Shown one piece after another: positions 1 to 58,973 of a DNA stretch of 58,973 nucleotides (positions are counted from its first letter, which is position 1; every line of letters starts with the position of its first letter). A program made the position numbers and the translations under genes. Location of the stretch: assembly GCA_011371305.1 (NCBI GenBank), contig DRQW01000009.1, positions 1 through 58,973 of the forward strand, given 5' to 3'. Source of the DNA: Anaerolineae bacterium (GTDB taxonomy: Bacteria; Chloroflexota; Anaerolineae; J102). The notes under the pieces were generated by a model that was not told the DNA's origin, did not search any database, and worked only from the letters and a program-made list of their open reading frames with translations.

Positions 1-253
1 AATGTTGAGGCATATAGCCGATCTTTTGGCGTAATGCTTCCGGATCGCGGACGACATCTTGGCCCAGGACGTGAGCTTGCCCCGACGTGGGCTTGAGCAC
101 CCCGGCCAGCATCCGCAGCGTAGTGGTCTTGCCCGCGCCATCGGGGCCGATGAGGCCAAACACTTCCCCCCGTTCGATGGTGAGAGAAAGGTCGCGTACG
201 GCCACAGTCTTACGGAATTTGCGATGCAGACGATGGGTGACAATGGCTTCCAT
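1..253 (-). CDS. ABC transporter ATP-binding protein, N-terminal part (gene runs off the left edge)
   Basis: Reverse-strand translation from ATG at 253: [59 protein letters not shown]... with Walker [10 protein letters not shown]. Missing from the ORF track because it has no stop in the window. Confidence 0.85.
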
Positions 254-331
254 CGTAACAGGTGATGCTGTCTGTGGGCTTAACACGGAAAAGAAAAATC
301 GAGAAAAAACGAGATGGATCAATAAAAGGGC

Positions 332-344
332 TTGTAACTTACAA
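332..344. promoter_or_regulatory. Perfect 6-1-6 palindrome TTGTAAcTTACAA in the 163-bp gap upstream of the ABC ATPase gene; possible operator
   Basis: Read directly from the sequence. Sits between the end of the permease gene (417) and the ATPase start (253). No binding protein can be assigned. Confidence 0.25.
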
Positions 345-416
345 CTTGCCAATCATTTTCATGTGTTCTTTGTGGTTTTTGGCTCGCGTTGGGCCAAGCT
401 ACCTGAGCAGTAACCA

Positions 417-1541
417 TTATGCAATCTGTCGAGAGAAGGACCGCCAGGCAATAACGCCTGTACCCAAGGCGATGCCCGCCAGGGCCAACACATGGGGCAG
501 GATCATGCTCAGGGTGGCCCCGCGCAGAATGATGGCGCGGGTGGCTGTCATAAAGTGCTGCAGGGTGGAGATTTGCGCCAACCCGCGCATGACCAGGGGC
601 ATGTTTTCCACTGGCAACATGTAACCGCTTAGAGTCACTTCCAGAATCGCCAATAGAAAGACCAGGAGGACGGCCTGCTGCTGGTTCTGGGTGAACAGGG
701 AGATAAGGGTGCCCACCCCCACGATGGCGATGATAGCCAGGGCCGCGACCAGCAGCAGCACAACCAGGCTACCTCGCAGGGGAATGTCGTAACCCCACGT
801 CTGCACGGCCAGAAGGAGCATAAAGTTGAGGATGCTAAGGCCAATGGGCGCGAGGGCCTTGCCGATGATCAATTCCAGTCGCCGAATGGGGGTAATCAAC
901 AATTGTTCCAGGGTGCCGATTTCTTTTTCCCGTACAAAGCCTGTCGCGGCCAGGACCAAGGCCACCTGATAGACGATGAAAGCGACGGTGGAAGGGATGA
1001 CAAACCATTGAATGTTGAAGGTAGCGTTGAAAAGGGCGTTGGTTCGCACATCCACGCCTCCGATATCCATACCCGGGGGTAGCTGCACATAGCGTTGGAC
1101 AAACAAGCTGGTGACCCCCTGGATGACCGGCTCGATCATACTTCCGATGAGAATGTTGGTCCCATCAACCATCACCTGGATCCGAGCCGGGGATTCGGTG
1201 GGGCTGTTGAACTCGCGAGCAAAACCTCTGGGGATCACGATCCCCACTTGCGCGTCACCATTGTCCAGCAGCGTACGCAGCTTTTGGTGCGACGGGGGAA
1301 AATAGCGCACCACCAGCTCCTCGGTCACATCCAATTCCTGGACCCATTCCCTGCTTAAGTCTGATTGATCGAGATCGATGATGGCGGTGGGGATGTCGCG
1401 CAGGCCGCGGGCGGTGTTTCGTGAGATCAACACGAGTTGCATCGTGGGGGCCAGGATCAGAAACAGGATGAGGAAGGTATCCCGGCGGATCTGGATCAAT
1501 TCTTTCCAAGTAATATTCACGATCTGGCGAAGCATCGTCAT
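417..1541 (-). CDS. ABC-2 type transporter permease (YbhR/YbhS-like)
   Basis: MTMLRQIVNITWKELIQIRRDTFLILFLILAPT... has an N-terminal TM, a large loop, then a C-terminal six-TM bundle, typical of the ABC-2 family. ATG at 1541 forms an ATGA overlap with the upstream stop, so the upstream part of the 476-aa ORF is rejected. Confidence 0.85.
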   Translation of the reverse strand: MTMLRQIVNITWKELIQIRRDTFLILFLILAPTMQLVLISRNTARGLRDIPTAIIDLDQSDLSREWVQELDVTEELVVRYFPPSHQKLRTLLDNGDAQVGIVIPRGFAREFNSPTESPARIQVMVDGTNILIGSMIEPVIQGVTSLFVQRYVQLPPGMDIGGVDVRTNALFNATFNIQWFVIPSTVAFIVYQVALVLAATGFVREKEIGTLEQLLITPIRRLELIIGKALAPIGLSILNFMLLLAVQTWGYDIPLRGSLVVLLLVAALAIIAIVGVGTLISLFTQNQQQAVLLVFLLAILEVTLSGYMLPVENMPLVMRGLAQISTLQHFMTATRAIILRGATLSMILPHVLALAGIALGTGVIAWRSFSRQIA

Positions 1542-2635
1542 CCCACCCGTTTTTTGAATGACAAGATGGTGAACATGGTGGCAAACAACCCCATGCTGAG
1601 CAAAATGAACGCGTGCCAGCCTAAGGCGTGCCAGCCCTGGCCTTTGAGGAACACCGCCCGATTGATGGCGATGAAGTGGGTAGCTGGGAGGGTTGAGGCG
1701 ATGAATCGGGCTTGGTCGTCGATGGGAACGATTAATCCGGTCAGGAAGAAACTGGGTACCAGGAAAAGAAGCAATACCGCGCGCAACGCGGTGCTTTGGT
1801 TCGAGATGAAGTTGGAAACCAGGATGCTGATCCCCAGGGTGGCCCATAAATAAAGGAAAGTGAAGCCGGCTAGGTCCAAATAGCTCCCTTTCATGGGGAC
1901 TTTGAACCAGAAAACCGCCACTGCCACCGCCAAAGCCGCGCTGATCAGGCCGAAGATGATGTAGGGGATGAGCTTGCCAGGGATGTATTCTACGGCCCGT
2001 ACGGGGGTTGCCACCAAACTTTCGAAGCTACCCAATTCTTTTTCGCGCGTCAACGCCAGGGCCACCGCCATACTGGGCAGGATCATGGCGATAGCCAGCA
2101 GGGCGGGGGTCATGCTATAGCGCCCCTTGATGTGGGGATTGTAAAGGGTGATGGCGCGCAACACCACAGGTTGGTTTATCTCCAGGGTCTCGAATTGCGT
2201 TCCCCATTCCGAGATGCGGGAGGACAGAATCGCCAATTGGGAACTGGCATTGATCGCGTCCGAACCGTCGGCTAAGACCTGGACGGACGCGCGTCGCCCG
2301 GACGTTAGATCGCGGCCAAACCCTGGCGGAATGACCAGCCCCAGCTTGATCTCACCTGCAGCCATGCTCTCACGCAGATCGTCATAGCGTGCTACCTCTC
2401 CCACAACGATGATGTTCCGATCATGGCTCAAAGCAGCGACTAGGTCGCGTGATTGGGGGGAACGATCTTGGTCGTAGATGGCGAATCGGGCCGGGTTTAG
2501 ATCAAAGGAGAAAACATAGGCGAAGGCCGTAAGCATGATTGCGGGGGAGACGGTCACCAGGAACAACAGGCGTCGGTCCCGGAGGATGTGCCGAAACTCC
2601 TTGCGCATGATGGCCCAAAGGCGTGCGAGGGACAT
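1538..2635 (-). CDS. ABC-2 type transporter permease (YbhS/YbhR-like)
   Basis: MSLARLWAIMRKEFRHILRDRRLLFLVTVSPAIML... shows the ABC-2 permease architecture. Paralogous to, and translationally coupled with, the next gene. Confidence 0.85.
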   Translation of the reverse strand: MSLARLWAIMRKEFRHILRDRRLLFLVTVSPAIMLTAFAYVFSFDLNPARFAIYDQDRSPQSRDLVAALSHDRNIIVVGEVARYDDLRESMAAGEIKLGLVIPPGFGRDLTSGRRASVQVLADGSDAINASSQLAILSSRISEWGTQFETLEINQPVVLRAITLYNPHIKGRYSMTPALLAIAMILPSMAVALALTREKELGSFESLVATPVRAVEYIPGKLIPYIIFGLISAALAVAVAVFWFKVPMKGSYLDLAGFTFLYLWATLGISILVSNFISNQSTALRAVLLLFLVPSFFLTGLIVPIDDQARFIASTLPATHFIAINRAVFLKGQGWHALGWHAFILLSMGLFATMFTILSFKKRVG

Positions 2636-2650
2636 GGTTAGAATCTGCGT

Positions 2651-2680
2651 TCCAGTGACTCAGTGTTCAGTGTTCAGTGA
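2651..2680 (-). repeat. Tandem heptamer array (sense strand TCACTGA ACACTGA ACACTGA GTCACTG)
   Basis: 7-nt periodicity read directly. Contains the TetR stop codon (..ACT GAA CAC TGA) and lies just upstream of the permease start. Confidence 0.8.
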
Positions 2681-3310
2681 GCCAGAGATCAGGGGACTGG
2701 GAGGTTGATGGTTAGGTGGATCCGTGGGGATGTGTTCGCTGATGGGGCGGATGAGCGCGGCTGTACGAGCGGCCATCTCTTGGGCGTCCACGTCGGGATG
2801 GCGTAACAGATACCGGATAGCGCCGGCGATGAGTCCGCCCAGCAAAGGCGCGATCCAGGCGATGGCTTTTTCGGGTAGCTCGGTGTTGAGCCGCAGCCCG
2901 TCCGCGACACGTGTTTCCAACAGATCCAGCGCGCGCTCATAGTGTTCGGCCGCGTGGCGGGGACCAAACACGGCCTGGAACAGCGCGCGGTGCTGTTCTA
3001 CGAACCGGAAGAGCTGCATGAGCTGCGCATGCAGGCGTTGGTCCAAAGTTAATCCTTTCAGTTCGGGCCGATGGGGATTCCCCAACTGCTGTAAATCTTC
3101 CCAGATCGCGGCTTCGATCAACGCCTCTTTGTTGGGAAAATAGGTGTAGAAACTCCCCACAGCCATATCCGCTTCCTCGGTCACATCCTGCACGGTCAGC
3201 CCGGCCAATCCCTTGCGGGCGATGATCTCTCGGGCTGCGTCCACGAGCCGCTGCCGACGGCGACTGCGGCGACGTTCGCTGCGCGTGGAACTTGTGGGGG
3301 GATTGTTCAT
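2660..3310 (-). CDS. TetR/AcrR family transcriptional regulator
   Basis: MNNPPTSSTRSERRRSRRRQRLVDAAREIIARKGLAGLTVQDVTEEADMAVGSFYTYFPNKEALI carries the TetR N-terminal HTH signature. Start chosen at ATG 3310, downstream of the promoter at 3354-3382. Confidence 0.9.
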   Translation of the reverse strand: MNNPPTSSTRSERRRSRRRQRLVDAAREIIARKGLAGLTVQDVTEEADMAVGSFYTYFPNKEALIEAAIWEDLQQLGNPHRPELKGLTLDQRLHAQLMQLFRFVEQHRALFQAVFGPRHAAEHYERALDLLETRVADGLRLNTELPEKAIAWIAPLLGGLIAGAIRYLLRHPDVDAQEMAARTAALIRPISEHIPTDPPNHQPPSPLISGSLNTEH

Positions 3311-3328
3311 GAATGGTTGTTCAAGAAA

Positions 3329-3382
3329 TGAATGGACATTCAATTTACGGGCTATTATATGCTTTTTTGGAGAAGGTGTCAA
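3329..3382 (-). promoter_or_regulatory. Consensus sigma-70 promoter (TTGACA-17 nt-TATAAT) plus a 6-2-6 palindrome TGAATGgaCATTCA, a candidate TetR operator
   Basis: On the minus strand, -35 TTGACA is at 3382..3377 and -10 TATAAT at 3359..3354, with an exact 17-nt spacer. The palindrome at 3329..3342 lies between the predicted TSS and the TetR ATG. ATGAATGG is also repeated at 3308-3315. Confidence 0.65.
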
Positions 3383-3633
3383 GGAACTTTTTTCTCCGGG
3401 TTCCGAAACTCCAGGACGCGGGCAAAGATCAAACCCCCAGCCCAACCGCTTTCTTCCCCGTTGCCGATCCCAGCTAATCCTATCCTGCTCGATAACCTTC
3501 GCGAATCACCGAACGTGTCATCCGCAACGGAAGGATTTTCACGCCCGTAGCGGCTTCAGCCTCATGGCAGGTTGTGATCGAGCTACTAGAGGGTGTGTTG
3601 GATGATGAAGCCTATCCGCAGCTATGCCGGGAA

Positions 3634-5040
3634 TTAAGTTGGAATCTCTGATGTAGTCTTGTTGTTGCGTTGTCTTTTCTGCAGGATTGTACGGGGAATG
3701 CGGGTGAGTTCGTCGGGATCGAAGGGGGAGAGCAGATCCCACGCCCGCTCCAGGGTCTCCTCGATGGTGCGTTCGCGCCGCCCCTGATGGATGAATTCCT
3801 GCTCGAACCGGTTGGCGAAAGCCAGAAAACGTCGGTCCTCCTGGCTAAGGCTCCCTTCGCCGATGATGGCCACCAGGCGGCGCAGGTCGCGGCCGCGGGC
3901 GTAGAACGCGTAAAGCTGGTCGGCCACGGCCCGATGGTCCTCGCGCGTTTTCTCCGGCCCAATGCCCGCGTTCATCAGGCGACTGAGACTGGGCAGCACG
4001 TCGATGGGCGGGTATACGCCTTTGCGGTGGAGGTCGCGGGAGAGGACGATCTGACCCTCGGTGATGTAGCCCGTGAGGTCGGGGATGGGGTGGGTGATGT
4101 CGTCGTCGGGCATGGTGAGGATGATAAGTTGGGTAATGGACCCTACCCGGCCGCGGATGCGCCCGGCCCGTTCGTACAGCGTGGCCAGGTCGGTGTACAT
4201 GTAACCGGGATAGCCCCGGCGCCCGGGCACTTCTTCTCGCGCGGTGGCCACTTCCCGCAGCGCCTCGCAATAGTTGGTCATGTCGGTGAGGATGACCAGC
4301 ACATGCAGGTCATGCTCGAAGGCCAGGTATTCGGCCGCGGTCAGGGCCGCTCGTGGGGTGAGCAATCGTTCCACCGCGGGGTCGTCGGCCAGGTTGAGGA
4401 AGAGCACCGCGTGGGCCAGCGCGCCGCTGGCTTCCAGGCTTTGGCGGAAGAAGCTGGCCTCGCGATGGGTGATGCCCAGGGCCGCGAAGACCACCACGAA
4501 CTCGCCCGACTCATCCCGCACCTGCGCCTGCGCCGCGATCTGCGCGGCCAGTTCGTTGGCGGGCAGGCCGAAGCCGCTGAAGATGGGGAGCTTCTGCCCC
4601 CGCACCAGGGTGTTGAGCCCATCGATGGCACTGATGCCCGTCTGGATGAAATCCGCGGGGTGGGCGCGAGCGTAAGGGTTGATGGGCATGCCGTTGACGT
4701 CCAGCAGGGCCTCGGGCGCCAGGGGCGGCCCGCCGTCGATGGGGTTGCCTGAGCCGTCGAAGATGCGGCCTAACATGCCTAGCCCCACGCCGATGCGCGC
4801 GCCCCGCCCACTGAACCGGGCCAGGGTGCGATCCAGGTCCAGGCCAGCGGTGCCCTCGAACACCTGGATTACGGCCCGGTCGCCATCCAGTTCCAAAACC
4901 TGGCCCAAACGTTCTTTACCGTCGGGCGCGGTGATGATCGCGATCTCGCCCAGGCCCACGTCCTTCACCCGGTCGAAGATGAGGAGGGGGCCGGCCGCGA
5001 AATGTCCGGTGCGGTAAAGGGTGGTGAGCAGGGAAGACAT
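3634..5040 (-). CDS. atpB: A/V-type ATP synthase subunit B
   Basis: 468 aa: [25 protein letters not shown]...[15 protein letters not shown]...[17 protein letters not shown]. Typical regulatory B subunit. Confidence 0.95.
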
Positions 5041-5055
5041 GGGAATGTTTTGTAT

Positions 5056-5076
5056 TCAGTGATCAGTAATCAGTGG
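5056..5076 (-). repeat. Tandem heptamer array (sense CCACTGA TTACTGA TCACTGA)
   Basis: Three 7-nt units. The first TGA is the stop codon of subunit A (..GGA CGC CAC TGA). Confidence 0.8.
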
Positions 5077-6920
5077 CGTCCTTGAGACCAGTGCTCTATT
5101 TGCGCCAGGAGATCAGGGAAGGCGGCGCGGAGTTCGTCCAACGTCATCTCCTTCAAACGGAAGAGGCTGCGGCGGATGGGCGCGCTTTCCTGAATGCACT
5201 GGTCGAAGGTACAACGGCCTGAGCGCACGTGTTGTTTCACTGCGCCGTGATAAGCCAGAACCAGCCGCAGCATGAAGAACTGCTTTTCCAGCGGACAAAA
5301 CGCGTCGTCGCTGAACGCGGATTGCTGGAGGAAAGCTTCGCGCAGGAGGTAGCCTGTATCCAGGATCACCTTCTCGGGATCGCCCAAGGCGTCGCTGCCC
5401 ACAAGCTGGACGATTTCTTCTAGCTCCCGTTCCTCCTGGAGCAGGCGTTGGGCCTGTGCCCGCAGTTCGGGCCATAGGGCGTCTACATGGTCCCGGAACC
5501 AGTCGTCCAGGTGATAATGGGTGAAGCTGGCGATCCAATCGATGGCGGGGAAGTGACGGCGTCGGGCCAGGTTCACATCCAGAGCCCAGAAAGCGCCTAC
5601 CAGGCGCAGGCTGTTCTGCGTCATGGGCTCGGAGAAGTCGCCGCCGGGTGGGGAAACCGCGCCGATGATGGTGACCGATCCCTGACGGGGTTCCTGGCCC
5701 AGGGTTTCCACCAGGCCCGCGCGCTCATAAAATCCGGCCAGGCGGCTGGCGAGATAGGCGGGATAGCCCTCCTCACCCGGCATCTCCTCCAGCCGCCCCG
5801 AGACCTCCCGTAGAGCCTCACCCCAGCGGCTGGTGCTGTCCGCCATCAGGGCCACGTCCAACCCCTGGTCGCGGAAGTACTCGGCGATGGTAACGCCGGT
5901 GTAAATGCTGGCCTCCCGCGCGGCCACGGGCATGTTGCTGGTGTTCGCGATAAGCACGGTTCGGTGCATTAGGGGCCCGCCTGTGCGGGGATCTTTCAAT
6001 TCTGGGAATTCCACCAGAACTTCGGTCATTTCATTGCCCCGCTCGCCGCAGCCGATATATACCACGATGTCCGCATCCGCCCATTTGGCCAGGGATTGCT
6101 CGGTGACCGTCTTGCCCGTGCCGAAGCCGCCGGGGATGATGGCCGTGCCACCTTTAGCGATGGGAAACAACGTGTCGATGACCCGCTGGCCGGTGATGAG
6201 GGGGATGTTGGGGTCCAGGCGGCGGCGGATGGGGCGGGGTTTGCGCACGGGCCAGCGATGGGAGAGGCGCAGGGGGCGTCGCGGGCCGCCATTGTCGGGG
6301 ATGAGATGCCCGATGACCTCCCGCACCCGGAACTCGCCCGACCTCAGTCCTTCCACCCGGCCCGGAGGATAGTCGGGCGGGACGAGGATGCGGTGATGGA
6401 AGTGGGGCGTCTCCGGAACCGTGCCCAGCAGATCGCCCGGCTCCACATGGTCGCCGTCATTGACCGCGGGCGTGAAGGGCCAACGCTGTTGCCTATCCAG
6501 CGCAGGCAGGATGACCCCGCGGGCGATGTAAGGCTCTTGCGGTCGGCCCTGGTCATCCGGTTGAGTCAGGAGGGGCAGGGGGCGCTGCACGCCGTCGAAG
6601 ATGCCGCCTAACAGGCCTGGCCCCAGCTCCACCCACAGGGGCGCGCCCGTATCCCATACCTCATCGCCCACCTTCAGGCCCGAGGTGTCCTCATAGACCT
6701 GGATGGTGGCGACGTCGCCAGCGAGGCGAATGATCTCGCCGATGAGGCGTTCCGGTCCCACCCATGCCACATGATAGAGCAACGCGCCTTTCAATCCCCT
6801 CGCTTCCACCACTGGGCCGGAGACGCGCGTGATGACGCCTTTGGGCGCATCGCCCATGGGGCGCAGGGGGCGGGTGTAGTGGGAGGGTTTTGGGGGAGGG
6901 GATGGGGTGGTTGTGGGCAT
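5070..6920 (-). CDS. atpA: A/V-type ATP synthase catalytic subunit A
   Basis: 616 aa with Walker [10 protein letters not shown] and the non-homologous insert typical of A subunits. An alternative start is the internal Met at residue 22 (6857). Confidence 0.95.
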
Positions 6921-6942
6921 GGTGGTTGTGGGTGTGTAATTG

Positions 6943-7035
6943 TCAGTGTTCAGCGTTCAGTAATCAATGAGCAGTAATCAGGTGGGTTGTAGATGAGGGC
7001 TATTGCCGGCGTACCGTGAACTGCGAACTGTGAAC
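6943..7035 (-). repeat. Heptamer arrays (plus strand TCAGTGT TCAGCGT TCAGTAA TCAATGA GCAGTAA TCAGGTG, and GTGAACT GCGAACT GTGAACA) in the F-A intergenic gap
   Basis: 7-nt periodicity read directly. The two blocks are partly complementary to each other. Confidence 0.75.
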
Positions 7036-7037
7036 AA

Positions 7038-7376
7038 TCATGCCTCCTCGCCGCGGAAGGTGAGACTGTAGCCGATGACTCGGCGCATCATCTCGGCCAG
7101 GCGCTGGCGGCGAGCAATCTGGCCGCGACCGGGAAGACCATCGGGTAGGGGCATAACCAGGGGTTCGTATTCTGTCTGGATACGGTGCAGCAGGTCTTCG
7201 GGCAGGGCGTGATAAAAAGGCTCTAGCAAGGCGATAATACCTGGGCGTCCTTCCTCTAATTCCTGGCGCAGCAGGCGTTCTGCCCGGGCGGCATCATCGG
7301 CTACCAGCACGCGCGCGCCTGTCAGCCGGAAGCCCGGCGCCAGATCGGACGTGGTAATGACGGTGATGCGGGCCAT
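7038..7376 (-). CDS. atpF: A/V-type ATP synthase subunit F
   Basis: 112 aa: MARITVITTSDLAPGFRLTGARVLVADD.... Size and operon position match subunit F. Confidence 0.85.
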   Translation of the reverse strand: MARITVITTSDLAPGFRLTGARVLVADDAARAERLLRQELEEGRPGIIALLEPFYHALPEDLLHRIQTEYEPLVMPLPDGLPGRGQIARRQRLAEMMRRVIGYSLTFRGEEA

Positions 7377-7380
7377 GGTT

Positions 7381-7408
7381 TCAGTGTTTAGAATTCAGTG
7401 TCCAGTGT
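7381..7408 (-). repeat. Tandem heptamer array (sense ACTGGAC ACTGAAT TCTAAAC ACTGAAA) ending 4 nt before the subunit F ATG
   Basis: 7-nt periodicity with TGG/TGA/TAA/TGA in phase on the coding strand. Confidence 0.75.
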
Positions 7409-7439
7409 GATTGGGATGAGCCGAACATGACGTTTCTCA

Positions 7440-8513
7440 TCATCCTGATGTTGAACCGCAATGGAGAAAGTGGGCTTCCGCGTCCTCTTTCGGTAGATGC
7501 GCGGCCACAGCCTCGGCGATGAGCCGCAGATTGCGCAGTTCTGCGTCTTTGGCCGCGAGGTAGCCGATGAGGATGCCGGGACCCAAAGGATCTGCGGTGT
7601 AGAAAAGCTTCATACGCCAGCACAACAACGCTTGCTCCCAGGCCAGTTGCAGGTCCCGAGCGTCGAGGCCATCCCACGCGGTTAGCGCGGGCAGCCAGAA
7701 CGCGGCCGCGGGCTCGCGGGCCAGCGCATCGGTCATGGCCTCGGGGTCGGATGCAGTGCGGAAGGCCTCCAGCAGGTCGGGGGTGAGCTCGCCGCCGGGT
7801 AGGTAGTCGGGCGGGCTCTCCAGGGCGATGGTCTGGAAGTCCAGTGCCAGGAGCAGGTTGCGCAGGTCGATGGCTCGCCCCAGGTTAAGGCGCAGCAGGC
7901 GGCCTTCGTCGCCCGGAATGGCATCCACGGCCGCGCGGGTGGTTTCGGCCCAGGCTCGGTCGAAACGCCGCTCCAAAAATGTGGGGTCCACGGACTGACG
8001 CAGGGCCTCGGTGAGGGACCGAGCCAAGTCGGGCGTAGGCAGGCCCCATTGGTCCAGCAAGTGCACCAGGGCGCGGACTGTACTGCGACGGGCGAGTTCG
8101 TTGAGCACGCCTTCGGTGAAAGGAGGCAAGATGAACAATAGGGGAAGAAGCTCGGTGGCGGGCGTGTGGGAGCTGACGCCCCGTAGCAGTGTGATGATGT
8201 TGTGTCGAATGTAGGGCGCGGTGAGAAGCCGAAAGACGCGGGCAGTTTCGCCGCCGCAGAAGCCCGCGATACGCTGCAAGATCGCGTGATGGTCCAGTTG
8301 CAAGGCCCGGTGGATAATCCCGACGCCGGTATGGGTGACCGTGGCCTGTTTCAACGCCTCCTGATAGGGGGTTTGGTCCAGCGCACCGATGAGCGCGGGG
8401 ATGTCGGGCGCGGCCAGCAGGCGGTCCAGATCGGCGCGAGTCAGCAACCGGGAGCGCATGACGCGCAGCCGGGCGTTGATATACTCGTAGCCGAGGTCGA
8501 TGGTCGCGGGCAT
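7440..8513 (-). CDS. atpC: A/V-type ATP synthase subunit C (V0 d-like)
   Basis: 357 aa: MPATIDLGYEYINARLRVMRSRLLTRADLDRLL.... Helical protein between the E and F genes. Confidence 0.85.
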   Translation of the reverse strand: MPATIDLGYEYINARLRVMRSRLLTRADLDRLLAAPDIPALIGALDQTPYQEALKQATVTHTGVGIIHRALQLDHHAILQRIAGFCGGETARVFRLLTAPYIRHNIITLLRGVSSHTPATELLPLLFILPPFTEGVLNELARRSTVRALVHLLDQWGLPTPDLARSLTEALRQSVDPTFLERRFDRAWAETTRAAVDAIPGDEGRLLRLNLGRAIDLRNLLLALDFQTIALESPPDYLPGGELTPDLLEAFRTASDPEAMTDALAREPAAAFWLPALTAWDGLDARDLQLAWEQALLCWRMKLFYTADPLGPGILIGYLAAKDAELRNLRLIAEAVAAHLPKEDAEAHFLHCGSTSG

Positions 8514-8580
8514 GGTGGTTGGAACTGTATTGACCTGGTTTGTAAAAAGTTCTCAAAAGGAGCATTGGGCGAGACGGCAA

Positions 8581-8650
8581 CTTACGTAATTCGTGATGAT
8601 ACGTGAGATCTTACGCATCACGCATCACGTTTCACGCGTCCGCGTCTTTT
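8581..8650 (-). repeat. Heptamer array of the RCGTGAW / TTACGCA type
   Basis: Plus strand: CTTACGTAATTCGTGATGATACGTGAGATCTTACGCATCACGCATCACGTTTCACGCGTC. On the coding strand GCGTGAA ACGTGAT GCGTGAT gives TGA in three phases, and the first one is the subunit E stop. Confidence 0.75.
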
Positions 8651-9234
8651 GCATCGCCGATTTTCAGCAAACTCGCCAAAAGGGGACGGAGGTCGGGCTC
8701 GGCCCGCTCCAGGCGGCTTTCCAGAGTGTTTAAGGTAATGATGCGGTCGTCCGGGCAGTGGACTTCAACCCCGCCCCAGGTGGTCAATCCACCCGCTAAA
8801 GGTGCATCCCGCCCCAATTCCGCGAGGACACCGCGAGCTAGGGCTAGGTCCTCATCCGCGACATGGATGATCGCGCCGGGTTCATGCGCGGCCAGGGCTT
8901 CTCGGAGCAAGGCAGCAAAGATAGCGGGATAATCGTCGCGCGCGCGGGTTTGGGCCAGGAGGGCCCGGGCCTGTTGCAACGCGGCCTGGAACGCGGTTTC
9001 CTGCACCGCTACCAGTTTCCTCATTCGCGCCAGTCGGGCGCGGTGCAACAACCGTGCCCGTTCCTGTTCTGCTTCTGCTTCGGCCTTGGCCAGAATTTGG
9101 GCGCGTAAGGCGTCGGCCTGCCGGCGGGCCTCGGACAATCGGGTCTCGCGGCGCGTTTGGGCTTCTTCCAGAATAGCCCGGACTTGTTGCTCCGCGTCGT
9201 CAGCAATGGCCTTCAGAATGTGTTGGAGGGACAT
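8632..9234 (-). CDS. atpE: A/V-type ATP synthase subunit E
   Basis: 200 aa: MSLQHILKAIADDAEQQVRAILEEAQTRRETRLSEARRQADALRAQ.... Long N-terminal coiled coil plus a globular C-terminus. Confidence 0.85.
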   Translation of the reverse strand: MSLQHILKAIADDAEQQVRAILEEAQTRRETRLSEARRQADALRAQILAKAEAEAEQERARLLHRARLARMRKLVAVQETAFQAALQQARALLAQTRARDDYPAIFAALLREALAAHEPGAIIHVADEDLALARGVLAELGRDAPLAGGLTTWGGVEVHCPDDRIITLNTLESRLERAEPDLRPLLASLLKIGDAKDADA

Positions 9235-9250
9235 GGGGAAGTTGGCAGGA

Positions 9251-9285
9251 ATCAGTAATCAGTGTTCAGTAATCAGTGAACAGTT
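9251..9285 (-). repeat. Tandem heptamer array (sense AACTGTT CACTGAT TACTGAA CACTGAT TACTGAT) between the K and E genes
   Basis: Five 7-nt units read directly. Confidence 0.8.
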
Positions 9286-9288
9286 ACC

Positions 9289-9513
9289 TTATCCTCCCGG
9301 CAGAAGCAGCATGATCATGGCCGCGACGGCGAAGCCGAGGATGACCATGGTTTCGGGGATAGCAACCAGGAGGATGATGCGACCTGTGATTTCGGGCTTC
9401 TCCGCGATGGCACCTGCGCCAGCCGCGCCGATGCGGCCCTGGGCGTAGCCGGTGCCGAATGCGGTGAAGCCCACGGCCAGGCCCGCGCCGATGGCGATGA
9501 GTCCGAGTTCCAT
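9289..9513 (-). CDS. atpK: A/V-type ATP synthase subunit K (c/proteolipid, single hairpin)
   Basis: 74 aa: MELGLIAIGAGLAVGFTAFGTGYAQGRIGAAGAGAIAEKPEITGRIILLVAIPETMVILGFAVAAMIMLLLPGG. Two TM helices with the carboxylate in the PET motif. Confidence 0.9.
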   Translation of the reverse strand: MELGLIAIGAGLAVGFTAFGTGYAQGRIGAAGAGAIAEKPEITGRIILLVAIPETMVILGFAVAAMIMLLLPGG

Positions 9514-9698
9514 AGGACTGTCTCCTTTTGGAGAGGATTGTGTGACGTAACTGCGAATGTCATTTGGTCAAAAAACTCTTTTGCCACGAATGCACGAAGG
9601 ACATGAAGACACCAACTCATTGATTTTTATTTTTGTCCGTGTCCCTTCGTCTCCGTGTTGAGAAAATTGGAGCTACATTGACGGTTGGATGGGACACA

Positions 9699-11600
9699 TC
9701 ACGCATTATTTTCGGCAGACGCGCCGAAAGGGTGGAAGGACTGCCCGCCTTCTTCGTAAAATTTTGTGAAGAATTCGACATAATGGAGGCGCAGGGCGTG
9801 GATGGAGGGACTGAACGCGCCCATGGCTAGGTTCAAGGTGTGGAAGAGGATGGCGATAAGGACGCCCAGCCAGATGACGCCCATCTTGCCTGCCATGAGG
9901 TTACCCACCAGGGCCAGGTAGACCGATGCCAGGCCAATGGCGGCCAGGCGCAGGTAGGAAAGCACATTGCCCAGCACGCCCAGGAGTTCCACAGGAGCCA
10001 AGAGCGCGCCCACAGAGCCCAGGCCGTAGAGGAGCATGGCCAGGCCCACGATGACAGCAGCCAGGGCCGGGGACATCCACCCGCGAGGAATTTGTTGGGC
10101 GATGATGCCGACCAACAGGAAGAGACCGATGAGTCCCACCAGCTTCCCCGCTCGCTCCCACAATTCATGTTGTTGACGTAGATGCCATGCCTGCCATATC
10201 CCCAGCACCAATCCCAGCACGATGTGCACGGCTCCCAGGGCGATAGTGAACAGAAGCAGGGAGGCCAGTGCGCCGGGCTCGCTACGTTCTCTCCACAGGG
10301 GATGCAGGCCGAAGAGGTGATATCCCAAATCGCCAAAGAACTCGCCGAAAACGAAACCCCAGGCAATGGTCCACAAGGAGCCGATGAGGAGAAAGGTCAT
10401 CAGATCGCGCAGGCCACTGCCGGAGGGGAGGTGGCGTCGGACCAGGAGGACGATGATGAGAAGGGTGAGGCCGTAGCCGATGTCGCCCAGCATGAGCCCG
10501 AAAAAGAGGGGCATGAACAGGGCCATGAGCGCGGTGGGATCGATGGTTCCGTAGCGGGGCAGTGAGAGAAGACGAATGAAGAAGTGGAAGGGGCGGGTGA
10601 GGCGATTGCCTTGAAGCAGCACCGGCGCGTCTCGGGTTTCCTCAGCCGTGGGTGGCAGTTCCTCGATAACCAGCGCTTTGGGGAGGCGGTCCTCCAGGTG
10701 TTGTCGTAAGGTTTCCAGGTGGTCACGAGGTATCCAACCTACCAGCACGAATGCATGCCGGGTTTCGCCCAGCTGTTTGCGCACCTGCAACTGCTCAAGC
10801 CGCTGGCTCAACGTCCGGGCCGCGCCTAGCCAGCGCGCCCGATATCTCCGCGCGGCCTCATGAAGCTGGGCATCGATGGTTTCCAACTCGCGGGGGATCT
10901 CCTCCAGTCGCTGATGGATATGAGCTAATGCATCCTGAAAGGGGACATGTTGCAGTGATTCGGGCAGGGCGATGGGGGTAACTTGCATCCGGCCCAGGAG
11001 TGCATTCATTTTGGGTGCGACCTCGCGCGGGAATACGAGAATCGCTCCGATATGGTCTGGGTCCACTTGATCCCAAACGAGTTCAGTATATGGTCCGGCA
11101 ATGGCCTGCATCTCTTCGGCCAGCATATCCATAAGCCCAACGGCTCGCCGGTCCAGCAACACAGCGACGGTCTCGTACTCGCGCAACTGGGTCAATTCGG
11201 GCGTCAGGCGCATGAGCTTGCTGAGGGTGGCCGCATAACTGGGCAGCACGTCCGCGTCGTTGATGAGTTGTTGGCGCTCTCGAGCCAGGGCTTCCAGATC
11301 GCTCGCGTATGCGTCCAGTTCCGCCTGGATGCGGGGAATGAGGTCTTCTTCGGGCCAGGGTTCAGGTATCTCGTCGGGTAGAGGAGGCAATAGAGCCAGT
11401 AAAGCCTCCAACCTGGACCGAAGATAGGCCAGTATCTCCATCTCCTGCTGTTCCATGATGGCCGCGTAACGGTGCAGGCCAGGATGAACCTGGGCAGCAT
11501 CAATCAGTTGCACACACGCCAGGCGTTGCAGTTCTCGCAAAGTTGCGTCCAGGTCACGCTTATGGCCGACGATCTGAACGCGGGTCATGGGAGTGATCAT
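9699..11600 (-). CDS. atpI: A/V-type ATP synthase subunit I (a-like stator)
   Basis: 633 aa with an N-terminal soluble coiled-coil half and a C-terminal multi-TM half (..LRLAAIGLASVYLA.. / ..HALRLHYVEFFTKFYEG). Confidence 0.9.
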   Translation of the reverse strand: MITPMTRVQIVGHKRDLDATLRELQRLACVQLIDAAQVHPGLHRYAAIMEQQEMEILAYLRSRLEALLALLPPLPDEIPEPWPEEDLIPRIQAELDAYASDLEALARERQQLINDADVLPSYAATLSKLMRLTPELTQLREYETVAVLLDRRAVGLMDMLAEEMQAIAGPYTELVWDQVDPDHIGAILVFPREVAPKMNALLGRMQVTPIALPESLQHVPFQDALAHIHQRLEEIPRELETIDAQLHEAARRYRARWLGAARTLSQRLEQLQVRKQLGETRHAFVLVGWIPRDHLETLRQHLEDRLPKALVIEELPPTAEETRDAPVLLQGNRLTRPFHFFIRLLSLPRYGTIDPTALMALFMPLFFGLMLGDIGYGLTLLIIVLLVRRHLPSGSGLRDLMTFLLIGSLWTIAWGFVFGEFFGDLGYHLFGLHPLWRERSEPGALASLLLFTIALGAVHIVLGLVLGIWQAWHLRQQHELWERAGKLVGLIGLFLLVGIIAQQIPRGWMSPALAAVIVGLAMLLYGLGSVGALLAPVELLGVLGNVLSYLRLAAIGLASVYLALVGNLMAGKMGVIWLGVLIAILFHTLNLAMGAFSPSIHALRLHYVEFFTKFYEEGGQSFHPFGASAENNA

Positions 11601-11640
11601 GACAGGTGTTGTCTCAACACGGATGGAAGAACATGAATAC

Positions 11641-11745
11641 TGTTCCGCAAGTAGCGTTGTTTCATCTGCAAAATCAGCTTCAAGCCCACGTTAGGCGAAG
11701 CGCTAACGAGCGTGAAACGTGAGGACTTACGCATAACACATGAGA
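11641..11745 (+). repeat. Dispersed repeat family, copy A (inside the V-ATPase operon, between the G/H-like and I genes)
   Basis: ..AAAATCAGCTTCAAGCCCACGTTAGGCGAAGCGCTAACGAGCGTGAAACGTGAGGACTTACGCAT.. aligns to the copies at 26684-26855 (inverted), 50485-50600 and 57198-57358. Confidence 0.8.
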
Positions 11746-11746
11746 A

Positions 11747-12097
11747 CTATTCGTTTTGCGCTTCTGGCGAGTTGACATGCGCTTGATTGGGAAGGATGTA
11801 AGCTACGATGCGGGCCGCGGCCTCATCCACCCGCTGAATTAAGTGGTCGCGCAGGTGGTTAGCTTGGGCATCGGCCTGCTTGCGCAGAGCATGGGCTTCT
11901 TCCAGTGCTTGAGCGATGCGATGGCGTTTGAGGGCTTCGGCTTCGGCCAGGGCGTCGCGTTCTGCTTGAACGAGGAGCTTTGCCACTTCTTGTTCGGTTT
12001 TTTCGTCCAGGCTGCGAGCCTGTTGTTGTGCATCCGCAATCCGAGCTTCGGCTTGGCGCTCGGCATCACGGAGTTGAATGAGGATGTCGGTTGGCAT
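11747..12097 (-). CDS. A/V-type ATP synthase small coiled-coil subunit (G/H-like peripheral stalk)
   Basis: 116 aa: MPTDILIQLRDAERQAEARIADAQQQARSLDEKTEQEVAKLLVQAERDAL.... Position immediately before subunit I, as in Thermus-type operons. Confidence 0.7.
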   Translation of the reverse strand: MPTDILIQLRDAERQAEARIADAQQQARSLDEKTEQEVAKLLVQAERDALAEAEALKRHRIAQALEEAHALRKQADAQANHLRDHLIQRVDEAAARIVAYILPNQAHVNSPEAQNE

Positions 12098-12123
12098 GAT
12101 TGATTTCTGCGCGTAGTCATAGA

Positions 12124-12789
12124 CTATGGAGTAAATGACTGCTTAAATTTCGCCCGGTGTGCTCGGCCATGTCGGGCCTTGACCATCTTCAACCGATAAA
12201 TATCTTCCCGTTCGCGTTCGGCCAAACGTAATTCAATGAGCTTTAGCTGTTGTTGCAGTTTTGGCAGTAGGATGTATTCCAATGCATTGACACGGCGGAT
12301 GGTCTCGCGAATGGCTTCGGCCAGACGACGGAGCCGTAATTCATGATTGGCCAAATCCAGCAAAGCTTCGAGTTCAGCTTCAAAAGCTAGGGCGACTGCG
12401 TCCAAACGGGGCGCGCTGTGGGTAGGGCTATGGGGACGATCGCTGGCCGTGCGCACCAGGGCTTTTGGTGCAATGCGCAGGACATGGACGCCCATCACGC
12501 GAGTGGAACCAATTTCCACAGAGATAGGCTTCTGAGCAGCCAGGGCCGCGCTACCGATGGTTTCAGGGCCATCGTGGGCCAGGGCTAGAGCCAATGCACG
12601 ACGCGCGGCCGCGGCCGCCTCGTCCAATGCTTGTTCTTCGGAGAGAACTTCATCCGCGCTGCGGCGTAATTCCTCAATGAGGGCATTGCGTTTCTGTTGC
12701 AACAAGTCACGACCCTTTTTCACCAATTCGATCTGGGCGCGCTTCCGATTCAATTCCGAACGGGTCGGTGTGACTTGCTCAGCGACCAT
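12124..12789 (-). CDS. atpD: A/V-type ATP synthase subunit D (central stalk)
   Basis: 221 aa: MVAEQVTPTRSELNRKRAQIELVKKGRDLLQQKRNALIEELRR.... Classic subunit D N-terminus. Confidence 0.9.
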   Translation of the reverse strand: MVAEQVTPTRSELNRKRAQIELVKKGRDLLQQKRNALIEELRRSADEVLSEEQALDEAAAAARRALALALAHDGPETIGSAALAAQKPISVEIGSTRVMGVHVLRIAPKALVRTASDRPHSPTHSAPRLDAVALAFEAELEALLDLANHELRLRRLAEAIRETIRRVNALEYILLPKLQQQLKLIELRLAEREREDIYRLKMVKARHGRAHRAKFKQSFTP

Positions 12790-12851
12790 AGCTCACCATC
12801 TTCTTGATAAAGTGGCACCCGAATATGTTCATGGACGGCTTTTGAGTTGCA

Positions 12852-12914
12852 GGTGGTGGGTGGCAGGGGACAAGCTTACATTGCGGGCCGGCTTGTCGCC
12901 TGCCACGCACCACC
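12852..12914 (-). promoter_or_regulatory. Long near-perfect hairpin (24-nt arms, 22 of 24 paired) 63-125 nt upstream of atpD
   Basis: GGTGGTGGGTGGCAGGGGACAAGC - 15 nt loop - GCTTGTCGCCTGCCACGCACCACC. No U-tract follows on either strand. Confidence 0.6.
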
Positions 12915-13041
12915 GGCGTCCCAATCCAGTGAGAAATTGAAACCCATAAAGGCTACTTTAATTGTATTAAGAAGGCCGGTTTTTGGCTATGATTTTCATC
13001 ATTTATAAAAAGGAAACGGATGGGTGGAGGCGGGAAAGCAG

Positions 13042-13070
13042 TTGCCGTTGTCTGTTAAGTGGCATAGAAT
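13042..13070 (+). promoter_or_regulatory. Sigma-70-like promoter (TTGCCG-17 nt-TAGAAT) for the TolB-like gene
   Basis: Hexamers at 13042-13047 and 13065-13070, about 40 nt upstream of ATG 13110. Confidence 0.5.
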
Positions 13071-13109
13071 AGTAACCGTCGCTCCATCTCCGAGCGTAGG
13101 AGTTCACCC

Positions 13110-14483
13110 ATGTCGATGCCCTCTTCCGGGAATGCACAGGAGCCAAAGTCGTCCAAAGCCCCTGGCCTGATCATTTTTTTCCTCCTCTTCGTCATCTTGG
13201 TCGGTGGCATTGCACTAATCGAGCATCTGACGCCAGTGAAACCTATTACTGGGGCCCTGGCTGCGGTTGGTCTACGGAAGGATGATACGCCCACATCGGC
13301 GCCTGTGGCCGTGGCTACACGCGTGCCCACCTTTACACCCACTTCTATCCCCCCCGAAGCGGTGCTGCTCCCAACAACCACACCCGTTCCCACACCGATA
13401 CCGTCACCTACACCCACATTGCTACCCACGTCTACCTTCACACCCACTTCTACACCGACCAACACCCCGACACCAACCCCCACGCCGACCGTCACGCCTG
13501 ATGTGCAGGCTACAATCCAGGCCCGGCAACAGGCGACACGTGCAGCCAGTGCCACTGCCCGAGCTCGGGCCACAGCTACCGCCCGGGCCAAACCTGCCAG
13601 AAAAAAGCCGCGAGCTACCCTCCGGCCGGCCATCCCCCCTCTCTCCGGAAGCATCGCATTCCCCGTCTTCGATCCTCGACGGGGCATGTATGACATCTAC
13701 GTCGCCAAGGTGGATGGCTCGGACATGCGAATGGTGATTAGCGAAGCCAGCCAGCCCAGTTGGCGCAAAGATGGTCAGCTTCTGGCTTTTCGTAGTTGGA
13801 AGCACGATGCGCGGGGGTTGGCTATGCTATCTTTTTTGGATGGTCAGACCCAGCGATTTTCCACCTATCTGGAAGACATTTTGCCGCGATGGTCGCCGGA
13901 TGGTGGGGATATCATCTTTTTCTCACGGCGGGAGGCCGATCGCAAGCCCCGGATCTACCGATATAGCGTCCACGGGCGGAATGAGATGGTCTTAAGAGAT
14001 GGTTTGCAGGTGGTGTTCGGAGAATACCCTGCCTGGATGCCCGATGGGCACATTGTGTACCGCCAGGTGTTTCCTCAAGTTGGGCTGGCGATCATGGATG
14101 GCTTCGGTGCGGGCGGGCGCTTGATCCTGGCGGATGAAAGCGCCATCGCACCCATACCCTCCCCGAATGGCCGATACATCGTGTTCATGTCTCAACGTGA
14201 TGGCAATTGGGAGCTCTATCGCATCAATGCGGATGGTTCGGGATTGCGTCGGCTAACGAAAAATGGGGCAAATGATGGGTTGCCCGTGTGGACGGGCGAT
14301 GGAAGCACTATCCTTTTTGTCTCGGATCGTGATGGGGAGTGGGGGGTGTATGCCATGTTCGCGGATGGTAGCCGTCAGCGTCGACTCTTTTTCTTACCAG
14401 GCCCCCTTGACGGCCGGGTTGCTGGTGAGCCTGAGTTCGTCTCGCGCGGGTGGGTGGAAGAAAGCATTTCTTGGATTCCATAA
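13110..14483 (+). CDS. Membrane-anchored TolB-like (PD40/WD40-like) beta-propeller protein with a Pro/Thr-rich linker
   Basis: N-terminal TM (GLIIFFLLFVILVGGIALI), then a PT-rich linker, then repeats such as SWRKDGQLLAF, RWSPDGGDIIFFSRR, PSPNGRYIVFMSQRDGNWELYRINADGSG and WTGDGSTILFVSDRDGEWGVY. Confidence 0.8.
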   Translation: MSMPSSGNAQEPKSSKAPGLIIFFLLFVILVGGIALIEHLTPVKPITGALAAVGLRKDDTPTSAPVAVATRVPTFTPTSIPPEAVLLPTTTPVPTPIPSPTPTLLPTSTFTPTSTPTNTPTPTPTPTVTPDVQATIQARQQATRAASATARARATATARAKPARKKPRATLRPAIPPLSGSIAFPVFDPRRGMYDIYVAKVDGSDMRMVISEASQPSWRKDGQLLAFRSWKHDARGLAMLSFLDGQTQRFSTYLEDILPRWSPDGGDIIFFSRREADRKPRIYRYSVHGRNEMVLRDGLQVVFGEYPAWMPDGHIVYRQVFPQVGLAIMDGFGAGGRLILADESAIAPIPSPNGRYIVFMSQRDGNWELYRINADGSGLRRLTKNGANDGLPVWTGDGSTILFVSDRDGEWGVYAMFADGSRQRRLFFLPGPLDGRVAGEPEFVSRGWVEESISWIP

Positions 14484-14485
14484 GC

Positions 14486-14514
14486 AAAGAAAAGCCCCCT
14501 TCTAGGGAAGGGGG
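14486..14514 (-). terminator. Intrinsic terminator for the DsbA-like gene (8-bp GC stem CCCCCTTC/GAAGGGGG, U-rich tail on the minus strand)
   Basis: Hairpin at 14495-14514, preceded on the plus strand by AAAGAAAAG (a U-tract in minus sense). Lies between two convergent genes. Confidence 0.6.
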
Positions 14515-14547
14515 TAGTACGTACACTTGAAGGCTGAGGGGAGGAGA

Positions 14548-15960
14548 TTATTGCTTTTCCGCCAGGATTTGGTCGATGACTTGTTTGAAAACTTCGAAGG
14601 GTTGCGCGCCGCTAATGAACTGACCGTTGATGAAAAAGGCTGGGGTGCCCTGGACGCCCGCGGCAATGCCTTCGTGCATGTCGGCCAGGATCTCATCCTC
14701 ATATTTGCCGGAATCAAAGCATGCATTGAACGCGTCCATGTTCAATCCCAATTCCTGGGCGAATTGCTTCATGATATTGTTTACGTCAGGGTTTTCATTC
14801 CATTTGTCCCGTTCGGAAAACAGCTTGTCGTGCATCTCCCAATATTGACCCTGCTCCCCAGCACACTCCGCGGCCATGGCTGCGGGCATGGCTTGTTCGT
14901 GGAAGCTAAGGGGGAAGTCTTTGAACACATAGAGCACTTTGCCAGTGTCGATATATTCTTTTTTCAGTTGGGGCATGGTCTGCTGATAATGGCGCAGACA
15001 GAAGGGGCACTGGTAGTCGGAAAATTCCACAATGACCACGGGCGCGTTGGGATCACCGATGGCAGTAACGGTTTCAGGCTCGAAGTCGGTATCGGGGGTG
15101 GGGGAAGGCGTCACTGTGACCACGGTATCGGGCAAGGAACCGGTTTCTTTTTCCTGAAGGAGCGCATCCAGGATCGTGAACAATTCGCTGGCGCTGGTTC
15201 CCTGGTTGATGACGCGACCATCGATGACGAAACCAGGGAGTTCCCGGAATTCCAGTTCGCTGCCATCGAAATAATCTCTTTTGATATCCTCCAGGGTTTC
15301 GTCGTTATCGATGCATGCCTTGAACGCGTCCAGGTTTTCGATGCCGATGGCTTCGCCGCCTGCTTTCACCGCGTCTTTCATGCCCGCGACGTCGGTTTGC
15401 GTGCTCCAGGCTTCGGCGTTGTTGTACAGCCATTCGGCCATTTCATGGAATTTGCCTTGCCTGGCCGCACATTGGGCCGCGATGCTGGCGACGACCGAGG
15501 GATCACCTCCTGCAACGGGAAATTCTTTGTGCACGATGCGAAGCTTGCCCGAGGCGACGTATTCTTCCTGAAGTTGTGGCAGGATCTCGGCTTGGAAGGT
15601 GAGACAATTAGGGTAAGCGTAATCGCACCATTCGTAGAGGGTGAGAGCAGCGTCCTCGCCGCCCAAGGTGGCATCGGGGCGGGGGGCGGGATTGAAACTG
15701 TCCGGTGCTTCGGGAGGGAGGATGACCTTGCCAACGGTCTCTTCCACCGGATGAAAGGTATCTTCCGGGGGGGGAGATGTGGTTGCCACGTCCGGGGTAG
15801 CCTGGGGCTGGGGTCGTTCGGCAACAGGCGTGCTCGTAGGCCCTTGCTGTGGGGCTGTGTCCTGTTCGACCGCGGGGATGGGCTGTTGGCAGGCGCTCAG
15901 GGCCAGTGCCAGGGTCAAAAGGATGAGAATCGGAAGAAGAATTTTGGTTTGGGATGACAT
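14548..15960 (-). CDS. Lipoprotein with two tandem DsbA/thioredoxin-like domains (thiol:disulfide oxidoreductase)
   Basis: MSSQTKILLPILILLTLALALSACQQP has a lipobox (LSAC). Two CxxC motifs (CDYAYPNC region and YQCPFC) each sit in a DsbA-like domain. Start moved to ATG 15960. Confidence 0.8.
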   Translation of the reverse strand: MSSQTKILLPILILLTLALALSACQQPIPAVEQDTAPQQGPTSTPVAERPQPQATPDVATTSPPPEDTFHPVEETVGKVILPPEAPDSFNPAPRPDATLGGEDAALTLYEWCDYAYPNCLTFQAEILPQLQEEYVASGKLRIVHKEFPVAGGDPSVVASIAAQCAARQGKFHEMAEWLYNNAEAWSTQTDVAGMKDAVKAGGEAIGIENLDAFKACIDNDETLEDIKRDYFDGSELEFRELPGFVIDGRVINQGTSASELFTILDALLQEKETGSLPDTVVTVTPSPTPDTDFEPETVTAIGDPNAPVVIVEFSDYQCPFCLRHYQQTMPQLKKEYIDTGKVLYVFKDFPLSFHEQAMPAAMAAECAGEQGQYWEMHDKLFSERDKWNENPDVNNIMKQFAQELGLNMDAFNACFDSGKYEDEILADMHEGIAAGVQGTPAFFINGQFISGAQPFEVFKQVIDQILAEKQ

Positions 15961-16087
15961 AAAGGTGTCCTTAAGTTGAGGGTTAGGGGGTGCGAAAAGG
16001 GCGATAATTGCGATGATACGTAAGTGACGCAACAACAAAGACGATGGTTCCCGGAAAGGCAAAATCCAGGTTCCGCTGGACGCGATT

Positions 16088-16642
16088 TTATTCAAACCGG
16101 ATGTCTGCGCGGCTCAAAGGGGGTAGAGACGCGTCTTTGGTTGAAAGCAGGGGCGGCCCTTCTAATGGCCAGGTGATGGCGATGGTGGGGTCATTCCAGA
16201 GGATGCCGCTGTCCAGTTCGGGGGCATATTCCTCGGTGACCTTGTACGTCACGTCTGCGATGTCGCTGAGGACAAGAAAGCCATGGGCAAAGCCGGGGGG
16301 AACGTAAAGCATGCGATGGTTTTCATCTGAGAGGGTGGCGGCGACCCACTGTCCGAACGTGGGCGAGGAGGGGCGTATGTCCACGGCCACATCGAAGATG
16401 GTCCCGCGCACGACGCGCACGAGTTTCCCCTGGGCCTTGGGGGGATTTTGAAAGTGTAACCCGCGCAGTACCCCACGTACCGAACGGGAATGGTTGTCCT
16501 GGACAAAGGTTTCGGGAATACCGTGGGCCGCAAAGTCCGCATACTTGTAGGTTTCAAGGAAAAACCCGCGAGCATCCGCAAAGACACGCGGCTCGATGAG
16601 GATAACTTCGGGAAGTTCGAGGGGCGTGAAGGTGAAAGGCAT
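16088..16642 (-). CDS. rfbC: dTDP-4-dehydrorhamnose 3,5-epimerase
   Basis: MPFTFTPLELPEVILIEPRVFADARGFFLETYKYADFAAHGIPETFVQDNHSRSVRGVLRGLHFQ... matches the RmlC signature. Confidence 0.9.
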   Translation of the reverse strand: MPFTFTPLELPEVILIEPRVFADARGFFLETYKYADFAAHGIPETFVQDNHSRSVRGVLRGLHFQNPPKAQGKLVRVVRGTIFDVAVDIRPSSPTFGQWVAATLSDENHRMLYVPPGFAHGFLVLSDIADVTYKVTEEYAPELDSGILWNDPTIAITWPLEGPPLLSTKDASLPPLSRADIRFE

Positions 16643-16717
16643 GGTTGGTGCAGTGTACAATTTTCAATGTTGGGTTGGGTAAAGCAGGGTCCAGTATTTA
16701 GCGAGGCGATGAGTGGT

Positions 16718-16768
16718 GCGTAAAACGTGATGCGTAATGCGTCAGCCCTCATGTTTCACGTTTTACGC
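16718..16768. repeat. Perfect 13-nt inverted repeat GCGTAAAACGTGA / TCACGTTTTACGC built from RCGTRAW heptamers
   Basis: Arms at 16718-16730 and 16756-16768, in the divergent region between rfbC and the membrane-protein operon. Confidence 0.7.
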
Positions 16769-16901
16769 ATCCCATTCGTATCGTCTCGGCCACATTGGCC
16801 TGACAGGTCTTGCTTGGGAGCATGTGAACGATTCACGTAACTGTCCAAGTATACACCAGAAGTTCGGAATTGCTCCAAGATCATGCTACAATTTTGACCT
16901 T

Positions 16902-18533
16902 ATGAGTGTTCTTTGGTCCTCTCCGCTTGGCCCGATGGGTTTGCTACTTGGCGGCGGTGGTTGCTTGCTGCTTGTCCAGAAGTATCTTTCACCGCGTTGG
17001 CGGCAGAGGCTGCCTTTGGGCTTGATGCTAGTGGCGATGGTTGCCTGGCTGGTGATGCGTTGGTTCCCAGGCACTATCGGGCGTTGGTGGTTGTGGCAGG
17101 CGCCTTTGGGTCTGGAAACTGCGCTGGGATTGCAATGGGATGGTTGGGCCTGGCTGGCTGGCTGGTTGGTTTTTATAGCGGGGGTGGCTGCCCTTTCCTT
17201 GCCCACATGGGGATGTCGGCCCGGTTTTGTTTCCCCCCGTTTCTGGACACCTTTTCTCACCGCGGCAGCCTTGTTGGTGTTAACCTCAGCTACCTGGACG
17301 ACATTGCTGGTGGGATGGGCTTTGCTCTTGTTTTCGACAGGGATGTTGGCCGGTACGCCTTCCTCCGCTGCACCTCGGGCCTGGACCTTCTTGCTGGCGG
17401 CTGGCTTGTTTTTGTGGCTGGCACCTTTGTTCAATGGCCTGGGGGCTTTGGATGTGGTCCTGAGCACATCTCCCCTAAATTTACAGGCTCAACTTCTGCT
17501 GAGCCTGGCTGTAGTCATTGTCGCGGGCATTTATCCTTTCCATAGCTGGCTTGCATCCCATCCGCCGCGCGCTTCGGGGTCCCAATTGGTGTTGCATACC
17601 ATCCCTGCATTGGTCGCCTTCCATCTGATCAGCCGGTTTCAGGTTCCATTGCTTGAAAGCTTTAGCTGGATCGCGCTGGCTATCACCGGGTTGTTAGGGA
17701 GTGCCATGGCCGCCTGGGCCACGGACGATGACCATCGGGCCTGGGTCTATGTGGCCATTAACCGGGCCACGTGGGCTATGCTGGTCATATCCCTTTCTCG
17801 GGCACATGGCGCTTATCGTGGATTATTTCCACTAGCAGCATTAGGCATCGGCCTCGTGATTTGGGGGCTGGCCCCTCGATTGGAAAGGCCCTGGTTACGA
17901 TGGTTGACACTGTTTTTCCTGATGGGCTTCCCCTTGACGCCCGGTTTTCTCCCCAACCTCGATGTCTCGCAACTCGCTACCTCGGTGCGGGGATTCCCCC
18001 TCTGGATGCTGGTCTTATTGTCGCAAACGCTGATCGTAGCAACGATCTTGCGCCCTGACATGTTCGTTTCTCATCCAGCCGTCGCAAAAGCATCCCCGAA
18101 CAAAGAGGGAGATTTTCTTCCCCGAGGACTGCGGGTGTGGCTATTGGTTCTTGCCATCGCGTTTGGTTTATGGTGGGGGGTTTTCCCAGCTGCGTTGACG
18201 ACCACCGCAGGGCTGACCCCTCAGGGGGTGTTGGCCAGCGCCTGGGCGCAAATGCGCGCGGCCGGATTACTCACCGGTTGGATTACGTTGCTATTGCCCA
18301 TGTTGATGGGTGGGTTGCTTGTTCGTTGGCGTGGACGTCTTTTCGCTGGGCAAGAAGCCTGGCTCGCGAAGGCGGCATCCATCGCCAGTTTGGATTGGTT
18401 GATAAGGCTGGCCCGGACAGGTTTGCATTATGCGGCCCTGGTGGTAGGATTTGGCGCCGAGATTTTCGATGGCGCAGGCCAGTTCGGCTGGGTGTTACTC
18501 ATCCTCCTCATCCTTTGGCTGTTCTTCCGATAG
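16902..18533 (+). CDS. Polytopic membrane protein, degenerate NuoL/M/N-MrpA/D (proton-conducting transporter) -like
   Basis: 543 aa with about 14 hydrophobic segments. The motif GIYPFHSWLASHPP resembles the PxHxWLPxA signature of antiporter-like subunits. Only 4 Lys, all lying outside the hydrophobic segments by eye. Start set at ATG 16902. Confidence 0.4.
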   Translation: MSVLWSSPLGPMGLLLGGGGCLLLVQKYLSPRWRQRLPLGLMLVAMVAWLVMRWFPGTIGRWWLWQAPLGLETALGLQWDGWAWLAGWLVFIAGVAALSLPTWGCRPGFVSPRFWTPFLTAAALLVLTSATWTTLLVGWALLLFSTGMLAGTPSSAAPRAWTFLLAAGLFLWLAPLFNGLGALDVVLSTSPLNLQAQLLLSLAVVIVAGIYPFHSWLASHPPRASGSQLVLHTIPALVAFHLISRFQVPLLESFSWIALAITGLLGSAMAAWATDDDHRAWVYVAINRATWAMLVISLSRAHGAYRGLFPLAALGIGLVIWGLAPRLERPWLRWLTLFFLMGFPLTPGFLPNLDVSQLATSVRGFPLWMLVLLSQTLIVATILRPDMFVSHPAVAKASPNKEGDFLPRGLRVWLLVLAIAFGLWWGVFPAALTTTAGLTPQGVLASAWAQMRAAGLLTGWITLLLPMLMGGLLVRWRGRLFAGQEAWLAKAASIASLDWLIRLARTGLHYAALVVGFGAEIFDGAGQFGWVLLILLILWLFFR

Positions 18534-18627
18534 GGTGCCGCATCCACGCTTGCATACTTATCCTTGCCGTGGCAAAGGCCCGAGCATCACATATGGATTC
18601 ATCACCAACTTGAAGATACCCGATCCC

Positions 18628-19284
18628 ATGCTTACACTCGACCAGTTTCTCGCATTGACCCAACGTCTGAATAACCCGGCATTGATTGCGCCCAGCGTGT
18701 TGCTGGTGGCTGCGATGCTGGTATTCAGCGATTGGCGGCTGGCTTTGCTCGCCTTCGCGGGGGTGAAAGTGTTGGCGGGGGTCTTGTTCTTGCAACTCAT
18801 GCCACCGGAATGGGCTTTACAGCAATGGGTGACGGGCGGGATGGTGGCTATCATGTGGTTCATGGCCGCGCGTCGTGTGGACATCATCCGTCGCAAGCAG
18901 ATGGGCGTGGCCTGGTGGAAACCTGAATGGCGACTGAATCCCGCCACCTTATTACGACTGGCTTTTGTGCTTCTGTTGCTGGTGGTCATTTACACGGTGC
19001 GTCCTTATGCTCCTTTTCCCAAACTTCCGGCAGATCTAGCCCGATACGCCACATTCCTGGCTGTGGCCGGGTTGGTGGCATTAGGGTTGGGTGATAGGCC
19101 CATGCGCTGGGGTTTTGGCTTGAGCCTGTGGTTGTTGGCCGCATCGTTCGGCATCCATGTCTTGCAAACCGATGTGGATACGGTGGGTATGATGGCTGGA
19201 ATCGAGCTGTTGTTGGGCTTTGCCATTTCCTATTTCATCATTGTGGATGGGGCACGGTTTTGGCCCAAACCGGAGGAAGCATGA
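18628..19284 (+). CDS. Hypothetical integral membrane protein (about 6 TM)
   Basis: 218 aa: MLTLDQFLALTQRLNNPALIAPSVLLVAAMLVF.... Sits between the two antiporter-like genes, and its stop overlaps the next ATG (ATGA). Confidence 0.55.
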   Translation: MLTLDQFLALTQRLNNPALIAPSVLLVAAMLVFSDWRLALLAFAGVKVLAGVLFLQLMPPEWALQQWVTGGMVAIMWFMAARRVDIIRRKQMGVAWWKPEWRLNPATLLRLAFVLLLLVVIYTVRPYAPFPKLPADLARYATFLAVAGLVALGLGDRPMRWGFGLSLWLLAASFGIHVLQTDVDTVGMMAGIELLLGFAISYFIIVDGARFWPKPEEA

Positions 19285-20675
19285 GCTTGCTGGTTTTTCT
19301 CGTCATCTTACTTATTATCACTGGGCTGGTCGCGGGCCTGTTGCGCGGTTTTGCCTGGCTTTCGGGCGGGCTCGTGGTTGCTTTGTTGGGATGGTTGGCG
19401 GTTTGGATGTGGCGGTTGCCACTGGAGGAAAGCGTGACCGTGTGGGGTCGTGTGATCTTTCTGGAACAGACCAATTCCCTGTTGAAATTTACTTTTCAGC
19501 TTACACCCTTCGCTCGGGTGCCCATTTTGTTGATGTTGGCCTGGGGCGCGCTCTTCGCCCTGATCGCAGCCTTGGTGCAGGTGGAACGTAGCTTTATCCC
19601 CGCGATCCCCTTTTTGCTAGCCGCGCTCGTGGTGTTCCTCGCGGCCCAACCTTTGCTCTATGCACCTTTCTGGCTCATGCTCGTGGCCGTGCTCATGGGG
19701 ATCATCGCCCAGGGGAATAAGCCCCGGCCCGCGCGCGCGGCATTGCGGACGTTATTGGCGCCCTTGCTGGCCTTTCCTCTCTTTTTGTTTTCGGCCTGGG
19801 TTTTCTCGCAATCGGCCGTAGCTGCGGAGGACCCGGTGTTGTGGACGCGCGCTTGGCAGGCGTTGTTGGTGGGAATGCTCATTTTTACCTCGCCGGTCCC
19901 TTTGCATGGATGGATTGTGGCGTTGGGCGAGGCCGCTTCCCCCTTCGCAGGCGCCTTTCTTGTGGGGATATGGCAGATCGCGGTCTATGCGTTTCTGCGT
20001 CGGTTGCTGTTCGCCTATCCTTCCATCACCGATTTCGTCGATCCGGGTGTGTGGCTTCCCTGGATCGCTGTGGTGCAGATGGTGTGGGCGGGCGTGTTCA
20101 TGTTTGGTAGTCAACGATTGGGGCAATTGTGGGGCTACCTATTGTTGTGGATGTTTGGGGCGGGCTTTCTGGCTTGGGGCCTGACAGGCGAGCTGGGAAG
20201 TGAAGCTATCCTGTGGCTGTTTATGGTCGCACCTCTGGTATTGGTTCTGGCTGCCGCAGGATTGCAAAGCATTGTCCATCGTTTTGGTGAAAATCCCGAC
20301 TATTCTCAGCTCCAAGGTGCGACTGACCGCCTGCCTCTTTCCTCGCTGGGATTCATTGCTGGTGGTCTGTTTCTGTTGGGATGGCCGTTGGGTGCACTTT
20401 TTCCCATGCGATTGGCGACATATCAGGTGGCCGAGTATCGGGCAGGGAATATCTTCTTGTGGACCATGTTGGCCGTGGCCTTAGCTGTAATGGGGCTTAT
20501 CCGTGCAGTCCGGTATTTGGCAAGACCAGTGGGGGATGTGTCGTTGCAGCGAGAATCCCGCATCGTTGCGTGGACCATCGGGGGGCTGTTGCTGGTCGGA
20601 GGGGCGATCGCCTTGAATCCGGGGTTGCTCAACGCCGTTGCCGAACAGATGTTGGTGTGGTTCAACATGCTTTGA
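19281..20675 (+). CDS. Polytopic membrane protein, degenerate NuoN/MrpD-like
   Basis: 464 aa. SPVPLHGWIVALGEAASPFAGAFL parallels APFHFWxPDVYEGAPxPVTAFL of NuoN-type subunits, and QRLGQLWGYLLLWMFG parallels the KRLLAYSSI region. Only 2 Lys in the whole protein. Confidence 0.4.
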   Translation: MSLLVFLVILLIITGLVAGLLRGFAWLSGGLVVALLGWLAVWMWRLPLEESVTVWGRVIFLEQTNSLLKFTFQLTPFARVPILLMLAWGALFALIAALVQVERSFIPAIPFLLAALVVFLAAQPLLYAPFWLMLVAVLMGIIAQGNKPRPARAALRTLLAPLLAFPLFLFSAWVFSQSAVAAEDPVLWTRAWQALLVGMLIFTSPVPLHGWIVALGEAASPFAGAFLVGIWQIAVYAFLRRLLFAYPSITDFVDPGVWLPWIAVVQMVWAGVFMFGSQRLGQLWGYLLLWMFGAGFLAWGLTGELGSEAILWLFMVAPLVLVLAAAGLQSIVHRFGENPDYSQLQGATDRLPLSSLGFIAGGLFLLGWPLGALFPMRLATYQVAEYRAGNIFLWTMLAVALAVMGLIRAVRYLARPVGDVSLQRESRIVAWTIGGLLLVGGAIALNPGLLNAVAEQMLVWFNML

Positions 20676-20792
20676 CGGAGCCGGACCAGGGCATGGGGGC
20701 ACTAAACCCGGTTTCTGGAAATGCACTTTGCCCAGCGGGGGAAAAGATAGCTTTTGACAGGATGAATGTGGTATGATGATGTTTAATCAGAG

Positions 20793-20822
20793 GCCCGTCC
20801 AAGCGTTTGGGTGGGCTTTTTT
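20793..20822 (+). terminator. Intrinsic terminator after the membrane-protein operon
   Basis: GCCCGTCCAA-GCGT-TTGGGTGGGC (10 bp including 2 G-U pairs, tetraloop) followed by TTTTTT. Confidence 0.75.
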
Positions 20823-20910
20823 ATGCGAAGTGATGATACGATTCGAGCAATAGTGGCCAGCCGCCACCTCTTTGCCTCATCAATCTCATTGCGTCGAAGA
20901 CGGCTTTCCC

Positions 20911-22083
20911 ATGACCAAATCCTCTCGTCTCCCCGGCTTCTATAAACTCAGCGTCGAAGAACGTCGGCAATTGCTGGCCGAACTGGCCCAGCTCTCCGCT
21001 GAAGACTTGCGCGCCCTGGCGGGCGGCCTCAGTGACGCGGACGCGGATGTGCTGGTGGAGAACGTGATCGGGACGTATGCCCTTCCCTTCGCCATCGCGC
21101 CCAACTTCATTATCGACGGCGAAGAGTTATTCATGCCTCTGGTGATCGAAGAACCCTCGGTGGTGGCGGCTATGGCCCATGCGGCCAAAATTGCCCGCGC
21201 CGGAGGCGGCTTTACCACAGGGAGCACGCCACCGATAATGATCGGCCAGATCCAGTTGCTTGATGTCCCCTATCTTGATGCCGCCATCGTGCGCGTTCAG
21301 GGGCTCAAGCGCGAATTGTTGGCCAAAATCGAACACCTTCATCCGACGATTCGCAAGTTGGGCGGTGGCCCCATGGATCTCCAGGTGCGCAAGTTGGAAG
21401 ACACCCCTGCCGGTCCTATGCTCATCATCCATCTGCTCATGGACACGCGTGACGCCATGGGCGCGAACGCGATCAATACCGCGGTGGAGACCCTGGCCCC
21501 AGAACTAGAAGCCATCACCGAAGGGAGGGCACTTCTCCGCATCCTGACGAACCTGAGCGATCAGCGCCGCGCCTGGGCCAGTTGTCGCATTCCTGTGGGT
21601 GCGCTGGAAACGCCGGAGTTGACGGGCGAGGAAGTAGCCCGGGGAATCTTCGAGGCCAATGCCTTTGCCCTGGCCGATCCTTACCGGGCAGCTACCCACA
21701 ATAAAGGCATTTTCAACGGCATCGACGCAGTGGCCATCGCCACGGGGCAGGATTGGCGGGCCATCGAGGCCGGAGGCCATGCCTGGGCCGCGCGTGAGGG
21801 CCAATACCGGGCGCTCACGGACTGGCGGGTGGAGAACAATCACCTGCTGGGATATCTGGAGATGCCCCTGGCCGTGGGTACGGTAGGCGGATTGACCAAA
21901 TATCACCCTACCGCGCGACTGGCTCTCAAATTGTTGGGCGATCCCGACGCGCGGCGCTTGTCGCAAATCATGGTGGCCGCGGGCCTGGCCCAAAACCTGG
22001 CCGCGCTGCGGGCGTTGGTCACCGAAGGCATCCAGCGCGGGCATATGGCGTTGCATGAAAGAAGATTAAAGATGAAAGATTAA
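20911..22083 (+). CDS. mvaA: Hydroxymethylglutaryl-CoA reductase, class II
   Basis: MTKSSRLPGFYKLSVEERRQLLAEL...VIEEPSVVAAMAHAAK...DAMGANAINT...GHMALH. Class II HMGR hallmarks. Confidence 0.9.
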   Translation: MTKSSRLPGFYKLSVEERRQLLAELAQLSAEDLRALAGGLSDADADVLVENVIGTYALPFAIAPNFIIDGEELFMPLVIEEPSVVAAMAHAAKIARAGGGFTTGSTPPIMIGQIQLLDVPYLDAAIVRVQGLKRELLAKIEHLHPTIRKLGGGPMDLQVRKLEDTPAGPMLIIHLLMDTRDAMGANAINTAVETLAPELEAITEGRALLRILTNLSDQRRAWASCRIPVGALETPELTGEEVARGIFEANAFALADPYRAATHNKGIFNGIDAVAIATGQDWRAIEAGGHAWAAREGQYRALTDWRVENNHLLGYLEMPLAVGTVGGLTKYHPTARLALKLLGDPDARRLSQIMVAAGLAQNLAALRALVTEGIQRGHMALHERRLKMKD

Positions 22084-22145
22084 CACGGAATGGATAAGGA
22101 TAGACTATGAGTTTTCAGTCTTTAGTTTTCGATCTTTCATCTTTC
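22060..22145. repeat. Heptamer block AAGATTA AAGATGA AAGATTA (encodes the HMGR C-terminal tail and stop) with its inverted copy ATCTTTCATCTTT about 50 nt downstream
   Basis: GAAAGAAGATTAAAGATGAAAGATTAA at 22057-22083. TTCAGTCTTTAGTTTTCGATCTTTCATCTTTCACC at about 22113-22147. Confidence 0.65.
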
Positions 22146-22166
22146 ACCCCCTGAGGGTTTCACACA

Positions 22167-23249
22167 ATGAATCCAAATCCCGAAAGCACCCAAACCATAC
22201 TCCTCCAACCCTCCCGTCCGGTCGGCATCGTCGGCTATGGCGCGTACATTCCCCGTTATCGCTTACCCGCGACCGAGGTCGCTCGTCAATGGACCGGGGG
22301 CGCGGGTGGCGTTCCCATCCAAGAGAAAGCCGTGCCCGGGCTGGACGAGGACACCGCGACCATCGCCATCGAGGCCGCGCGTAACGCGTTGGCCCGCGCG
22401 GGCTTGGCTGGTCGCGACCTGCGGGCCATTTGGGTGGGCAGCGAAAGCCATCCCTATGCGGTCAAGCCCACCTCCACCATTGTGGCCGAGGCTGTTAACG
22501 CGGTGCCCCTGTTGCAGGCAGGTGATTGGGAGTTCGCCTGTAAGGCAGGGACCGAAGCTCTCATCGCCGCGGTGGGCCTGGTGGGCTCCGGAATGGCTGA
22601 TTACGCCATGGGCATTGGCGCAGACACCGCGCAGGGCCGACCGGGAGATGCGCTGGAATACACCGCGGCTGCGGGCGGTGCGGCTCTGATCATCGGCCCG
22701 GCCCACGAGGCCCTGGCCCGCTTCGAAGGCTCCATTTCCTTTGTCACCGACACCCCCGACTTCTGGCGTCGCCCGGGCGTGGAGTATCCCTCTCACGGTA
22801 TGCGTTTCACGGGTGATCCCGCCTATTTCCATCATGTGGTCACCGCGGGCAAGCTGCTCATGGAGGCGATGGGCCGCACCGCGGCCGACTATCGTTATGT
22901 GGTTCTCCATCAACCCAATGTGAAGTTCCCCCAACGCGCGGCCAAGATGTTAGGATTCAAGCCCGATCAGGTGGAAACGGGCCTGCTTTCCGGCATCATT
23001 GGCAATACCTATTCAGGCGCCTCGTTGGTGGGCCTCACCGCGGTGCTGGATGAAGCCCAGCCTGGTGACCGCATTCTCGTAGTTTCCTTTGGATCGGGCG
23101 CGGGCAGCGACGCGATTTCCCTGGAAGTGACCGATAAAATCCATGAACGCCGCCATCTGGCTCCCACAACCCAACAATACATCGACCGGCGGATCGTTAT
23201 CGATTACGCTACCTACCTCCGCTTCCGCGGCAAAATCAAAATGAAGTGA
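22167..23249 (+). CDS. Hydroxymethylglutaryl-CoA synthase, archaeal-type (about 350 aa, thiolase-fold)
   Basis: [42 protein letters not shown]...ACKAGTEAL...[10 protein letters not shown]. Short HMGCS form, adjacent to a thiolase. Confidence 0.85.
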
Positions 23250-23321
23250 GCCAAGCGCCGATTTTTTCCATAGGCGGCTTGGCATACGCTTTATTTTTGC
23301 AAAGCAATGAGGATAGTTCCT

Positions 23322-24485
23322 ATGCGAGACGTTGCAATCGTAGGCATCGGACAAACCAAAGTAGGCGAGCTTTGGGAACAATCGCTGCGCCATCTCGGTC
23401 ATGAGGCTGTGCAGGCAGCCATGCAGGATGCGGGTATCGAGACCGCAGACGCGCTTTATGTGGGGAATATGCTCTCGGGTGAACTCAGCGGCCAGGAGCA
23501 TCTAGCCACCCTGATCGCGGACTTCACGGGGCTGCGGGGGATTGAGGCGGCCAAGATCGAAGCAGCCTGTGCATCGGGCGCGGCCGCGATGCGGGTGGGT
23601 GTGCTGGCTGTGGCCAGCGGCATGATGGACACAGTGATCGTGGCCGGGGTGGAGAAGATGACCGACACCCTACCCGCGGAGACGACCGCGGCCCTGGCGA
23701 TGGCCTCGGACCAGGATTATGAGGCTGCGGAGGGTGCGACCTTTGTGGCCCTCAATGCCATGATCATGCGTCGGTACATGTATGAATTCGGAGTCACCAA
23801 AGCTGATTTCGCTCCCTTCCCCATCATCGCCCACGAAAACGCGCTGGGCAATCCCCACGCGATGTTCCATATGAAGCTCACCCAGGAGCGTTACGAAAAA
23901 TCTCCGGCTGTGGCCCCCCCTATTAACGTCATGGATAGTTCCCCCATCTGCGATGGGGCGGCCGCGGTCGTGCTCATGCCGTATGAGAAAGCCCGGGAGT
24001 TTGGGCATGGCAAACGGCTGGTGCGTGTGGCCGCGTCGGTCTCTGCCACCGATACCCTGGCCGTGCACGACCGTCGTGATCCCTTGTGGCTGGAAGCCGC
24101 GTACATTTCCAGCCACAAGGCCTATACCCTGGCTGGCGTAACGCCCAATGATATTGACTTCTTTGAATTGCATGACGCGTTCAGCATCATGGCTGCGCTT
24201 TCCTTGGAAGCTAGCGGATTCGCGCCCAGGGGTAAGGCACTGGAACTGGCCGCGTCGGGCGCGCTGGCCCGGGATGGTCGCCTGCCTATCAACACGATGG
24301 GGGGGCTTAAGGCCCGCGGTCATCCCGTCGGCGCGACAGGCGTGTATCAGATCGTCGAGGCCGTGATGCAGCTTCGGGGCGAAGCGGGTGCAAATCAGCT
24401 TGCACACGCGCACATCGCCATGACCCAAAATATCGGTGGCTCGGGCGCGACGATCCTCACCCACATTTTGGTTGGGGAAGATTGA
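23322..24485 (+). CDS. Acetyl-CoA acetyltransferase (archaeal/SCP-x-like thiolase)
   Basis: MRDVAIVGIGQTKVGELWEQSLRHL...IEAACASGAAA...GGLKARGHPVGATG. GAGGA precedes ATG 23322. ATG 23307 is the alternative start. Confidence 0.85.
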   Translation: MRDVAIVGIGQTKVGELWEQSLRHLGHEAVQAAMQDAGIETADALYVGNMLSGELSGQEHLATLIADFTGLRGIEAAKIEAACASGAAAMRVGVLAVASGMMDTVIVAGVEKMTDTLPAETTAALAMASDQDYEAAEGATFVALNAMIMRRYMYEFGVTKADFAPFPIIAHENALGNPHAMFHMKLTQERYEKSPAVAPPINVMDSSPICDGAAAVVLMPYEKAREFGHGKRLVRVAASVSATDTLAVHDRRDPLWLEAAYISSHKAYTLAGVTPNDIDFFELHDAFSIMAALSLEASGFAPRGKALELAASGALARDGRLPINTMGGLKARGHPVGATGVYQIVEAVMQLRGEAGANQLAHAHIAMTQNIGGSGATILTHILVGED

Positions 24486-24487
24486 TC

Positions 24488-25510
24488 ATGGCCAGCATGA
24501 TCTTAACCGCGTCGGAGCATCGGTCCGGTCCTCGGCCGTTGGATATCCGCCGTGATCTCGGCCAGGTGGCCGCGCTCATTGAGGAGGCCTTTGGCCCGGA
24601 GCTGGACGCGGCGGGTTGGGCAGCATTGCGCGAGTTACGCCTGACGGCCAGACTGGGGCCGGTGATAGGGTTGCTCGCGGCGCCCGGCCATCGTCCCAAC
24701 GATTTTTTGAATGGATTCGTATGGGAGGAACATGGGAAGATTGTAGGGAATGTGACCATCCAGCGCATTCCCCAATTCCCTACCCGTTTTATCATCGCCA
24801 ATGTTGCGGTGAAGGAGCGTTATCGCGGGCAAGGGATCGCCAGCGAGCTTATGCGTATGGCCTTGGAGTTCATCGCGGAACAGGGTGGCACCTGGGCAGT
24901 GCTCCAGGTGCGCGAGGACAACGAGATTGCTCGTGGCATGTATCAGCGCCTGGGTTTTGCCGAGATTATGGTCGAGCATCGCCTGCGCATCCCGGCCACT
25001 CCCGCGATATCTTTGCCGCCGTTGCCCGCATCGGGGGCGGCGTTGCGCATGCTGACCGACGAAGACTGGCAAGCGATCCGCGCCTTGCTGAGTCGGGCCA
25101 TGCCAGAACGCGCGCGTTGGTGGCTTCCCACGCGTTCCGCAGGGTTTCGACAGAACAGTTCATTCTTTATCCACCGCCAATTAAGTCGTCTGTTGCGTGT
25201 GGGGCACAAAATGCGGTGGGGATTGTTTTTCGGCGATACATTGAAAGGGATCATTGATGCGGAAGTGTTGACTTATAACGAACACCGTATCGATATCCTT
25301 CTCGAACCACAGCTTCGGCAGGCATGGAGCCAGCCCCTATTGGCCCGGGCTATCTACTATCTGGCATCTTATCCCAACCGCCCCGTCAACGCCATCCTGT
25401 TTGACTATCAACAGCCTGCCATCGATGCGTTGGATGCGTTTGGTTTCAAGCCGTTCGTCACGCTGGTGAACATGCGGAAACGGCTGGCAAAACCCGCGTC
25501 GGAACGATGA
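24488..25510 (+). CDS. GNAT family N-acetyltransferase with a ~170-aa C-terminal extension
   Basis: VAVKERYRGQGIASELMRMALEFIAEQGGTWAVLQVREDNEIARGMYQRLGFAE contains the acetyl-CoA binding motif. The start lies 3 nt after the thiolase stop (the TTG at 24482 would overlap it). Confidence 0.75.
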   Translation: MASMILTASEHRSGPRPLDIRRDLGQVAALIEEAFGPELDAAGWAALRELRLTARLGPVIGLLAAPGHRPNDFLNGFVWEEHGKIVGNVTIQRIPQFPTRFIIANVAVKERYRGQGIASELMRMALEFIAEQGGTWAVLQVREDNEIARGMYQRLGFAEIMVEHRLRIPATPAISLPPLPASGAALRMLTDEDWQAIRALLSRAMPERARWWLPTRSAGFRQNSSFFIHRQLSRLLRVGHKMRWGLFFGDTLKGIIDAEVLTYNEHRIDILLEPQLRQAWSQPLLARAIYYLASYPNRPVNAILFDYQQPAIDALDAFGFKPFVTLVNMRKRLAKPASER

Positions 25511-25600
25511 AGCAACCCCACTGCGAACTCCGTGAAATCGGTGACATTGGGGTGAAGAATACCGCTTCGGGCAACCAAAATTGTTTTCGTCGGACTTCAG

Positions 25601-26149
25601 TTATTGGTTATAGTTTTGTACGCCCGGATCGAGGAAGTCGCCAGCCACCCAGCCCTGTTGCTTTTCACCATCGGGCGTGGAGAATTCAATTTGCCACCAG
25701 GTGTACGTATCGGCCCGTTCGGGGCCACCGATGATATCCACGACCATGCCATAGGGCAAGGTAATGACCAGATCGAAGCTAGTGCCTGGGCCGCTGCGTA
25801 CGCGCAGGCCAGCTTCTGCATTGACAGTGGCCTTGCCGCCCACTTGCAATACATCGGGGGGAAGCGTGGGCGTGGGGGTAGGTTCTTCGGGGGTTGGTGT
25901 GGGCGTGGGCGTTTCGGGGGTAGGCGTAGGGGTGGGTTCTGGTGGGGTGGGCGTAGGCTGCCCTTGGGAGATCTCACCCACCACAACGGTCGGCGTGGGC
26001 GTGGGCACTATCCCGCCGCCCAACATGGTGGCTAGCACATAGAACAGCCCGCCGGTGATCAGGATGGCCAGAAAAGGGATTAGCAACGCCGCCCACGGAG
26101 ATCGGGGGCGCTGTTGTCGTCGTCGAGGCTGGTAGCGTCGCTCTTTCAT
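25601..26149 (-). CDS. Membrane-anchored SH3b-domain protein with a Pro/Thr/Glu linker
   Basis: 182 aa with a TM (WAALLIPFLAILITGGLFYVLA), a PTPTP linker, then GGKATVNAEAGLRVRSGPGTSFDLVITLPYGMVVDIIGGP...WWQIEF...GWVAGDFL (bacterial SH3). Confidence 0.75.
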   Translation of the reverse strand: MKERRYQPRRRQQRPRSPWAALLIPFLAILITGGLFYVLATMLGGGIVPTPTPTVVVGEISQGQPTPTPPEPTPTPTPETPTPTPTPEEPTPTPTLPPDVLQVGGKATVNAEAGLRVRSGPGTSFDLVITLPYGMVVDIIGGPERADTYTWWQIEFSTPDGEKQQGWVAGDFLDPGVQNYNQ

Positions 26150-26227
26150 AGAAGCACGTGGGGGAATGGAGTGAGTTCGAAGGCAAGTATACCACAGGCC
26201 CAGGGAGGAATGAAAAGCTGCTGCCCG

Positions 26228-26650
26228 TTATTCTCCGAAGATGGTGATGACCAAACGCCGTGATCGTGCCCGGTCTCGGTGTTCTCCCAGATAGATACCT
26301 TGCCACACTCCCAAGTTCAACCGACCATTGGTGATGGGGATGGTTAGCGAGCTGCCGATGAGGACGCTCTTGATATGTGCGGGCATGTCGTCGGGGCCTT
26401 CGTAAGTGTGACGGAAGTAGGACATATTGGGGGGAGCCAGATGACGGCTGAAATGGGATTCCATATCGGCCCGGACGGTGGGATCAGCATTTTCATTCAG
26501 CGCGAGTGAGGCCGAAGTATGTTGAATGAACAAATGCATCAGCCCCACCCGGATATGTTGAATCTCGGGCACTTCACGTAATATCTCATCGGTGATCAAA
26601 TGAAAGCCGCGCGAACGTGGTCGTAAAAGTATCGTTTTTTGTATCCACAT
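26228..26650 (-). CDS. yjbQ: YjbQ/UPF0047 family protein (secondary thiamine-phosphate synthase-like)
   Basis: MWIQKTILLRPRSRGFHLITDEILREVPEI...LFIQHTSASLALNENADPTVRADME...DDMPAHIKSVLIGSSLTIPI..GRLNLGVWQGIYL. Confidence 0.85.
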   Translation of the reverse strand: MWIQKTILLRPRSRGFHLITDEILREVPEIQHIRVGLMHLFIQHTSASLALNENADPTVRADMESHFSRHLAPPNMSYFRHTYEGPDDMPAHIKSVLIGSSLTIPITNGRLNLGVWQGIYLGEHRDRARSRRLVITIFGE

Positions 26651-26683
26651 GAGTGGTGTTTTTAGATTTCGGATTTGGAACGG

Positions 26684-26855
26684 AACAGGCACCACGCGCG
26701 GTCACGCGCCGATGCCGATGAAAATGCGTCGCGGCCAGGTTAGCGCGGGAAGCCGATCTCGTGATGCTAAGTCCTCACGTTTTACGCCCGCCGGCGCTTC
26801 GCGCAACGCGGCTTCGAGTTGATTTTGCTGACGAACACGACGTTATATCAGAACA
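26684..26855 (-). repeat. Dispersed repeat family, copy C (inverted orientation, longest copy)
   Basis: The reverse complement CTGTTCTGATATAACGTCGTGTTCGTCAGCAAAATCAACTCGAAGCCGCGTTGCGCGAAGCGCCGGCGGGCGTAAAACGTGAGGACTTA...ATTTTCATCGGCATCGGCGCGTGACCGCGCGTGGTGCCTGTTCC is nearly identical to 57198-57340. Confidence 0.85.
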
Positions 26856-26899
26856 GTTACATTGTAGCAAGGGCGTTTGTGATCGTCAATCAAAGTGAT

Positions 26900-26929
26900 T
26901 TGACGGTAAGGTTGGGCTTTCGTTATAAT
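26900..26929 (+). promoter_or_regulatory. Strong sigma-70-like promoter (TTGACG-18 nt-TATAAT)
   Basis: Hexamers at 26900-26905 and 26924-26929. Predicts a ~278-nt leader before the ABC ATPase ATG at 27214. Confidence 0.6.
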
Positions 26930-27037
26930 GTCCTTATTGTGATGAGACCTTTGTACCCTTTTAGAAAAGGAGGTGTCTATCGAAAAAACTGAAGCGGCAT
27001 TCTCATTTCCAAAATCATTCATCTTGTTTTGACCTGT

Positions 27038-27188
27038 GGACGCGTTTATCAGGCGGTGTTGGCGGTAATGCCCGCAGGCAGACCAGCCAAGGACGCAACG
27101 GCCACAGGGGAGTCCGGATGAGTAATCCGGCCCTCTGGCGTCCAGCCCTGACCTGACGACCGAACAGTTCTGCTGATAAACGACGTCT
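27038..27188 (+). ncRNA. Candidate structured 5-prime leader or riboswitch-like element (class unknown)
   Basis: A closing helix pairs GACGCGTTTATCAG (27039-27052) with CTGATAAACGaCGTC (27173-27187). An internal long hairpin spans 27091-27143 (GGACGC..GCCAcAGGG..TCCGGAT-gagta-ATCCGG..CCCTcTGGC GTCC). The 3-prime arm ends 12 nt before the AAGGAGAG RBS. Confidence 0.4.
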
Positions 27189-27213
27189 TCCATCTCACCA
27201 AGGAGAGATTTTT

Positions 27214-28320
27214 ATGGCCAGCGTGGATTACGAACATGTCACCAAGCGTTGGGGCGATGTCGTCGCCGTCAACGACCTTACTCTGCACGTCCATGACAAA
27301 GAATTCATGGTTTTCGTCGGCCCGTCGGGGTGTGGAAAATCCACATCATTGCGGTTGCTCGCAGGACTGGAGGAAATTACCGAAGGGGTTATCAAAATCG
27401 ATGACAAGATCGTGAACGATGTGCCCCCCAAGGATCGGGACATCGCCATGGTGTTCCAGTCCTATGCGCTTTATCCTCACATGACCGTGTATGATAACAT
27501 GGCTTTTGGCCTGAAATTGCGCAAAGTCCCCAAGCAAGAGATCGATCGCAAGGTGAAAGAGGCTGCGGAGTTGTTGGGGATCAGCAACCTGTTGGACCGT
27601 AAACCTAAGGCGCTTTCCGGTGGTCAGCGCCAGCGCGTGGCCTTGGGCCGTGCCATCGTCCGCAATCCCAAGGTATTCCTCCTGGATGAGCCGCTTTCTA
27701 ACCTGGATGCCAAATTACGTGTTGAGACCCGCGCCAACCTAACCCGGTTGCACAAACGCCTGGGCGCTACCTTCATTTACGTGACTCATGATCAGGTGGA
27801 AGCGATGACCATGGCCGACCGTATTGCCGTGTTACGTGATGGCATCCTCCAGCAGGTGGACGCGCCCCAGGTGCTTTACAACCATCCCGCTAACGTCTTT
27901 GTGGCTGGTTTCATCGGCAGCCCCAGTATGAATTTCTTCGATGTTACCCTGGTCGAGGAACAGGACACAAAGAAATTATTCGTGGATGGCGGCTCATTCC
28001 GGCTGCAAGTGCCCCCTAGTATTGCCGAGAAGGTGCGCAAATACAAGGGCCAGCAGTTGATCTTTGGTATCCGACCCGAAGACATTCATGCTGCGGCATA
28101 TATGCCACCCGATATCGAAGCCGCGGCCCTCAAGGCCGAGGTGGACTTCTCCGAGCTTATGGGGAATGAAATTTTCGTCTATGCGCTCACGGGTGGCAAA
28201 CAATTCATTGCCCGCGTCGATCCCCGTACTCGGGCGGTACCGGGCCAACCCATTGATCTCGTCGTTAATATGAGCAATATGCATCTCTTTGACCCCAACA
28301 CCGAAGTCGCTATTGTTTGA
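27214..28320 (+). CDS. Sugar ABC transporter ATP-binding protein (MalK/UgpC/MsmK family), with no adjacent permease or binding protein
   Basis: MASVDYEHVTKRWGDVVAVNDLTLHVHDKEFMVFVGPSGCGKSTSLRLLAGLE...LSGGQRQRVALGRAIV...FLLDEPLSNLDAKLR, plus a C-terminal TOBE-like regulatory domain. Confidence 0.9.
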   Translation: MASVDYEHVTKRWGDVVAVNDLTLHVHDKEFMVFVGPSGCGKSTSLRLLAGLEEITEGVIKIDDKIVNDVPPKDRDIAMVFQSYALYPHMTVYDNMAFGLKLRKVPKQEIDRKVKEAAELLGISNLLDRKPKALSGGQRQRVALGRAIVRNPKVFLLDEPLSNLDAKLRVETRANLTRLHKRLGATFIYVTHDQVEAMTMADRIAVLRDGILQQVDAPQVLYNHPANVFVAGFIGSPSMNFFDVTLVEEQDTKKLFVDGGSFRLQVPPSIAEKVRKYKGQQLIFGIRPEDIHAAAYMPPDIEAAALKAEVDFSELMGNEIFVYALTGGKQFIARVDPRTRAVPGQPIDLVVNMSNMHLFDPNTEVAIV

Positions 28321-28343
28321 TGCGTCTGCACTTTGTATGACCA

Positions 28344-28379
28344 GGGGATGGCCGAATGCATCGAGCCATCCCCTTTTTT
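28344..28379 (+). terminator. Intrinsic terminator
   Basis: GGGGATGGC-12 nt-GCCATCCCC followed by TTTTTT. Confidence 0.8.
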
Positions 28380-28465
28380 ACGTCTCTGGCATACTTCCTA
28401 AGTTCTAGGAATATCCCCAGCCACCACCTCGGTTTTCCAGCGATTTTTCAAACGTGGAGGGAATC

Positions 28466-29695
28466 ATGATCGTCACAGATCACAAAATTTATCAGGAACT
28501 TGCTCAAAAAAATGACAATAAAATCGTCCTTCTGGTCTTAGATGGGCTGGGGGGATTGCCCATGGCTCCCAATGGTCTGACTGAATTGGAGGCTGCATAC
28601 ACACCCCACTTGGATCGCTTGGCACGGGAGGGCAGCAGTGGGCGCTCTATCCCAGTACGTCCAGGGGTGTCGCCCGGTTCTGGTCCCGCCCATCTCGCTT
28701 TGTTCAGCTACGATCCTGTGCAATATGAAATAGGTCGGGGTGTATTGGAAGCGTTGGGGATTGGCTTTGAATTGGGTCCCAACGACCTGGCCGCTCGTGG
28801 CAATTTTGCTACGGTGGACGCGAGGGGTCTTATCGTGGATCGCCGCGCGGGGCGAATTCCCACCGAAGAATGCATCCGCCTAACCAAGAAACTTCAGGAA
28901 AACACCAGCCTGGCTGAAGAGGGCGTGGAGGTGTTTGTTTTGCCTGTCAAGGAACACCGTTTTGTGGTGATCTTCCGTGGCGAAGGATTGGGAGGTGAAT
29001 TGACGGAGACGGACCCACTGATCACCGGTAAGCCCCCATTGCCTGTTCGGGACCTTAGCAACACGCCCGAAGGCCGCCGTACCGCAGCGTTGGTCAACAA
29101 ATGGATCGACCAAGCACGGGCTGTGTTGGCCGATGAACCCCGGGCCAACAGCCTGAACCTGCGGGGCATTGCAAAGGACCCCGGCCTACCCCAGTTTCAG
29201 GATATCTTCCAGCTCCACGCTGCGGCCATCGCGGTTTATCCCATGTACAAAGGTGTGGCCAGGCTGGTGGGCATGACCGTCATCGATTTCAAAGGGGATC
29301 GGCCTCATCACCAGATAGCCGCGCTGAAGCAAGTTTGGAATGACTACGATTTCTTTTTCATTCACATCAAGAAAACCGACAGTTATGGCGAAGATGGGGA
29401 TTTTGAGGCGAAAGTTCGGGAGATCGAGGCGGTAGATGCGGTGATCCCCGATATCCTTGCGTTGCAACCCAGCGTGCTTATCGTTACTGGCGATCACAGT
29501 ACACCGGCCAAATTGCGCGCGCATTCATATCATCCCGTTCCCACCCTGTTCTGGGGCCCCAATGTGATGCAAGATTCAGTTACCTTTTTCGGGGAACGGG
29601 CCAGTGAGGGGGGCGCGATGGGGGTCTTCCACGCCACGGAGATCATCCCGTGGGCCTTGGGCTACGCCGATCGCCTGAAACGTTTCGGTGCTTGA
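28466..29695 (+). CDS. apgM: 2,3-bisphosphoglycerate-independent phosphoglycerate mutase, archaeal-type (ApgM)
   Basis: MIVTDHKIYQELAQKNDNKIVLLVLDGLGG...HIKKTDSYGEDGDFEAKV...TGDHSTP. GGAGGG lies 5 nt upstream of ATG 28466. Confidence 0.85.
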   Translation: MIVTDHKIYQELAQKNDNKIVLLVLDGLGGLPMAPNGLTELEAAYTPHLDRLAREGSSGRSIPVRPGVSPGSGPAHLALFSYDPVQYEIGRGVLEALGIGFELGPNDLAARGNFATVDARGLIVDRRAGRIPTEECIRLTKKLQENTSLAEEGVEVFVLPVKEHRFVVIFRGEGLGGELTETDPLITGKPPLPVRDLSNTPEGRRTAALVNKWIDQARAVLADEPRANSLNLRGIAKDPGLPQFQDIFQLHAAAIAVYPMYKGVARLVGMTVIDFKGDRPHHQIAALKQVWNDYDFFFIHIKKTDSYGEDGDFEAKVREIEAVDAVIPDILALQPSVLIVTGDHSTPAKLRAHSYHPVPTLFWGPNVMQDSVTFFGERASEGGAMGVFHATEIIPWALGYADRLKRFGA

Positions 29696-29715
29696 TGTAC
29701 AAAGTCCGTGAACAT

Positions 29716-29772
29716 ACGCAACGCAGGCGCCAAGGGATGCGGGATCTGTGTCCTACGGCGCTTGCGTTGCAT
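29716..29772. terminator. Long hairpin between convergent apgM and lrp-like genes (possible bidirectional terminator)
   Basis: ACGCAACGCAGGCGCC ... GGCGCTTGCGTTGC(AT)G, with about 14 bp paired. Followed by only a weak T-rich tail (TTGTTTG). Confidence 0.45.
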
Positions 29773-29799
29773 GTTGTTTGATCCCAGAACAAGAAGGCG

Positions 29800-30300
29800 C
29801 TATCCCTGTTGATCTTCAGTCAATAAAGGCAAGGCGTAAGTTTCTTTGACTTCTCGTAGCACTACGCTGGTGTGCACTCGCCCCACCCCCGGGATGCGCG
29901 AAAGTTTATCCACCAAAAAACCTTCCAGATCGCGGCGCTGACGCATCACGACTTTCAACAGATAATCGAAATCGCCCGTGACGTGATAACATTCCACCAC
30001 TTCGGGCATTTCCAAAACCCGGGCATGAAATGTCTTCACCCAATCCGGCTGATGTTTTTCCAACGTTACATGCACGAAGCACAACATTTCAAAGCCCAAT
30101 TTTTCTCGGTCCAAAATGGCCATATAAGCTTGAATGATGCCGCTTTGTTCCAGACGCTTGAGGCGAGCATGGGTGGCGGGCTGTGAAAGATCGATGCGTC
30201 TCGCCAGTTCAGCATTACTGATTCGCCCTTCCCGTTGCAGGATGTCGAGGATTTTGAAATCGATTTTATCCAGCTTGTGTTGAATCGACATTGCAGCCAT
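29800..30300 (-). CDS. Lrp/AsnC family transcriptional regulator
   Basis: MAAMSIQHKLDKIDFKILDILQREGRISNAELARRIDLSQPATHARLKRLEQSGIIQAY... HTH plus RAM domain. Confidence 0.9.
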   Translation of the reverse strand: MAAMSIQHKLDKIDFKILDILQREGRISNAELARRIDLSQPATHARLKRLEQSGIIQAYMAILDREKLGFEMLCFVHVTLEKHQPDWVKTFHARVLEMPEVVECYHVTGDFDYLLKVVMRQRRDLEGFLVDKLSRIPGVGRVHTSVVLREVKETYALPLLTEDQQG

Positions 30301-30544
30301 CCCTTTGGAAGAACCTGTTGGAAAAAACCTTTTTATGAGAAGAATCTAAAATAATGAAAAGATATAATACGGTATTTGCGAAGATCCGTCAAGTTTTTGC
30401 GAGGGCCCAGATGTGTTTTAATTCGCCTCCCCCTGCCGAGAAAATACTTCTATAGGGGCTAGTTTATCCGACAGCACCGCAATGTGACTTTGCTTCCTTC
30501 GATGAATATATCGCCGCTGGGAAATTGAAATTCGCCACAAATCA

Positions 30545-30567
30545 CGCGGAAAGAGCAGCTTCCCGCG
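30545..30567 (-). terminator. Possible terminator hairpin after the kinase-like gene
   Basis: Minus sense: CGCGGGAAgctgctcTTTCCGCG followed by TGATTTGTGG. Weak U-tract. Confidence 0.35.
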
Positions 30568-30603
30568 AAATTCTTTCAATGGGCACTAAGTTTATCACTG
30601 CTT

Positions 30604-31614
30604 CTAGGGAAGCATGCGCGCGAAATGCTGGTTGATGCGACGGATAACCAGCACGCGCAGGCCCGCGATATTGCGTTGTTTTTCCTGCTGAACAAAGTCC
30701 GCCCAACGTTCAAGAAGACGAAGCGTGGTGTAAGCTTGAATGAGGGGCTGTGGGGGCAAGGTACGCACGGACTGGTAACCTTCCAGAAAGGCTGTTTCGG
30801 TTCGATGAATCACCGCGCGTGGATAGGCCATTTCGCCCACCATGATCTGCCATTTGTCGATGGTACGAAGTGCGGCCAGAAACCAACCGATATCCAACGC
30901 GGGCTCCCCAAAAAAGGCAAGCTCCGTGTCCAATACAGTCACCTGCTGCGGAGGATGACAAAGCACGTTGCGGAGGGTGAAATCGCCGTGGAGGGGAACG
31001 CTTTCATGTGCGGACGCGGCCAATACATCTGTTCTCTCCCGAATTCGCTTTTCATCCATAGGGTCCAACCCCCCCGCACGCAATGCGAGCAACCAGTGCT
31101 CGCGTTGGGCCAGGGGGTTGGGCGCGGGGCGCGACCATCGAGGCGGCGTAAGCTGATGCAATACGCCCAACCATCGTCCTGCTTGCCAGACGAAGTGCCG
31201 GGCTAACTGGCAACCGTTCTCCGGGGCCCAACTCCGACAATCCCTCATGCGAATGTACAGAGGGGCTCCTTCCACCCGGAGCATGATCAGCGCGGGCGGG
31301 TCCTCCCATGCATCCAAGGCTCTGGGCACGGTGAGATGAGGGTATTCAGCCAGATGGGTTTCGAGCAGACGATGGGCCCGGAATGCCAGATGCACATCCG
31401 CGGCTTTCCGTCCTTGAGGCACTTTGACTACGAGCTCGGTCAGGGGAAGACCATCCTCCAAGATGGTAAAGGGGAAAAGCCGGGAATAGGTTCGCAGGTC
31501 GGGCGGCCCTGAAATCCGCAGATCGAGCTGCCCGCGCGCTTCGGGAAAGTAGCGGGGCAACACGGGGCGGAGTCGCGTGAGCCAGGCTTTTTGTTGAGGC
31601 GTGGGATTAGCCAT
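30604..31614 (-). CDS. Aminoglycoside phosphotransferase (APH)/protein-kinase-like fold phosphotransferase
   Basis: [11 protein letters not shown] (HxDxxxxN catalytic loop) and [19 protein letters not shown] (D-x-E metal site). ATG 31614 overlaps the upstream stop by 8 nt. Confidence 0.75.
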
Positions 31615-32857
31615 AAGCCCGTCGTGCTTCTTCGGCAATAATAGCGATACCCCGGCGCACCACGTCATCTTCTTGGGCATAGCTGACCCGCAAGCATTCG
31701 TGGCGATGCCGCCAATCTTCTTTCAGTCCGGGGAAGAAGTAATGGCCGGGCACCACAATCACCCCTCGTGCTTTGAGGCGGGTGTAAAATTCGGCGCTGG
31801 TGATGGGCAGGTCGGGGAACCATACCCACAGGAAGAATGCGCCTTCGGGCTTGTGTATGCGATAGGGCGTATCCCCCATGAACTCGGCAAACCAGGTCAG
31901 CGTTTTTTCAGCTTTGCTTCGGTAATATGGCCCAACAACTTCATGTCCCAATCGAATGATCTCACCCGTCCGGGTCATATCCAGGGCTAGGCCCGCGCCG
32001 ATGTTCCCTGGCGCCAGGCTGGCGATGGCGTTCATGCTGGCTATGGCTGAGATGATGCTTTCGTTGGCCACGACAATCCCTGTGCGTGTGCCCGGCATCC
32101 CAAGCTTGGAAAGGCTTAGCAGCAACACAACGTGGTCATCCCACAGGGGTTTGGCCTCGGTGAAGATAATGTTGGGGAAAGGTGTGCCATAAGCGCCGTC
32201 GATGATCAGCGGGATGTCGTGCTTATGCGCGATTTGCGCCAGGTGGGCCATCTCGTCATCGGTGAGCACATTGCCTGTGGGATTGGTGGGCCGAGATACG
32301 CAAATGGCAGCGATATCGTCGCCCACTTCCAGATGGGCGAAATCCACATGATATTTGTAGAGCACGTCGTCGAGGTATTCGATGCTAGGCTTGGCAGAGA
32401 CAAAGAGATCATCCACCACCCCCACATTGGCATAGCCGATGTATTCGGGCGTCAGGGGTAACAGGATGCGGCGGAAGGTGCCATCAGCTGCTTCCCCGCC
32501 GAAGAGGTTGAACAGGTAAAAGAATGCAGTCTGGCTTCCATTGGTCAGGGCGATATTCTCAGGCCCCAGCTTCCAGCCGAATTCCCGGCCCAGCAGTTGG
32601 GCCATGGCTTTGCGAAATGCGAGGTTGCCCGCGGGGGGCGCGTAATCGTTGATGATGCTATCGAAACGGTCTTCGTCCAGGAGCAGGTTGTACATGTGTT
32701 GTCGCAAGACGCGCTGCACCTGGGGGATCTTGGCGGGATTCCCTCCGCCCAGCATCATCATGGGCTCGTCGCTGCTTAGGGCGTCGCCTAAGTCCGCCAT
32801 GAGTTGGAGAATACCCGAATGGGCTGTGAATTTCTGTCCGAATTTGGAAAATCGCAT
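31607..32857 (-). CDS. Class I/II aminotransferase, valine-pyruvate (AvtA)-like
   Basis: [48 protein letters not shown].. closely parallels the E. coli AvtA N-terminus as I recall it. Includes [11 protein letters not shown] (PLP lysine motif). Confidence 0.8.
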
Positions 32858-33017
32858 GGGAGTTTTCCTGAGATGGTTGGATGGGAACATGTGGAAACGA
32901 CGTGCGTATTGTACAAAGCGGCGCCCCTTCGTCGCAAACGGCCGATGTTCACAGGACCGGTTGGGTTACGGGAATGGATTTTGCGATATGCGCCATGAGG
33001 GTCGATAATAAGGGTCC

Positions 33018-35399
33018 ATGAAGCGCGTGCTCCCTCTCCTGCTCCTGACGCTGATCCTGCTGTTGGCCGCGGGGTTGCGGCTTTATCGGCTGGATGGGCA
33101 GAGTTTTTGGGCGGATGAGGGGAATTCGGTGGTGTTGGCACGCGAATCTGTGGGTGAGATCATCCAGGCTGCGGCCGCGGATATCCATCCCCCGGCGTAT
33201 TATCTGATGCTGAAAGCTTGGGGGCAGGTGTTTGGGTTGCGTGAGCGCGGCGCGAGGAGCCTTTCTGCGTTACTAGGTGTTTTGGTGGTGCTAGGCGTGT
33301 ATCTTACAGGCGCGTTGTTGAAGAACAAACGCACGGGCCTGCTGGCTGCATTGCTCGCGGCCGGCAATCCCTTCCTTATTTATTACAGCCAGGAAGCCCG
33401 CATGTATCAGCTTTTGGCGTTGGCAGGAGTGTTCAGTGCATGGGCTTTTCTCCACTGGATCCGGGATGCTGCCTTGATGGGGAACCGGCCTCCTTTCGCG
33501 GCTTCTGTGTTCTATCTGCTTTTCACCACGCTAGGACTTTATACCCACTACGCGTTTCCTATTCATCTGGTCACCCTCAATCTTGTCTTTTTCATCTGGC
33601 TGCTGGTTTCTGATGGCCGAGTGGCGCGCAAAGTGTGGAATTGGTTGTATTGGAGTGTCTTACAGGGGATATTGGCGATTTTGTTTCTACCCTGGCTACC
33701 TGTTGCGTTACGGCAGCTTTCGGTATGGCCTCGTCCCGAAGTTACGCTGGATGGTCCTCAGGCTCTGATAGCCACTTACCAGTTGTTCCTGTGTGGCCCG
33801 ATCCCATGCCCCTTGCCTGGGATGATCCAGCTCATTTTAGGGGTGTTCTCAGCGGTGCTCGTTGGTTGGGGGCTCTGGCGGCAGTGGCGCCACCAAGGGT
33901 TGACCTGGCCTCATCTCACATTGCCATTGTTCTGGCTGGTGTTGCCCATGCTGGCTATGATGGTTTCAAAGGCGTTTACACCAACTTTCTTCAAATTTCT
34001 CCTTCTGGCTTTGCCTGCGTATTTGCTGCTGTTGGCGTTGGGCTTGGATGCAGTGGGAATTCCCTCCTTGCGACGCCCGCGCATCGTCATGCGCGGGGAA
34101 CAGCGGGATTGGGCGGTCATCCGAACCTATACCCTGACACCCATTTTCGTGCTGATCCTGCTCCTGCCAGCTGTGCCTTCTCTCAATCGCTATTATCATG
34201 ATCCCACGGTGGCGCGAGATGACTACCGTGGCATTGCCGCCTATTTGAAAGCGGTGGCCGGGCCCGAGGATGTGGTGATCCTAGTGGCCCCGGGCCAAAT
34301 CGATGCTTTCAGCCAATATGATCATGGCCCAGCTCCTGTATATCCCTTGCCTGAGGATCGCCCCATGGTGAAAGAAAAAACCCAGGCGACGCTGGATGCG
34401 ATCCTTTCGCGTGCGAGGCGTGTCTTCGCCATCTACTGGGCGGAGGAGCAGGCCGATCCCGACAGCTTTATCGAGAGCTATTTGGGACAGCAGGGATTCA
34501 AAGCCTGGGATGTGTGGGTGGGGCGGTTGCGGTTTGTAGCCTACAGCGCCGCCCCTCCTCCGGATCTTATTTCTTTTGAGCAACCTGTGCGCTTTGGAGA
34601 GAATATTTTGCTTCAAGGGGTTGGATATAGCATCGAGCCTTTGCAACCAGGGGATATCGCTCGTGTACGGCTGGCCTGGTTGGCCACCGCGCCCCTGGAA
34701 ACGCGCTATAAGGTCACGCTCCAGCTGTTGGATCCGGCGAATCAGGTGGTGGCGCAGGTAGATAGTGAGCCCAATGGGGGAGCGCGCCCCACGACCACTT
34801 GGCGACCGGGAGAGATCGTGGAGGACGGCTATGGGCTGGCTATCCCCCTGGCCACGCCGCCCGGACGCTACCCATTGATTCTGGCCATGTACGACGCGAA
34901 GACGGGTGGGCGGTTGCCGGTTTCCGGGGAAGGTGCGCGAGGTGACCACCTGTTGTTGGGCGATGTCACCGTTGTTCCACCTGAACAACCATTGGTCTTC
35001 CTGTCCATCCGCTATCCCACGGATGAAGTGCGCGGCCCTTTTCGTTTCCTCGGGCATGACCGCTATAAACAAGGCTTTGCCCACGCGCCCGACACTCCCC
35101 TTCAACCAGGCGATATCTTGCATCTGACTACCTACTGGCAGGCGTTGAAGAAACCCGACGGCGATTACCAATTTGAAGTCCGTATGGATACTACCCCACT
35201 AGGGCGCTATCATTTGGCTGGGCCGGGTTATCCCACCCATCAGTGGCTTCCCCAATTCCCATGGCGCGGGGAACATGCCATCCCATTGCCTCCCGAACTG
35301 GCAACGGGCCGAAGGCACCGGCTTTGGCTCCAACTGCTCGACCCCCACGGCAATCCCCTAGGAAGCCCCATCGAACTCAAACCCATGCTGCGTTATTGA
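33018..35399 (+). CDS. Glycosyltransferase family 39 (ArnT/PMT-like GT-C) with a ~390-aa C-terminal extracytoplasmic domain
   Basis: MKRVLPLLLLTLILLLAAGLRLYRLDGQSFWADEGNSV...IHPPAYYLMLKAW, followed by about 11 TM segments and then a soluble C-terminal half. Confidence 0.8.
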   Translation: MKRVLPLLLLTLILLLAAGLRLYRLDGQSFWADEGNSVVLARESVGEIIQAAAADIHPPAYYLMLKAWGQVFGLRERGARSLSALLGVLVVLGVYLTGALLKNKRTGLLAALLAAGNPFLIYYSQEARMYQLLALAGVFSAWAFLHWIRDAALMGNRPPFAASVFYLLFTTLGLYTHYAFPIHLVTLNLVFFIWLLVSDGRVARKVWNWLYWSVLQGILAILFLPWLPVALRQLSVWPRPEVTLDGPQALIATYQLFLCGPIPCPLPGMIQLILGVFSAVLVGWGLWRQWRHQGLTWPHLTLPLFWLVLPMLAMMVSKAFTPTFFKFLLLALPAYLLLLALGLDAVGIPSLRRPRIVMRGEQRDWAVIRTYTLTPIFVLILLLPAVPSLNRYYHDPTVARDDYRGIAAYLKAVAGPEDVVILVAPGQIDAFSQYDHGPAPVYPLPEDRPMVKEKTQATLDAILSRARRVFAIYWAEEQADPDSFIESYLGQQGFKAWDVWVGRLRFVAYSAAPPPDLISFEQPVRFGENILLQGVGYSIEPLQPGDIARVRLAWLATAPLETRYKVTLQLLDPANQVVAQVDSEPNGGARPTTTWRPGEIVEDGYGLAIPLATPPGRYPLILAMYDAKTGGRLPVSGEGARGDHLLLGDVTVVPPEQPLVFLSIRYPTDEVRGPFRFLGHDRYKQGFAHAPDTPLQPGDILHLTTYWQALKKPDGDYQFEVRMDTTPLGRYHLAGPGYPTHQWLPQFPWRGEHAIPLPPELATGRRHRLWLQLLDPHGNPLGSPIELKPMLRY

Positions 35400-35425
35400 A
35401 CTCGGAATAACGAAGATTTTCGTGG

Positions 35426-36175
35426 TTAAATCTCCAGATCGTTGATTTGAATTTCCAGCTTGGGGTGGATAAGCTTCAGCTTATAGTGGTCAGGAGAAAG
35501 GTCGGTGATAATAAAATTGCCCAGGTCATCCACTTTCGTTTCGGCCACACGGATATCATTTTGCCACAGTTCGATTTTGAAGAGCTCGGGGGAATCACCG
35601 CCGACCAATAGCCCTACCAGTTGATGTTTGCCAGGATGGTCTACATCTTCATAAAATTCCAGGGTCACCTGCAATTCGCCCGCATCGAAAAGCATGGGGC
35701 GTTGTGATCTTCCTCGCATGGGCCCCAGGGCAAATTGCACCCCCAGGCCCGGTCCGGCTCCCTTCGCGAAACGGTTGACCCATTGGGCCACGATGACTCG
35801 GACTCCTTCGCGCACAGCCTGGACGTGATCGCCGATGGAAGGCGCGCCATTAGGGTCGGGCATGATTGACTCCATGAACTGCTGTTGCCACGCGAGCTCC
35901 TGACTGCACAATGGACAATTTTCAACATGCTTGCGAAGCGCGCGCTGTTCCTTTCCGGTCAATAAGCCCAGGCCATACTCGGCCAAGGTGAGCGTCGGTG
36001 GGCATTCAACCCGGTCAAGCAAGGCACGCAGTCGACGATCCTGGATACGTAACGCCAACGCCCGTTGCCGACAGGCTTCGCAGTGATCAATGTGATCTTG
36101 ATGTGTCTGATCGCCGTCCAGCCATGCCAATAACTCAGCGTCAGAATAATGAGCACGAAGTGAATGTTCAGTCAT
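35426..36175 (-). CDS. Putative anti-sigma factor with two HxxxCxxC (zf-HC2/ZAS-like) motifs and no TM segment
   Basis: HIDHCEAC and HVENCPLC motifs. The C-terminal beta-rich domain (GNFIITDLSPDHYKLKL) looks like a carboxypeptidase-regulatory-like fold. Lies immediately downstream of the sigma gene. Confidence 0.65.
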   Translation of the reverse strand: MTEHSLRAHYSDAELLAWLDGDQTHQDHIDHCEACRQRALALRIQDRRLRALLDRVECPPTLTLAEYGLGLLTGKEQRALRKHVENCPLCSQELAWQQQFMESIMPDPNGAPSIGDHVQAVREGVRVIVAQWVNRFAKGAGPGLGVQFALGPMRGRSQRPMLFDAGELQVTLEFYEDVDHPGKHQLVGLLVGGDSPELFKIELWQNDIRVAETKVDDLGNFIITDLSPDHYKLKLIHPKLEIQINDLEI

Positions 36176-36231
36176 GATGGCAACCTTTATTTTATCTTAT
36201 AAACGCCTTACACGGGGATTTTTCGGCATTT

Positions 36232-36921
36232 TTAGGCTAGAAAATCGTGCAAATCTTTGTCACGACGAAGCCGCGCCAGGATGTTTTCCTTCACGCGATA
36301 AATCTCTCGGGCGTCCCGGAAAAGCTCGGGATGTTTTGCCAAAATTTCGCTGGGTTTCAGGCCCAAAACAAACATCTCATAGAGCACACGATGTTCTTGG
36401 GGCGTTTTCATCCGTTGCTGAATAGCTTGAAACGCCTGTTTGCAATAAATCCGGTGTTGAATCCGTTCTTCCATGCTTTGGGTTGGATTGGTTTTCATCT
36501 GGCGTTGTGCCTCACGGGCCTCGATATTGAGTAATTCGGCACGTTGCTGTCGCACGACGTCAAGAATGGCGCTATGAGTGCAGATTTGCAGATAACGGAG
36601 CACACTTTTGATGTCGTTGAAGTCCGCACACTTTTCCGGCGTGATCGCCTTCCACATGCGCGCAAATGCTCCATTCACAAAGGCATCTGCGTCCTCGCCG
36701 GTTTGATGAAACGCTGGGTGTTTCAGAACCCATCCTTTCACCAAAGGTGCATATAACTGATAGATCCATTCCCAAGCCTCTTCATCTTGATGGATGATGG
36801 CTAGCCTGAACAGCACCAAACAACTGTGGCAGGGATCTTGGCCACGCTCAAAAAAATGCTGCGTTTCGTGCGCACAACGCCGCGCCAGTTCTTCAGGTGA
36901 TTGGCGAGGGGATGATGACAT
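36232..36921 (-). CDS. RNA polymerase sigma-70 family factor (ECF-like)
   Basis: 229 aa. A region-2-like segment (AFARMWKAI...) and a region-4 HTH (EHRVLYEMFVLGLKPSEILAKHPELFRDAREIYRVKENILARLRR). Confidence 0.75.
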   Translation of the reverse strand: MSSSPRQSPEELARRCAHETQHFFERGQDPCHSCLVLFRLAIIHQDEEAWEWIYQLYAPLVKGWVLKHPAFHQTGEDADAFVNGAFARMWKAITPEKCADFNDIKSVLRYLQICTHSAILDVVRQQRAELLNIEAREAQRQMKTNPTQSMEERIQHRIYCKQAFQAIQQRMKTPQEHRVLYEMFVLGLKPSEILAKHPELFRDAREIYRVKENILARLRRDKDLHDFLA

Positions 36922-37135
36922 GATCTCTGGGGGCAGCGAGATGGTTTTGCCAAAAAGGTGGTGAATTTCTTTACAGTATATGATAGCCGGAGCCGGAAAA
37001 CAAATTATGGAAAAATTCTTCTATTCATGCCGGAAAAATCAAGATATCGTCGTTTATACGAATAAAAGGGGCATCAGCCAATATGGTGGACATATCTGGA
37101 TATTGTTGGCGAGAGGATCGGATGGTATGGGGTGC

Positions 37136-37250
37136 GGGACGATGAGGCGAGACATCGTCCCGGAACCTGGGCGGATGAGGCGAGACATCCGCCCAGGGCT
37201 TTTCAAGAGCGCCGATCGGAGAGGAGGGGAATTCCGGTCGGCGTTCTTTG
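37136..37250 (+). ncRNA. Candidate small RNA or cis-element: two tandem 9-bp hairpins with an identical loop, followed by a terminator-like hairpin
   Basis: GGGACGATG-AGGCGAGA-CATCGTCCC (37136-37161) and GGGCGGATG-AGGCGAGA-CATCCGCCC (37169-37194). Then CGCCGATCGG-14 nt-CCGGTCGGCG (37210-37243) followed by TTCTTTG. Confidence 0.4.
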
Positions 37251-37329
37251 TCGCGGTTGTTTTATATCACGTTAAAACCTGTTATACTTGGCTTTCGCGT
37301 TTACACTCCCCTTCCCGACAGCTATTTCC

Positions 37330-37917
37330 ATGCCCGAATCTCTGTCCTCCTCCTGCCCTTACCAACGCATTCACGTGGTGGGCGTCACCGGGTCGGGCAA
37401 GACTACGTTGGCCCGGGAACTCGCCGCTCGTTTACACGCCCCCCACATTGAACTTGATGCCTTGCATTGGGGCCCGGAGTGGACGCCTGCGCCCGATGAC
37501 ACGTTTCGCCAACACCTGCGCGAGGTCCTAGCAGGCGATTGCTGGGTTGTGGACGGTAATTACAGCAAAATGCGAGACATCGTCTGGGCCCAGGCCGATA
37601 CGGTCATTTGGCTGGATTACCCATTCGTTCTGGTTTTTTGGCGGCTAATTCGCCGCACATGGCGTCGGGTTTTCCTGCAACAGTCCTTGTGGAACGAAAA
37701 TCGCGAGGGGTGGCGTCAGGTATTCAGCCGCGATTCCATTTTCCTCTGGCAACTTCGCTCTTTTGGAAAAAAACGCCGGCATTACCTGGCCCTGATCCAA
37801 CAGCCCGAAAACGCTCATCTCGCATTCATCCATCTGACATCTCCCCAACAAACGACAACCTGGCTTCAGTCCACATTTCCTTCTGAAGAATGGCCAGGTG
37901 CCCTGATTCAAACATGA
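37330..37917 (+). CDS. P-loop NTPase, adenylate-kinase/FlaR (topology modulation)-like
   Basis: MPESLSSSCPYQRIHVVGVTGSGKTTLARELAARLHAPHIELDAL...WVVDGNYSKMRDIVW...DTVIWLDYP. Confidence 0.7.
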   Translation: MPESLSSSCPYQRIHVVGVTGSGKTTLARELAARLHAPHIELDALHWGPEWTPAPDDTFRQHLREVLAGDCWVVDGNYSKMRDIVWAQADTVIWLDYPFVLVFWRLIRRTWRRVFLQQSLWNENREGWRQVFSRDSIFLWQLRSFGKKRRHYLALIQQPENAHLAFIHLTSPQQTTTWLQSTFPSEEWPGALIQT

Positions 37918-37997
37918 TTTTCGGGGGAAGACGGCAACCGAGTTGTTTCAATGGAACCCATCGCCACTTTCCGAACGTCTCCCTACTATTCCCGACC

Positions 37998-38952
37998 ATG
38001 ATTCGACAACCTATTTCTCTTTTCCTCCTGCTGATCCTGACTGCAACGCTCATCGCCTGTGGTGCCAGCGCCACGCCCGAATCCACGCCTGCGCCCCCGC
38101 CCACCTGGACGCCCACGCCCATGTCGGTGCAGATGGCGAACGTGGATGCGACGCCCACGCCCACCGCGACCATGCCCCCGACCCCCACGGTCGCGACCAG
38201 CGAACCCACCCAACCGCCAACGGAACAACCCACCAACCCAGCACCTCCGTCCCCCACCAACACGCCCGCGCCTAAGGTGGCGAAAGCCATCGTCATCGCG
38301 CCCCAGGCCAATTTGCGCCTAGGCCCAGGCACCAGTCATCCCAAAGCTGGCGTGGTCAAACAGGGGGATGCATTCGTGGTTTTGGGCAAGAACCAGGCCG
38401 GGGATTGGTGGCAGGTTCAAGTCAATGGGCAACCGCTGTGGATCTTCGGCAATCTCGTGCGGGTGGAAAACCCCAACGTCGTGGCAGTGGCTGAAGCCAT
38501 TCCCACACCCCCCCCCGCCCCCCACAGCCACGCCCAAGCCCGCCGCGCCCGATCCCTGCGCGGGCATTGGCGGCGATGGCTGCAAATGGCGCATTCGTGG
38601 CGGACCCGCGTTCGCTCCCAATACCTTCGGCCTCAAACTCACCTTCGGCTTCGTTCATGGCGGCCGCGGGGACGAGCCCCAGGGCAGCTACTTCGTGTGG
38701 CTGGAGAAAAACGGCGTCAAGCTACCCATTCCCGACAGTGTGCGCAGTGTGGCTGGCGGTATGCGCAACGGGCCTAATGGCCCCTATAATTACGAATATA
38801 GTGTCGGCCTGAATGACATCCCCGACAAAAGGCTCGATGGCTGTTATGTGGGCTGGGTGCTCGACGGCAATGGCCAGCGGGACAGTCAGAATTTCGAATT
38901 TTGTGTGCCCGAAGGCCAGGGAGAAGTCTGGATTCTGTTTGATCAAAATTGA
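37998..38952 (+). pseudogene. Lipoprotein (lipobox, PT-rich linker, SH3b domain, Cys-containing C-terminal domain) interrupted by a +1 frame change in a C9 tract
   Basis: Frame 0 gives MIRQPISLFLLLILTATLIACGAS...[37 protein letters not shown]...AIPTPPP. After 38508-38516 the plausible protein continues in frame +1 ([25 protein letters not shown]...ILFDQN), while frame 0 becomes Arg-rich nonsense. Confidence 0.7.
38508..38523 (+). repeat. Homopolymer tract C9-G-C6
   Basis: Counted directly. This is the site of the frame change in the lipoprotein gene. Confidence 0.9.
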
Positions 38953-38990
38953 TCGAAGCATGTCGGGAGAGGAGCTCATCCTCCGAAATT

Positions 38991-39043
38991 GGAAGCCGGA
39001 AGACCGGGAGCCTGGCTCTTATTGACCGGCTTCCTTGTTTTTT
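38991..39043 (+). terminator. Possible intrinsic terminator after the lipoprotein gene
   Basis: GGAAGCCGG ... CCGGCTTCC followed by TTGTTTTTT. The loop is long (26 nt). Confidence 0.45.
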
Positions 39044-39158
39044 CGGATCCTGGGTTTCTCATTTTTCCCGCTTTTCGATTAAAATGATATGTTGACGCTT
39101 CCCCAAAAACCAAAAATCATATTTCTCAACCCTCGTCTTCATTACCCAAATTCAGCTT

Positions 39159-41858
39159 ATGCCTCCGAAGACCAGCGAAGCCATTCGCGAAGCTTTTCTC
39201 CGTTACTTCGAAGAGCAGGGCCACACGCGCGTGCCCAGCTCATCCCTCGTTCCTCACAACGATCCCACCCTTCTCCTGACCAACGCCGGGATGGTACAGT
39301 TCAAGGATGTGTTCCTGGGGTTGGAACAGCGGCCCTATAAGCGCGCGACCACGTGCCAGAAGTGCATGCGCGTCTCTGGCAAGCACAACGATCTGGAGAA
39401 CGTGGGGCCATCACCCCGGCATCACACCTTCTTTGAGATGCTGGGCAACTTTAGCTTCGGCGATTACTTCAAAGAGGGCGCGATCCGTTACGCCTACGAG
39501 TTCCTGGTGGATCGCATGGGCCTGGATCCGGATCGGCTCTATTACACGGTCCATGTCTCCGATGACGAAGCTTTCGACATCTGGACTAAGCAAATGGGTA
39601 TCGCGCCCGAGCGGGTCTATCGCATGGGCGATAAGACCAATTTCTGGGCCATGGGGGATGTTGGGCCCTGCGGCCCTACCAGCGAAATCCATTACGACTG
39701 GGGGCCCGAAGCCTGCACCTGCGGCGATCCCAATTGCTCCGTCGCCCTGGACAACGGTTGCGATCGTTGGCTGGAAATCTGGAATCTGGTGTTCATGCAG
39801 TTCAATCAAGACGCCAACGGCGTGCGCACCCCTCTGCCCAAACCGGGTGTGGATACGGGCATGGGGCTGGAACGCATCGTCAGTGTAGTCCAAAATACCC
39901 CCGTCAACTACGAAACCGATCTCTTCCTACCCATTATGGACCGGGTGCAAGAACTGACCGGCCACACGGACGCGCAGCGGGAAGCGCACATCGTTAGCTA
40001 TCGGGTCATTGCAGATCACAGCCGCGCGGCCGCGTTTCTCATCGCGGATGGCGTGCGGCCCGGGCCCGCGGGCCGGGGCTATGTGTTGCGCATGGTCATT
40101 CGGCGGGCGCATCGCTTTGGCCGCAAGATCGGCCTGACCGATCCCTTCCTGGCCCAGGTCACCGACGCGGTCGTGGACAAAATGGGGGAAGTCTATCCCG
40201 AACTTGTGGAGCGTCAGGAACTCATCCGTCGCACCGTCACCCTGGAAGAAGAGCAGTTCATCCACACTCTGGGGCGCGCGCTTCAGATCCTGGACGAAGC
40301 CCTGGCCGAGTTGCAGGCCAAGGGGGAACAGGTACTTCCGGGCAAGGTCGCTTTCGATCTCAAATCCACGTATGGCTTGCCTTTCGAAGTCACCCGAGAC
40401 ATCTGCAATGAACGCGGGTTTGAAGTGGATGAGGAGGGATATAGGGAGGCGGATCGCATCCATCGAGAGAAAAGTCAGGGCAAGATCAGCCAGGCTCAAT
40501 ATGCGGTGGGTGCCGAATTCTACGCAGCCCTGCTTCCCAACCTGGAAGGCAAGGGTTTACTCCCCCCCGAAGGTGTTCTCTACGATCCTTACACCAGCAC
40601 GACCCGCCGAACGCGTATTGCTGCTATCATTAAGGATGGCGAGCTGGTGGACCAGGCGCAAGCAGGAGAGCAGGTGGAGATCGTTCTGGCCGAGACGCCT
40701 TTTTATGTGGAGGCGGGTGGTCAGGTCAGCGATACAGGCGTCATCGAAGGCCCGCAGGGACGCGCTCAGGTGAAGGATGTGCGGCGGCCTGTCAGCAATA
40801 TGATCGTCCACGAAGCGGTCATCGAATCGGGTGAGTTGCGCGTGGATGATGAGGTGACCGCTGCAGTGGATGAGGAACGTCGCTGGGACATTATGCGCAA
40901 TCACACCGCCACCCATCTACTTCATCGGGCGTTGCGGATGCACCTGGGCGAACACGTCCATCAGGCGGGCTCCCTGGTCGCACCCGATCGGCTTCGCTTT
41001 GACTTCACCTACGATAGACCCCTCACGGAAGAGGACATCAAAAAGATCGAGGAAACGGTCAACGAGGCCATTCTGGCCGACTACCCAGTGCACATTCAGC
41101 ATAAATCGTTAGATGAAGCCCTAAGTGAAGGGGCGATGGCTTTGTTTGGGGAGAAGTACGGCGATGTGGTACGCACCGTCTCCCTGGGTGATGAACGATT
41201 CCATAGCTACGAGTTGTGTGGCGGCACCCATGTGCAACGCACCGCGGAGATCGGCCCTTTCCTCATCGTCAGCGAAGGTTCCACGGGCCGGGGCGTGCGC
41301 CGCATCGAGGCCTTGACCGGCCGCGAGGCCGTCCGCTATATCGAGGAACGGTTGGACATCCTGAACAGAGTGGCCCGCATTTTGAACACACCTGTGGACA
41401 ACCTGGTCCAGAAGGTGGCGGACTTGAAGGATCAGGTAAGTGAACTGCAGCGCGAGGTGCAGCGCCTGCGCCAGCGGATGCTTAGTCAACAGGCCCAGGC
41501 CATGGTGGATGCGGCTCGCGAGGTCGCGGGCCTGAAGGTATTGGCCCTGAGAGTGGATGCGACCAATGTGGATGAAATGCGCCGTCTGGCCGATGACCTG
41601 CGGAACAAGTTGGGCTCGGGCGTCGTCATCTTAGGTGCGGTCATCAATGATAAGCCTATGCTCATTGCCGCAGCCACCCCCGACGTGGTGGAAAAAGGCG
41701 TCCATGCCGGAAACATCGTCAAGGCGCTGGCGCCCATCATCGGCGGCGGTGGCGGTGGTCGGCCCAACATGGCCCAGGCCGGTGGTCGCGATGCCTCCAA
41801 GCTGCAAGATGCTCTGGACGTGGCCTACGATGTCGTTGCAGAGCAACTCAAGTCATAA
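39159..41858 (+). CDS. alaS: Alanine--tRNA ligase
   Basis: 899 aa: MPPKTSEAIREAFLRYFEEQGHTRVPSSSLVPHNDPTLLLTNAGMVQFK... plus the editing-domain HxxxH/CxxxH region (NHTATHLLH, ELCGGTH). Confidence 0.97.
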   Translation: MPPKTSEAIREAFLRYFEEQGHTRVPSSSLVPHNDPTLLLTNAGMVQFKDVFLGLEQRPYKRATTCQKCMRVSGKHNDLENVGPSPRHHTFFEMLGNFSFGDYFKEGAIRYAYEFLVDRMGLDPDRLYYTVHVSDDEAFDIWTKQMGIAPERVYRMGDKTNFWAMGDVGPCGPTSEIHYDWGPEACTCGDPNCSVALDNGCDRWLEIWNLVFMQFNQDANGVRTPLPKPGVDTGMGLERIVSVVQNTPVNYETDLFLPIMDRVQELTGHTDAQREAHIVSYRVIADHSRAAAFLIADGVRPGPAGRGYVLRMVIRRAHRFGRKIGLTDPFLAQVTDAVVDKMGEVYPELVERQELIRRTVTLEEEQFIHTLGRALQILDEALAELQAKGEQVLPGKVAFDLKSTYGLPFEVTRDICNERGFEVDEEGYREADRIHREKSQGKISQAQYAVGAEFYAALLPNLEGKGLLPPEGVLYDPYTSTTRRTRIAAIIKDGELVDQAQAGEQVEIVLAETPFYVEAGGQVSDTGVIEGPQGRAQVKDVRRPVSNMIVHEAVIESGELRVDDEVTAAVDEERRWDIMRNHTATHLLHRALRMHLGEHVHQAGSLVAPDRLRFDFTYDRPLTEEDIKKIEETVNEAILADYPVHIQHKSLDEALSEGAMALFGEKYGDVVRTVSLGDERFHSYELCGGTHVQRTAEIGPFLIVSEGSTGRGVRRIEALTGREAVRYIEERLDILNRVARILNTPVDNLVQKVADLKDQVSELQREVQRLRQRMLSQQAQAMVDAAREVAGLKVLALRVDATNVDEMRRLADDLRNKLGSGVVILGAVINDKPMLIAAATPDVVEKGVHAGNIVKALAPIIGGGGGGRPNMAQAGGRDASKLQDALDVAYDVVAEQLKS

Positions 41859-41861
41859 TCG

Positions 41862-43424
41862 ATGATCCATTTCATTTCCCTCGCTCCACCCGCGACCGTG
41901 GCCAAGGCCCGGCTCGCGATTTTTCGCGCAACCCTTGGATCCCGTCTGCTCTTCATCCTCCCCGAAGAGGCGGACAACTTCGCACATTTGCCGCGGCTCA
42001 AGGCCTTGCGCCAGGCCGCGGACGACGCGGGTGTGGAGATCGGCTTGGTGACCCGGGATAAGGACATTCGCTATTTTGCCAAAAAAGCCCGCATCCCTGT
42101 CTATCGCTCCGAGGTGGCCGCGCGGCGGCGCTGGCGTTGGCCCAAACCGGAGCCTCCCTTGCCCCCACCCCATAAATTCCGTCCTGCTTATATCCCGGCC
42201 CCGCCGGGCAGCGCGGCCTTACAGCGGGCGCCTGCCCTGGTCACGAAGCCGGGGGCAACCATCATCTGGGGCGAACCCCGGGCGAAGGCGGACCGCACCT
42301 GGCTGCGGGGCCTGGCCTATGTGGGATTTATCGGCATCATTGCACTTATCCTCTGGGGCCTCACCTGGTATCTTCTGCCTCAGGCCACGGTGATCCTCGT
42401 GCCCGCTCGGGAGACCGTGTATAGCTCGGTCGAGCTCGTGGCGCGCACGGGTATCGAGGAACCCGATGCCTTAAATAGATTGGTTCCTGCTCGGGTCGTG
42501 CAAGCCCGGGTGGAAGGTTATGGCACGACCCCGACCACCGGTGTGGATGATGCGCCCGTGGGCAAAGCCACCGGGGTCGTCACCTTTATTAACAAAACCG
42601 GGCGAGAGATCACTGTGCCCGAAGGAACGATTGTTCGTACCACCTTCGGTGAAAATGTGCGCTTTCGCACCCAGGAGGAGGTGAGCGTGCCGCCGGGCGT
42701 GGGCAAACAGGCACAGGCCCCTATCGAGGCCGTCAAGCCGGGGCTCATTGGCAACGTACCTGCCCTCACCATCAACGAAATCGAAGGCCCTCTCAACATC
42801 AGCCTGCGGGTGAGCAACCCCTTTAACACCGAAGGCGGTACTGTGGAGCGAGTAGCCGTGGTCACCCAGGCCGACAAGGATCGCCTGAAAAACGAACTGC
42901 TGGCTCAGCTCCAGCAACAAGCTTATCTCAAGCTGGGGGAGAACCTGCGCCCAGGGGAATATATCCCGCCTGAGACGGTGGAGACCTTCGTGCTGGCCGA
43001 GACTTACGATCGCTTCGCCGGCGAACACGCGGATGAACTGGGCCTCCAATTGCAATTGCTGGCTCGTGGCCTGGCCATCGATCTGGACAGTGCCCGGATG
43101 CTGTCTGAGCGCGCGTTGCGTGAGTCGGTGCCCGAGGGCCTCTTCTTGTTGGAGGAAACCATCCAAACAGGAGAGCCGCAATTCACTCTGTTTGATGATG
43201 AGTTTGTTCGCTTTACCATGACCGCGCGGGGAGAAGCCATCCGGCCCATCGATGCAGGTGAAGTGCGGGCCTTGGTCGCGGGCGCGTCCCTGAACGATGC
43301 CCCCGGGCTTCTCCAGGAAACCTTTGCGCTGGCACAGCCACCGGTCATCGTCATCGAGCCTGCCTGGATCAAGACCATGCCACACCTGCCATCCCGTATC
43401 ATTGTTCGGGTTTACAAAGAATGA
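41862..43424 (+). CDS. Hypothetical single-pass membrane protein (possibly a baseplate-J-like domain) inserted between alaS and ruvX
   Basis: 520 aa with a cytoplasmic N-terminal domain, a TM (GLAYVGFIGIIALILWGLTWYLL) and a large beta-rich C-terminal domain. Its stop overlaps the ruvX ATG (ATGA). Confidence 0.5.
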   Translation: MIHFISLAPPATVAKARLAIFRATLGSRLLFILPEEADNFAHLPRLKALRQAADDAGVEIGLVTRDKDIRYFAKKARIPVYRSEVAARRRWRWPKPEPPLPPPHKFRPAYIPAPPGSAALQRAPALVTKPGATIIWGEPRAKADRTWLRGLAYVGFIGIIALILWGLTWYLLPQATVILVPARETVYSSVELVARTGIEEPDALNRLVPARVVQARVEGYGTTPTTGVDDAPVGKATGVVTFINKTGREITVPEGTIVRTTFGENVRFRTQEEVSVPPGVGKQAQAPIEAVKPGLIGNVPALTINEIEGPLNISLRVSNPFNTEGGTVERVAVVTQADKDRLKNELLAQLQQQAYLKLGENLRPGEYIPPETVETFVLAETYDRFAGEHADELGLQLQLLARGLAIDLDSARMLSERALRESVPEGLFLLEETIQTGEPQFTLFDDEFVRFTMTARGEAIRPIDAGEVRALVAGASLNDAPGLLQETFALAQPPVIVIEPAWIKTMPHLPSRIIVRVYKE

Positions 43425-43855
43425 CCATCTGGCTGGCTCTCGATATCGGCGACAAGCGCATCGGCCTGGCTGCGGGGAGCGATGAGGCCCGTCTGGCTAG
43501 GCCATTACGTGTCATCACCCGTAGCAGCAAGGAGCGAGATTTCGAGGCCATCGCCCAGGCAGTGAAAGAAGTGGGTGCCGAGGCCCTGTTGGTTGGATTG
43601 CCCCTGAACATGGATGGTTCCGAAGGGCCTCAGGCCAAGCGGGTGCGCAAATTCGCCGAGCGGCTGCATCGTCGCCTGCATATACCCCTGCGCTATCACG
43701 ACGAACGCCTGTCTTCATTTGTCGCTGACCAGATCCTGGCCGAAAAACCACGCAAAAAGGCCCGACGTCAGCCCAATGATGCCGTTGCAGCCGCAGCCAT
43801 CTTACAGTCCTTCTTCGACGCGGGGGTGGTGGCATCTTCCATTCCCGAACACTAG
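43421..43855 (+). CDS. ruvX: Holliday junction resolvase-like nuclease RuvX/YqgF
   Basis: MTIWLALDIGDKRIGLAAGSDEARLARPLRVI...ALLVGLPLNMDGSEGPQAKRVRKFAERL. Confidence 0.9.
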   Translation: MTIWLALDIGDKRIGLAAGSDEARLARPLRVITRSSKERDFEAIAQAVKEVGAEALLVGLPLNMDGSEGPQAKRVRKFAERLHRRLHIPLRYHDERLSSFVADQILAEKPRKKARRQPNDAVAAAAILQSFFDAGVVASSIPEH

Positions 43856-43966
43856 ACACTTGTCATTCCTGGAACCGCCTTGATCTGCTCGGATTTGGCG
43901 GTCATCCAACCTGAGAATACTTCGCTGGCTAACAGCCATCTCATCAATTTGTCTGTATCAAACTGT

Positions 43967-45187
43967 ATGTACGACTTTTTTGTTAAGACCTTTCCCCGGT
44001 TCCTACTCTTCGTCGCGGTATTGGCCGCACTGGTTGCTGTAGGATTCATCGCTCGCGCCTGGACGCAGGAACAGGTCGTGGCTTATGAGGCGGAACGGCC
44101 CGAAACAGGCCTGGTGCGGAACACCACCGCGGCATGGAAAAACCTCAATCCCGACAACTTCGAAACCCAGGCTCTTCAGTTCTATCTCAATCTCAATCGA
44201 GAGGCCATCTATGAACCCGTCGATCCCAACGGCGAGCCCGTGGAATTTCGCGTCGAATTGGGAGAAACGGGACGTAGTATTTCCGAACGGTTGGAGGCCA
44301 TGGGGTTGATCCGGGATGCGGGGCTGTTCCGGCTTTATTTGCGGTTGAATAACCTGGAACAGAAGCTGGAAGCTGGTAAGTTCATCCTTTCCCCCGCGAT
44401 GACGGTTCCTGAGATCGCAGAAGCTTTGCAACAAGCCCGTCGTGAGGATATCCTTGTGCGTATTCCCGAAGGCCGCCGGGCGGAAGAGATCGCGCAGATT
44501 TTAGAAGAGGCCGAGGTCATCGACGCTGCGGAATTTATGGCGGCTGTGCGCACGGGGGATCTCAATTTGCTGGGGCTTCCCGACTATCCTTTGCTGCGGG
44601 ATAAACCGCCGGGCGCGTCTTTCGAAGGATATCTCTTCCCCGACACCTACCGGTTTCCGGAAGATGCCACCCCTGCGGACATTCTCCGCCAGATGTTCGA
44701 CAATCTAGAGGTCAAGATCGAAGATAAAGATCGCACGGCCATTGCGGCCAGCGGACGCACCTTCTTCCAGGTTCTCATCCTCGCTTCCATTGTCGAACGG
44801 GAGGCCGTGTTGGATGAAGAACGTCCGCTCATAGCCTCCACCTATCTCAACCGTCTCGGTCCCGTGTGCGAGAAGGAAGTCTTTGGCTACCTGGCCGCGG
44901 ACCCGACCGTCCAGTATGCCATGGGATATGACCCTGACCAAGACACCTGGTGGCCTACCGTGCCCGATGTGCAGGATTATCTGGAGGTCAATTCCCCTTA
45001 CAACACCTATCTTTATCCTGGCCTCCCCCCAGGCCCCATCGCCAATCCAAGCCTAGCCTCCATCAAGGCCGCTATTTATCCTGCCCAGACCACCTATTGC
45101 TACTTTGTGGCCACCGGCGATGGTCGTCATGTCTTTTCTGAGACGGGTGCAGAGCACGAGCTCAACGTGCAATCCAATCAACCTTAA
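43967..45187 (+). CDS. mltG: Endolytic murein transglycosylase MltG (YceG-like)
   Basis: N-terminal TM, then a LysM-like region, then FEGYLFPDTYRF...LASIVEREA...NRL...ADPTVQYA...YNTYLYPGLPPGPIANP. A TTG at 43880 is an alternative start. Confidence 0.88.
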   Translation: MYDFFVKTFPRFLLFVAVLAALVAVGFIARAWTQEQVVAYEAERPETGLVRNTTAAWKNLNPDNFETQALQFYLNLNREAIYEPVDPNGEPVEFRVELGETGRSISERLEAMGLIRDAGLFRLYLRLNNLEQKLEAGKFILSPAMTVPEIAEALQQARREDILVRIPEGRRAEEIAQILEEAEVIDAAEFMAAVRTGDLNLLGLPDYPLLRDKPPGASFEGYLFPDTYRFPEDATPADILRQMFDNLEVKIEDKDRTAIAASGRTFFQVLILASIVEREAVLDEERPLIASTYLNRLGPVCEKEVFGYLAADPTVQYAMGYDPDQDTWWPTVPDVQDYLEVNSPYNTYLYPGLPPGPIANPSLASIKAAIYPAQTTYCYFVATGDGRHVFSETGAEHELNVQSNQP

Positions 45188-45275
45188 AACCAAAAGTTTG
45201 CGTGCAGCAGAACTGACCAAAACCTTATTCTCATCCAGCAACGAACCCCAGCTATAACAACGCGTGTGACGCATC

Positions 45276-46160
45276 ATGTCTCGAAACAACGAGGTTTCTC
45301 GCATATTTTTTGCTGTAGTCGCTTTGTTTTTTTCCCTGGCGCTGTTTTCCGTGGGTTGCAAAAATTGGCGTGCGCCCCAAGTGGTGAAGATCGGGCTCAT
45401 CGCGCCTTTCGAAGGCGCCTCGCGTCCGTTGGGTTATGACACATTGCATGGGGTGAAATTACGCATCAATCAATGGAACGAAAGCGGGAGGGAGCCGAAA
45501 ATCGAGCTGGTGGCACTGAATGACGATAGTGATCCCGAGCTGGCTGCTAGGTTGCCCGATCAGCTGGCGCAGGATACGGATATCCGGTTGATTCTAGGAC
45601 CACCTCAGGGCCATACCGCGATCGCGGTCCTCAGCAGCTTGCAAAAACACAACATCCCTACCCTGTTGCTGGCTCCCGTGCGGAGTGTGCCAACGGATGG
45701 GCTCATCCTACCTTATGCAGGGATTGGAGCACACTATCAACAACTTTTTCAACCCATGTTTGGCATCCTTCCGCCTGCCTGGTCTCGTCCCATCAATCAG
45801 CCCTCCATTTGGTTGGGCGATCCTTTCACCCTGGCGGAGCTCTACAACGAATCGCCCGAACTGGTGCCTGCAGCCGGGCCGGTGGCAGGCGAGGAAGCAC
45901 TGCAAGGTTGGGCGCCTGACCTGACTTGGACGATCCCTTGGGCGGCGCCAATGCCTGAAAATCTTCCCGAAGATTTCTCACAACAATTCGAGGCACTGGC
46001 CGGAAAACCACCCAACTACGCCGCGGCCCTGGCTTATGCCGCTACGGACGAAGCCATTCGCCTTATCACCGGTGCGGAAGATTATCGACCGGATCATGAT
46101 GCCTTAAAGGAAGTCAAACTTCCTCCCATTACTGTCGTCAACCCCTATCTGGTCAAATAG
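45276..46160 (+). CDS. Lipoprotein with a type-I periplasmic binding protein-like (LivJ-like) N-terminal region
   Basis: Signal peptide plus lipobox (LFSVGC), then VVKIGLIAPFEGASRPLGYDTLHGVKLRINQWNESGREPKIELVALNDDSDPE. Shorter than canonical binding proteins. Confidence 0.45.
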   Translation: MSRNNEVSRIFFAVVALFFSLALFSVGCKNWRAPQVVKIGLIAPFEGASRPLGYDTLHGVKLRINQWNESGREPKIELVALNDDSDPELAARLPDQLAQDTDIRLILGPPQGHTAIAVLSSLQKHNIPTLLLAPVRSVPTDGLILPYAGIGAHYQQLFQPMFGILPPAWSRPINQPSIWLGDPFTLAELYNESPELVPAAGPVAGEEALQGWAPDLTWTIPWAAPMPENLPEDFSQQFEALAGKPPNYAAALAYAATDEAIRLITGAEDYRPDHDALKEVKLPPITVVNPYLVK

Positions 46161-46168
46161 GTCAGGCC

Positions 46169-47356
46169 ATGCATCGCTACTTGATGATTTCACCGGAGTA
46201 CAATTTGCAACGGGTAGGCGGGTTGGGGGTGCATGTGCAAGGCTTGGCTCCCAGGCTCAGCGACCGGGTGTTGCTCGACCTGTTTGTACCACGTTACCAA
46301 GGCTTGGGGGATTATTGTGAGCCGTTGCGGCGGCATGGGACGGTCTATCGGGCCGATGCTATCGAGCCCCGGCCAGGTGAGGATTTTGATCTCCAGGTCT
46401 GGCGGATGAACGATCAGATCAACGCGGCCATTACCCGCCATATCAACATCGGGCGGGAATTCAGCTTGATGCACGTGCACGACTGGCTCAGCGGCTATGT
46501 CGCAAATGACCTTCATCAGCGATATGGTATACCGATGGTCGCCACCATCCACGCGACCGAAATGGGACGTCGGCGAGGTCAAATCTGGGGAAATCCTCTC
46601 AGCGAGCGCATTCATCTGGCCGAACAATACCTGATCCGGGAAGCAGACCTCATCATTGTTTGCAGTGAGTTCATGCGGCAGGAGGTCATCACAGCTCTGA
46701 ATGCACCTCCAGAAAAAATCCGCGTCATTCCCAATGGTGTCGAATATGAACATCTGATTCATCTGCGGGATCAACTCGAAGCCTTGCCTTACATTCGAAG
46801 GCGCTGGGCTGAGCCCGATCAACCTCTCATTTTCTTTGTAGGGCGTCTGGAATGGGAAAAGGGGCCGGACTTGTTGGTGCAGGCCATGCCCATGGTGTTG
46901 GAAGCGTTCCCCAACGCGAAACTCATCCTCGCGGGCAAAGGTTCTTATACCGATCAGCTTGTCGCCCTGGTGCGGGAACTGGAACTGGAGGCTCATGTGC
47001 AAGTAGTCGGCTTCATCAGCGACCAAACCCGGAATGAGATCTATGCAGTGGCGGATGTGGCCGTGTTTCCCAGCCGTTATGAGCCTTTTGGCATTGTGGC
47101 GCTGGAGGCGATGGCTGCAGGAGCCCCTGTGATCGTGGGAGATGTAGGGGGATTGAGTGAGGTGGTGGAACACGGGGTGACGGGACTGCGAACGCCTAAC
47201 GATCCTCAAGCGATTGCTGATGCCATCCTTCAGACGTTGCATAACCCTGAGCAAGCCGCGGCCCGCGCCCGTCGGGCCCAGGATGTTGTGCGGACCCAAT
47301 ACAGTTGGGAAGCCATCGCCGAACGCGTATTGGAAGTTTATGCGGAATTAGTGTAG
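46169..47356 (+). CDS. Glycosyltransferase family 4 (GT-B, glycogen-synthase-like)
   Basis: GGLGVHVQGLAP..., FVGRLEWEKGPDLL, FPSRYEPFGIVALEAMAAGAPVI (EX7E region). Confidence 0.85.
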   Translation: MHRYLMISPEYNLQRVGGLGVHVQGLAPRLSDRVLLDLFVPRYQGLGDYCEPLRRHGTVYRADAIEPRPGEDFDLQVWRMNDQINAAITRHINIGREFSLMHVHDWLSGYVANDLHQRYGIPMVATIHATEMGRRRGQIWGNPLSERIHLAEQYLIREADLIIVCSEFMRQEVITALNAPPEKIRVIPNGVEYEHLIHLRDQLEALPYIRRRWAEPDQPLIFFVGRLEWEKGPDLLVQAMPMVLEAFPNAKLILAGKGSYTDQLVALVRELELEAHVQVVGFISDQTRNEIYAVADVAVFPSRYEPFGIVALEAMAAGAPVIVGDVGGLSEVVEHGVTGLRTPNDPQAIADAILQTLHNPEQAAARARRAQDVVRTQYSWEAIAERVLEVYAELV

Positions 47357-47389
47357 TGCCACCCTTTCGCCATCTATCCCCATGAGACC

Positions 47390-47857
47390 ATGTTAACGCC
47401 ATCCGACCTCCATCAATACATTCAGCAACATGGCCTGAACGCTCGGCTGATCAGGGATCTTGGTGATACCGCTACTGTGCCACTTGCCGCGACCGCGTTA
47501 GGCGTCCACGTTGATCAAATTCTGAAAACGCTGCTTTTCTATGTGCGGGGAAAGCCTTATCTTGTGATCAGCCATGGCGTAGCGCCGGTACCCGCCAGGC
47601 CTTTGGCTGATCATTTCGGTGTGGGCAAACGTCAGATCAAACTCGCACGCCCCGAGCAAGTGCTGGCTGAGACCGGATACCCGGTTGGGGGCGTGCCACC
47701 TATCGGGCATCTTCATCCCCTCCCGGTGGTCCTGGCCCGATCCATTCTTGATTACTCTGTTGTCTATGGCGGCGGGGGAGACGCGAAAACCATGTTGGAG
47801 ATCGCGGTTTCCGATTTACTTCGCCATCATGATCCCGTGATCTTGGCCCTAAGATAA
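47390..47857 (+). CDS. YbaK/ProX-type aminoacyl-tRNA editing (deacylase) domain protein
   Basis: 155 aa: ...ILKTLLFYVRGKPYLVISHGVAPV...TGYPVGGVPPIGH.... Confidence 0.75.
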   Translation: MLTPSDLHQYIQQHGLNARLIRDLGDTATVPLAATALGVHVDQILKTLLFYVRGKPYLVISHGVAPVPARPLADHFGVGKRQIKLARPEQVLAETGYPVGGVPPIGHLHPLPVVLARSILDYSVVYGGGGDAKTMLEIAVSDLLRHHDPVILALR

Positions 47858-47945
47858 TATCCTTTTCGGCCTTGTTGGCCCACTGAAACGTCCATTCGAA
47901 GCTTAACGATTTCCTGGTCCTCCATTGATACGTAGCCAATACGCC

Positions 47946-48461
47946 ATGTCCATTCCTGAGATGCGTTATACCCTTTGTTTTCTTTTTCGGGATGATGCCA
48001 TTCTGATGCTCAAACGCAACCATGCACCCAATCGCGGCTTATGGAATGGCGTTGGTGGTAAAATCGGACGAGGTGAAACACCTGTAGCAGCCTGTTTGCG
48101 CGAGGTGCGGGAAGAAACAGGGTATCACCTCATCACGCTTCGGTTTCATGGCATACTCACTTGGGAGGGCTATGAGACGCCGTCCGGAGGTTTGTATATC
48201 TTCTCTGCCCCCGCCCCAGAAGGAGAGCCCCATCCTACCCCGGAAGGGGAATTGCGATGGCATCCCAAAACATGGGTGTTTTCATCGCCCGAGGTGGTCA
48301 GCAACATTCACATTTTCGGCCCATGTCTCGATGCGGGATGTGCGCCACGCTGGTGGCATTTTCGCTATCATGAGGGTGTGATCGCATCTTGGCAGGAACG
48401 TCCATTGCCCATGTGGGTGGCGTTGGGTGGGCGGCGGGGATGTTGCTCCGCACCGAAGTAA
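47946..48461 (+). CDS. NUDIX hydrolase
   Basis: NUDIX box: GGKIGRGETPVAACLREVREETGY. Confidence 0.85.
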   Translation: MSIPEMRYTLCFLFRDDAILMLKRNHAPNRGLWNGVGGKIGRGETPVAACLREVREETGYHLITLRFHGILTWEGYETPSGGLYIFSAPAPEGEPHPTPEGELRWHPKTWVFSSPEVVSNIHIFGPCLDAGCAPRWWHFRYHEGVIASWQERPLPMWVALGGRRGCCSAPK

Positions 48462-48533
48462 ACGATCCTTCCAGAAAGGTACTCCTGTGATTGAGCCCCT
48501 TGGCGTGAGACATCGATTTTCCAAACAAGTGAT

Positions 48534-48562
48534 TTGACATGCAAGGGAAAACCTGTTAAAGT
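48534..48562 (+). promoter_or_regulatory. Sigma-70-like promoter (TTGACA-17 nt-TAAAGT) upstream of csp
   Basis: Hexamers at 48534-48539 and 48557-48562. The predicted TSS near 48569 gives a ~133-nt csp leader. Confidence 0.55.
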
Positions 48563-48598
48563 GTGCAGTGTAGGCCAACAAGCGCATCTGTCTCAAGT

Positions 48599-48636
48599 AG
48601 CAGTCGCCGCAGTTTTGGCGACTGCTTTTTGTTTTT
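48599..48636 (+). terminator. Terminator-like hairpin inside the csp leader (attenuator, or the 3-prime end of a ~68-nt sRNA)
   Basis: AGCAGTCGCC-gcagtttt-GGCGACTGCT followed by TTTTGTTTTT. A second palindrome GCGGCAGGCCTGCCGC (48642-48657) plus ATTTTTCT follows. Confidence 0.55.
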
Positions 48637-48701
48637 GATGCGCGGCAGGCCTGCCGCAACACATTTTTCTCAGTTTCACATTATAGGAGTAATGTAACAC
48701 C

Positions 48702-48911
48702 ATGTCTGCACGAGAACAAGGTACCGTCAAATGGTTCAATGCCAGCAAAGGCTACGGCTTTATCGCTCGCGATGGCGGCGAAGATGTCTTCGTCCACTTC
48801 TCGGCCATCCAGATGGATGGTTTCCGCACCCTGGAAGAGGGACAGCGGGTTGAGTTTTCCGTTGAGAGCGGCCCAAAGGGGCTTCAAGCCCGGGACGTGA
48901 CCGCGATCTAA
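48702..48911 (+). CDS. csp: Cold-shock protein (CspA family)
   Basis: [72 protein letters not shown]1/RNP2 motifs KGYGFI and VFVHF. Confidence 0.97.
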
Positions 48912-48970
48912 CCGGCATTGAGGCAGACGGATGCCATCTCGATAGCATCCATTTATCTGCTATCATGACG

Positions 48971-49006
48971 AAAAAAGCGCGAGGGTTTCGACCTTCGCGC
49001 TTTTTT
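48971..49006. terminator. Bidirectional intrinsic terminator between csp and the LVIVD gene
   Basis: AAAAAA-GCGCGAGGG-tttcga-CCTTCGCGC-TTTTTT. Confidence 0.85.
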
Positions 49007-49020
49007 GTGATGGGATGGCA

Positions 49021-50334
49021 TCAATTTGTGCCCGGCATGAGGGAGAAATCGAATTCACCTACACGCTCGACATAACCCGATGCGGGGACGCAGCTATCCA
49101 CGCCGCGTACCTTGTAGCTGAAGTTCGTGTGAGGATCGCCGAGGGCTTGGGTATCGGTGTACGTGGTGGAAGAAATGGTCGCAACAAGGTTTGTGGCGTC
49201 GTAGGGCATAAAATAAGGATCGTTGACGGCGCGATAGACTTTGTATTGGCTGGCCCCAGTATCCGCCCAAGCGATTTGTACTGCCTGACCGAGAGGGGCG
49301 ATGGTTAATTCGGCCACATCCGATTGCTGTCCCCAGCAGGCGGGACCGGAAATATCGAACGCGCCCAGCACGAAGGGGCTGGTAGGGGTGGTGACATCGA
49401 AAACCCGTAGTCGAGACGCGACCTGTACATAAGCGCGGCCACTAGCCACATAGAGCGCCGAGCCGCCATCGGAATCATCCAGCGCTGCCTCAGTCACGTT
49501 TTCTTTGTCACTTACATCGAGAATGCGAAACCCATCGACACCATTGGCGATGTAAGCATAATCTCCGACAACAAAAATATCCTCGATGTTCGCTAGCGCA
49601 TAGTTACTGATAAAAGGAAAGCCTGAAGCGTTGGCGTCCAGGATGTCCATGGTATGCACACCACTGTCGATATAGATATAACCATCCGCCCCGAAAATCT
49701 CATAGGATTGGGCGTACTGGTTCGCTCCCCAAACCGTTAGTGAGCCATCGTCGTTGATGCGATAGCGTACAGTGTCGGGACCTGCCAGGAAGAGATAGCC
49801 ATCGGCGGACAGATGGAGATCGCGTGATGGATTGCCCCCATAACCATTAGCACCTTCATCCACCGGATTGGTCGGATCGGAGACGTTCAGCCAGTGCAGA
49901 TAGCCCCAATCTGCGGAGACATAAGCGTAATCGCCTTTGACGGCAACCCCTCGAGCAGGTGCTTCCGCCCCGCCGTAGAAAATCGGGGTGCTACTTAACC
50001 GAATGGGTGAGGTCGGCGTAGCGACATCCCATATTTCCAGGCCGCCAGCATCGGCCGCGATGTACAGGCGTTGCGTGGTCGTATCGTAGAAAAGGTCTTC
50101 CACGGCACCTCCTGTGTGGATGGCGTCAGAGACCAATGTGATGTGCGCGGGATCGCTGACATCAACGAGGGCGACATTGCCGTTGCCTGAGGCATAAAAG
50201 GCAAGTTGACGGGCTTCATCCAAGGCCACCCCCCGGTCTGAACCCTCATGCGTGGCTTGGGCCGGTCGAAGGTTTATCCCCACCAGCAGGGTGAGCAACA
50301 GCCCAAATATCACTAACGATAGCAGTGCTTTCAT
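49021..50334 (-). CDS. Secreted LVIVD-repeat beta-propeller protein with a C-terminal FN3-like domain
   Basis: Signal peptide MKALLSLVIFGLLLTLLVGINLRPAQA. Repeats such as VALVDVSDPAHITLV, LEIWDVATPTSPIRL, LHWLNVSDPTNPV, FRILDVSDKENV, LRVFDVTTPTSPF. GGAGGAG RBS before ATG 50334. Confidence 0.7.
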   Translation of the reverse strand: MKALLSLVIFGLLLTLLVGINLRPAQATHEGSDRGVALDEARQLAFYASGNGNVALVDVSDPAHITLVSDAIHTGGAVEDLFYDTTTQRLYIAADAGGLEIWDVATPTSPIRLSSTPIFYGGAEAPARGVAVKGDYAYVSADWGYLHWLNVSDPTNPVDEGANGYGGNPSRDLHLSADGYLFLAGPDTVRYRINDDGSLTVWGANQYAQSYEIFGADGYIYIDSGVHTMDILDANASGFPFISNYALANIEDIFVVGDYAYIANGVDGFRILDVSDKENVTEAALDDSDGGSALYVASGRAYVQVASRLRVFDVTTPTSPFVLGAFDISGPACWGQQSDVAELTIAPLGQAVQIAWADTGASQYKVYRAVNDPYFMPYDATNLVATISSTTYTDTQALGDPHTNFSYKVRGVDSCVPASGYVERVGEFDFSLMPGTN

Positions 50335-50484
50335 CGTTCTCCTCCGGGGAGCGTGCAGGATGGACCTCGGTATGTGGCATCGAAACCGAGAGAGTGTCTC
50401 GTCATGATAAAGGAGGAATCTTACGGTGAGATTACGATGCTGGGCTGTGATCGGCATGCTTTGAAAATCGTGTCTCGGCGTTGA

Positions 50485-50600
50485 TTGAGAATCGATGGTC
50501 AAGCCCACGTTGGGCGCAAGGCCAACGGGCGTGAAACATGATGCGTGAGAGGTATTTTCATCGGTATCGACGAGCGGCCGCGCGTGGTGCCTGTTTTTTA
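50485..50600 (+). repeat. Dispersed repeat family, copy D
   Basis: ..TCAAGCCCACGTTGGGCGCAAGGCCAACGGGCGTGAAACATGATGCGTGAGAGGTATTTTCATCGGTATCGACGAGCGGCCGCGCGTGGTGCCTGTTTTTT. Confidence 0.8.
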
Positions 50601-50732
50601 ATTGGGGTCGTTTGTTCGATGGACGAGTTTGCTATTACGGGGCCGCTGGCTTTCGAGAATTAGGGTGTTATCGTGTAGAATGAACATAGGAGAAAGAGAA
50701 TTCCTTCGCTTTCACGTTCCGGGAGGTTCGAT

Positions 50733-52418
50733 ATGCCTTTGTTCAATGAGGAACATCTCCAACGCCTGAGCCAAACCTTCAATCGTTGGAAGGATACGAC
50801 CCTGCGCAAGACGCTGGAGAGACGGCCCGAACGGTTAAAGAAATTCATGACCACCTCATCCCGCCCGGTCAGTCGCCTCTACACCCCGTTGGATATCGCG
50901 GATTTCGATTATGAGCAGCAGTTAGGGATGCCAGGCGAGTTTCCTTTCACCCGGGGCGTGCATAGCACCATGTATCGGGGTCGGTTGTGGACCATGCGCA
51001 TGTTTGCAGGATTTGGAACGGCGGAGGAAACCAATCAACGGTTCAAATATCTGTTGGAACAGGGACAGACGGGCCTTTCCGTAGCTTTCGACATGCCCAC
51101 CCTGTATGGCTATGACACGGACGCGCCCGAGGCTGTGGGAGAATTCGGCAAATGCGGCGTGGCTGTCTCCTCCTTGGCCGATATGGAGATCCTGTTCGAC
51201 GGCATCCCCATGGGCGAGGTCAGCACCTCCATGACCATCAATTCCCCCGCGGCCATCATCTGGGCCATGTACATTGTCGCTGCAGAAAAACAGGGCTACG
51301 ATCGGCGCATCCTGCGGGGTACCATTCAGAACGACATCCTCAAAGAATTCATTGCCCAAAAGGAGTTCATCTTCCCGCCCGAACCCTCGATGCGGCTGGT
51401 GACCGACACCGTGGAGTTTGGAACCCACGAGATGCCCTATTGGAACACTATCAGCATCAGCGGATATCACATCCGTGAGGCGGGCGCGACAGCAGCCCAA
51501 GAGTTGGCCTTTACCCTGGCCGATGGGTTTGCTTATGTGGAGGCCGCGTTGGAGCGAGGGCTGGATATCGACGCGTTTGCTCCCCGCTTTTCCTTCTTTT
51601 TCAACGTTCACAACGATTTCTTCGAGGAGATCGCGAAATTCCGGGCCGCGCGGCGGATTTGGGCCCGGGCCATGAAAGAAAAATACGGCGCCCAAAATCC
51701 GCGTTCCTGGATGTTGCGCACTCACGCCCAGACCTCGGGCGCATCCCTGACCGCGCAGCAGCCCGAGAACAACATCGTACGCGTGGCCATCCAAGCCCTG
51801 GCCGCGGTGCTGGGCGGCACGCAAAGCCTGCACACCAACAGCATGGACGAAGCCCTGGCGTTGCCCAGCGAAAAAGCCGTGACCATCGCCCTGCGCACCC
51901 AGCAGATTATCGCCCATGAATCGGGCGTGGCCAACACCGTCGATCCCCTGGCGGGTTCCTATTTTGTGGAAAAACTCACCGATGAGCTGGAAGAGGACGC
52001 GAATCGCTACTTCCGGCAAATCGAGGCTTTGGGGGGTGTGATCCGGGGCATCGAGACCGGTTACTTCCAGCGCGAACTGGCGGAGTCCGCCTATCGCTAT
52101 CAAATGGAGATCGATAACCGAGAACGGATCATCGTGGGGGTGAATGAATATGTGGCTGAGGAACCCATCGAGATCCCTATTCTCGAGATGGATCCTCAAG
52201 GCTATGAACGTCAGGTGGCCCGGTTGAATCGCGTCCGGGCGGAGCGTGACAACGGAGCCGTGGAAAAAGCATTGCGCGAGTTAGAAGACGCGGCTCGGGG
52301 GGACGAAAACCTCATGTATCCCATCATCGAAGCGGTCAAAGTGTATGCCACCCTGGGCGAGATGATGGGCGTCCTCCGAAAAGTCTTTGGCGAATACCAT
52401 GAACCCGTTTTCTTTTGA
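50733..52418 (+). CDS. Coenzyme-B12-dependent acyl-CoA mutase, large (substrate-binding TIM barrel) subunit; methylmalonyl-CoA mutase family, specificity uncertain
   Basis: 561 aa: [52 protein letters not shown]...[21 protein letters not shown]...[14 protein letters not shown]. Confidence 0.9.
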
Positions 52419-52498
52419 TGGATGCCTTATAGTACCTGCGATGATCACTTCCAGCAATTTGGTATTCACATACGTCCCCTTCATTCGTTGAGGTTATC

Positions 52499-52903
52499 AT
52501 GGATAGAAAAGTACGTGTTTTAGTCGCCAAACCGGGCCTGGATGGCCACGACCGCGGGGCCAAGGTCATTGCCCGGGCCCTGCGCGACGCGGGCTACGAA
52601 GTCATCTACACCGGCATTCGCCAGACTCCGGAGATGATTGCTGAGGCCGCGTTGCAAGAAGATGTGGACGTCGTGGGCCTGTCCATTCTCTCGGGCGCGC
52701 ACATGGCCCTGGTTCCCCGCGTCCTGGACGAGTTGAAAAAACGAGGGTTGGATGATGTAGTCGTGCTCGTTGGTGGCATCATCCCGGATGAGGATGTCCC
52801 CGCGCTGCTAGACATGGGCGTGGCGGGGGTCTTCGGCCCCGGCACCCTCACTTCCGAAATCGTCGAGACCATCGAGAAAGCCCTGGGCCGCGAACTGGCT
52901 TAG
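52499..52903 (+). CDS. Acyl-CoA mutase small subunit (cobalamin-binding domain)
   Basis: [39 protein letters not shown]... with the DxHxxG B12-binding motif. Confidence 0.92.
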
Positions 52904-52932
52904 GGTATGCCGCACACGGAATACAATTGTTC

Positions 52933-53955
52933 ATGGACCTTTCCACTGTTTCAGGGCTCACCGAAGCCCTGCTCGCGGGCGACCGCCGTGCTCTGGCTCG
53001 CGTCATCTCCCATATCGAAAACAACACGGAATTGGCCCGCCCCCTCCTGGCCGCGCTTTATCCCAAATCGGGTCGGGCCCATATCATCGGCGTCACCGGT
53101 TCCCCGGGCACAGGGAAATCTACCCTGGTCAACGCCATCGCCCAAATCTACCGCGGGCGGGAGCTCTCGGTGGGTATCATCGCCATCGATCCCACCAGCC
53201 CCTTCAGTGGCGGCGCGTTGCTGGGCGATCGGGTGCGTATGCGCGATCTCGCCGGGGATCCAGGGGTTTTCATTCGTTCTATGGCCACTCGCGGTAGCCT
53301 AGGCGGACTGGCCCAAGCCACCGCCGATGTGATCATGATCCTCGATGCTGCAGGGTTTGATCGGATTATCGTCGAAACCGTCGGCGTCGGACAAAGTGAA
53401 GTGGAGATCGCCAGCGCGGCCTATACCACCGTGGTGGTAGAAGCCCCCGGGCTGGGCGACGAAGTGCAGGCCATTAAAGCGGGCGTACTGGAGATCGCGG
53501 ACATCTTCGCGGTGAATAAGGCGGACCGGGAGGGCGTGGAACGCACGGTTATGGCCCTGAAAATGATGCTTAGCTTGGGGGTGCCCGACCGCTTTCAGGT
53601 TATGCACCATGGCCGCATGTTGCCCGTAGAAATCCCCCAGGCCCGGCGCGATGCCAGCGCCTGGACGCCCCCCATCATCAAAACCGTCGCGACCTCGGGC
53701 CAGGGTGCGACCGAGCTGGTGGAAGCCATCGAAAACCACCGTCTTTATCTGGAACAAAGTGGTGGTCGGCTGTTACGTGATCGTCTGCGTGCTGCCACCG
53801 AATTACGGATGATCCTGCGCGATTACTTGCTGGAGCGCACATTGGCCCAAATACCCCAGGAAAAACTTCAGCGGACGATTGAGGATGTGGCATCACGCAA
53901 AATCGATCCATATTCGGCTGTCCGTCATCTTGTGAATGAAGTGGCCAAGGTGTAG
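52933..53955 (+). CDS. meaB: Methylmalonyl-CoA mutase-associated G-protein chaperone MeaB/ArgK
   Basis: GVTGSPGTGKSTLVNAI (P-loop), IAIDPTSPFSGGALLGDRVRM, VETVGVGQSE, VNKADR. Confidence 0.9.
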   Translation: MDLSTVSGLTEALLAGDRRALARVISHIENNTELARPLLAALYPKSGRAHIIGVTGSPGTGKSTLVNAIAQIYRGRELSVGIIAIDPTSPFSGGALLGDRVRMRDLAGDPGVFIRSMATRGSLGGLAQATADVIMILDAAGFDRIIVETVGVGQSEVEIASAAYTTVVVEAPGLGDEVQAIKAGVLEIADIFAVNKADREGVERTVMALKMMLSLGVPDRFQVMHHGRMLPVEIPQARRDASAWTPPIIKTVATSGQGATELVEAIENHRLYLEQSGGRLLRDRLRAATELRMILRDYLLERTLAQIPQEKLQRTIEDVASRKIDPYSAVRHLVNEVAKV

Positions 53956-54025
53956 TGTCCCGTTTCCGACAACGTTGGTTTCCATCCGTTGATTCCGAGG
54001 AACCTACCTTTCATGGAGGCAACTT

Positions 54026-54994
54026 ATGGCCGAAGGGCTGTATGGCGAACTCGCGGTGGTGAGTGGGTCTTGCCATCCTCAACTCGCCGAAGAAATTTGC
54101 GATTATCTACGCATTCGACCCACGCCCATGCGCATTACTAAATTCCCTAACGAAAATATTTTCGTGCAGATCAAGCAAAGTGTTCGGGGCAAGGATGTGT
54201 TTCTCATCCAACCATTGGGCCGTCCCGTGAATGATATGGTGATGGAGCTGCTGATTACCATCGATGCGCTTCATCGGGATAGCGCGGGTCGGATCACCGC
54301 GGTCATTCCTTACTATGCCTATGGCCGCACCGACAAAAAGGACCAACCCCGGGTGCCCATTACCGCCCGTCTGCTGGCCGACCTCATCACGGTGGCCGGG
54401 GCTGACCGCTTTCTCACTATCGACCTGCACGCGGGGCAGATCCAAGGTTTCTTCACTATCCCCACCGATGAGCTCACGGCCCGGTATCTGTTCATCGACT
54501 ATGTGCGCATGAACAAATTGATGGATCAGGCCGTGGTGGTCGCGCCCGATGTGGGTGCCGTGCGTCGGGCCCGCAACTTTGCACACGCGCTCAACCTCCC
54601 CCTAGCTATCATCGAAAAGCGCCGCAGCCTGGATGGTAGCAAGACTGAGATGTATAACCTTATCGGTGAAGTCACCGGCTTAAACTGTATGCTTATCGAT
54701 GATGAAATCGATACGGCAGGCACCCTCACCCAAGCAGCCTATTTTCTCAAAGACTCTGGCGCGGCCAACATCATCGCCTTCGCGACTCATGCGGTCTTTT
54801 CCGACCCCGCGGCCGAACGTCTGGGTGACGCGCCCATCGACCGCTTGGTGGTCACCAATACCCTCCCCATTCCCCCTGAAAAACGGGAGCGTATCGGCCC
54901 TAAACTGGACATCATCAGCGTCGGACCCCTGCTGGGTGAAACCATCCGACGGATCCATCTGGGTGTCAGTGTAGGTGCGATGTTTCAGGAATGA
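54026..54994 (+). CDS. prs: Ribose-phosphate pyrophosphokinase
   Basis: ...FPNENIFVQIKQSVRGKDVFLIQPL...IPYYAYGRTDKKD...DLHAGQIQGFF...MLIDDEIDTAGTL. Confidence 0.95.
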   Translation: MAEGLYGELAVVSGSCHPQLAEEICDYLRIRPTPMRITKFPNENIFVQIKQSVRGKDVFLIQPLGRPVNDMVMELLITIDALHRDSAGRITAVIPYYAYGRTDKKDQPRVPITARLLADLITVAGADRFLTIDLHAGQIQGFFTIPTDELTARYLFIDYVRMNKLMDQAVVVAPDVGAVRRARNFAHALNLPLAIIEKRRSLDGSKTEMYNLIGEVTGLNCMLIDDEIDTAGTLTQAAYFLKDSGAANIIAFATHAVFSDPAAERLGDAPIDRLVVTNTLPIPPEKRERIGPKLDIISVGPLLGETIRRIHLGVSVGAMFQE

Positions 54995-55015
54995 GCAGCA
55001 ATATAAGGATGTTGT

Positions 55016-55606
55016 ATGGCGATGCCTGCATATGCGGACCTTATTTCGCGTGTTCATTTCGAGAGTGGCGCCCTGGCCCGCTCGCCCGGTCACGTGCGCC
55101 AGCGTTACCCGACGCCCGCGGCAGCTATGAAGGCCACGTTGCACTATCTGCAACCCCTGCCTGAGGCCCTCATCGCACGCTGGTTGGCTGAGGATCGCGG
55201 CCATATTATCATCCAGGCCTCGCAACATGGGTTCGAGTTGGGCAAGTCTCGGTTCCGGAGGAGGTGGCTGGAGGATGTGGCTTGGGTGAGAATAACGCTG
55301 CTGGTGGATGATCCCATTGATTACCTCATGCCCGTGGCCGCACTACTCGTATCTCTCATCGGTTGGGGAAGTACGCCCGATCAAGCAACACAACCCTGGC
55401 AGGATTTTGTGCGTGGTGTACGTTCAAGTTTCGACGCGGGATATGGGCGGCGTGATGAGGCCCGGGCTGATGTGGACGCGTATCTTGCCGAGGGCATCGC
55501 ATGGTATCTGGTCGATCGCCGGGGCCTGAATATTACCAACCCGCGGTTGGAGAAACTCCTCCGGGCCACGGTTTTTAATGAAGCCTGGTGTAGGCGTCTC
55601 TTCTGA
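55016..55606 (+). CDS. Hypothetical protein
   Basis: 196-aa ORF with protein-like composition and no motif I recognise. The internal Met (MKATLHYLQ) is an alternative start. Confidence 0.4.
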   Translation: MAMPAYADLISRVHFESGALARSPGHVRQRYPTPAAAMKATLHYLQPLPEALIARWLAEDRGHIIIQASQHGFELGKSRFRRRWLEDVAWVRITLLVDDPIDYLMPVAALLVSLIGWGSTPDQATQPWQDFVRGVRSSFDAGYGRRDEARADVDAYLAEGIAWYLVDRRGLNITNPRLEKLLRATVFNEAWCRRLF

Positions 55607-57020
55607 ATCTTCTTCCATACCGACTTCTCGGTTCCCCCCAGTGTCTGTCCGCTCCTATTCCTTCCTATTCCTGTTCGGGCTGGTCTTGCGTCTGGGTTTT
55701 TTGGCCTGGAATTGGCACACCGCACCTGATTGGAACATTGACGCGCTGGGCTACCATCACCTAGCGGTGAATCTGCTAGCGCGTAGGGGGTTCTCGCTGA
55801 ATACCGCACCACCTTTCCAGCCTGATGGCATCCGTACGCCCGGCTATCCTTTGTTCCTGGTGTTGGTCTATGCCCTGACCAACGTCACACCCCGCGCGGT
55901 GTTGATCCTCCAGGCCCTTTTGGACGCGATCACCGCGGTGGTGGTGGCGGATATGACTTGGCGGCTGGCGAGAGCGCGAGGTGTAGCTTTGCTCGCGGGT
56001 TTTCTCTATGCGTTGTTACCTTTGGCCTGGCGCTATGCGGCCGAACTCTATGTGGAGAGTTTCCTGGCCTTTTGGCTCACGTTCACTTTCTGGCTGACGC
56101 TGTGGGTTGTGCAGACGACGGAGCGGAGGCGGATGTCGGGGGCATTGGCGTTGGGCGTGGTCACAGGCTTCAGTTTGCTGGTCAAGCCGAATGTCCTCCT
56201 GCTTCCTCTCTTTGTCGCTGGCATCTTACTGGCTCATCGCCTTTTTCGACATATGTTGGTCTTTACCGCGGCATGCATGCTCGTCCTGACGCCCTGGGTG
56301 GCGCGCAATGTCCTCGTATTCGGGCATCCCACTCTCTCCTTGGCTTTCATGAACAATCTGGCCCGAGTGAGCGCGCCCGCGACCCTGGCTTGGGCTCAGC
56401 ATGAGACCATCGCCCCTTGGACCCCTCGTTGGGAGGCGTTGTTCTCCCAAGTGGTCAATGTGGCTGCACGGGAATATCCAGCCCTATTCGCAACGCCCGA
56501 GGCGGATCTTTCACCCCGGCAGGTGTATCAACGTCAGGCCGCGTTGGCGGATGCGGCCCAAGCCATCATTCGGGCGCATCCGCGGGCGTTTCTCATCAGC
56601 CATCTGGCGGGCGCGCTGAGGGGTTGGCAGCCGCTGGAGCAACGGTTCTGGTATGCGCGGCTGACGGGTGTAGGATGGGAGGCCACATTCCCCGACGGTT
56701 TTATCTATCACCTGATGACAAAAGGATGGCAACAAACGCCAGTATTGGCCTCAACACTGTTCTTCTTTTTCCTGACTTGGAGATTGATCCAGCTGGTTGG
56801 GGCTGGGTTGGGCGCGATCTGGCTTTATCCTCGCGACCGGGCTTTTGTATTGGCTTTGGTTCTGTTCATCTTTTACGTGACGACATTGCCCGGCCCTATC
56901 GCTTACGACCGTTTCCACATGCCCATCATGCCTCTACTACACGTGTTTTCGGCCGCGGGCTTGGTGGGGTTGTGGAGGATGGCCCGCTCGATCAGGCAAC
57001 GAATGTCAACAGCAAAGTGA
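55578..57020 (+). CDS. Glycosyltransferase family 39 / PMT_2-like membrane protein
   Basis: LRLGFLAWNWHTAPDWNIDALGYHHLAVNLLARRGFSL...DGIRTPGYPLFLVLVYAL, followed by multiple TM segments. The start is uncertain because it overlaps the previous ORF by 29 nt. Confidence 0.7.
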   Translation: MKPGVGVSSESSSIPTSRFPPVSVRSYSFLFLFGLVLRLGFLAWNWHTAPDWNIDALGYHHLAVNLLARRGFSLNTAPPFQPDGIRTPGYPLFLVLVYALTNVTPRAVLILQALLDAITAVVVADMTWRLARARGVALLAGFLYALLPLAWRYAAELYVESFLAFWLTFTFWLTLWVVQTTERRRMSGALALGVVTGFSLLVKPNVLLLPLFVAGILLAHRLFRHMLVFTAACMLVLTPWVARNVLVFGHPTLSLAFMNNLARVSAPATLAWAQHETIAPWTPRWEALFSQVVNVAAREYPALFATPEADLSPRQVYQRQAALADAAQAIIRAHPRAFLISHLAGALRGWQPLEQRFWYARLTGVGWEATFPDGFIYHLMTKGWQQTPVLASTLFFFFLTWRLIQLVGAGLGAIWLYPRDRAFVLALVLFIFYVTTLPGPIAYDRFHMPIMPLLHVFSAAGLVGLWRMARSIRQRMSTAK

Positions 57021-57073
57021 CTGTTCTGAAAATAGAGGTTTCACGCCAAGGCACCAAGACGCAAAGGGAATAA

Positions 57074-57168
57074 GGTGGCAAGTGGCAGGTATGCAGGTGG
57101 CAAGTGGCAGGTGAAAAATGCCGCTACTTGCAGGACTTGCGACTTGCATACCTGCAAACTTGCAAACC
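57074..57168. repeat. Long imperfect hairpin built of GGCAAGT/GGCAGGT heptamer-like units
   Basis: Left arm GGTGGCAAGTGGCAGGTATGCAGGTGGCAAGTGGCAGGTG, right arm CTACTTGCAGGACTTGCGACTTGCATACCTGCAAACTTGCAAACC. Paired blocks are GCAAGT, GCAGGTATGCA and GCAAGT. Confidence 0.65.
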
Positions 57169-57197
57169 CGCTTAGCGAGCTTCGCGACTTTGCATGA

Positions 57198-57358
57198 GAT
57201 TTCATCGGTATCGGCGCGCGGCCGCGCAAGGCCTGTTCTGAAATAACGTCGTGTTCGTAAGCAAAATCAACTCGAAGCCCGCGTTGCGCGAAGCGTCGGC
57301 GGGCGTAAAACGTGATGCGTGAAACGTGAGGACTTACGCATCATGCATTATGCATCAC
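57198..57358 (+). repeat. Dispersed repeat family, copy B, ending in an RCGTGAW/GCATYAT heptamer tail
   Basis: GATTTCATCGGTATCGGCGCGCGGCCGCGCAAGGCCTGTTCTGAAATAACGTCGTGTTCGTAAGCAAAATCAACTCGAAGCCCGCGTTGCGCGAAGCGTCGGCGGGCGTAAAACGTGATGCGTGAAACGTGAGGACTTACGCATCATGCATTATGCATCAC. Confidence 0.85.
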
Positions 57359-57426
57359 GGAATCGGTTTCCCGCGTCCACGCGAGCAGGAAGCATTTTTG
57401 TGGAAATAATGCATTGGTTTGGGGTG

Positions 57427-58260
57427 TCAGGAAGGTGGCGGTTTGGCCAGTTCTTCCGCCTCCCACGCCCGATACGCCTCCATCAGTTGTCGGGTAATAG
57501 GGCCGGGCGGGCCGATCTCCACATCTCCCACACGGCGGACAGGTAAGACGCCTCGCCGGGTAGAGGTGAGAAAGACCTCCCCCCAGCGTGGGATATCGGA
57601 TGCAGGGAGGGGACGGCGTTGGAAGGGAATGCTTAGTTCCTGAGCCAGGGCCATCACCCGCCGCATGACCGTGCCCTCCAGCACGGCGCCCAAAGGCGGT
57701 GCAGCCAGCACTCCATCCTGCACGATGAACACATTGCAATTGGAGCCTTCCGTGACATGACCATGGCGATCGACCAACAGCGCGTCATGTACGCCTGCAG
57801 CTTTGGCCGCCTTACGGGCCAATCCAGGCACCAGGGTGTTGAAGGATTTGATCAAGGGCATGGCCCTTTCGCCATGATAAAGGATCACGGGCACGCCCTG
57901 AGCATATTCCTCAGGCGTGGGCGCGATGTAACCCATTTCATACAAAAACACGTCCGCATGACCATTTCCCAAATCCATCGCCAAGACCCGCACGAGCCCA
58001 TCGGGCGCATTGGCTTCGACGACTTGGTATGCCCAGGTGACGAGTTTCTCCATGTCCACCTGCAATCGTAATTGCGCACCTGCGGCTGAGTGGAAAAGTC
58101 TTTCCAAATGCTCATGCAACGCTACATAGCGTCCGCCCTTTACAAGGATGGTCTCATAGACGCCCAACGCACCAACCAGCGCAGGCGTATAAACAGGAAA
58201 ACAAGCTTTTTCTTTGGGAATGATCTGACCGTTGTGGATGACGTGATTGTAGATGGGCAT
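57427..58260 (-). CDS. Class IV (fold type IV) PLP aminotransferase: branched-chain/D-amino-acid aminotransferase or ADC-lyase family
   Basis: MPIYNHVIHNGQIIPKEKACFPVYTPALVGALGVYETILV...LIKSFNTL...EGSNCNVFIV...VLEGTVMRRV. Start moved to ATG 58260. Confidence 0.8.
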   Translation of the reverse strand: MPIYNHVIHNGQIIPKEKACFPVYTPALVGALGVYETILVKGGRYVALHEHLERLFHSAAGAQLRLQVDMEKLVTWAYQVVEANAPDGLVRVLAMDLGNGHADVFLYEMGYIAPTPEEYAQGVPVILYHGERAMPLIKSFNTLVPGLARKAAKAAGVHDALLVDRHGHVTEGSNCNVFIVQDGVLAAPPLGAVLEGTVMRRVMALAQELSIPFQRRPLPASDIPRWGEVFLTSTRRGVLPVRRVGDVEIGPPGPITRQLMEAYRAWEAEELAKPPPS

Positions 58261-58396
58261 AGTCAGGGGCCTTGGGACAGTAGCATGGATGGTCGTTTGG
58301 CAAAGCGACCCTGTCATGGGAGGAGAATTGCGTTTAGAAGAGGGTTTCATTATACTGCTACCCGATGCAAATTTTCCAATCCCCTTCGGAGTGACC

Positions 58397-58973
58397 ATGA
58401 CCAAGGATCTGAAAGGCACGGGCGCAGCCCAGCGCGCCATCTGGGAAAAGTATCTGACTGATTATAATGAAGGGTTGGGGCTGGTGTATGAAAGGTTTGT
58501 GCTCAATGATTTCCTCGACAAGCTGCGCCAACGTTTTTTTATTGAAAGCGCCCTGGAGGCGCCCATCTACGGCATGGCTGGAGTCACCGGTATCAACAGC
58601 GTCATGTTGGCGCGGCAGGGCGTTCACGTCACCCTGGTGGATGACATTCCCGATCGGGCGGAGGCGGTCAAGCGCATCTGGGGCGAATTGGGTCTGACCC
58701 CCGAACTTCATGTCATTCCCCCCGAAGGTTGGGGGCAATTGCCTTTTTCCGACAACAGTTTTGATCTGACGTGGAATTGGGCTGCACTTTGGTATCTTCC
58801 CGATCCTGCCGCGTTGCTTCGAGAGCTTGTGCGGACCAGCCGCAAGCTGGTCTTCGTGGCCATGCCTAATAGTCTGCAGGTGGGCTACTGGATGCGTAAG
58901 TACGTGTTGGATAAGGATTTCTTCGATACGGTGGATGAGCGTTGGGTGGATATCGAACGGATCCGTTGGCATC
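58397..58973 (+). CDS. Class I SAM-dependent methyltransferase-like protein (partial, runs off the right edge)
   Basis: Open frame with no stop: MTKDLKGTGAAQRAIWEKYLTDYNEGLGLVYERFVLNDF...GMAGVTGINSVMLARQGVHVTLVDD...LPFSDNSFDLTWNWAALWYLPDPAALLRELVRTSRKLVFVAMPN. Missing from the ORF track because it has no stop in the window. Confidence 0.6.
   Translation, partial: MTKDLKGTGAAQRAIWEKYLTDYNEGLGLVYERFVLNDFLDKLRQRFFIESALEAPIYGMAGVTGINSVMLARQGVHVTLVDDIPDRAEAVKRIWGELGLTPELHVIPPEGWGQLPFSDNSFDLTWNWAALWYLPDPAALLRELVRTSRKLVFVAMPNSLQVGYWMRKYVLDKDFFDTVDERWVDIERIRWH

Follow-up and report, generated by a model that had tools for sequence, protein, structure and literature searches.

Heptanucleotide ACTGA arrays between genes of a V-ATPase operon in an Anaerolineae bacterium, an addition to a known class of bacterial repeats

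Background

The STRR heptamers of heterocystous cyanobacteria, reportedly described by Mazel et al. in 1990, have units such as CCCCAGT and form arrays that are often much longer than those treated here. Phase-variable simple sequence repeats (SSRs), such as the 7-bp promoter repeats of Haemophilus hmw, switch the expression of surface-antigen genes, in whose promoters, 5' UTRs or coding regions they are located.

Closest to the elements of this work are the TAACTGA repeats. MacGregor (2015; PMC4679880) reported 169 sets of them, mostly intergenic, in forward orientation and a few nucleotides before start codons; 14 sets overlap the preceding ORF at its 3' end, some are placed within ribosomal-protein operons, and no Shine-Dalgarno sites accompany them. 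Their abundance is on the order of 100 sets in a genome. The same paper (PMC4679880) explicitly noted stops in every frame of the forward strand and made the same tolerance argument as is made below, proposed a translational role, and explained the distribution by transfer among three groups, Beggiatoaceae, cyanobacteria and Bacteroidetes. Its Table 3 includes TTACTGA and TCACTGA as single-base variants. According to a Nostoc preprint, deletion of heptamer repeats alters reporter output.

Two further descriptions are relevant. Rehm et al. (2015; PMC4692102), who also mention STRR elements, found intergenic GGGAATC/GGGGAYT heptamers in Xanthomonas and Nostoc, with 70-75 inverted pairs per genome that are always "convergent"; these units are G-rich, quadruplex-forming and reportedly conserved in position between two Xanthomonas species. 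Among long simple sequence repeats (LSSRs; Mrazek et al. 2007, as summarised in PMC4679880), heptanucleotides are the commonest among 5-11-nt units, their distribution is sporadic and an origin by slippage is proposed.

Results and discussion

Heptamer arrays in the window

The window analysed here is a stretch of 58,973 nt, one 59-kb contig of an Anaerolineae (Chloroflexota) MAG. A preliminary description had placed period-7 arrays at six sites, and such arrays were recovered at all of them. Features of the region are as follows.

2651-2680, minus strand: TetR–ABC-2 array, direct, ACTGA-type, TCACTGA ACACTGA ACACTGA GTCACTGG, spanning the TetR 3' end
3354-3382, minus strand: TetR promoter, consensus sigma-70, TTGACA-17-TATAAT
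5056-5076, minus strand: A–B array, ACTGA-type, CCACTGA TTACTGA TCACTGA
6943-6975, minus strand: F–A array, ACTGA-type, ..ATTGATT ACTGAAC GCTGAAC ACTGA
7010-7035, minus strand: second F–A array with a different unit, GTTCACA GTTCGCA GTTCACG
7381-7408, minus strand: C–F array, degenerate ACTGA-type, ACACTGG ACACTGA ATTCTAA ACACTGA
8597-8637, minus strand: E–C element, family-B module GCGTGAA ACGTGAT GCGTGAT GCGTAAG, loop, partial inverted copy
9251-9285, minus strand: K–E array, ACTGA-type, 4-5 units, TCACTGA TTACTGA ACACTGA TTACTGA TT

By sliding-window count, nine self-match segments of period 7 are present in the window, about 14 times the 0.65 found in shuffled sequences, and counts over the compared periods 4-14 are 0-5; a stricter self-match scorer had picked up only one array. 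TCAG runs at exact 7-nt spacing occur four times on the plus strand of the window and the equivalent CTGA runs never. Short-read assemblers can mis-assemble tandem repeats, and the L003 contig ends or diverges within the K–E array. However, identical junction sequences are shared by seven independent assemblies, made from differing samples with different assemblers. The arrays are thus not an assembly artefact, and the probability that they reflect assembly or sequencing error is negligible.

Five arrays (TetR–ABC-2, A–B, F–A, C–F and K–E) belong to the ACTGA family. They are sense-strand direct repeats of three to five WYACTGA units, all lie inside 6.7 kb of this contig, and each ends about 4-25 nt 5' of the next start (4, 15, 16, 22 and 24 nt). 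The TetR–ABC-2 array, identical in L002 and L215, codes the TetR tail SLNTEH and supplies the TetR stop (2662-2660) with its third TGA, 24 nt before the ABC-2 ATG (2635). The stop of subunit A (5072-5070) is the first TGA of the A–B array, the last TGA of which precedes the B ATG (5040) by 15 nt. The K–E array begins 3 nt past the TAA stop of K (9291-9289), and 16 nt separate its end from the E ATG (9234). The C–F array ends 4 nt ahead of the F ATG (7376), and its last TGA doubles as the end of a 15-codon uORF (7428-7381). At the F–A junction, the ACTGA array stops 22 nt short of the A-subunit ATG at 6920, a start backed by homolog N-termini.

The six arrays had been presented as one WCACTGA family, which proved incorrect for 8581-8650: this region consists of GCGTGAT/GCGTAAG units with an inverted copy and represents a dispersed hairpin module. 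Nor is 6943-7035 a single array. About 34 nt of non-repeat separate its ACTGA-type part (6975-6943) from the GTTCACA-type array (7035-7010), which starts 2 nt past the F stop (7040-7038), contains neither stops nor starts on the sense strand and is partly complementary (GTTCA/TGAAC) to the former. Since a sigma-70 promoter precedes TetR, TetR/ABC-2 is a transcription unit separate from the V-ATPase operon.

Comparison with described repeats

The five arrays share with TAACTGA repeats (MacGregor 2015) the ACTGA core, the 7-nt period, two to six units per set and intergenic position inside operons. Both are forward, lie a few nucleotides before Shine-Dalgarno-less starts, in some cases overlap the 3' end of the preceding ORF, carry stops in all forward frames, lack predicted RNA structure and are interrupted by related heptamers. 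They differ in that the first two positions are here WY (TT, TC, AC, CC) instead of TA, that the host belongs to a phylum outside MacGregor's list, and that the arrays are clustered in one operon. ACTGA-containing 7-nt direct repeats that are forward, intergenic and free of ribosome-binding sites and array structure are exactly what was found, and the repeats are therefore an Anaerolineae addition to a class known since 2015 (the general class since 1990 and 2007).

Other classes are less close. STRR elements likewise consist of tandemly arrayed heptanucleotides in non-coding DNA, also within operons, with several unit families per genome, but their unit sequences and host phylum differ; the window units WYACTGA, GCGTGAT, AAGATGA and AGGTGGC and their Anaerolineae source do not allow assignment to STRR. 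Tandem repetition of a 1-11-nt unit beyond chance length, which characterises LSSRs, is present in the window; LSSRs are a statistical class without claims on orientation or start proximity. Phase-variable SSRs are also slippage-prone tandem repeats near gene starts with strain-variable copy number, whereas the arrays described here separate housekeeping cistrons and show one unit change among seven strains.

Stop codons at the junctions

Each of the five ACTGA arrays contains TGA or TAA in all three sense frames and not a single ATG, GTG or TTG. Their antisense strands hold 2-4 starts and close fewer than three frames. Three upstream genes (TetR, A and E) terminate on an array TGA. It had been stated that this is the first TGA of the array in each case; this is true for A and for E, the stop of which (8634-8632) is the first TGA of the E–C module, but not for TetR. 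Closure of three frames by three units is arithmetically sound and is seen in the five ACTGA arrays and the E–C array. The assertion that the TGA-bearing strand is invariably sense applies to the five ACTGA arrays; it fails for the x–I module (11710-11732), just outside the range originally described, which is antisense. Similarly, the arrays were said to end 4-30 nt before the next start, which the five ACTGA arrays do, but the E–C array ends 67 nt ahead of the C start.

Orthologous V-ATPase junctions

Comparison of orthologous V-ATPase junctions had been suggested. A scan of JGI metagenomes with the A subunit yielded relatives of at most 63% identity, too distant for junction comparison; closer ones came from a protein search and the corresponding contigs. 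In relatives whose A subunit is 84-85% or 73% identical, the orthologous junctions are 3-19 nt long and array-free, and the genes of the closest relatives are intact and likewise lack Shine-Dalgarno sites. The arrays are thus recent and lineage-specific. Two relatives, L210 (76%) and L161 (57%), have heptamer arrays located at different junctions or built of different units.

Within the window, heptamer elements occupy six of eight V-ATPase junctions and two of the 30 remaining co-directional ones (p = 2.5e-4). This concentration, together with arrays at V-ATPase junctions of L210 and L161, counts against the slippage explanation that we favour below. Heptamer arrays are not a general trait of V-ATPase operons: in 80 V-ATPase loci their density is 2.2 per 100 kb, the same as for other periods.

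Hairpin modules

Apart from direct arrays, the window contains heptamer repeats in inverted arrangement.

11652-11752, plus strand: dispersed repeat with family-B module (11710-11732), junction of a 116-aa gene and subunit I (x–I)
16713-16771, plus strand: family-B heptamer hairpin, divergent intergenic region beside rmlC, -40 kcal/mol, z -5.5
22053-22148, plus strand: AAGATKA array and inverted TCTTTCA array, holding the HMG-CoA reductase TAA stop (22081-22083)
57073-57363, plus strand: AGGTGGC/ACTTGCA inverted-array hairpin (57073-57164) and dispersed repeat with family-B module (57195-57363), convergent intergenic region

The family-B module occurs at six window sites in both orientations, with arms 73-97% complementary and stable hairpins. 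Besides E–C, the dispersed repeat is found at 11652-11752, 16713-16771, 26684-26856, 50499-50595 and 57195-57363; palindromic copies are near-identical (96-97%), and the repeat is also present in a relative, at another site. The x–I copy has its TGAs on the strand antisense to the operon, opposite to the E–C copy. Strain L003 has one additional CGTGATG unit (+7 nt) in the E–C module, the sole unit change among the seven strains. The two folds in 57073-57363 have z of -6.6 and -2.7, and the inverted TCTTTCA array of the 22053-22148 region ends 19 nt ahead of the next start (22167).

The hairpin arrays, E–C included, form a class of their own and are modules of dispersed palindromic repeats. The family-B module and the AGGTGGC hairpin resemble REP/BIME- or MITE-like repeats in being dispersed intergenic palindromes in either orientation, but their stems are made of heptamer arrays. 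The window shows no transposase or RAYT gene.

Cross-phylum survey

At least 120 stretches matched the pattern CACTGAWYACTGAWCACTGA, where chance alone would give about 9. They derive from genomes of more than 10 phyla, and the family now includes Acidobacteriota, Verrucomicrobiota, Planctomycetota, Kiritimatiellia, Desulfobacterota and others. Among the matches listed, the matched loci contain 44 period-7 segments per 100 kb and 2-12 for other periods. The ACTGA core is conserved and positions 1-2 are variable; A occupies position 3 in 70% of units also where the pattern had not selected the array. Such a spread argues against MacGregor's scenario of transfer among three groups.

Orientation outside the window was determined with a crude longest-ORF greedy gene caller with limited start trimming, which runs ORFs into TCAGTG arrays via GTG codons, so that start distances are biased towards small values; an earlier strand caller, which relied on G in the first two codon positions, was dropped as it mis-called the B subunit. 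Between co-directional genes, neither orientation of the arrays clearly prevails (28 vs 25-27 in 120 loci from many phyla, among the matches listed). Arrays nearest a start are mostly sense (36:15) and those nearest a stop mostly antisense (54:30; Fisher p = 9.5e-5, among the matches listed). Inverted ACTGA pairs are often found between genes and, among the matches listed, always have the polarity TCAGT…ACTGA (36:0). This fixed polarity and the hairpin arrays in the window resemble the inverted pairs of Rehm et al.; unlike those repeats, the arrays here are G-poor and not conserved among relatives. Avoidance of start codons is not supported as a rule for all inverted heptamer pairs: in 14 pairs of other units the ratio is 7:5, and this lack of generality also counts against our favoured explanation. 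Pairs of non-ACTGA units carry stops mainly in the 5' arm (11:3), the reverse of ACTGA pairs.

These data bear on a reading in which the arrays have been selected as three-frame stop cassettes, keeping the translation of cistrons apart by catching read-through or frameshifted ribosomes. The closed sense frames of the five ACTGA arrays and the E–C array, the three genes ending on an array TGA and the stops in many other heptamer units of array-rich loci (L161, L210, AAGATGA of the window) would agree with it. However, because 7 is not a multiple of 3, any stop-bearing unit closes three frames automatically. At K–E and C–F the real stops lie upstream of the array, leaving only rare aberrant ribosomes to be caught, stopless arrays exist (GTTCACA at 7035-7010, AGGTGGC at 57073), and relatives do without arrays. 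Across phyla, the only three-frame-closing strand is sense in 28 cases and antisense in 27 (among the matches listed), and the 11:3 bias of other-unit pairs is opposite to ACTGA pairs. We consider selection for stop cassettes very unlikely; the translation-insulator role put forward in the preliminary description is unsupported, given the array-free junctions of the closest relatives and the near-equal orientations between co-directional genes.

Initiation signals and RNA structure

Duplex energies with the anti-Shine-Dalgarno tail (-0.9 to -3.3 kcal/mol, and +2.8 at A) reveal no Shine-Dalgarno site ahead of the starts of E, C, F, A, B and ABC-2; of 54 genes, only about 12 possess one. The same energies do not support pairing of the arrays with the 16S 3' tail. 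Predicted RNA structure is absent in the four purely direct arrays, with z of -0.84 (K–E), 0.06, 0.02 (A–B; the junction RNA has an MFE of -2.5 kcal/mol) and +0.86. The F–A junction folds with z -1.78, and hairpins are possible in the F–A and E–C junctions. A promoter/terminator scan of 2400-13100 gave no signal coincident with any array. Intrinsic (Rho-independent) terminators were rejected on the lack of terminator-like sites at the arrays and of folding in the direct ones. Rfam 15 at gathering threshold gave 0 matches in the whole window, and a tRNA scan gave none.

It is possible, though doubtful, that sense ACTGA arrays serve as a standby or loading platform or as a site for a repeat-recognising factor (such as ribosomal protein bS1 or a cold-shock-type protein), which would drive or tune Shine-Dalgarno-independent initiation or re-initiation of the next cistron, with copy number setting output. 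Such a role was proposed by MacGregor 2015 (PMC4679880), and the deletions in the Nostoc preprint are reported to change reporter output. It would suit unstructured RNA ending 4-25 nt from Shine-Dalgarno-less starts, an ACTGA core kept across phyla beside a variable flanking dinucleotide, cross-phylum arrays that read towards the nearest start (among the matches listed) and the concentration in an operon requiring unequal subunit stoichiometry. On the contrary, spacing to the start is not fixed, useful complementarity to the anti-Shine-Dalgarno tail is lacking, a binding factor is not known, intact Shine-Dalgarno-less genes of the nearest relatives manage without arrays, and about half of co-directional arrays elsewhere have the other orientation (among the matches listed). 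Start-codon-free junctions that would let ribosomes scan to the next ATG fit K–E, A–B and TetR–ABC and fail at C–F, F–A and E–C.

A wider version of this proposal regards ACTGA arrays as pan-bacterial RNA cis-elements (at least 10 phyla), with UCAGU after stops, ACUGA before starts and pairs of the form 5'-UCAGU...ACUGA-3', recognised by a conserved translation component and enabling or tuning Shine-Dalgarno-independent (re-)initiation in operons, Anaerolineae V-ATPase operons being a hot spot. We regard it as rather unlikely.

A role in RNA processing or stability, with the arrays dividing the polycistronic mRNA as RNase cleavage sites or as protective hairpins, is improbable. The hairpin-type elements are very stable (z -5.5 and -6.6), the F–A and E–C junctions can form hairpins, and inverted ACTGA pairs of fixed polarity are frequent between genes elsewhere. 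Nevertheless, the direct ACTGA arrays, the core of the finding, are without predicted structure, Rfam gives no match, and array position is not conserved among relatives.

Origin and orientation of the arrays

On balance, we lean towards the arrays being slippage-driven heptanucleotide microsatellites of the ACTGA family (WYACTGA), kin of the TAACTGA repeats, kept where they add stops and not starts and forming unstructured, Shine-Dalgarno-less leaders. They may arise and alter length via replication slippage in short non-coding gaps of operons, and the junctions would have expanded recently from the 3-19 nt of the nearest relatives. The +7-nt unit polymorphism of L003 is in favour of slippage. 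Selection against false starts might act as the orientation filter: a sense repeat could adjoin the 3' end of the preceding gene, or overlap it, and reach the next start with no false start created and no ORF lengthened. The opposite strand (TCAGTGn) has a GTG in every unit and few stops. As RNA, the arrays would form G-poor, unstructured leaders lacking Shine-Dalgarno sites, with a neutral-to-mild effect on translation, presumably compatible with the Shine-Dalgarno-independent initiation used by most genes of the organism. Among the roles listed in the preliminary description, a selfish repeat tolerated in one orientation fits best.

A conserved ACTGA core recurring in many phyla is not predicted by pure slippage with neutral drift. 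This conservation hints at a sequence-specific partner or mechanism.

Conclusions

Sense-oriented arrays with stops in three frames had been put forward as new, but they were described by MacGregor 2015 (PMC4679880); as originally filed, the array finding itself is of little weight. Worth keeping are, among the matches listed, the strict polarity of inverted arrays and the start/stop rule for single arrays (p about 1e-4). The ACTGA heptamer family is far wider than reported, which weakens the published explanation by horizontal transfer. Orthologous V-ATPase junctions, with arrays present, absent or different, represent a clean natural experiment for effects on translation of the downstream cistron.

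Period-7 arrays in the V/A-type ATPase operon

The minus strand at 2,400-12,800 carries a V/A-type ATPase operon in the order D, 116-aa protein, I, K, E, C, F, A, B, which is followed by a separate TetR/ABC-2 unit. Assignments of I, E, C, F, A, B, TetR and two ABC-2 permeases are supported by Pfam. The start of the A subunit was taken as ATG 6920, since homolog comparison revealed that residues ahead of the shorter NCBI start are conserved. Homologs keep ...RPLRPMGD upstream of the NCBI Met, several having Leu or Ile in place of this Met (window 6857-6920), and the NCBI model (595 aa) probably lacks 21 codons at its start. TetR is preceded by a perfect sigma-70 promoter, TTGACA-17-TATAAT (3382-3354, minus strand). 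An imperfect palindrome, AAATTGAATG-TC-CATTCATTT (3346-3326, minus strand), lies 3' of this promoter and is a candidate TetR operator.

Tandem 7-nt arrays are present at every place named in the preliminary description. By a sliding count of self-matches, with 15 or more of 21 positions required, nine segments of period 7 were detected in the window, versus 0.65 after local shuffling; each of the remaining periods between 4 and 14 gave 0-5 segments. Four runs of TCAG at exact 7-nt spacing occur on the plus strand, and none of the complementary CTGA. Window counts cover one complete contig of the source MAG (NCBI TPA). The junctions are base-for-base the same in seven independent assemblies of different samples (ENA ERZ940665, ERZ27262687 and ERZ23491050; Logan SRR8439053, SRR14510437 and SRR7787706; JGI 3300028400). 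One of the seven, L003, differs by exactly one additional CGTGATG unit at E-C, a gain that is the signature of slippage. From this agreement the arrays are real, and it is hardly conceivable that they are an assembly artefact. At positions 1-60 of L003, what lies upstream of the last two K-E array units shows no relation to the K gene end, owing either to chimerism at the contig end or to a rearrangement of this strain at the array.

Heptamer elements occupy six of eight V-ATPase junctions and two of 30 other co-directional junctions of the window (p = 2.5e-4). GC3 likewise peaks in the genes from E to B (0.68-0.83 for E, C, F, A and B, versus a maximum of 0.73 in the 44 other genes of the window). 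High GC3 and array concentration at 3634-12789 could reflect high expression or foreign origin.

Two classes of arrays

The six arrays initially reported had been regarded as one kind. They fall instead into two classes, five direct WYACTGA arrays and a hairpin module in the E-C junction.

Class 1 arrays (WYACTGA direct repeats)
2680-2651, minus (sense) strand: TetR-ABC-2 array
5076-5056, minus (sense) strand: A-B array
6975-6943, minus (sense) strand: F-A array
7408-7381, minus (sense) strand: C-F array
9285-9251, minus (sense) strand: K-E array

All five class 1 arrays close three frames on the sense strand, as had been proposed, because the period is 7 nt and each unit contains one stop. 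None of them contains ATG, GTG or TTG on this strand; the opposite strand has 2-4 start codons and fewer than three closed frames. Three-frame closure is a property that makes sense orientation harmless, not a demonstrated function. That the first TGA of an array is the real stop of the upstream gene holds for the A subunit and not for TetR. The TetR stop is the third TGA, and the tail SLNTEH is therefore array-encoded.

The distance from the last TGA to the next ATG varies (4-24 nt), and stop-to-start RNA is unstructured at class 1 junctions (z from -0.84 to +0.86; MFE of -2.5 kcal/mol for A-B). At F-A, two array types are combined: a GTTCACA-type array starting 2 nt past the F stop and, beyond a spacer of ~34 nt, the ACTGA array, with partial complementarity between them (z -1.78). 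Only ~12 of 54 genes in the window have Shine-Dalgarno sites, and all genes downstream of class 1 arrays are devoid of them. Several genes of the window have C/A-rich leaders, and AACCACC directly before ATG is common to the C and A subunits. A 15-codon uORF, MFGSSQSHWTLNSKH, is found in the C-F junction (7428-7381, minus strand); its stop is the final TGA of the array and lies 4 nt ahead of the F start codon.

Class 2 comprises inverted heptamer arrays predicted to fold as hairpins. The E-C array, made of GCGTGAA ACGTGAT GCGTGAT GCGTAAG and part of an inverted copy, represents one member of a dispersed repeat located between genes. This repeat measures about 85-170 nt and terminates in an ACGTGAx/GCGTAAx heptamer hairpin.

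Dispersed repeat and other inverted arrays
8596-8637: dispersed repeat, partial copy (E-C junction)
11652-11752: dispersed repeat
16713-16771: dispersed repeat
26684-26856: dispersed repeat
50499-50595: dispersed repeat
57195-57363: dispersed repeat
16700-16785: hairpin of the GCGTGAT/GCGTAAG family, z -5.5
57073-57164: AGGTGGC/ACTTGCA hairpin array, -56.5 kcal/mol, z -6.6
22053-22148: AAGATKA/TCTTTCA inverted pair; the first arm holds the TAA stop of HMG-CoA reductase

Copies at 26775-26856 and 57233-57315 are 96-97% complementary. The repeat looks REP- or MITE-like; no transposase was seen in the window. In the copy lying between the 116-aa gene and I, the strand that bears TGA runs antisense to the operon; the rule that this strand is always sense therefore breaks down just outside the range initially described. 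That the arrays are RNA processing sites is improbable, with a better chance for the hairpin class than for the unstructured one. In the AAGATKA/TCTTTCA pair the stop-bearing arm comes first, the reverse of ACTGA pairs, and the inverted TCTTTCA array stops 19 nt short of the next gene (HMG-CoA synthase-like).

V-ATPase junctions in related genomes

Relatives were retrieved by protein search and their contigs compared; A subunits are 85% (L206), 84% (L208), 76% (L210) and 73% (L212) identical to that of the window. The comparison of orthologous junctions did not bear out the proposed cassettes, as L206, L208 and L212 have the same gene order and tight junctions without arrays. No period-7 arrays were found in 13.5 kb of L208 or 21.9 kb of L212.

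Junction lengths in L206, L208 and L212
K-E: L206 19 nt, L208 7 nt, L212 16 nt
C-F: L206 4 nt, L208 86 nt, L212 13 nt
F-A: L206 3 nt, L208 52 nt, L212 12 nt
E-C: L208 12 nt, L212 overlapping

The corresponding genes of these relatives likewise lack Shine-Dalgarno sites. The arrays of the window thus expanded recently, in junctions that function without them.

The E-C junction of L206 contains a 569-nt insert with the same AGGTGGC hairpin (about 5500-5580) and flanking repeat as window 57073-57240; the AGGTGGC family is thus dispersed across species. In L210, a TCAGTAA-type array lies at the A stop of the A-B junction (3384-3520), and an ACTGA/ACCGA array continues through the B start codon (ATGACTGATTACCGA), so that the first B residues are repeat-encoded. 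The C-F junction of L210 has CCTCTGA arrays. Among 80 more distant V-ATPase loci, there is no period-7 enrichment (2.2 per 100 kb) with the single exception of L161 (Ga0184633_10001554, 1-7600; A subunit 57% identical, GC 61%), where heptamer arrays of varied units (GCTGAWC, CGTGAGG, GAGTGAT, AATAGCC) are found in nearly every V-ATPase junction. An inverted heptamer pair adjoins the B start of this locus.

Distribution and orientation across phyla

A library of one genome per species (185,579 species) was scanned with the pattern CACTGAWYACTGAWCACTGA. At least 120 stretches matched, where chance predicts about 9 for the entire library. Among the matches listed, about 22 belong to Chloroflexota, mostly Anaerolineae and Ardenticatenia; also listed are Acidobacteriota, Verrucomicrobiota, Planctomycetota, Kiritimatiellia, Lentisphaeria, Bacteroidota, Microcystis, Parabeggiatoa, Desulfobacterota and others. 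Matched loci contain 44 period-7 segments per 100 kb, versus 2-12 for other periods. Of 206 arrays outside the pattern selection, 80 are CTGA-phased and the remainder consist of many different units. Among units outside this selection, 70% have A at position 3; positions 1-2 vary and the ACTGA core is conserved.

Orientation outside the window was counted in the matched loci with our own crude longest-ORF gene caller, which is misled by GTGs of antisense TCAGTGx arrays. By this count, co-directional intergenic regions hold sense-only arrays in 28 cases and antisense-only arrays in 25. An antisense-then-sense pair occurs in 12 such regions, the reverse order in none. The sense strand alone closes three frames in 28 cases and the antisense strand alone in 27; the sense lock is therefore not general. 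That the arrays are stop cassettes selected as such, the proposal prompted by the closed frames of the window, is very unlikely.

Where a start is the nearest gene boundary, ACTGA reads towards it (36:15); arrays nearest a stop prefer the TCAGT orientation (54:30; start/stop contrast p = 9.5e-5). TCAGTGx arrays typically start on the upstream stop or a few nt from it. Neighbouring opposite arrays, for which no gene calls are needed, are arranged as 5'-TCAGT...ACTGA-3' in 36 cases and in reverse in none (120 matched loci, more than 10 phyla). Such pairs are found whether the flanking genes are co-directional, convergent or divergent. Start avoidance as an explanation of pair polarity did not extend to 14 inverted pairs of other units (7:5), whose stops are mostly in the 5' arm (11:3). 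Some TCAGT...ACTGA pairs (loci L067 and L092) have another inverted repeat between their arms, an arrangement suggestive of MITE-like elements whose ends are heptamer arrays.

Relation to published repeats and likely origin

Contrary to the preliminary description, sense-oriented, frame-closing arrays in operon junctions are not new. In Candidatus Maribeggiatoa, 169 sets of 2-6 TAACTGA direct repeats were described, intergenic except for 25; 147 of 170 point to a start codon, the commonest class ending 1 nt upstream (MacGregor 2015, PMC4679880). Fourteen sets share bases with the 3' end of the preceding ORF, ribosome-binding sites are missing from most, ribosomal-protein operons contain several, and no RNA structure is predicted (PMC4679880). 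The forward strand reads LITDN-stop, limiting overlap with coding ends to <=18 nt, and MacGregor argued that coding potential sets the tolerated sites and orientations (PMC4679880). Such repeats also occur in cyanobacteria and Bacteroidetes, and binding of S1, Csp or CsrA-like proteins was proposed (PMC4679880). Sense arrays before starts with stops in every frame, as in class 1, were thus already described there. The initial observation is real but heterogeneous, and its interpretation is partly right, the right part being already published. Among other heptamers, GGGAATC forms 70-75 inverted pairs in Xanthomonas, always in convergent orientation (Rehm et al. 2015, PMC4692102), and a Nostoc preprint reports repeats within 30-100 nt of starts, deletion of which had modest reporter effects. 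According to Mrazek et al. 2007, as cited in PMC4679880, heptanucleotide units are the commonest among prokaryotic long simple sequence repeats, with slippage as the proposed origin.

A real translational role of class 1 arrays is the main alternative. Pure drift does not explain why the ACTGA core is conserved while positions 1-2 vary, why it recurs across phyla, or why arrays are concentrated in V-ATPase junctions. Array-free junctions of relatives stand on the other side, and we regard such a role as possible though rather doubtful. With modest confidence, we favour class 1 arrays as slippage-driven heptanucleotide microsatellites of the ACTGA family, filtered by tolerance and near-neutral. 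The analysis itself shows the anatomy of the arrays, their orientation and codon content, the absence of structure, the lack of conservation, the single unit polymorphism and the phylogenetic spread; slippage as generator, the tolerance filter and near-neutrality are what we infer. Slippage would have expanded ACTGA heptamers within non-coding gaps of the V-ATPase operon. Sense orientation would be harmless, adding stops and no starts; in antisense orientation, each unit would bring a GTG close ahead of the next gene. The resulting leaders are G-poor and unstructured, like other Shine-Dalgarno-less leaders of the organism, so that translation of the next cistron would stay unblocked.

Follow-up and report, generated by a model that had tools for sequence, protein, structure and literature searches.

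Two antiporter-like proteins without the canonical proton relay and a small membrane partner form a conserved gene trio next to mevalonate genes in Anaerolineae

We analyzed three consecutive genes for membrane proteins, here named A, B, and C, in a 58,973-nt stretch of an Anaerolineae genome (contig DRQW01000009.1, forward strand; "the window"). A and C were found to belong to the antiporter-like superfamily of complex I and Mrp, with the residues of the Glu/Lys proton relay replaced. Our preferred reading, to which we give a probability of roughly one half, is that the three proteins form an Mrp-derived A-C-B complex that is no longer a canonical proton pump and has acquired a new role, probably tied to isoprenoid metabolism. 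The features on which the analysis is based are the following:

16902..18533, + strand: gene A (open reading frame), 543 aa; NuoL/MrpA-like antiporter fold without relay residues
18628..19284, + strand: gene B, 218 aa; membrane protein with seven predicted helices, assigned to no known family
19281..20675, + strand: gene C, 464 aa; NuoN/MrpD/MbhH-like antiporter fold without relay residues
20745..20780, + strand: conserved non-coding block; promoter-like elements read from the sequence
20789..20822, + strand: intrinsic-terminator-like hairpin with T6, in the spacer that separates C from the HMG-CoA reductase gene
20911..22083, + strand: HMG-CoA reductase (PF00368), conserved downstream neighbour
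22167..23249, + strand: HMG-CoA synthase (PF08541), conserved downstream neighbour
23322..24485, + strand: acetoacetyl-CoA thiolase (PF00108/PF02803), conserved downstream neighbour

All three genes are intact and lie where the first-pass annotation had placed them. The reading frame of A is open already from 16737; we set its start at 16902 because of the conserved family N-terminus MxxLWxxPLGP. The ATGA overlap reported for B and C is real and is preceded by a Shine-Dalgarno sequence (GGAGGA). The earlier claim of translational linkage, which had been extended to all three genes, thus holds for B and C and fails for A and B, which are separated by 94 nt. A terminator had also been proposed after the trio, and reading and folding of the sequence gave a hairpin at 20789-20822 with a 14-bp stem, a GCGU loop, and six T (-18.4 kcal/mol). 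It is kept in close relatives of the window locus; a consensus terminator scanner gave no call for it. The block at 20745-20780, which is nearly invariant among the window and loci L004, L007, and L008, contains TTGACA at 20754-20759 and the extended -10-like element TGGTATGAT at 20769-20777. The spacing between the two is only 12 nt, and an automatic scanner did not call the block. A search of the whole window against Rfam, including the spacer that precedes the HMG-CoA reductase gene, revealed no known RNA element.

Direct Pfam and NCBIfam scans of the window proteins A, B, and C yielded nothing usable, A and C themselves falling below Pfam detection, so that family profiles and structure prediction were needed. 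The C-family profile matched MbsH, MbhH, NuoN, and MrpD in the PDB (E 7e-12 to 1e-9), 8 of 28 family members matched PF00361 directly, and C aligns to E. coli NuoN nearly end to end (residues 30-476). By sequence similarity, C is a member of the NuoN/MrpD/MbhH superfamily. A reaches the same superfamily through the match of its family profile to ND4 (E 3.8e-5) and through its homology to C (hhalign 94.6 %, E 7e-8). Its AlphaFold2 model (pLDDT 87.9) is broken at residues 209-224 and 342-348, which correspond to the broken helices TM7 and TM12. Foldseek matched this model to NuoL, ND5, NdhF, and MrpA (probability 1.0, E 1e-11, TM-score up to 0.73), with L-type subunits at the top of the list. 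The C-terminus of A comprises a transmembrane helix (447-475), an amphipathic helix (498-524, hydrophobic moment 0.42), and a last transmembrane helix (526-542). Profile similarity and model together identify A as a paralogue of C that has diverged further and has a predicted NuoL/ND5/MrpA-type fold. The 14-TM architecture with discontinuous TM7 and TM12 is seen for A in the AlphaFold2 model and is indicated for C by the NuoN alignment. The by-eye assignment to the antiporter family, which had rested on the motifs GIYPFHSWLASHPP and SPVPLHGWIVALGEAASPFAGAFL, both present in the proteins, is therefore borne out by profile and structure searches. An identity of A or C as GT-C protein or O-antigen polymerase was considered and rejected; no Wzy, PMT, or GT-C profile matched either protein, and the predicted fold of A is that of NuoL/ND5/MrpA.

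Nor are A and C ordinary NuoN or MrpD proteins with intact lysines. Relay positions were mapped with hmmalign in about 50 species-level orthologues aligned with E. coli NuoL, NuoM, and NuoN. In the window, E133, K217, K247, and K395 of NuoN are replaced by W131 (TM5), F202 (TM7), Q232 (TM8), and R377 (TM12) of C, and E144, K234, K265, and E407 of NuoM by A140, V207, L237, and N352 of A. The same pattern extends over the families: in C, E133 is replaced by W, A, L, or V, K217 by L (48/50), K247 by Q (43/50), and K395 by R or Q; in A, E144 is replaced by V, A, I, or L, K265 by L, T, or V, and E407 by R, N, T, or H. No Lys, Glu, or Asp occupies a relay position of C except for a Glu at TM8 in 2 of 50 orthologues; in A, the positions are taken by hydrophobic or polar residues or by Arg. 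A and C thus lack the conserved relay of ionisable residues (TM5 Glu, TM7 Lys, TM8 Lys/His, TM12 Lys/Glu), while the P-x-H-x-W motif of TM7 and the G-x-P motif of TM12 are kept in both families. The missing TM7 lysine had been pointed out before, and inspection of TM5, TM7, TM8, and TM12 extends this observation to all relay positions, some of which carry Arg, Gln, or Asn instead; the proposal of a paired pseudo-antiporter with a lost or replaced relay therefore stands for the window and for its orthologues. The TM6 Lys position of C is an invariant Arg (R156). H209 in TM7 of C and H214 and R288 of A are invariant as well, and these residues, together with R377 and Q232 of C and N287 of A, vary little or not at all and lie at or close to positions of the canonical axis. 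The replacement of the relay makes it most likely that the proteins do not form a canonical redox- or PMF-coupled proton pump or antiporter. The conserved His, Gln, and Arg, together with bound water, could still allow some ion conduction.

The lysine counts given earlier, four in A and two in C, are exact (B has five). What holds of the reported depletion is the family-wide loss at relay positions; the global poverty partly reflects genome-wide composition, as the genome is Lys-poor, with 2-4 % Lys in soluble proteins and 0.8-1.3 % in other membrane proteins of the window. Global depletion is thereby weakened as a special signal, and the informative feature is the loss of specific relay positions. 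Tryptophan follows the same trend, with 6.6 % in A versus 3.2-4.0 % in the GT-C (PMT_2) proteins of the window.

Protein B, with seven predicted helices (AlphaFold2 pLDDT 86), shows the highest conservation within the trio. All 54 orthologues have D35-W36-R37, P59, W62, R110, and Y202, and 52 of them have E61. Searches of its fold against the PDB gave no significant match (best E 0.27), its profile matched no PDB sequence and no Pfam family, and hhalign detected no relation to NuoK, NuoJ, or C. Its homologues comprise 272 representative clusters among 1.84 billion proteins, a conserved membrane protein family without annotation or structural relatives. Two candidate identities were rejected. 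A weak DUF4040/MrpA match (NF009286, E 0.017) recurred in only 2 of 25 family members, and we regard a relationship to the MrpA C-terminal domain/MrpB (DUF4040) or to NuoJ/NuoK as chance, given that neither fold, PDB profile, nor hhalign supports it. The lone hint of an O-antigen polymerase, a Wzy_C match in 1 of 25 members (E 0.0027), gains no support from the fold. In one distant relative (P0245), B and C are fused into a single protein, which hhalign relates to C with 98.9 % probability. This natural fusion and the ATGA overlap suggest that B and C are physically associated.

Mapping of the phylogenetic distribution revealed the intact trio in 52 GTDB species, all of them from Anaerolineae broadly defined. 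Purifying selection on A, B, and C is strong (dN/dS 0.05 for B and 0.09 for C).

The description of the trio as a stand-alone operon turned out to be misleading, since the upper mevalonate genes are syntenic with it in most genomes. Same-strand genes for HMG-CoA reductase (HMGR), HMG-CoA synthase, and thiolase follow the trio directly in 35 of 46 informative Anaerolineae loci, and the order is repeated in independent metagenome contigs (L001-L003, L060). The genes upstream differ at nearly every locus, and the V/A-type ATPase genes found there in the window, which we had considered as a possible link, are not kept at other loci. The presence of mevalonate genes 3' of the trio in about three quarters of the genomes, together with the variable upstream region, makes a role linked to isoprenoid precursors most likely. 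Against such a role, no docking domain was recognisable in the trio or in the mevalonate enzymes.

The strongest of the competing explanations, though in our estimate an unlikely one, is that the trio serves a purpose that has nothing to do with isoprenoids, such as the envelope or membrane architecture of these filamentous bacteria, and that the synteny is an inherited ancestral gene order. In 10 of 46 loci, the close relatives L010, L011, and L013 among them, an intact trio precedes unrelated genes (ZnuA, a restriction-modification system, Opp, Lon), so that the mevalonate link is not obligatory; the more distant trios L059 and L062 also have no HMGR neighbour. A hairpin with a T-run resembling that of the window is present in about half of the spacers between C and HMGR (16/31). 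In the clade of the window, where such a hairpin lies between the two genes, co-transcription is doubtful. Moreover, all genomes come from a single class, and part of the synteny could therefore be inherited rather than selected. However, the downstream order persists across lineages in which B is only ~30 % and HMGR ~55 % identical, whereas upstream neighbours were not kept (RmlC, for instance, in only 3 of 52 GTDB loci). Many of the C-HMGR spacers are also short (66-130 nt) and free of a hairpin, as is typical of operons.

Mrp is among the closest known systems. MrpA and MrpD (PDB 7qru, 7d3u) are likewise two paralogous antiporter-fold subunits encoded in one operon, with the gene order large L-type subunit, small protein(s), D-type subunit. 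The fold of A matches 7qru_A (E 3e-10, TM-score 0.66), the C-family profile matches 7d3u_D (E 1e-9), and A shares with MrpA and NuoL the C-terminal succession of transmembrane, amphipathic, and transmembrane helix. In contrast to Mrp, the trio has no MrpB, C, E, F, or G, the neighbouring genes carrying unrelated Pfam domains; A lacks the MrpA C-terminal domain, the only small partner is unrelated to MrpB/C/E/F/G, the canonical Glu/Lys relay is missing, and mevalonate genes are linked. With NuoL/M/N of complex I (ND5/ND4/ND2), A and C share the 14-TM fold, the discontinuous helices, and both motifs; unlike complex I, the trio comes without Q-module and without NuoH, A, J, or K. DabB/DabA (MpsA/MpsB) offers a precedent for a PF00361-type protein used for purposes other than respiration, its small operon containing a partner that is not respiratory either. 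The Dab system differs in having one antiporter-like subunit and a soluble carbonic-anhydrase-like DabA (PF10070/DUF2309), a domain absent from all annotated trio neighbourhoods; DabB also retains the relay residues.

The trio could still be an ion translocator, that is, a minimal Mrp-like cation/proton antiporter or passive channel, or an Arg-based anion transporter; we consider this improbable, slightly more so than an unrelated job. The fold and its discontinuous helices are retained, the polar and charged residues of C (R156, H209, Q232, R377) and N287-R288 of A are well conserved, and a non-canonical relay would comprise H209/H214, Q232, water chains, and the four conserved charges of B (D35, R37, E61, R110). 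The small-subunit region of Mrp is thought to house the cation path. Against this possibility, Trp/Ala/Val and Leu, none of which can carry protons, stand in place of the TM5 Glu/TM7 Lys pair, and Arg cannot shuttle protons because it is effectively never deprotonated. In addition, the conserved charges of B are located at helix ends in the AlphaFold2 model rather than mid-membrane, and B resembles neither MrpB/C, NuoJ/K, nor any solved transporter.

That the trio is the membrane arm of a larger complex I-, Mbh/Mbx-, or Dab-like machine with peripheral or catalytic subunits encoded elsewhere is very improbable: although all characterised PF00361 proteins act within larger assemblies and the best sequence matches of C are MbhH and MbsH (PDB 6cfw_H and 6u8y_H, E 7e-12 and 4e-10), from the membrane-bound hydrogenase and the sulfane reductase of archaea, these belong to 13-14-subunit redox complexes, no homologue of NuoH/B/C/D, hydrogenase, MrpB-G, or DabA was found within 10 kb at more than 55 loci, and a trio without relay residues could not pass on a redox-driven charge wave. 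The earlier remark that no Nuo, Mrp, Hyf/Mbh, or DabA partner is adjacent thus applies to the window and to the other loci alike.

According to the Mrp-derived reading that we favour, A, B, and C would constitute one heteromeric inner-membrane complex descended from an MrpA/MrpD (NuoL/NuoN) module. A would be its MrpA/NuoL-type subunit and would probably clamp the MrpD-type C with its short amphipathic helix near the C-terminus and its final transmembrane helix, and B would probably sit on the far side of C, at the site of the Mrp small subunits. Such a complex would retain the fold, TM7 and TM12 still being discontinuous, with the Glu/Lys chain exchanged for hydrophobic residues, Gln, and permanently charged Arg. 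As to its specific activity, we can only guess at a platform or sensor in the membrane that serves the soluble enzymes of the upper mevalonate pathway, or at a device for handling an anionic ligand related to isoprenoids via the conserved Arg, His, and Gln residues and B.

A full-text literature search retrieved no description of the trio or of a link between antiporter-like proteins and the mevalonate pathway. To our knowledge, every studied antiporter-like member (NuoL/M/N, MrpA/D, MbhH, NdhD/F, DabB) has been explained via a Lys/Glu proton relay, and we know of no membrane-associated step or control point in the bacterial mevalonate pathway. The boldest version of our reading, which we regard as a long shot, is that an antiporter fold was recruited in Anaerolineae as a membrane device that does not pump and instead controls or organises the synthesis of isoprenoid precursors. 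If so, the complex might be a membrane-composition sensor or a scaffold for a metabolon of thiolase, HMG-CoA synthase, and HMG-CoA reductase, and B would be a new kind of subunit. Eukaryotic HMG-CoA reductase is governed by a sterol-sensing membrane domain, of which the trio would then be a bacterial functional analogue.

Overall, the trio represents a lineage that has kept the fold and its broken helices in at least 52 species under strong purifying selection while the relay was wholly replaced. It thereby provides a natural experiment on other uses of this fold and on which of its parts are structural and which catalytic. Its recurrent position beside the genes for HMG-CoA reductase, HMG-CoA synthase, and thiolase gives a concrete starting point for testing whether the mevalonate pathway of bacteria has a step or control point associated with the membrane.

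Three adjacent membrane-protein genes, A, B, and C, were confirmed by ORF reading where the first-pass annotation had placed them:

16902-18533, + strand: gene A, ORF of 543 aa
18628-19284, + strand: gene B, ORF of 218 aa
19281-20675, + strand: gene C, ORF of 464 aa
20789-20822, + strand: terminator-like hairpin with six T, between C and the HMG-CoA reductase gene (HMGR)

The reading frame of A is open already from 16737, and one gene call in the databases begins 11 codons later; the start at 16902 is supported by the family-conserved N-terminus MxxLWxxPLGP. Translational linkage had been proposed for all three genes. It holds for B and C, which share an ATGA overlap with GGAGGA just 5' of it, while the gap of 94 nt leaves A and B without translational coupling. 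The proposed terminator after C was recovered by sequence reading and folding (14-bp stem, 4-nt loop, six T), and a consensus terminator scanner gave no call for this hairpin. It lies in a block of about 80 nt (20745-20830) that is almost invariant in the window and in the homologous loci L004, L007, and L008, with variable flanking spacer. The block reads TTTTGACAG, 10 nt, GTGGTATGAT, about 12 nt, and then the hairpin with its T6. This arrangement of a promoter-like element directly 5' of a terminator-like hairpin could represent a tiny RNA, an attenuator in the leader of the mevalonate genes' operon, or a terminator overlapped by a promoter; Rfam returned no match for the block. The window sequence is identical to a contig from a hydrothermal-vent metagenome that is assigned to an Anaerolineae bacterium.

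A and C belong by descent and fold to the complex I/Mrp antiporter-like superfamily, which bears out an assignment originally made by eye. A Pfam scan gave zero matches for the window A, B, and C proteins, and an NCBIfam scan a single weak one, for B only. A C profile built from a 28-member alignment retrieved MbsH among solved structures (E 7e-12), as well as MbhH, mycobacterial NuoN, and MrpD; PF00361 was matched individually by 8 of the 28 relatives, and some automatic annotations of C homologues read "MnhD" or "NuoN". The A family diverges more than the C family: none of its members matches Pfam, and its profile reaches at best ND4 (E 3.8e-5). Homology of A to C follows from profile-profile comparison (94.6 %, E 7e-8, 315 columns). 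The structure predicted for A by AlphaFold (pLDDT 87.9) matched NuoL, ND5, NdhF, and MrpA in Foldseek (probability 1.0, E ~1e-11, TM-score ≤0.73), with predicted helix breaks at positions matching the discontinuous TM7 and TM12 of the family. The tail of A has TM helices at 447-475 and 526-542, the latter being the last of the protein; between them lies an amphipathic helix (498-524, hydrophobic moment 0.42). The whole is a shortened form of the lateral-helix clamp seen in NuoL and MrpA. A and C are antiporter-fold paralogues, and one of the two carries a tail of the NuoL/MrpA type.

The motifs quoted in the first-pass annotation are present in both proteins, and its lysine counts are correct (four in A, two in C); B has five. 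To follow the proton relay, A, B, and C were taken from 52 GTDB species genomes located by the B profile, and the A and C orthologues were aligned on family HMMs, with NuoL, NuoM, and NuoN of E. coli included.

Relay and associated positions in the A and C families, with the residue of the window protein in brackets
C, TM5: NuoN E133 replaced by W/A/L/V, never acidic (W131)
C, TM6: NuoN K158 replaced by invariant Arg (R156)
C, TM7: NuoN K217 replaced by Leu in 48/50 (F202)
C, TM7: NuoN H224 is invariant His (H209)
C, TM8: NuoN K247 replaced by Gln in 43/50 (Q232)
C, TM12: NuoN K395 replaced by Arg (43) or Gln (6) (R377)
A, TM5: NuoM E144 replaced by V/A/I/L (A140)
A, TM7: NuoM K234 replaced by Arg in half, otherwise Pro or hydrophobic (V207)
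A, TM7: NuoM H241 is invariant His (H214)
A, TM8: NuoM K265 replaced by L/T/V (L237)
A: NuoM H322 replaced by invariant Arg (R288)
A, TM12: NuoM E407 replaced by R/N/T/H (N352)

Judged from this alignment, hydrophobic residues, amides, or permanently charged Arg have taken the place of the titratable Glu/Lys chain. The canonical relay, suspected earlier to be missing, is completely lost family-wide, and A and C lack the functional hallmark of their superfamily. Fold and helix-break motifs are retained according to the same residues, a point in favor of residual or non-canonical ion conduction as a rival reading; the loss of the relay speaks against it, and loss of canonical pumping appears probable to us. 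Decay of the genes is contradicted by the dN/dS values relative to the closest genome (0.05 for B, 0.09 for C), which show strong selection on the trio.

Lysine poverty and tryptophan richness are traits of the whole A/B/C family, with median Lys of 0.19 %, 0.46 %, and 0.22 % and median Trp of 5.5 %, 4.2 %, and 4.3 % for A, B, and C, respectively; this global depletion should not be over-read, since the whole genome is Lys-poor and other membrane proteins of the window contain 0.8-1.3 % Lys. Two GT-C (PMT_2) membrane glycosyltransferases of the window (33018-35399 and 55578-57020, both + strand) are likewise Trp-rich (3.2-4.0 %) and Lys-poor (0.8-2.1 %), so that the unusual composition is partly a genome-wide membrane-protein trait. 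GT-C enzymes of this type use polyprenyl-phosphate-linked sugars as substrates.

B is a new protein family, represented by 272 clusters among 1.84 billion proteins. A sequence-profile search gave no match, Pfam holds no family for it, and hhalign linked B to none of NuoK, NuoJ, and C; a weak match to DUF4040 was rejected because it was not reproducible among B-family members. The predicted structure has seven helices (pLDDT 86), and a fold search of the PDB returned nothing significant (best E 0.27). B is nevertheless the most conserved of the three proteins (its closest homologue is 91 % identical; the figures for C and A are 80 % and 73 %), with D35-W36-R37, P59, W62, R110, and Y202 invariant in 54 orthologues and E61 kept in 52 of them. 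At one locus (L059, metagenome contig Ga0645779_01062, 8001-9731), B and C form a single 576-aa protein (P0245), whose C-terminal portion hits the C family with 98.9 % probability. This fusion to the D-type subunit speaks for B and C functioning in physical contact. The C-like domain of P0245 is shortened and its TM7 His replaced (FPAYLW); an A-like 545-aa gene precedes the fusion, a methyltransferase gene follows, and a membrane H+-pyrophosphatase gene lies nearby.

The trio had been described as a stand-alone operon, a view that the gene neighborhood shows to be misleading. The order A-B-C is constant in all loci examined. Downstream sequence is long enough for a judgement at 46 loci, and at 35 of these HMGR comes immediately after C in the same orientation. 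HMG-CoA synthase (HMGS) and acetoacetyl-CoA thiolase genes follow HMGR wherever the contig is long enough. At one more locus two of these genes lie upstream of the trio in divergent orientation. Many genomes have a C-HMGR spacer of 66-130 nt, and a hairpin is absent from about half of the spacers. The trio is frequently linked, in an operon-like manner, to upper mevalonate genes. This order is present in the Caldilineales-like clade of the window and in an Anaerolineales-like clade, in which B is only about 30 % identical, and it recurs in independent metagenome contigs. An unrelated function of the trio with simply inherited synteny would accommodate the ten loci, three from close relatives of the window organism, in which unrelated genes follow C (ZnuA, a restriction-modification system, Opp, Lon); the more distant trios L059 and L062 also lack an HMGR neighbor. 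The mevalonate link is therefore not obligatory. Genes upstream of the trio differ almost everywhere, an internal control that argues against mere inheritance of gene order.

In one close relative (L011, 7543-9133), ZnuA and a type II pair of N6_N4 methylase and EcoO109I-like endonuclease after C interrupt the linkage, and beyond them, on the other strand, is a UbiA prenyltransferase gene. A gene for a 340-aa GNAT acetyltransferase is shared by the window (24488-25510, + strand) and loci L002, L004, L033, and L039-L043. It comes after thiolase in the window and L004, several Anaerolineales loci carry it in the opposite orientation at 2-5 kb downstream, and it may thus be part of an extended conserved neighborhood. 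In the window it occupies the position held in L001 (15334-15741) and L002 (17927-18154) by a DUF35 (zf-ChsH2/OB_ChsH2_C) gene. A DUF35 gene next to thiolase recalls the thiolase/HMGS/DUF35 complex of archaea. The window also carries V/A-type ATPase genes (c subunit, subunit I, subunit D; ~9289-12789, - strand, opposite to the trio) some 4 kb upstream of A, a neighborhood not conserved at other trio loci. A Tricorn_N/PD40-repeat protein (13110-14483, + strand) has a long Pro/Thr-rich low-complexity linker (residues ~70-140); long antisense ORFs over its gene (e.g. 13055-13696) look like repeat artefacts.

As proposed earlier, the surroundings of the trios in the loci examined contain no gene for Nuo, Mrp small subunits, hydrogenase, or DabA, a result that distinguishes the module from Mrp, complex I/Mbh, and Dab, whose defining partners are all missing; a hidden larger complex, for which the superfamily membership of A and C could speak, has these neighborhoods against it. 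A full-text literature search found no paper describing the trio or its association with genes of the mevalonate pathway.

Overall, we favor the structural and evolutionary reading developed here (probability about 0.85). A, C, and B would assemble on the plan of an MrpA-MrpD plus small-subunit module, one that probably does not perform canonical proton pumping. A genuine functional connection with the mevalonate pathway is a tentative proposal with slightly less than even odds, and any specific biochemical activity named for the trio is unlikely to be the right one. The conserved Arg/His/Gln residues together with B might alternatively serve in handling an anionic ligand. In our favored role, tied to isoprenoid precursor synthesis, the assembly may serve the soluble thiolase, HMGS, and HMGR enzymes as a platform or sensor in the membrane.
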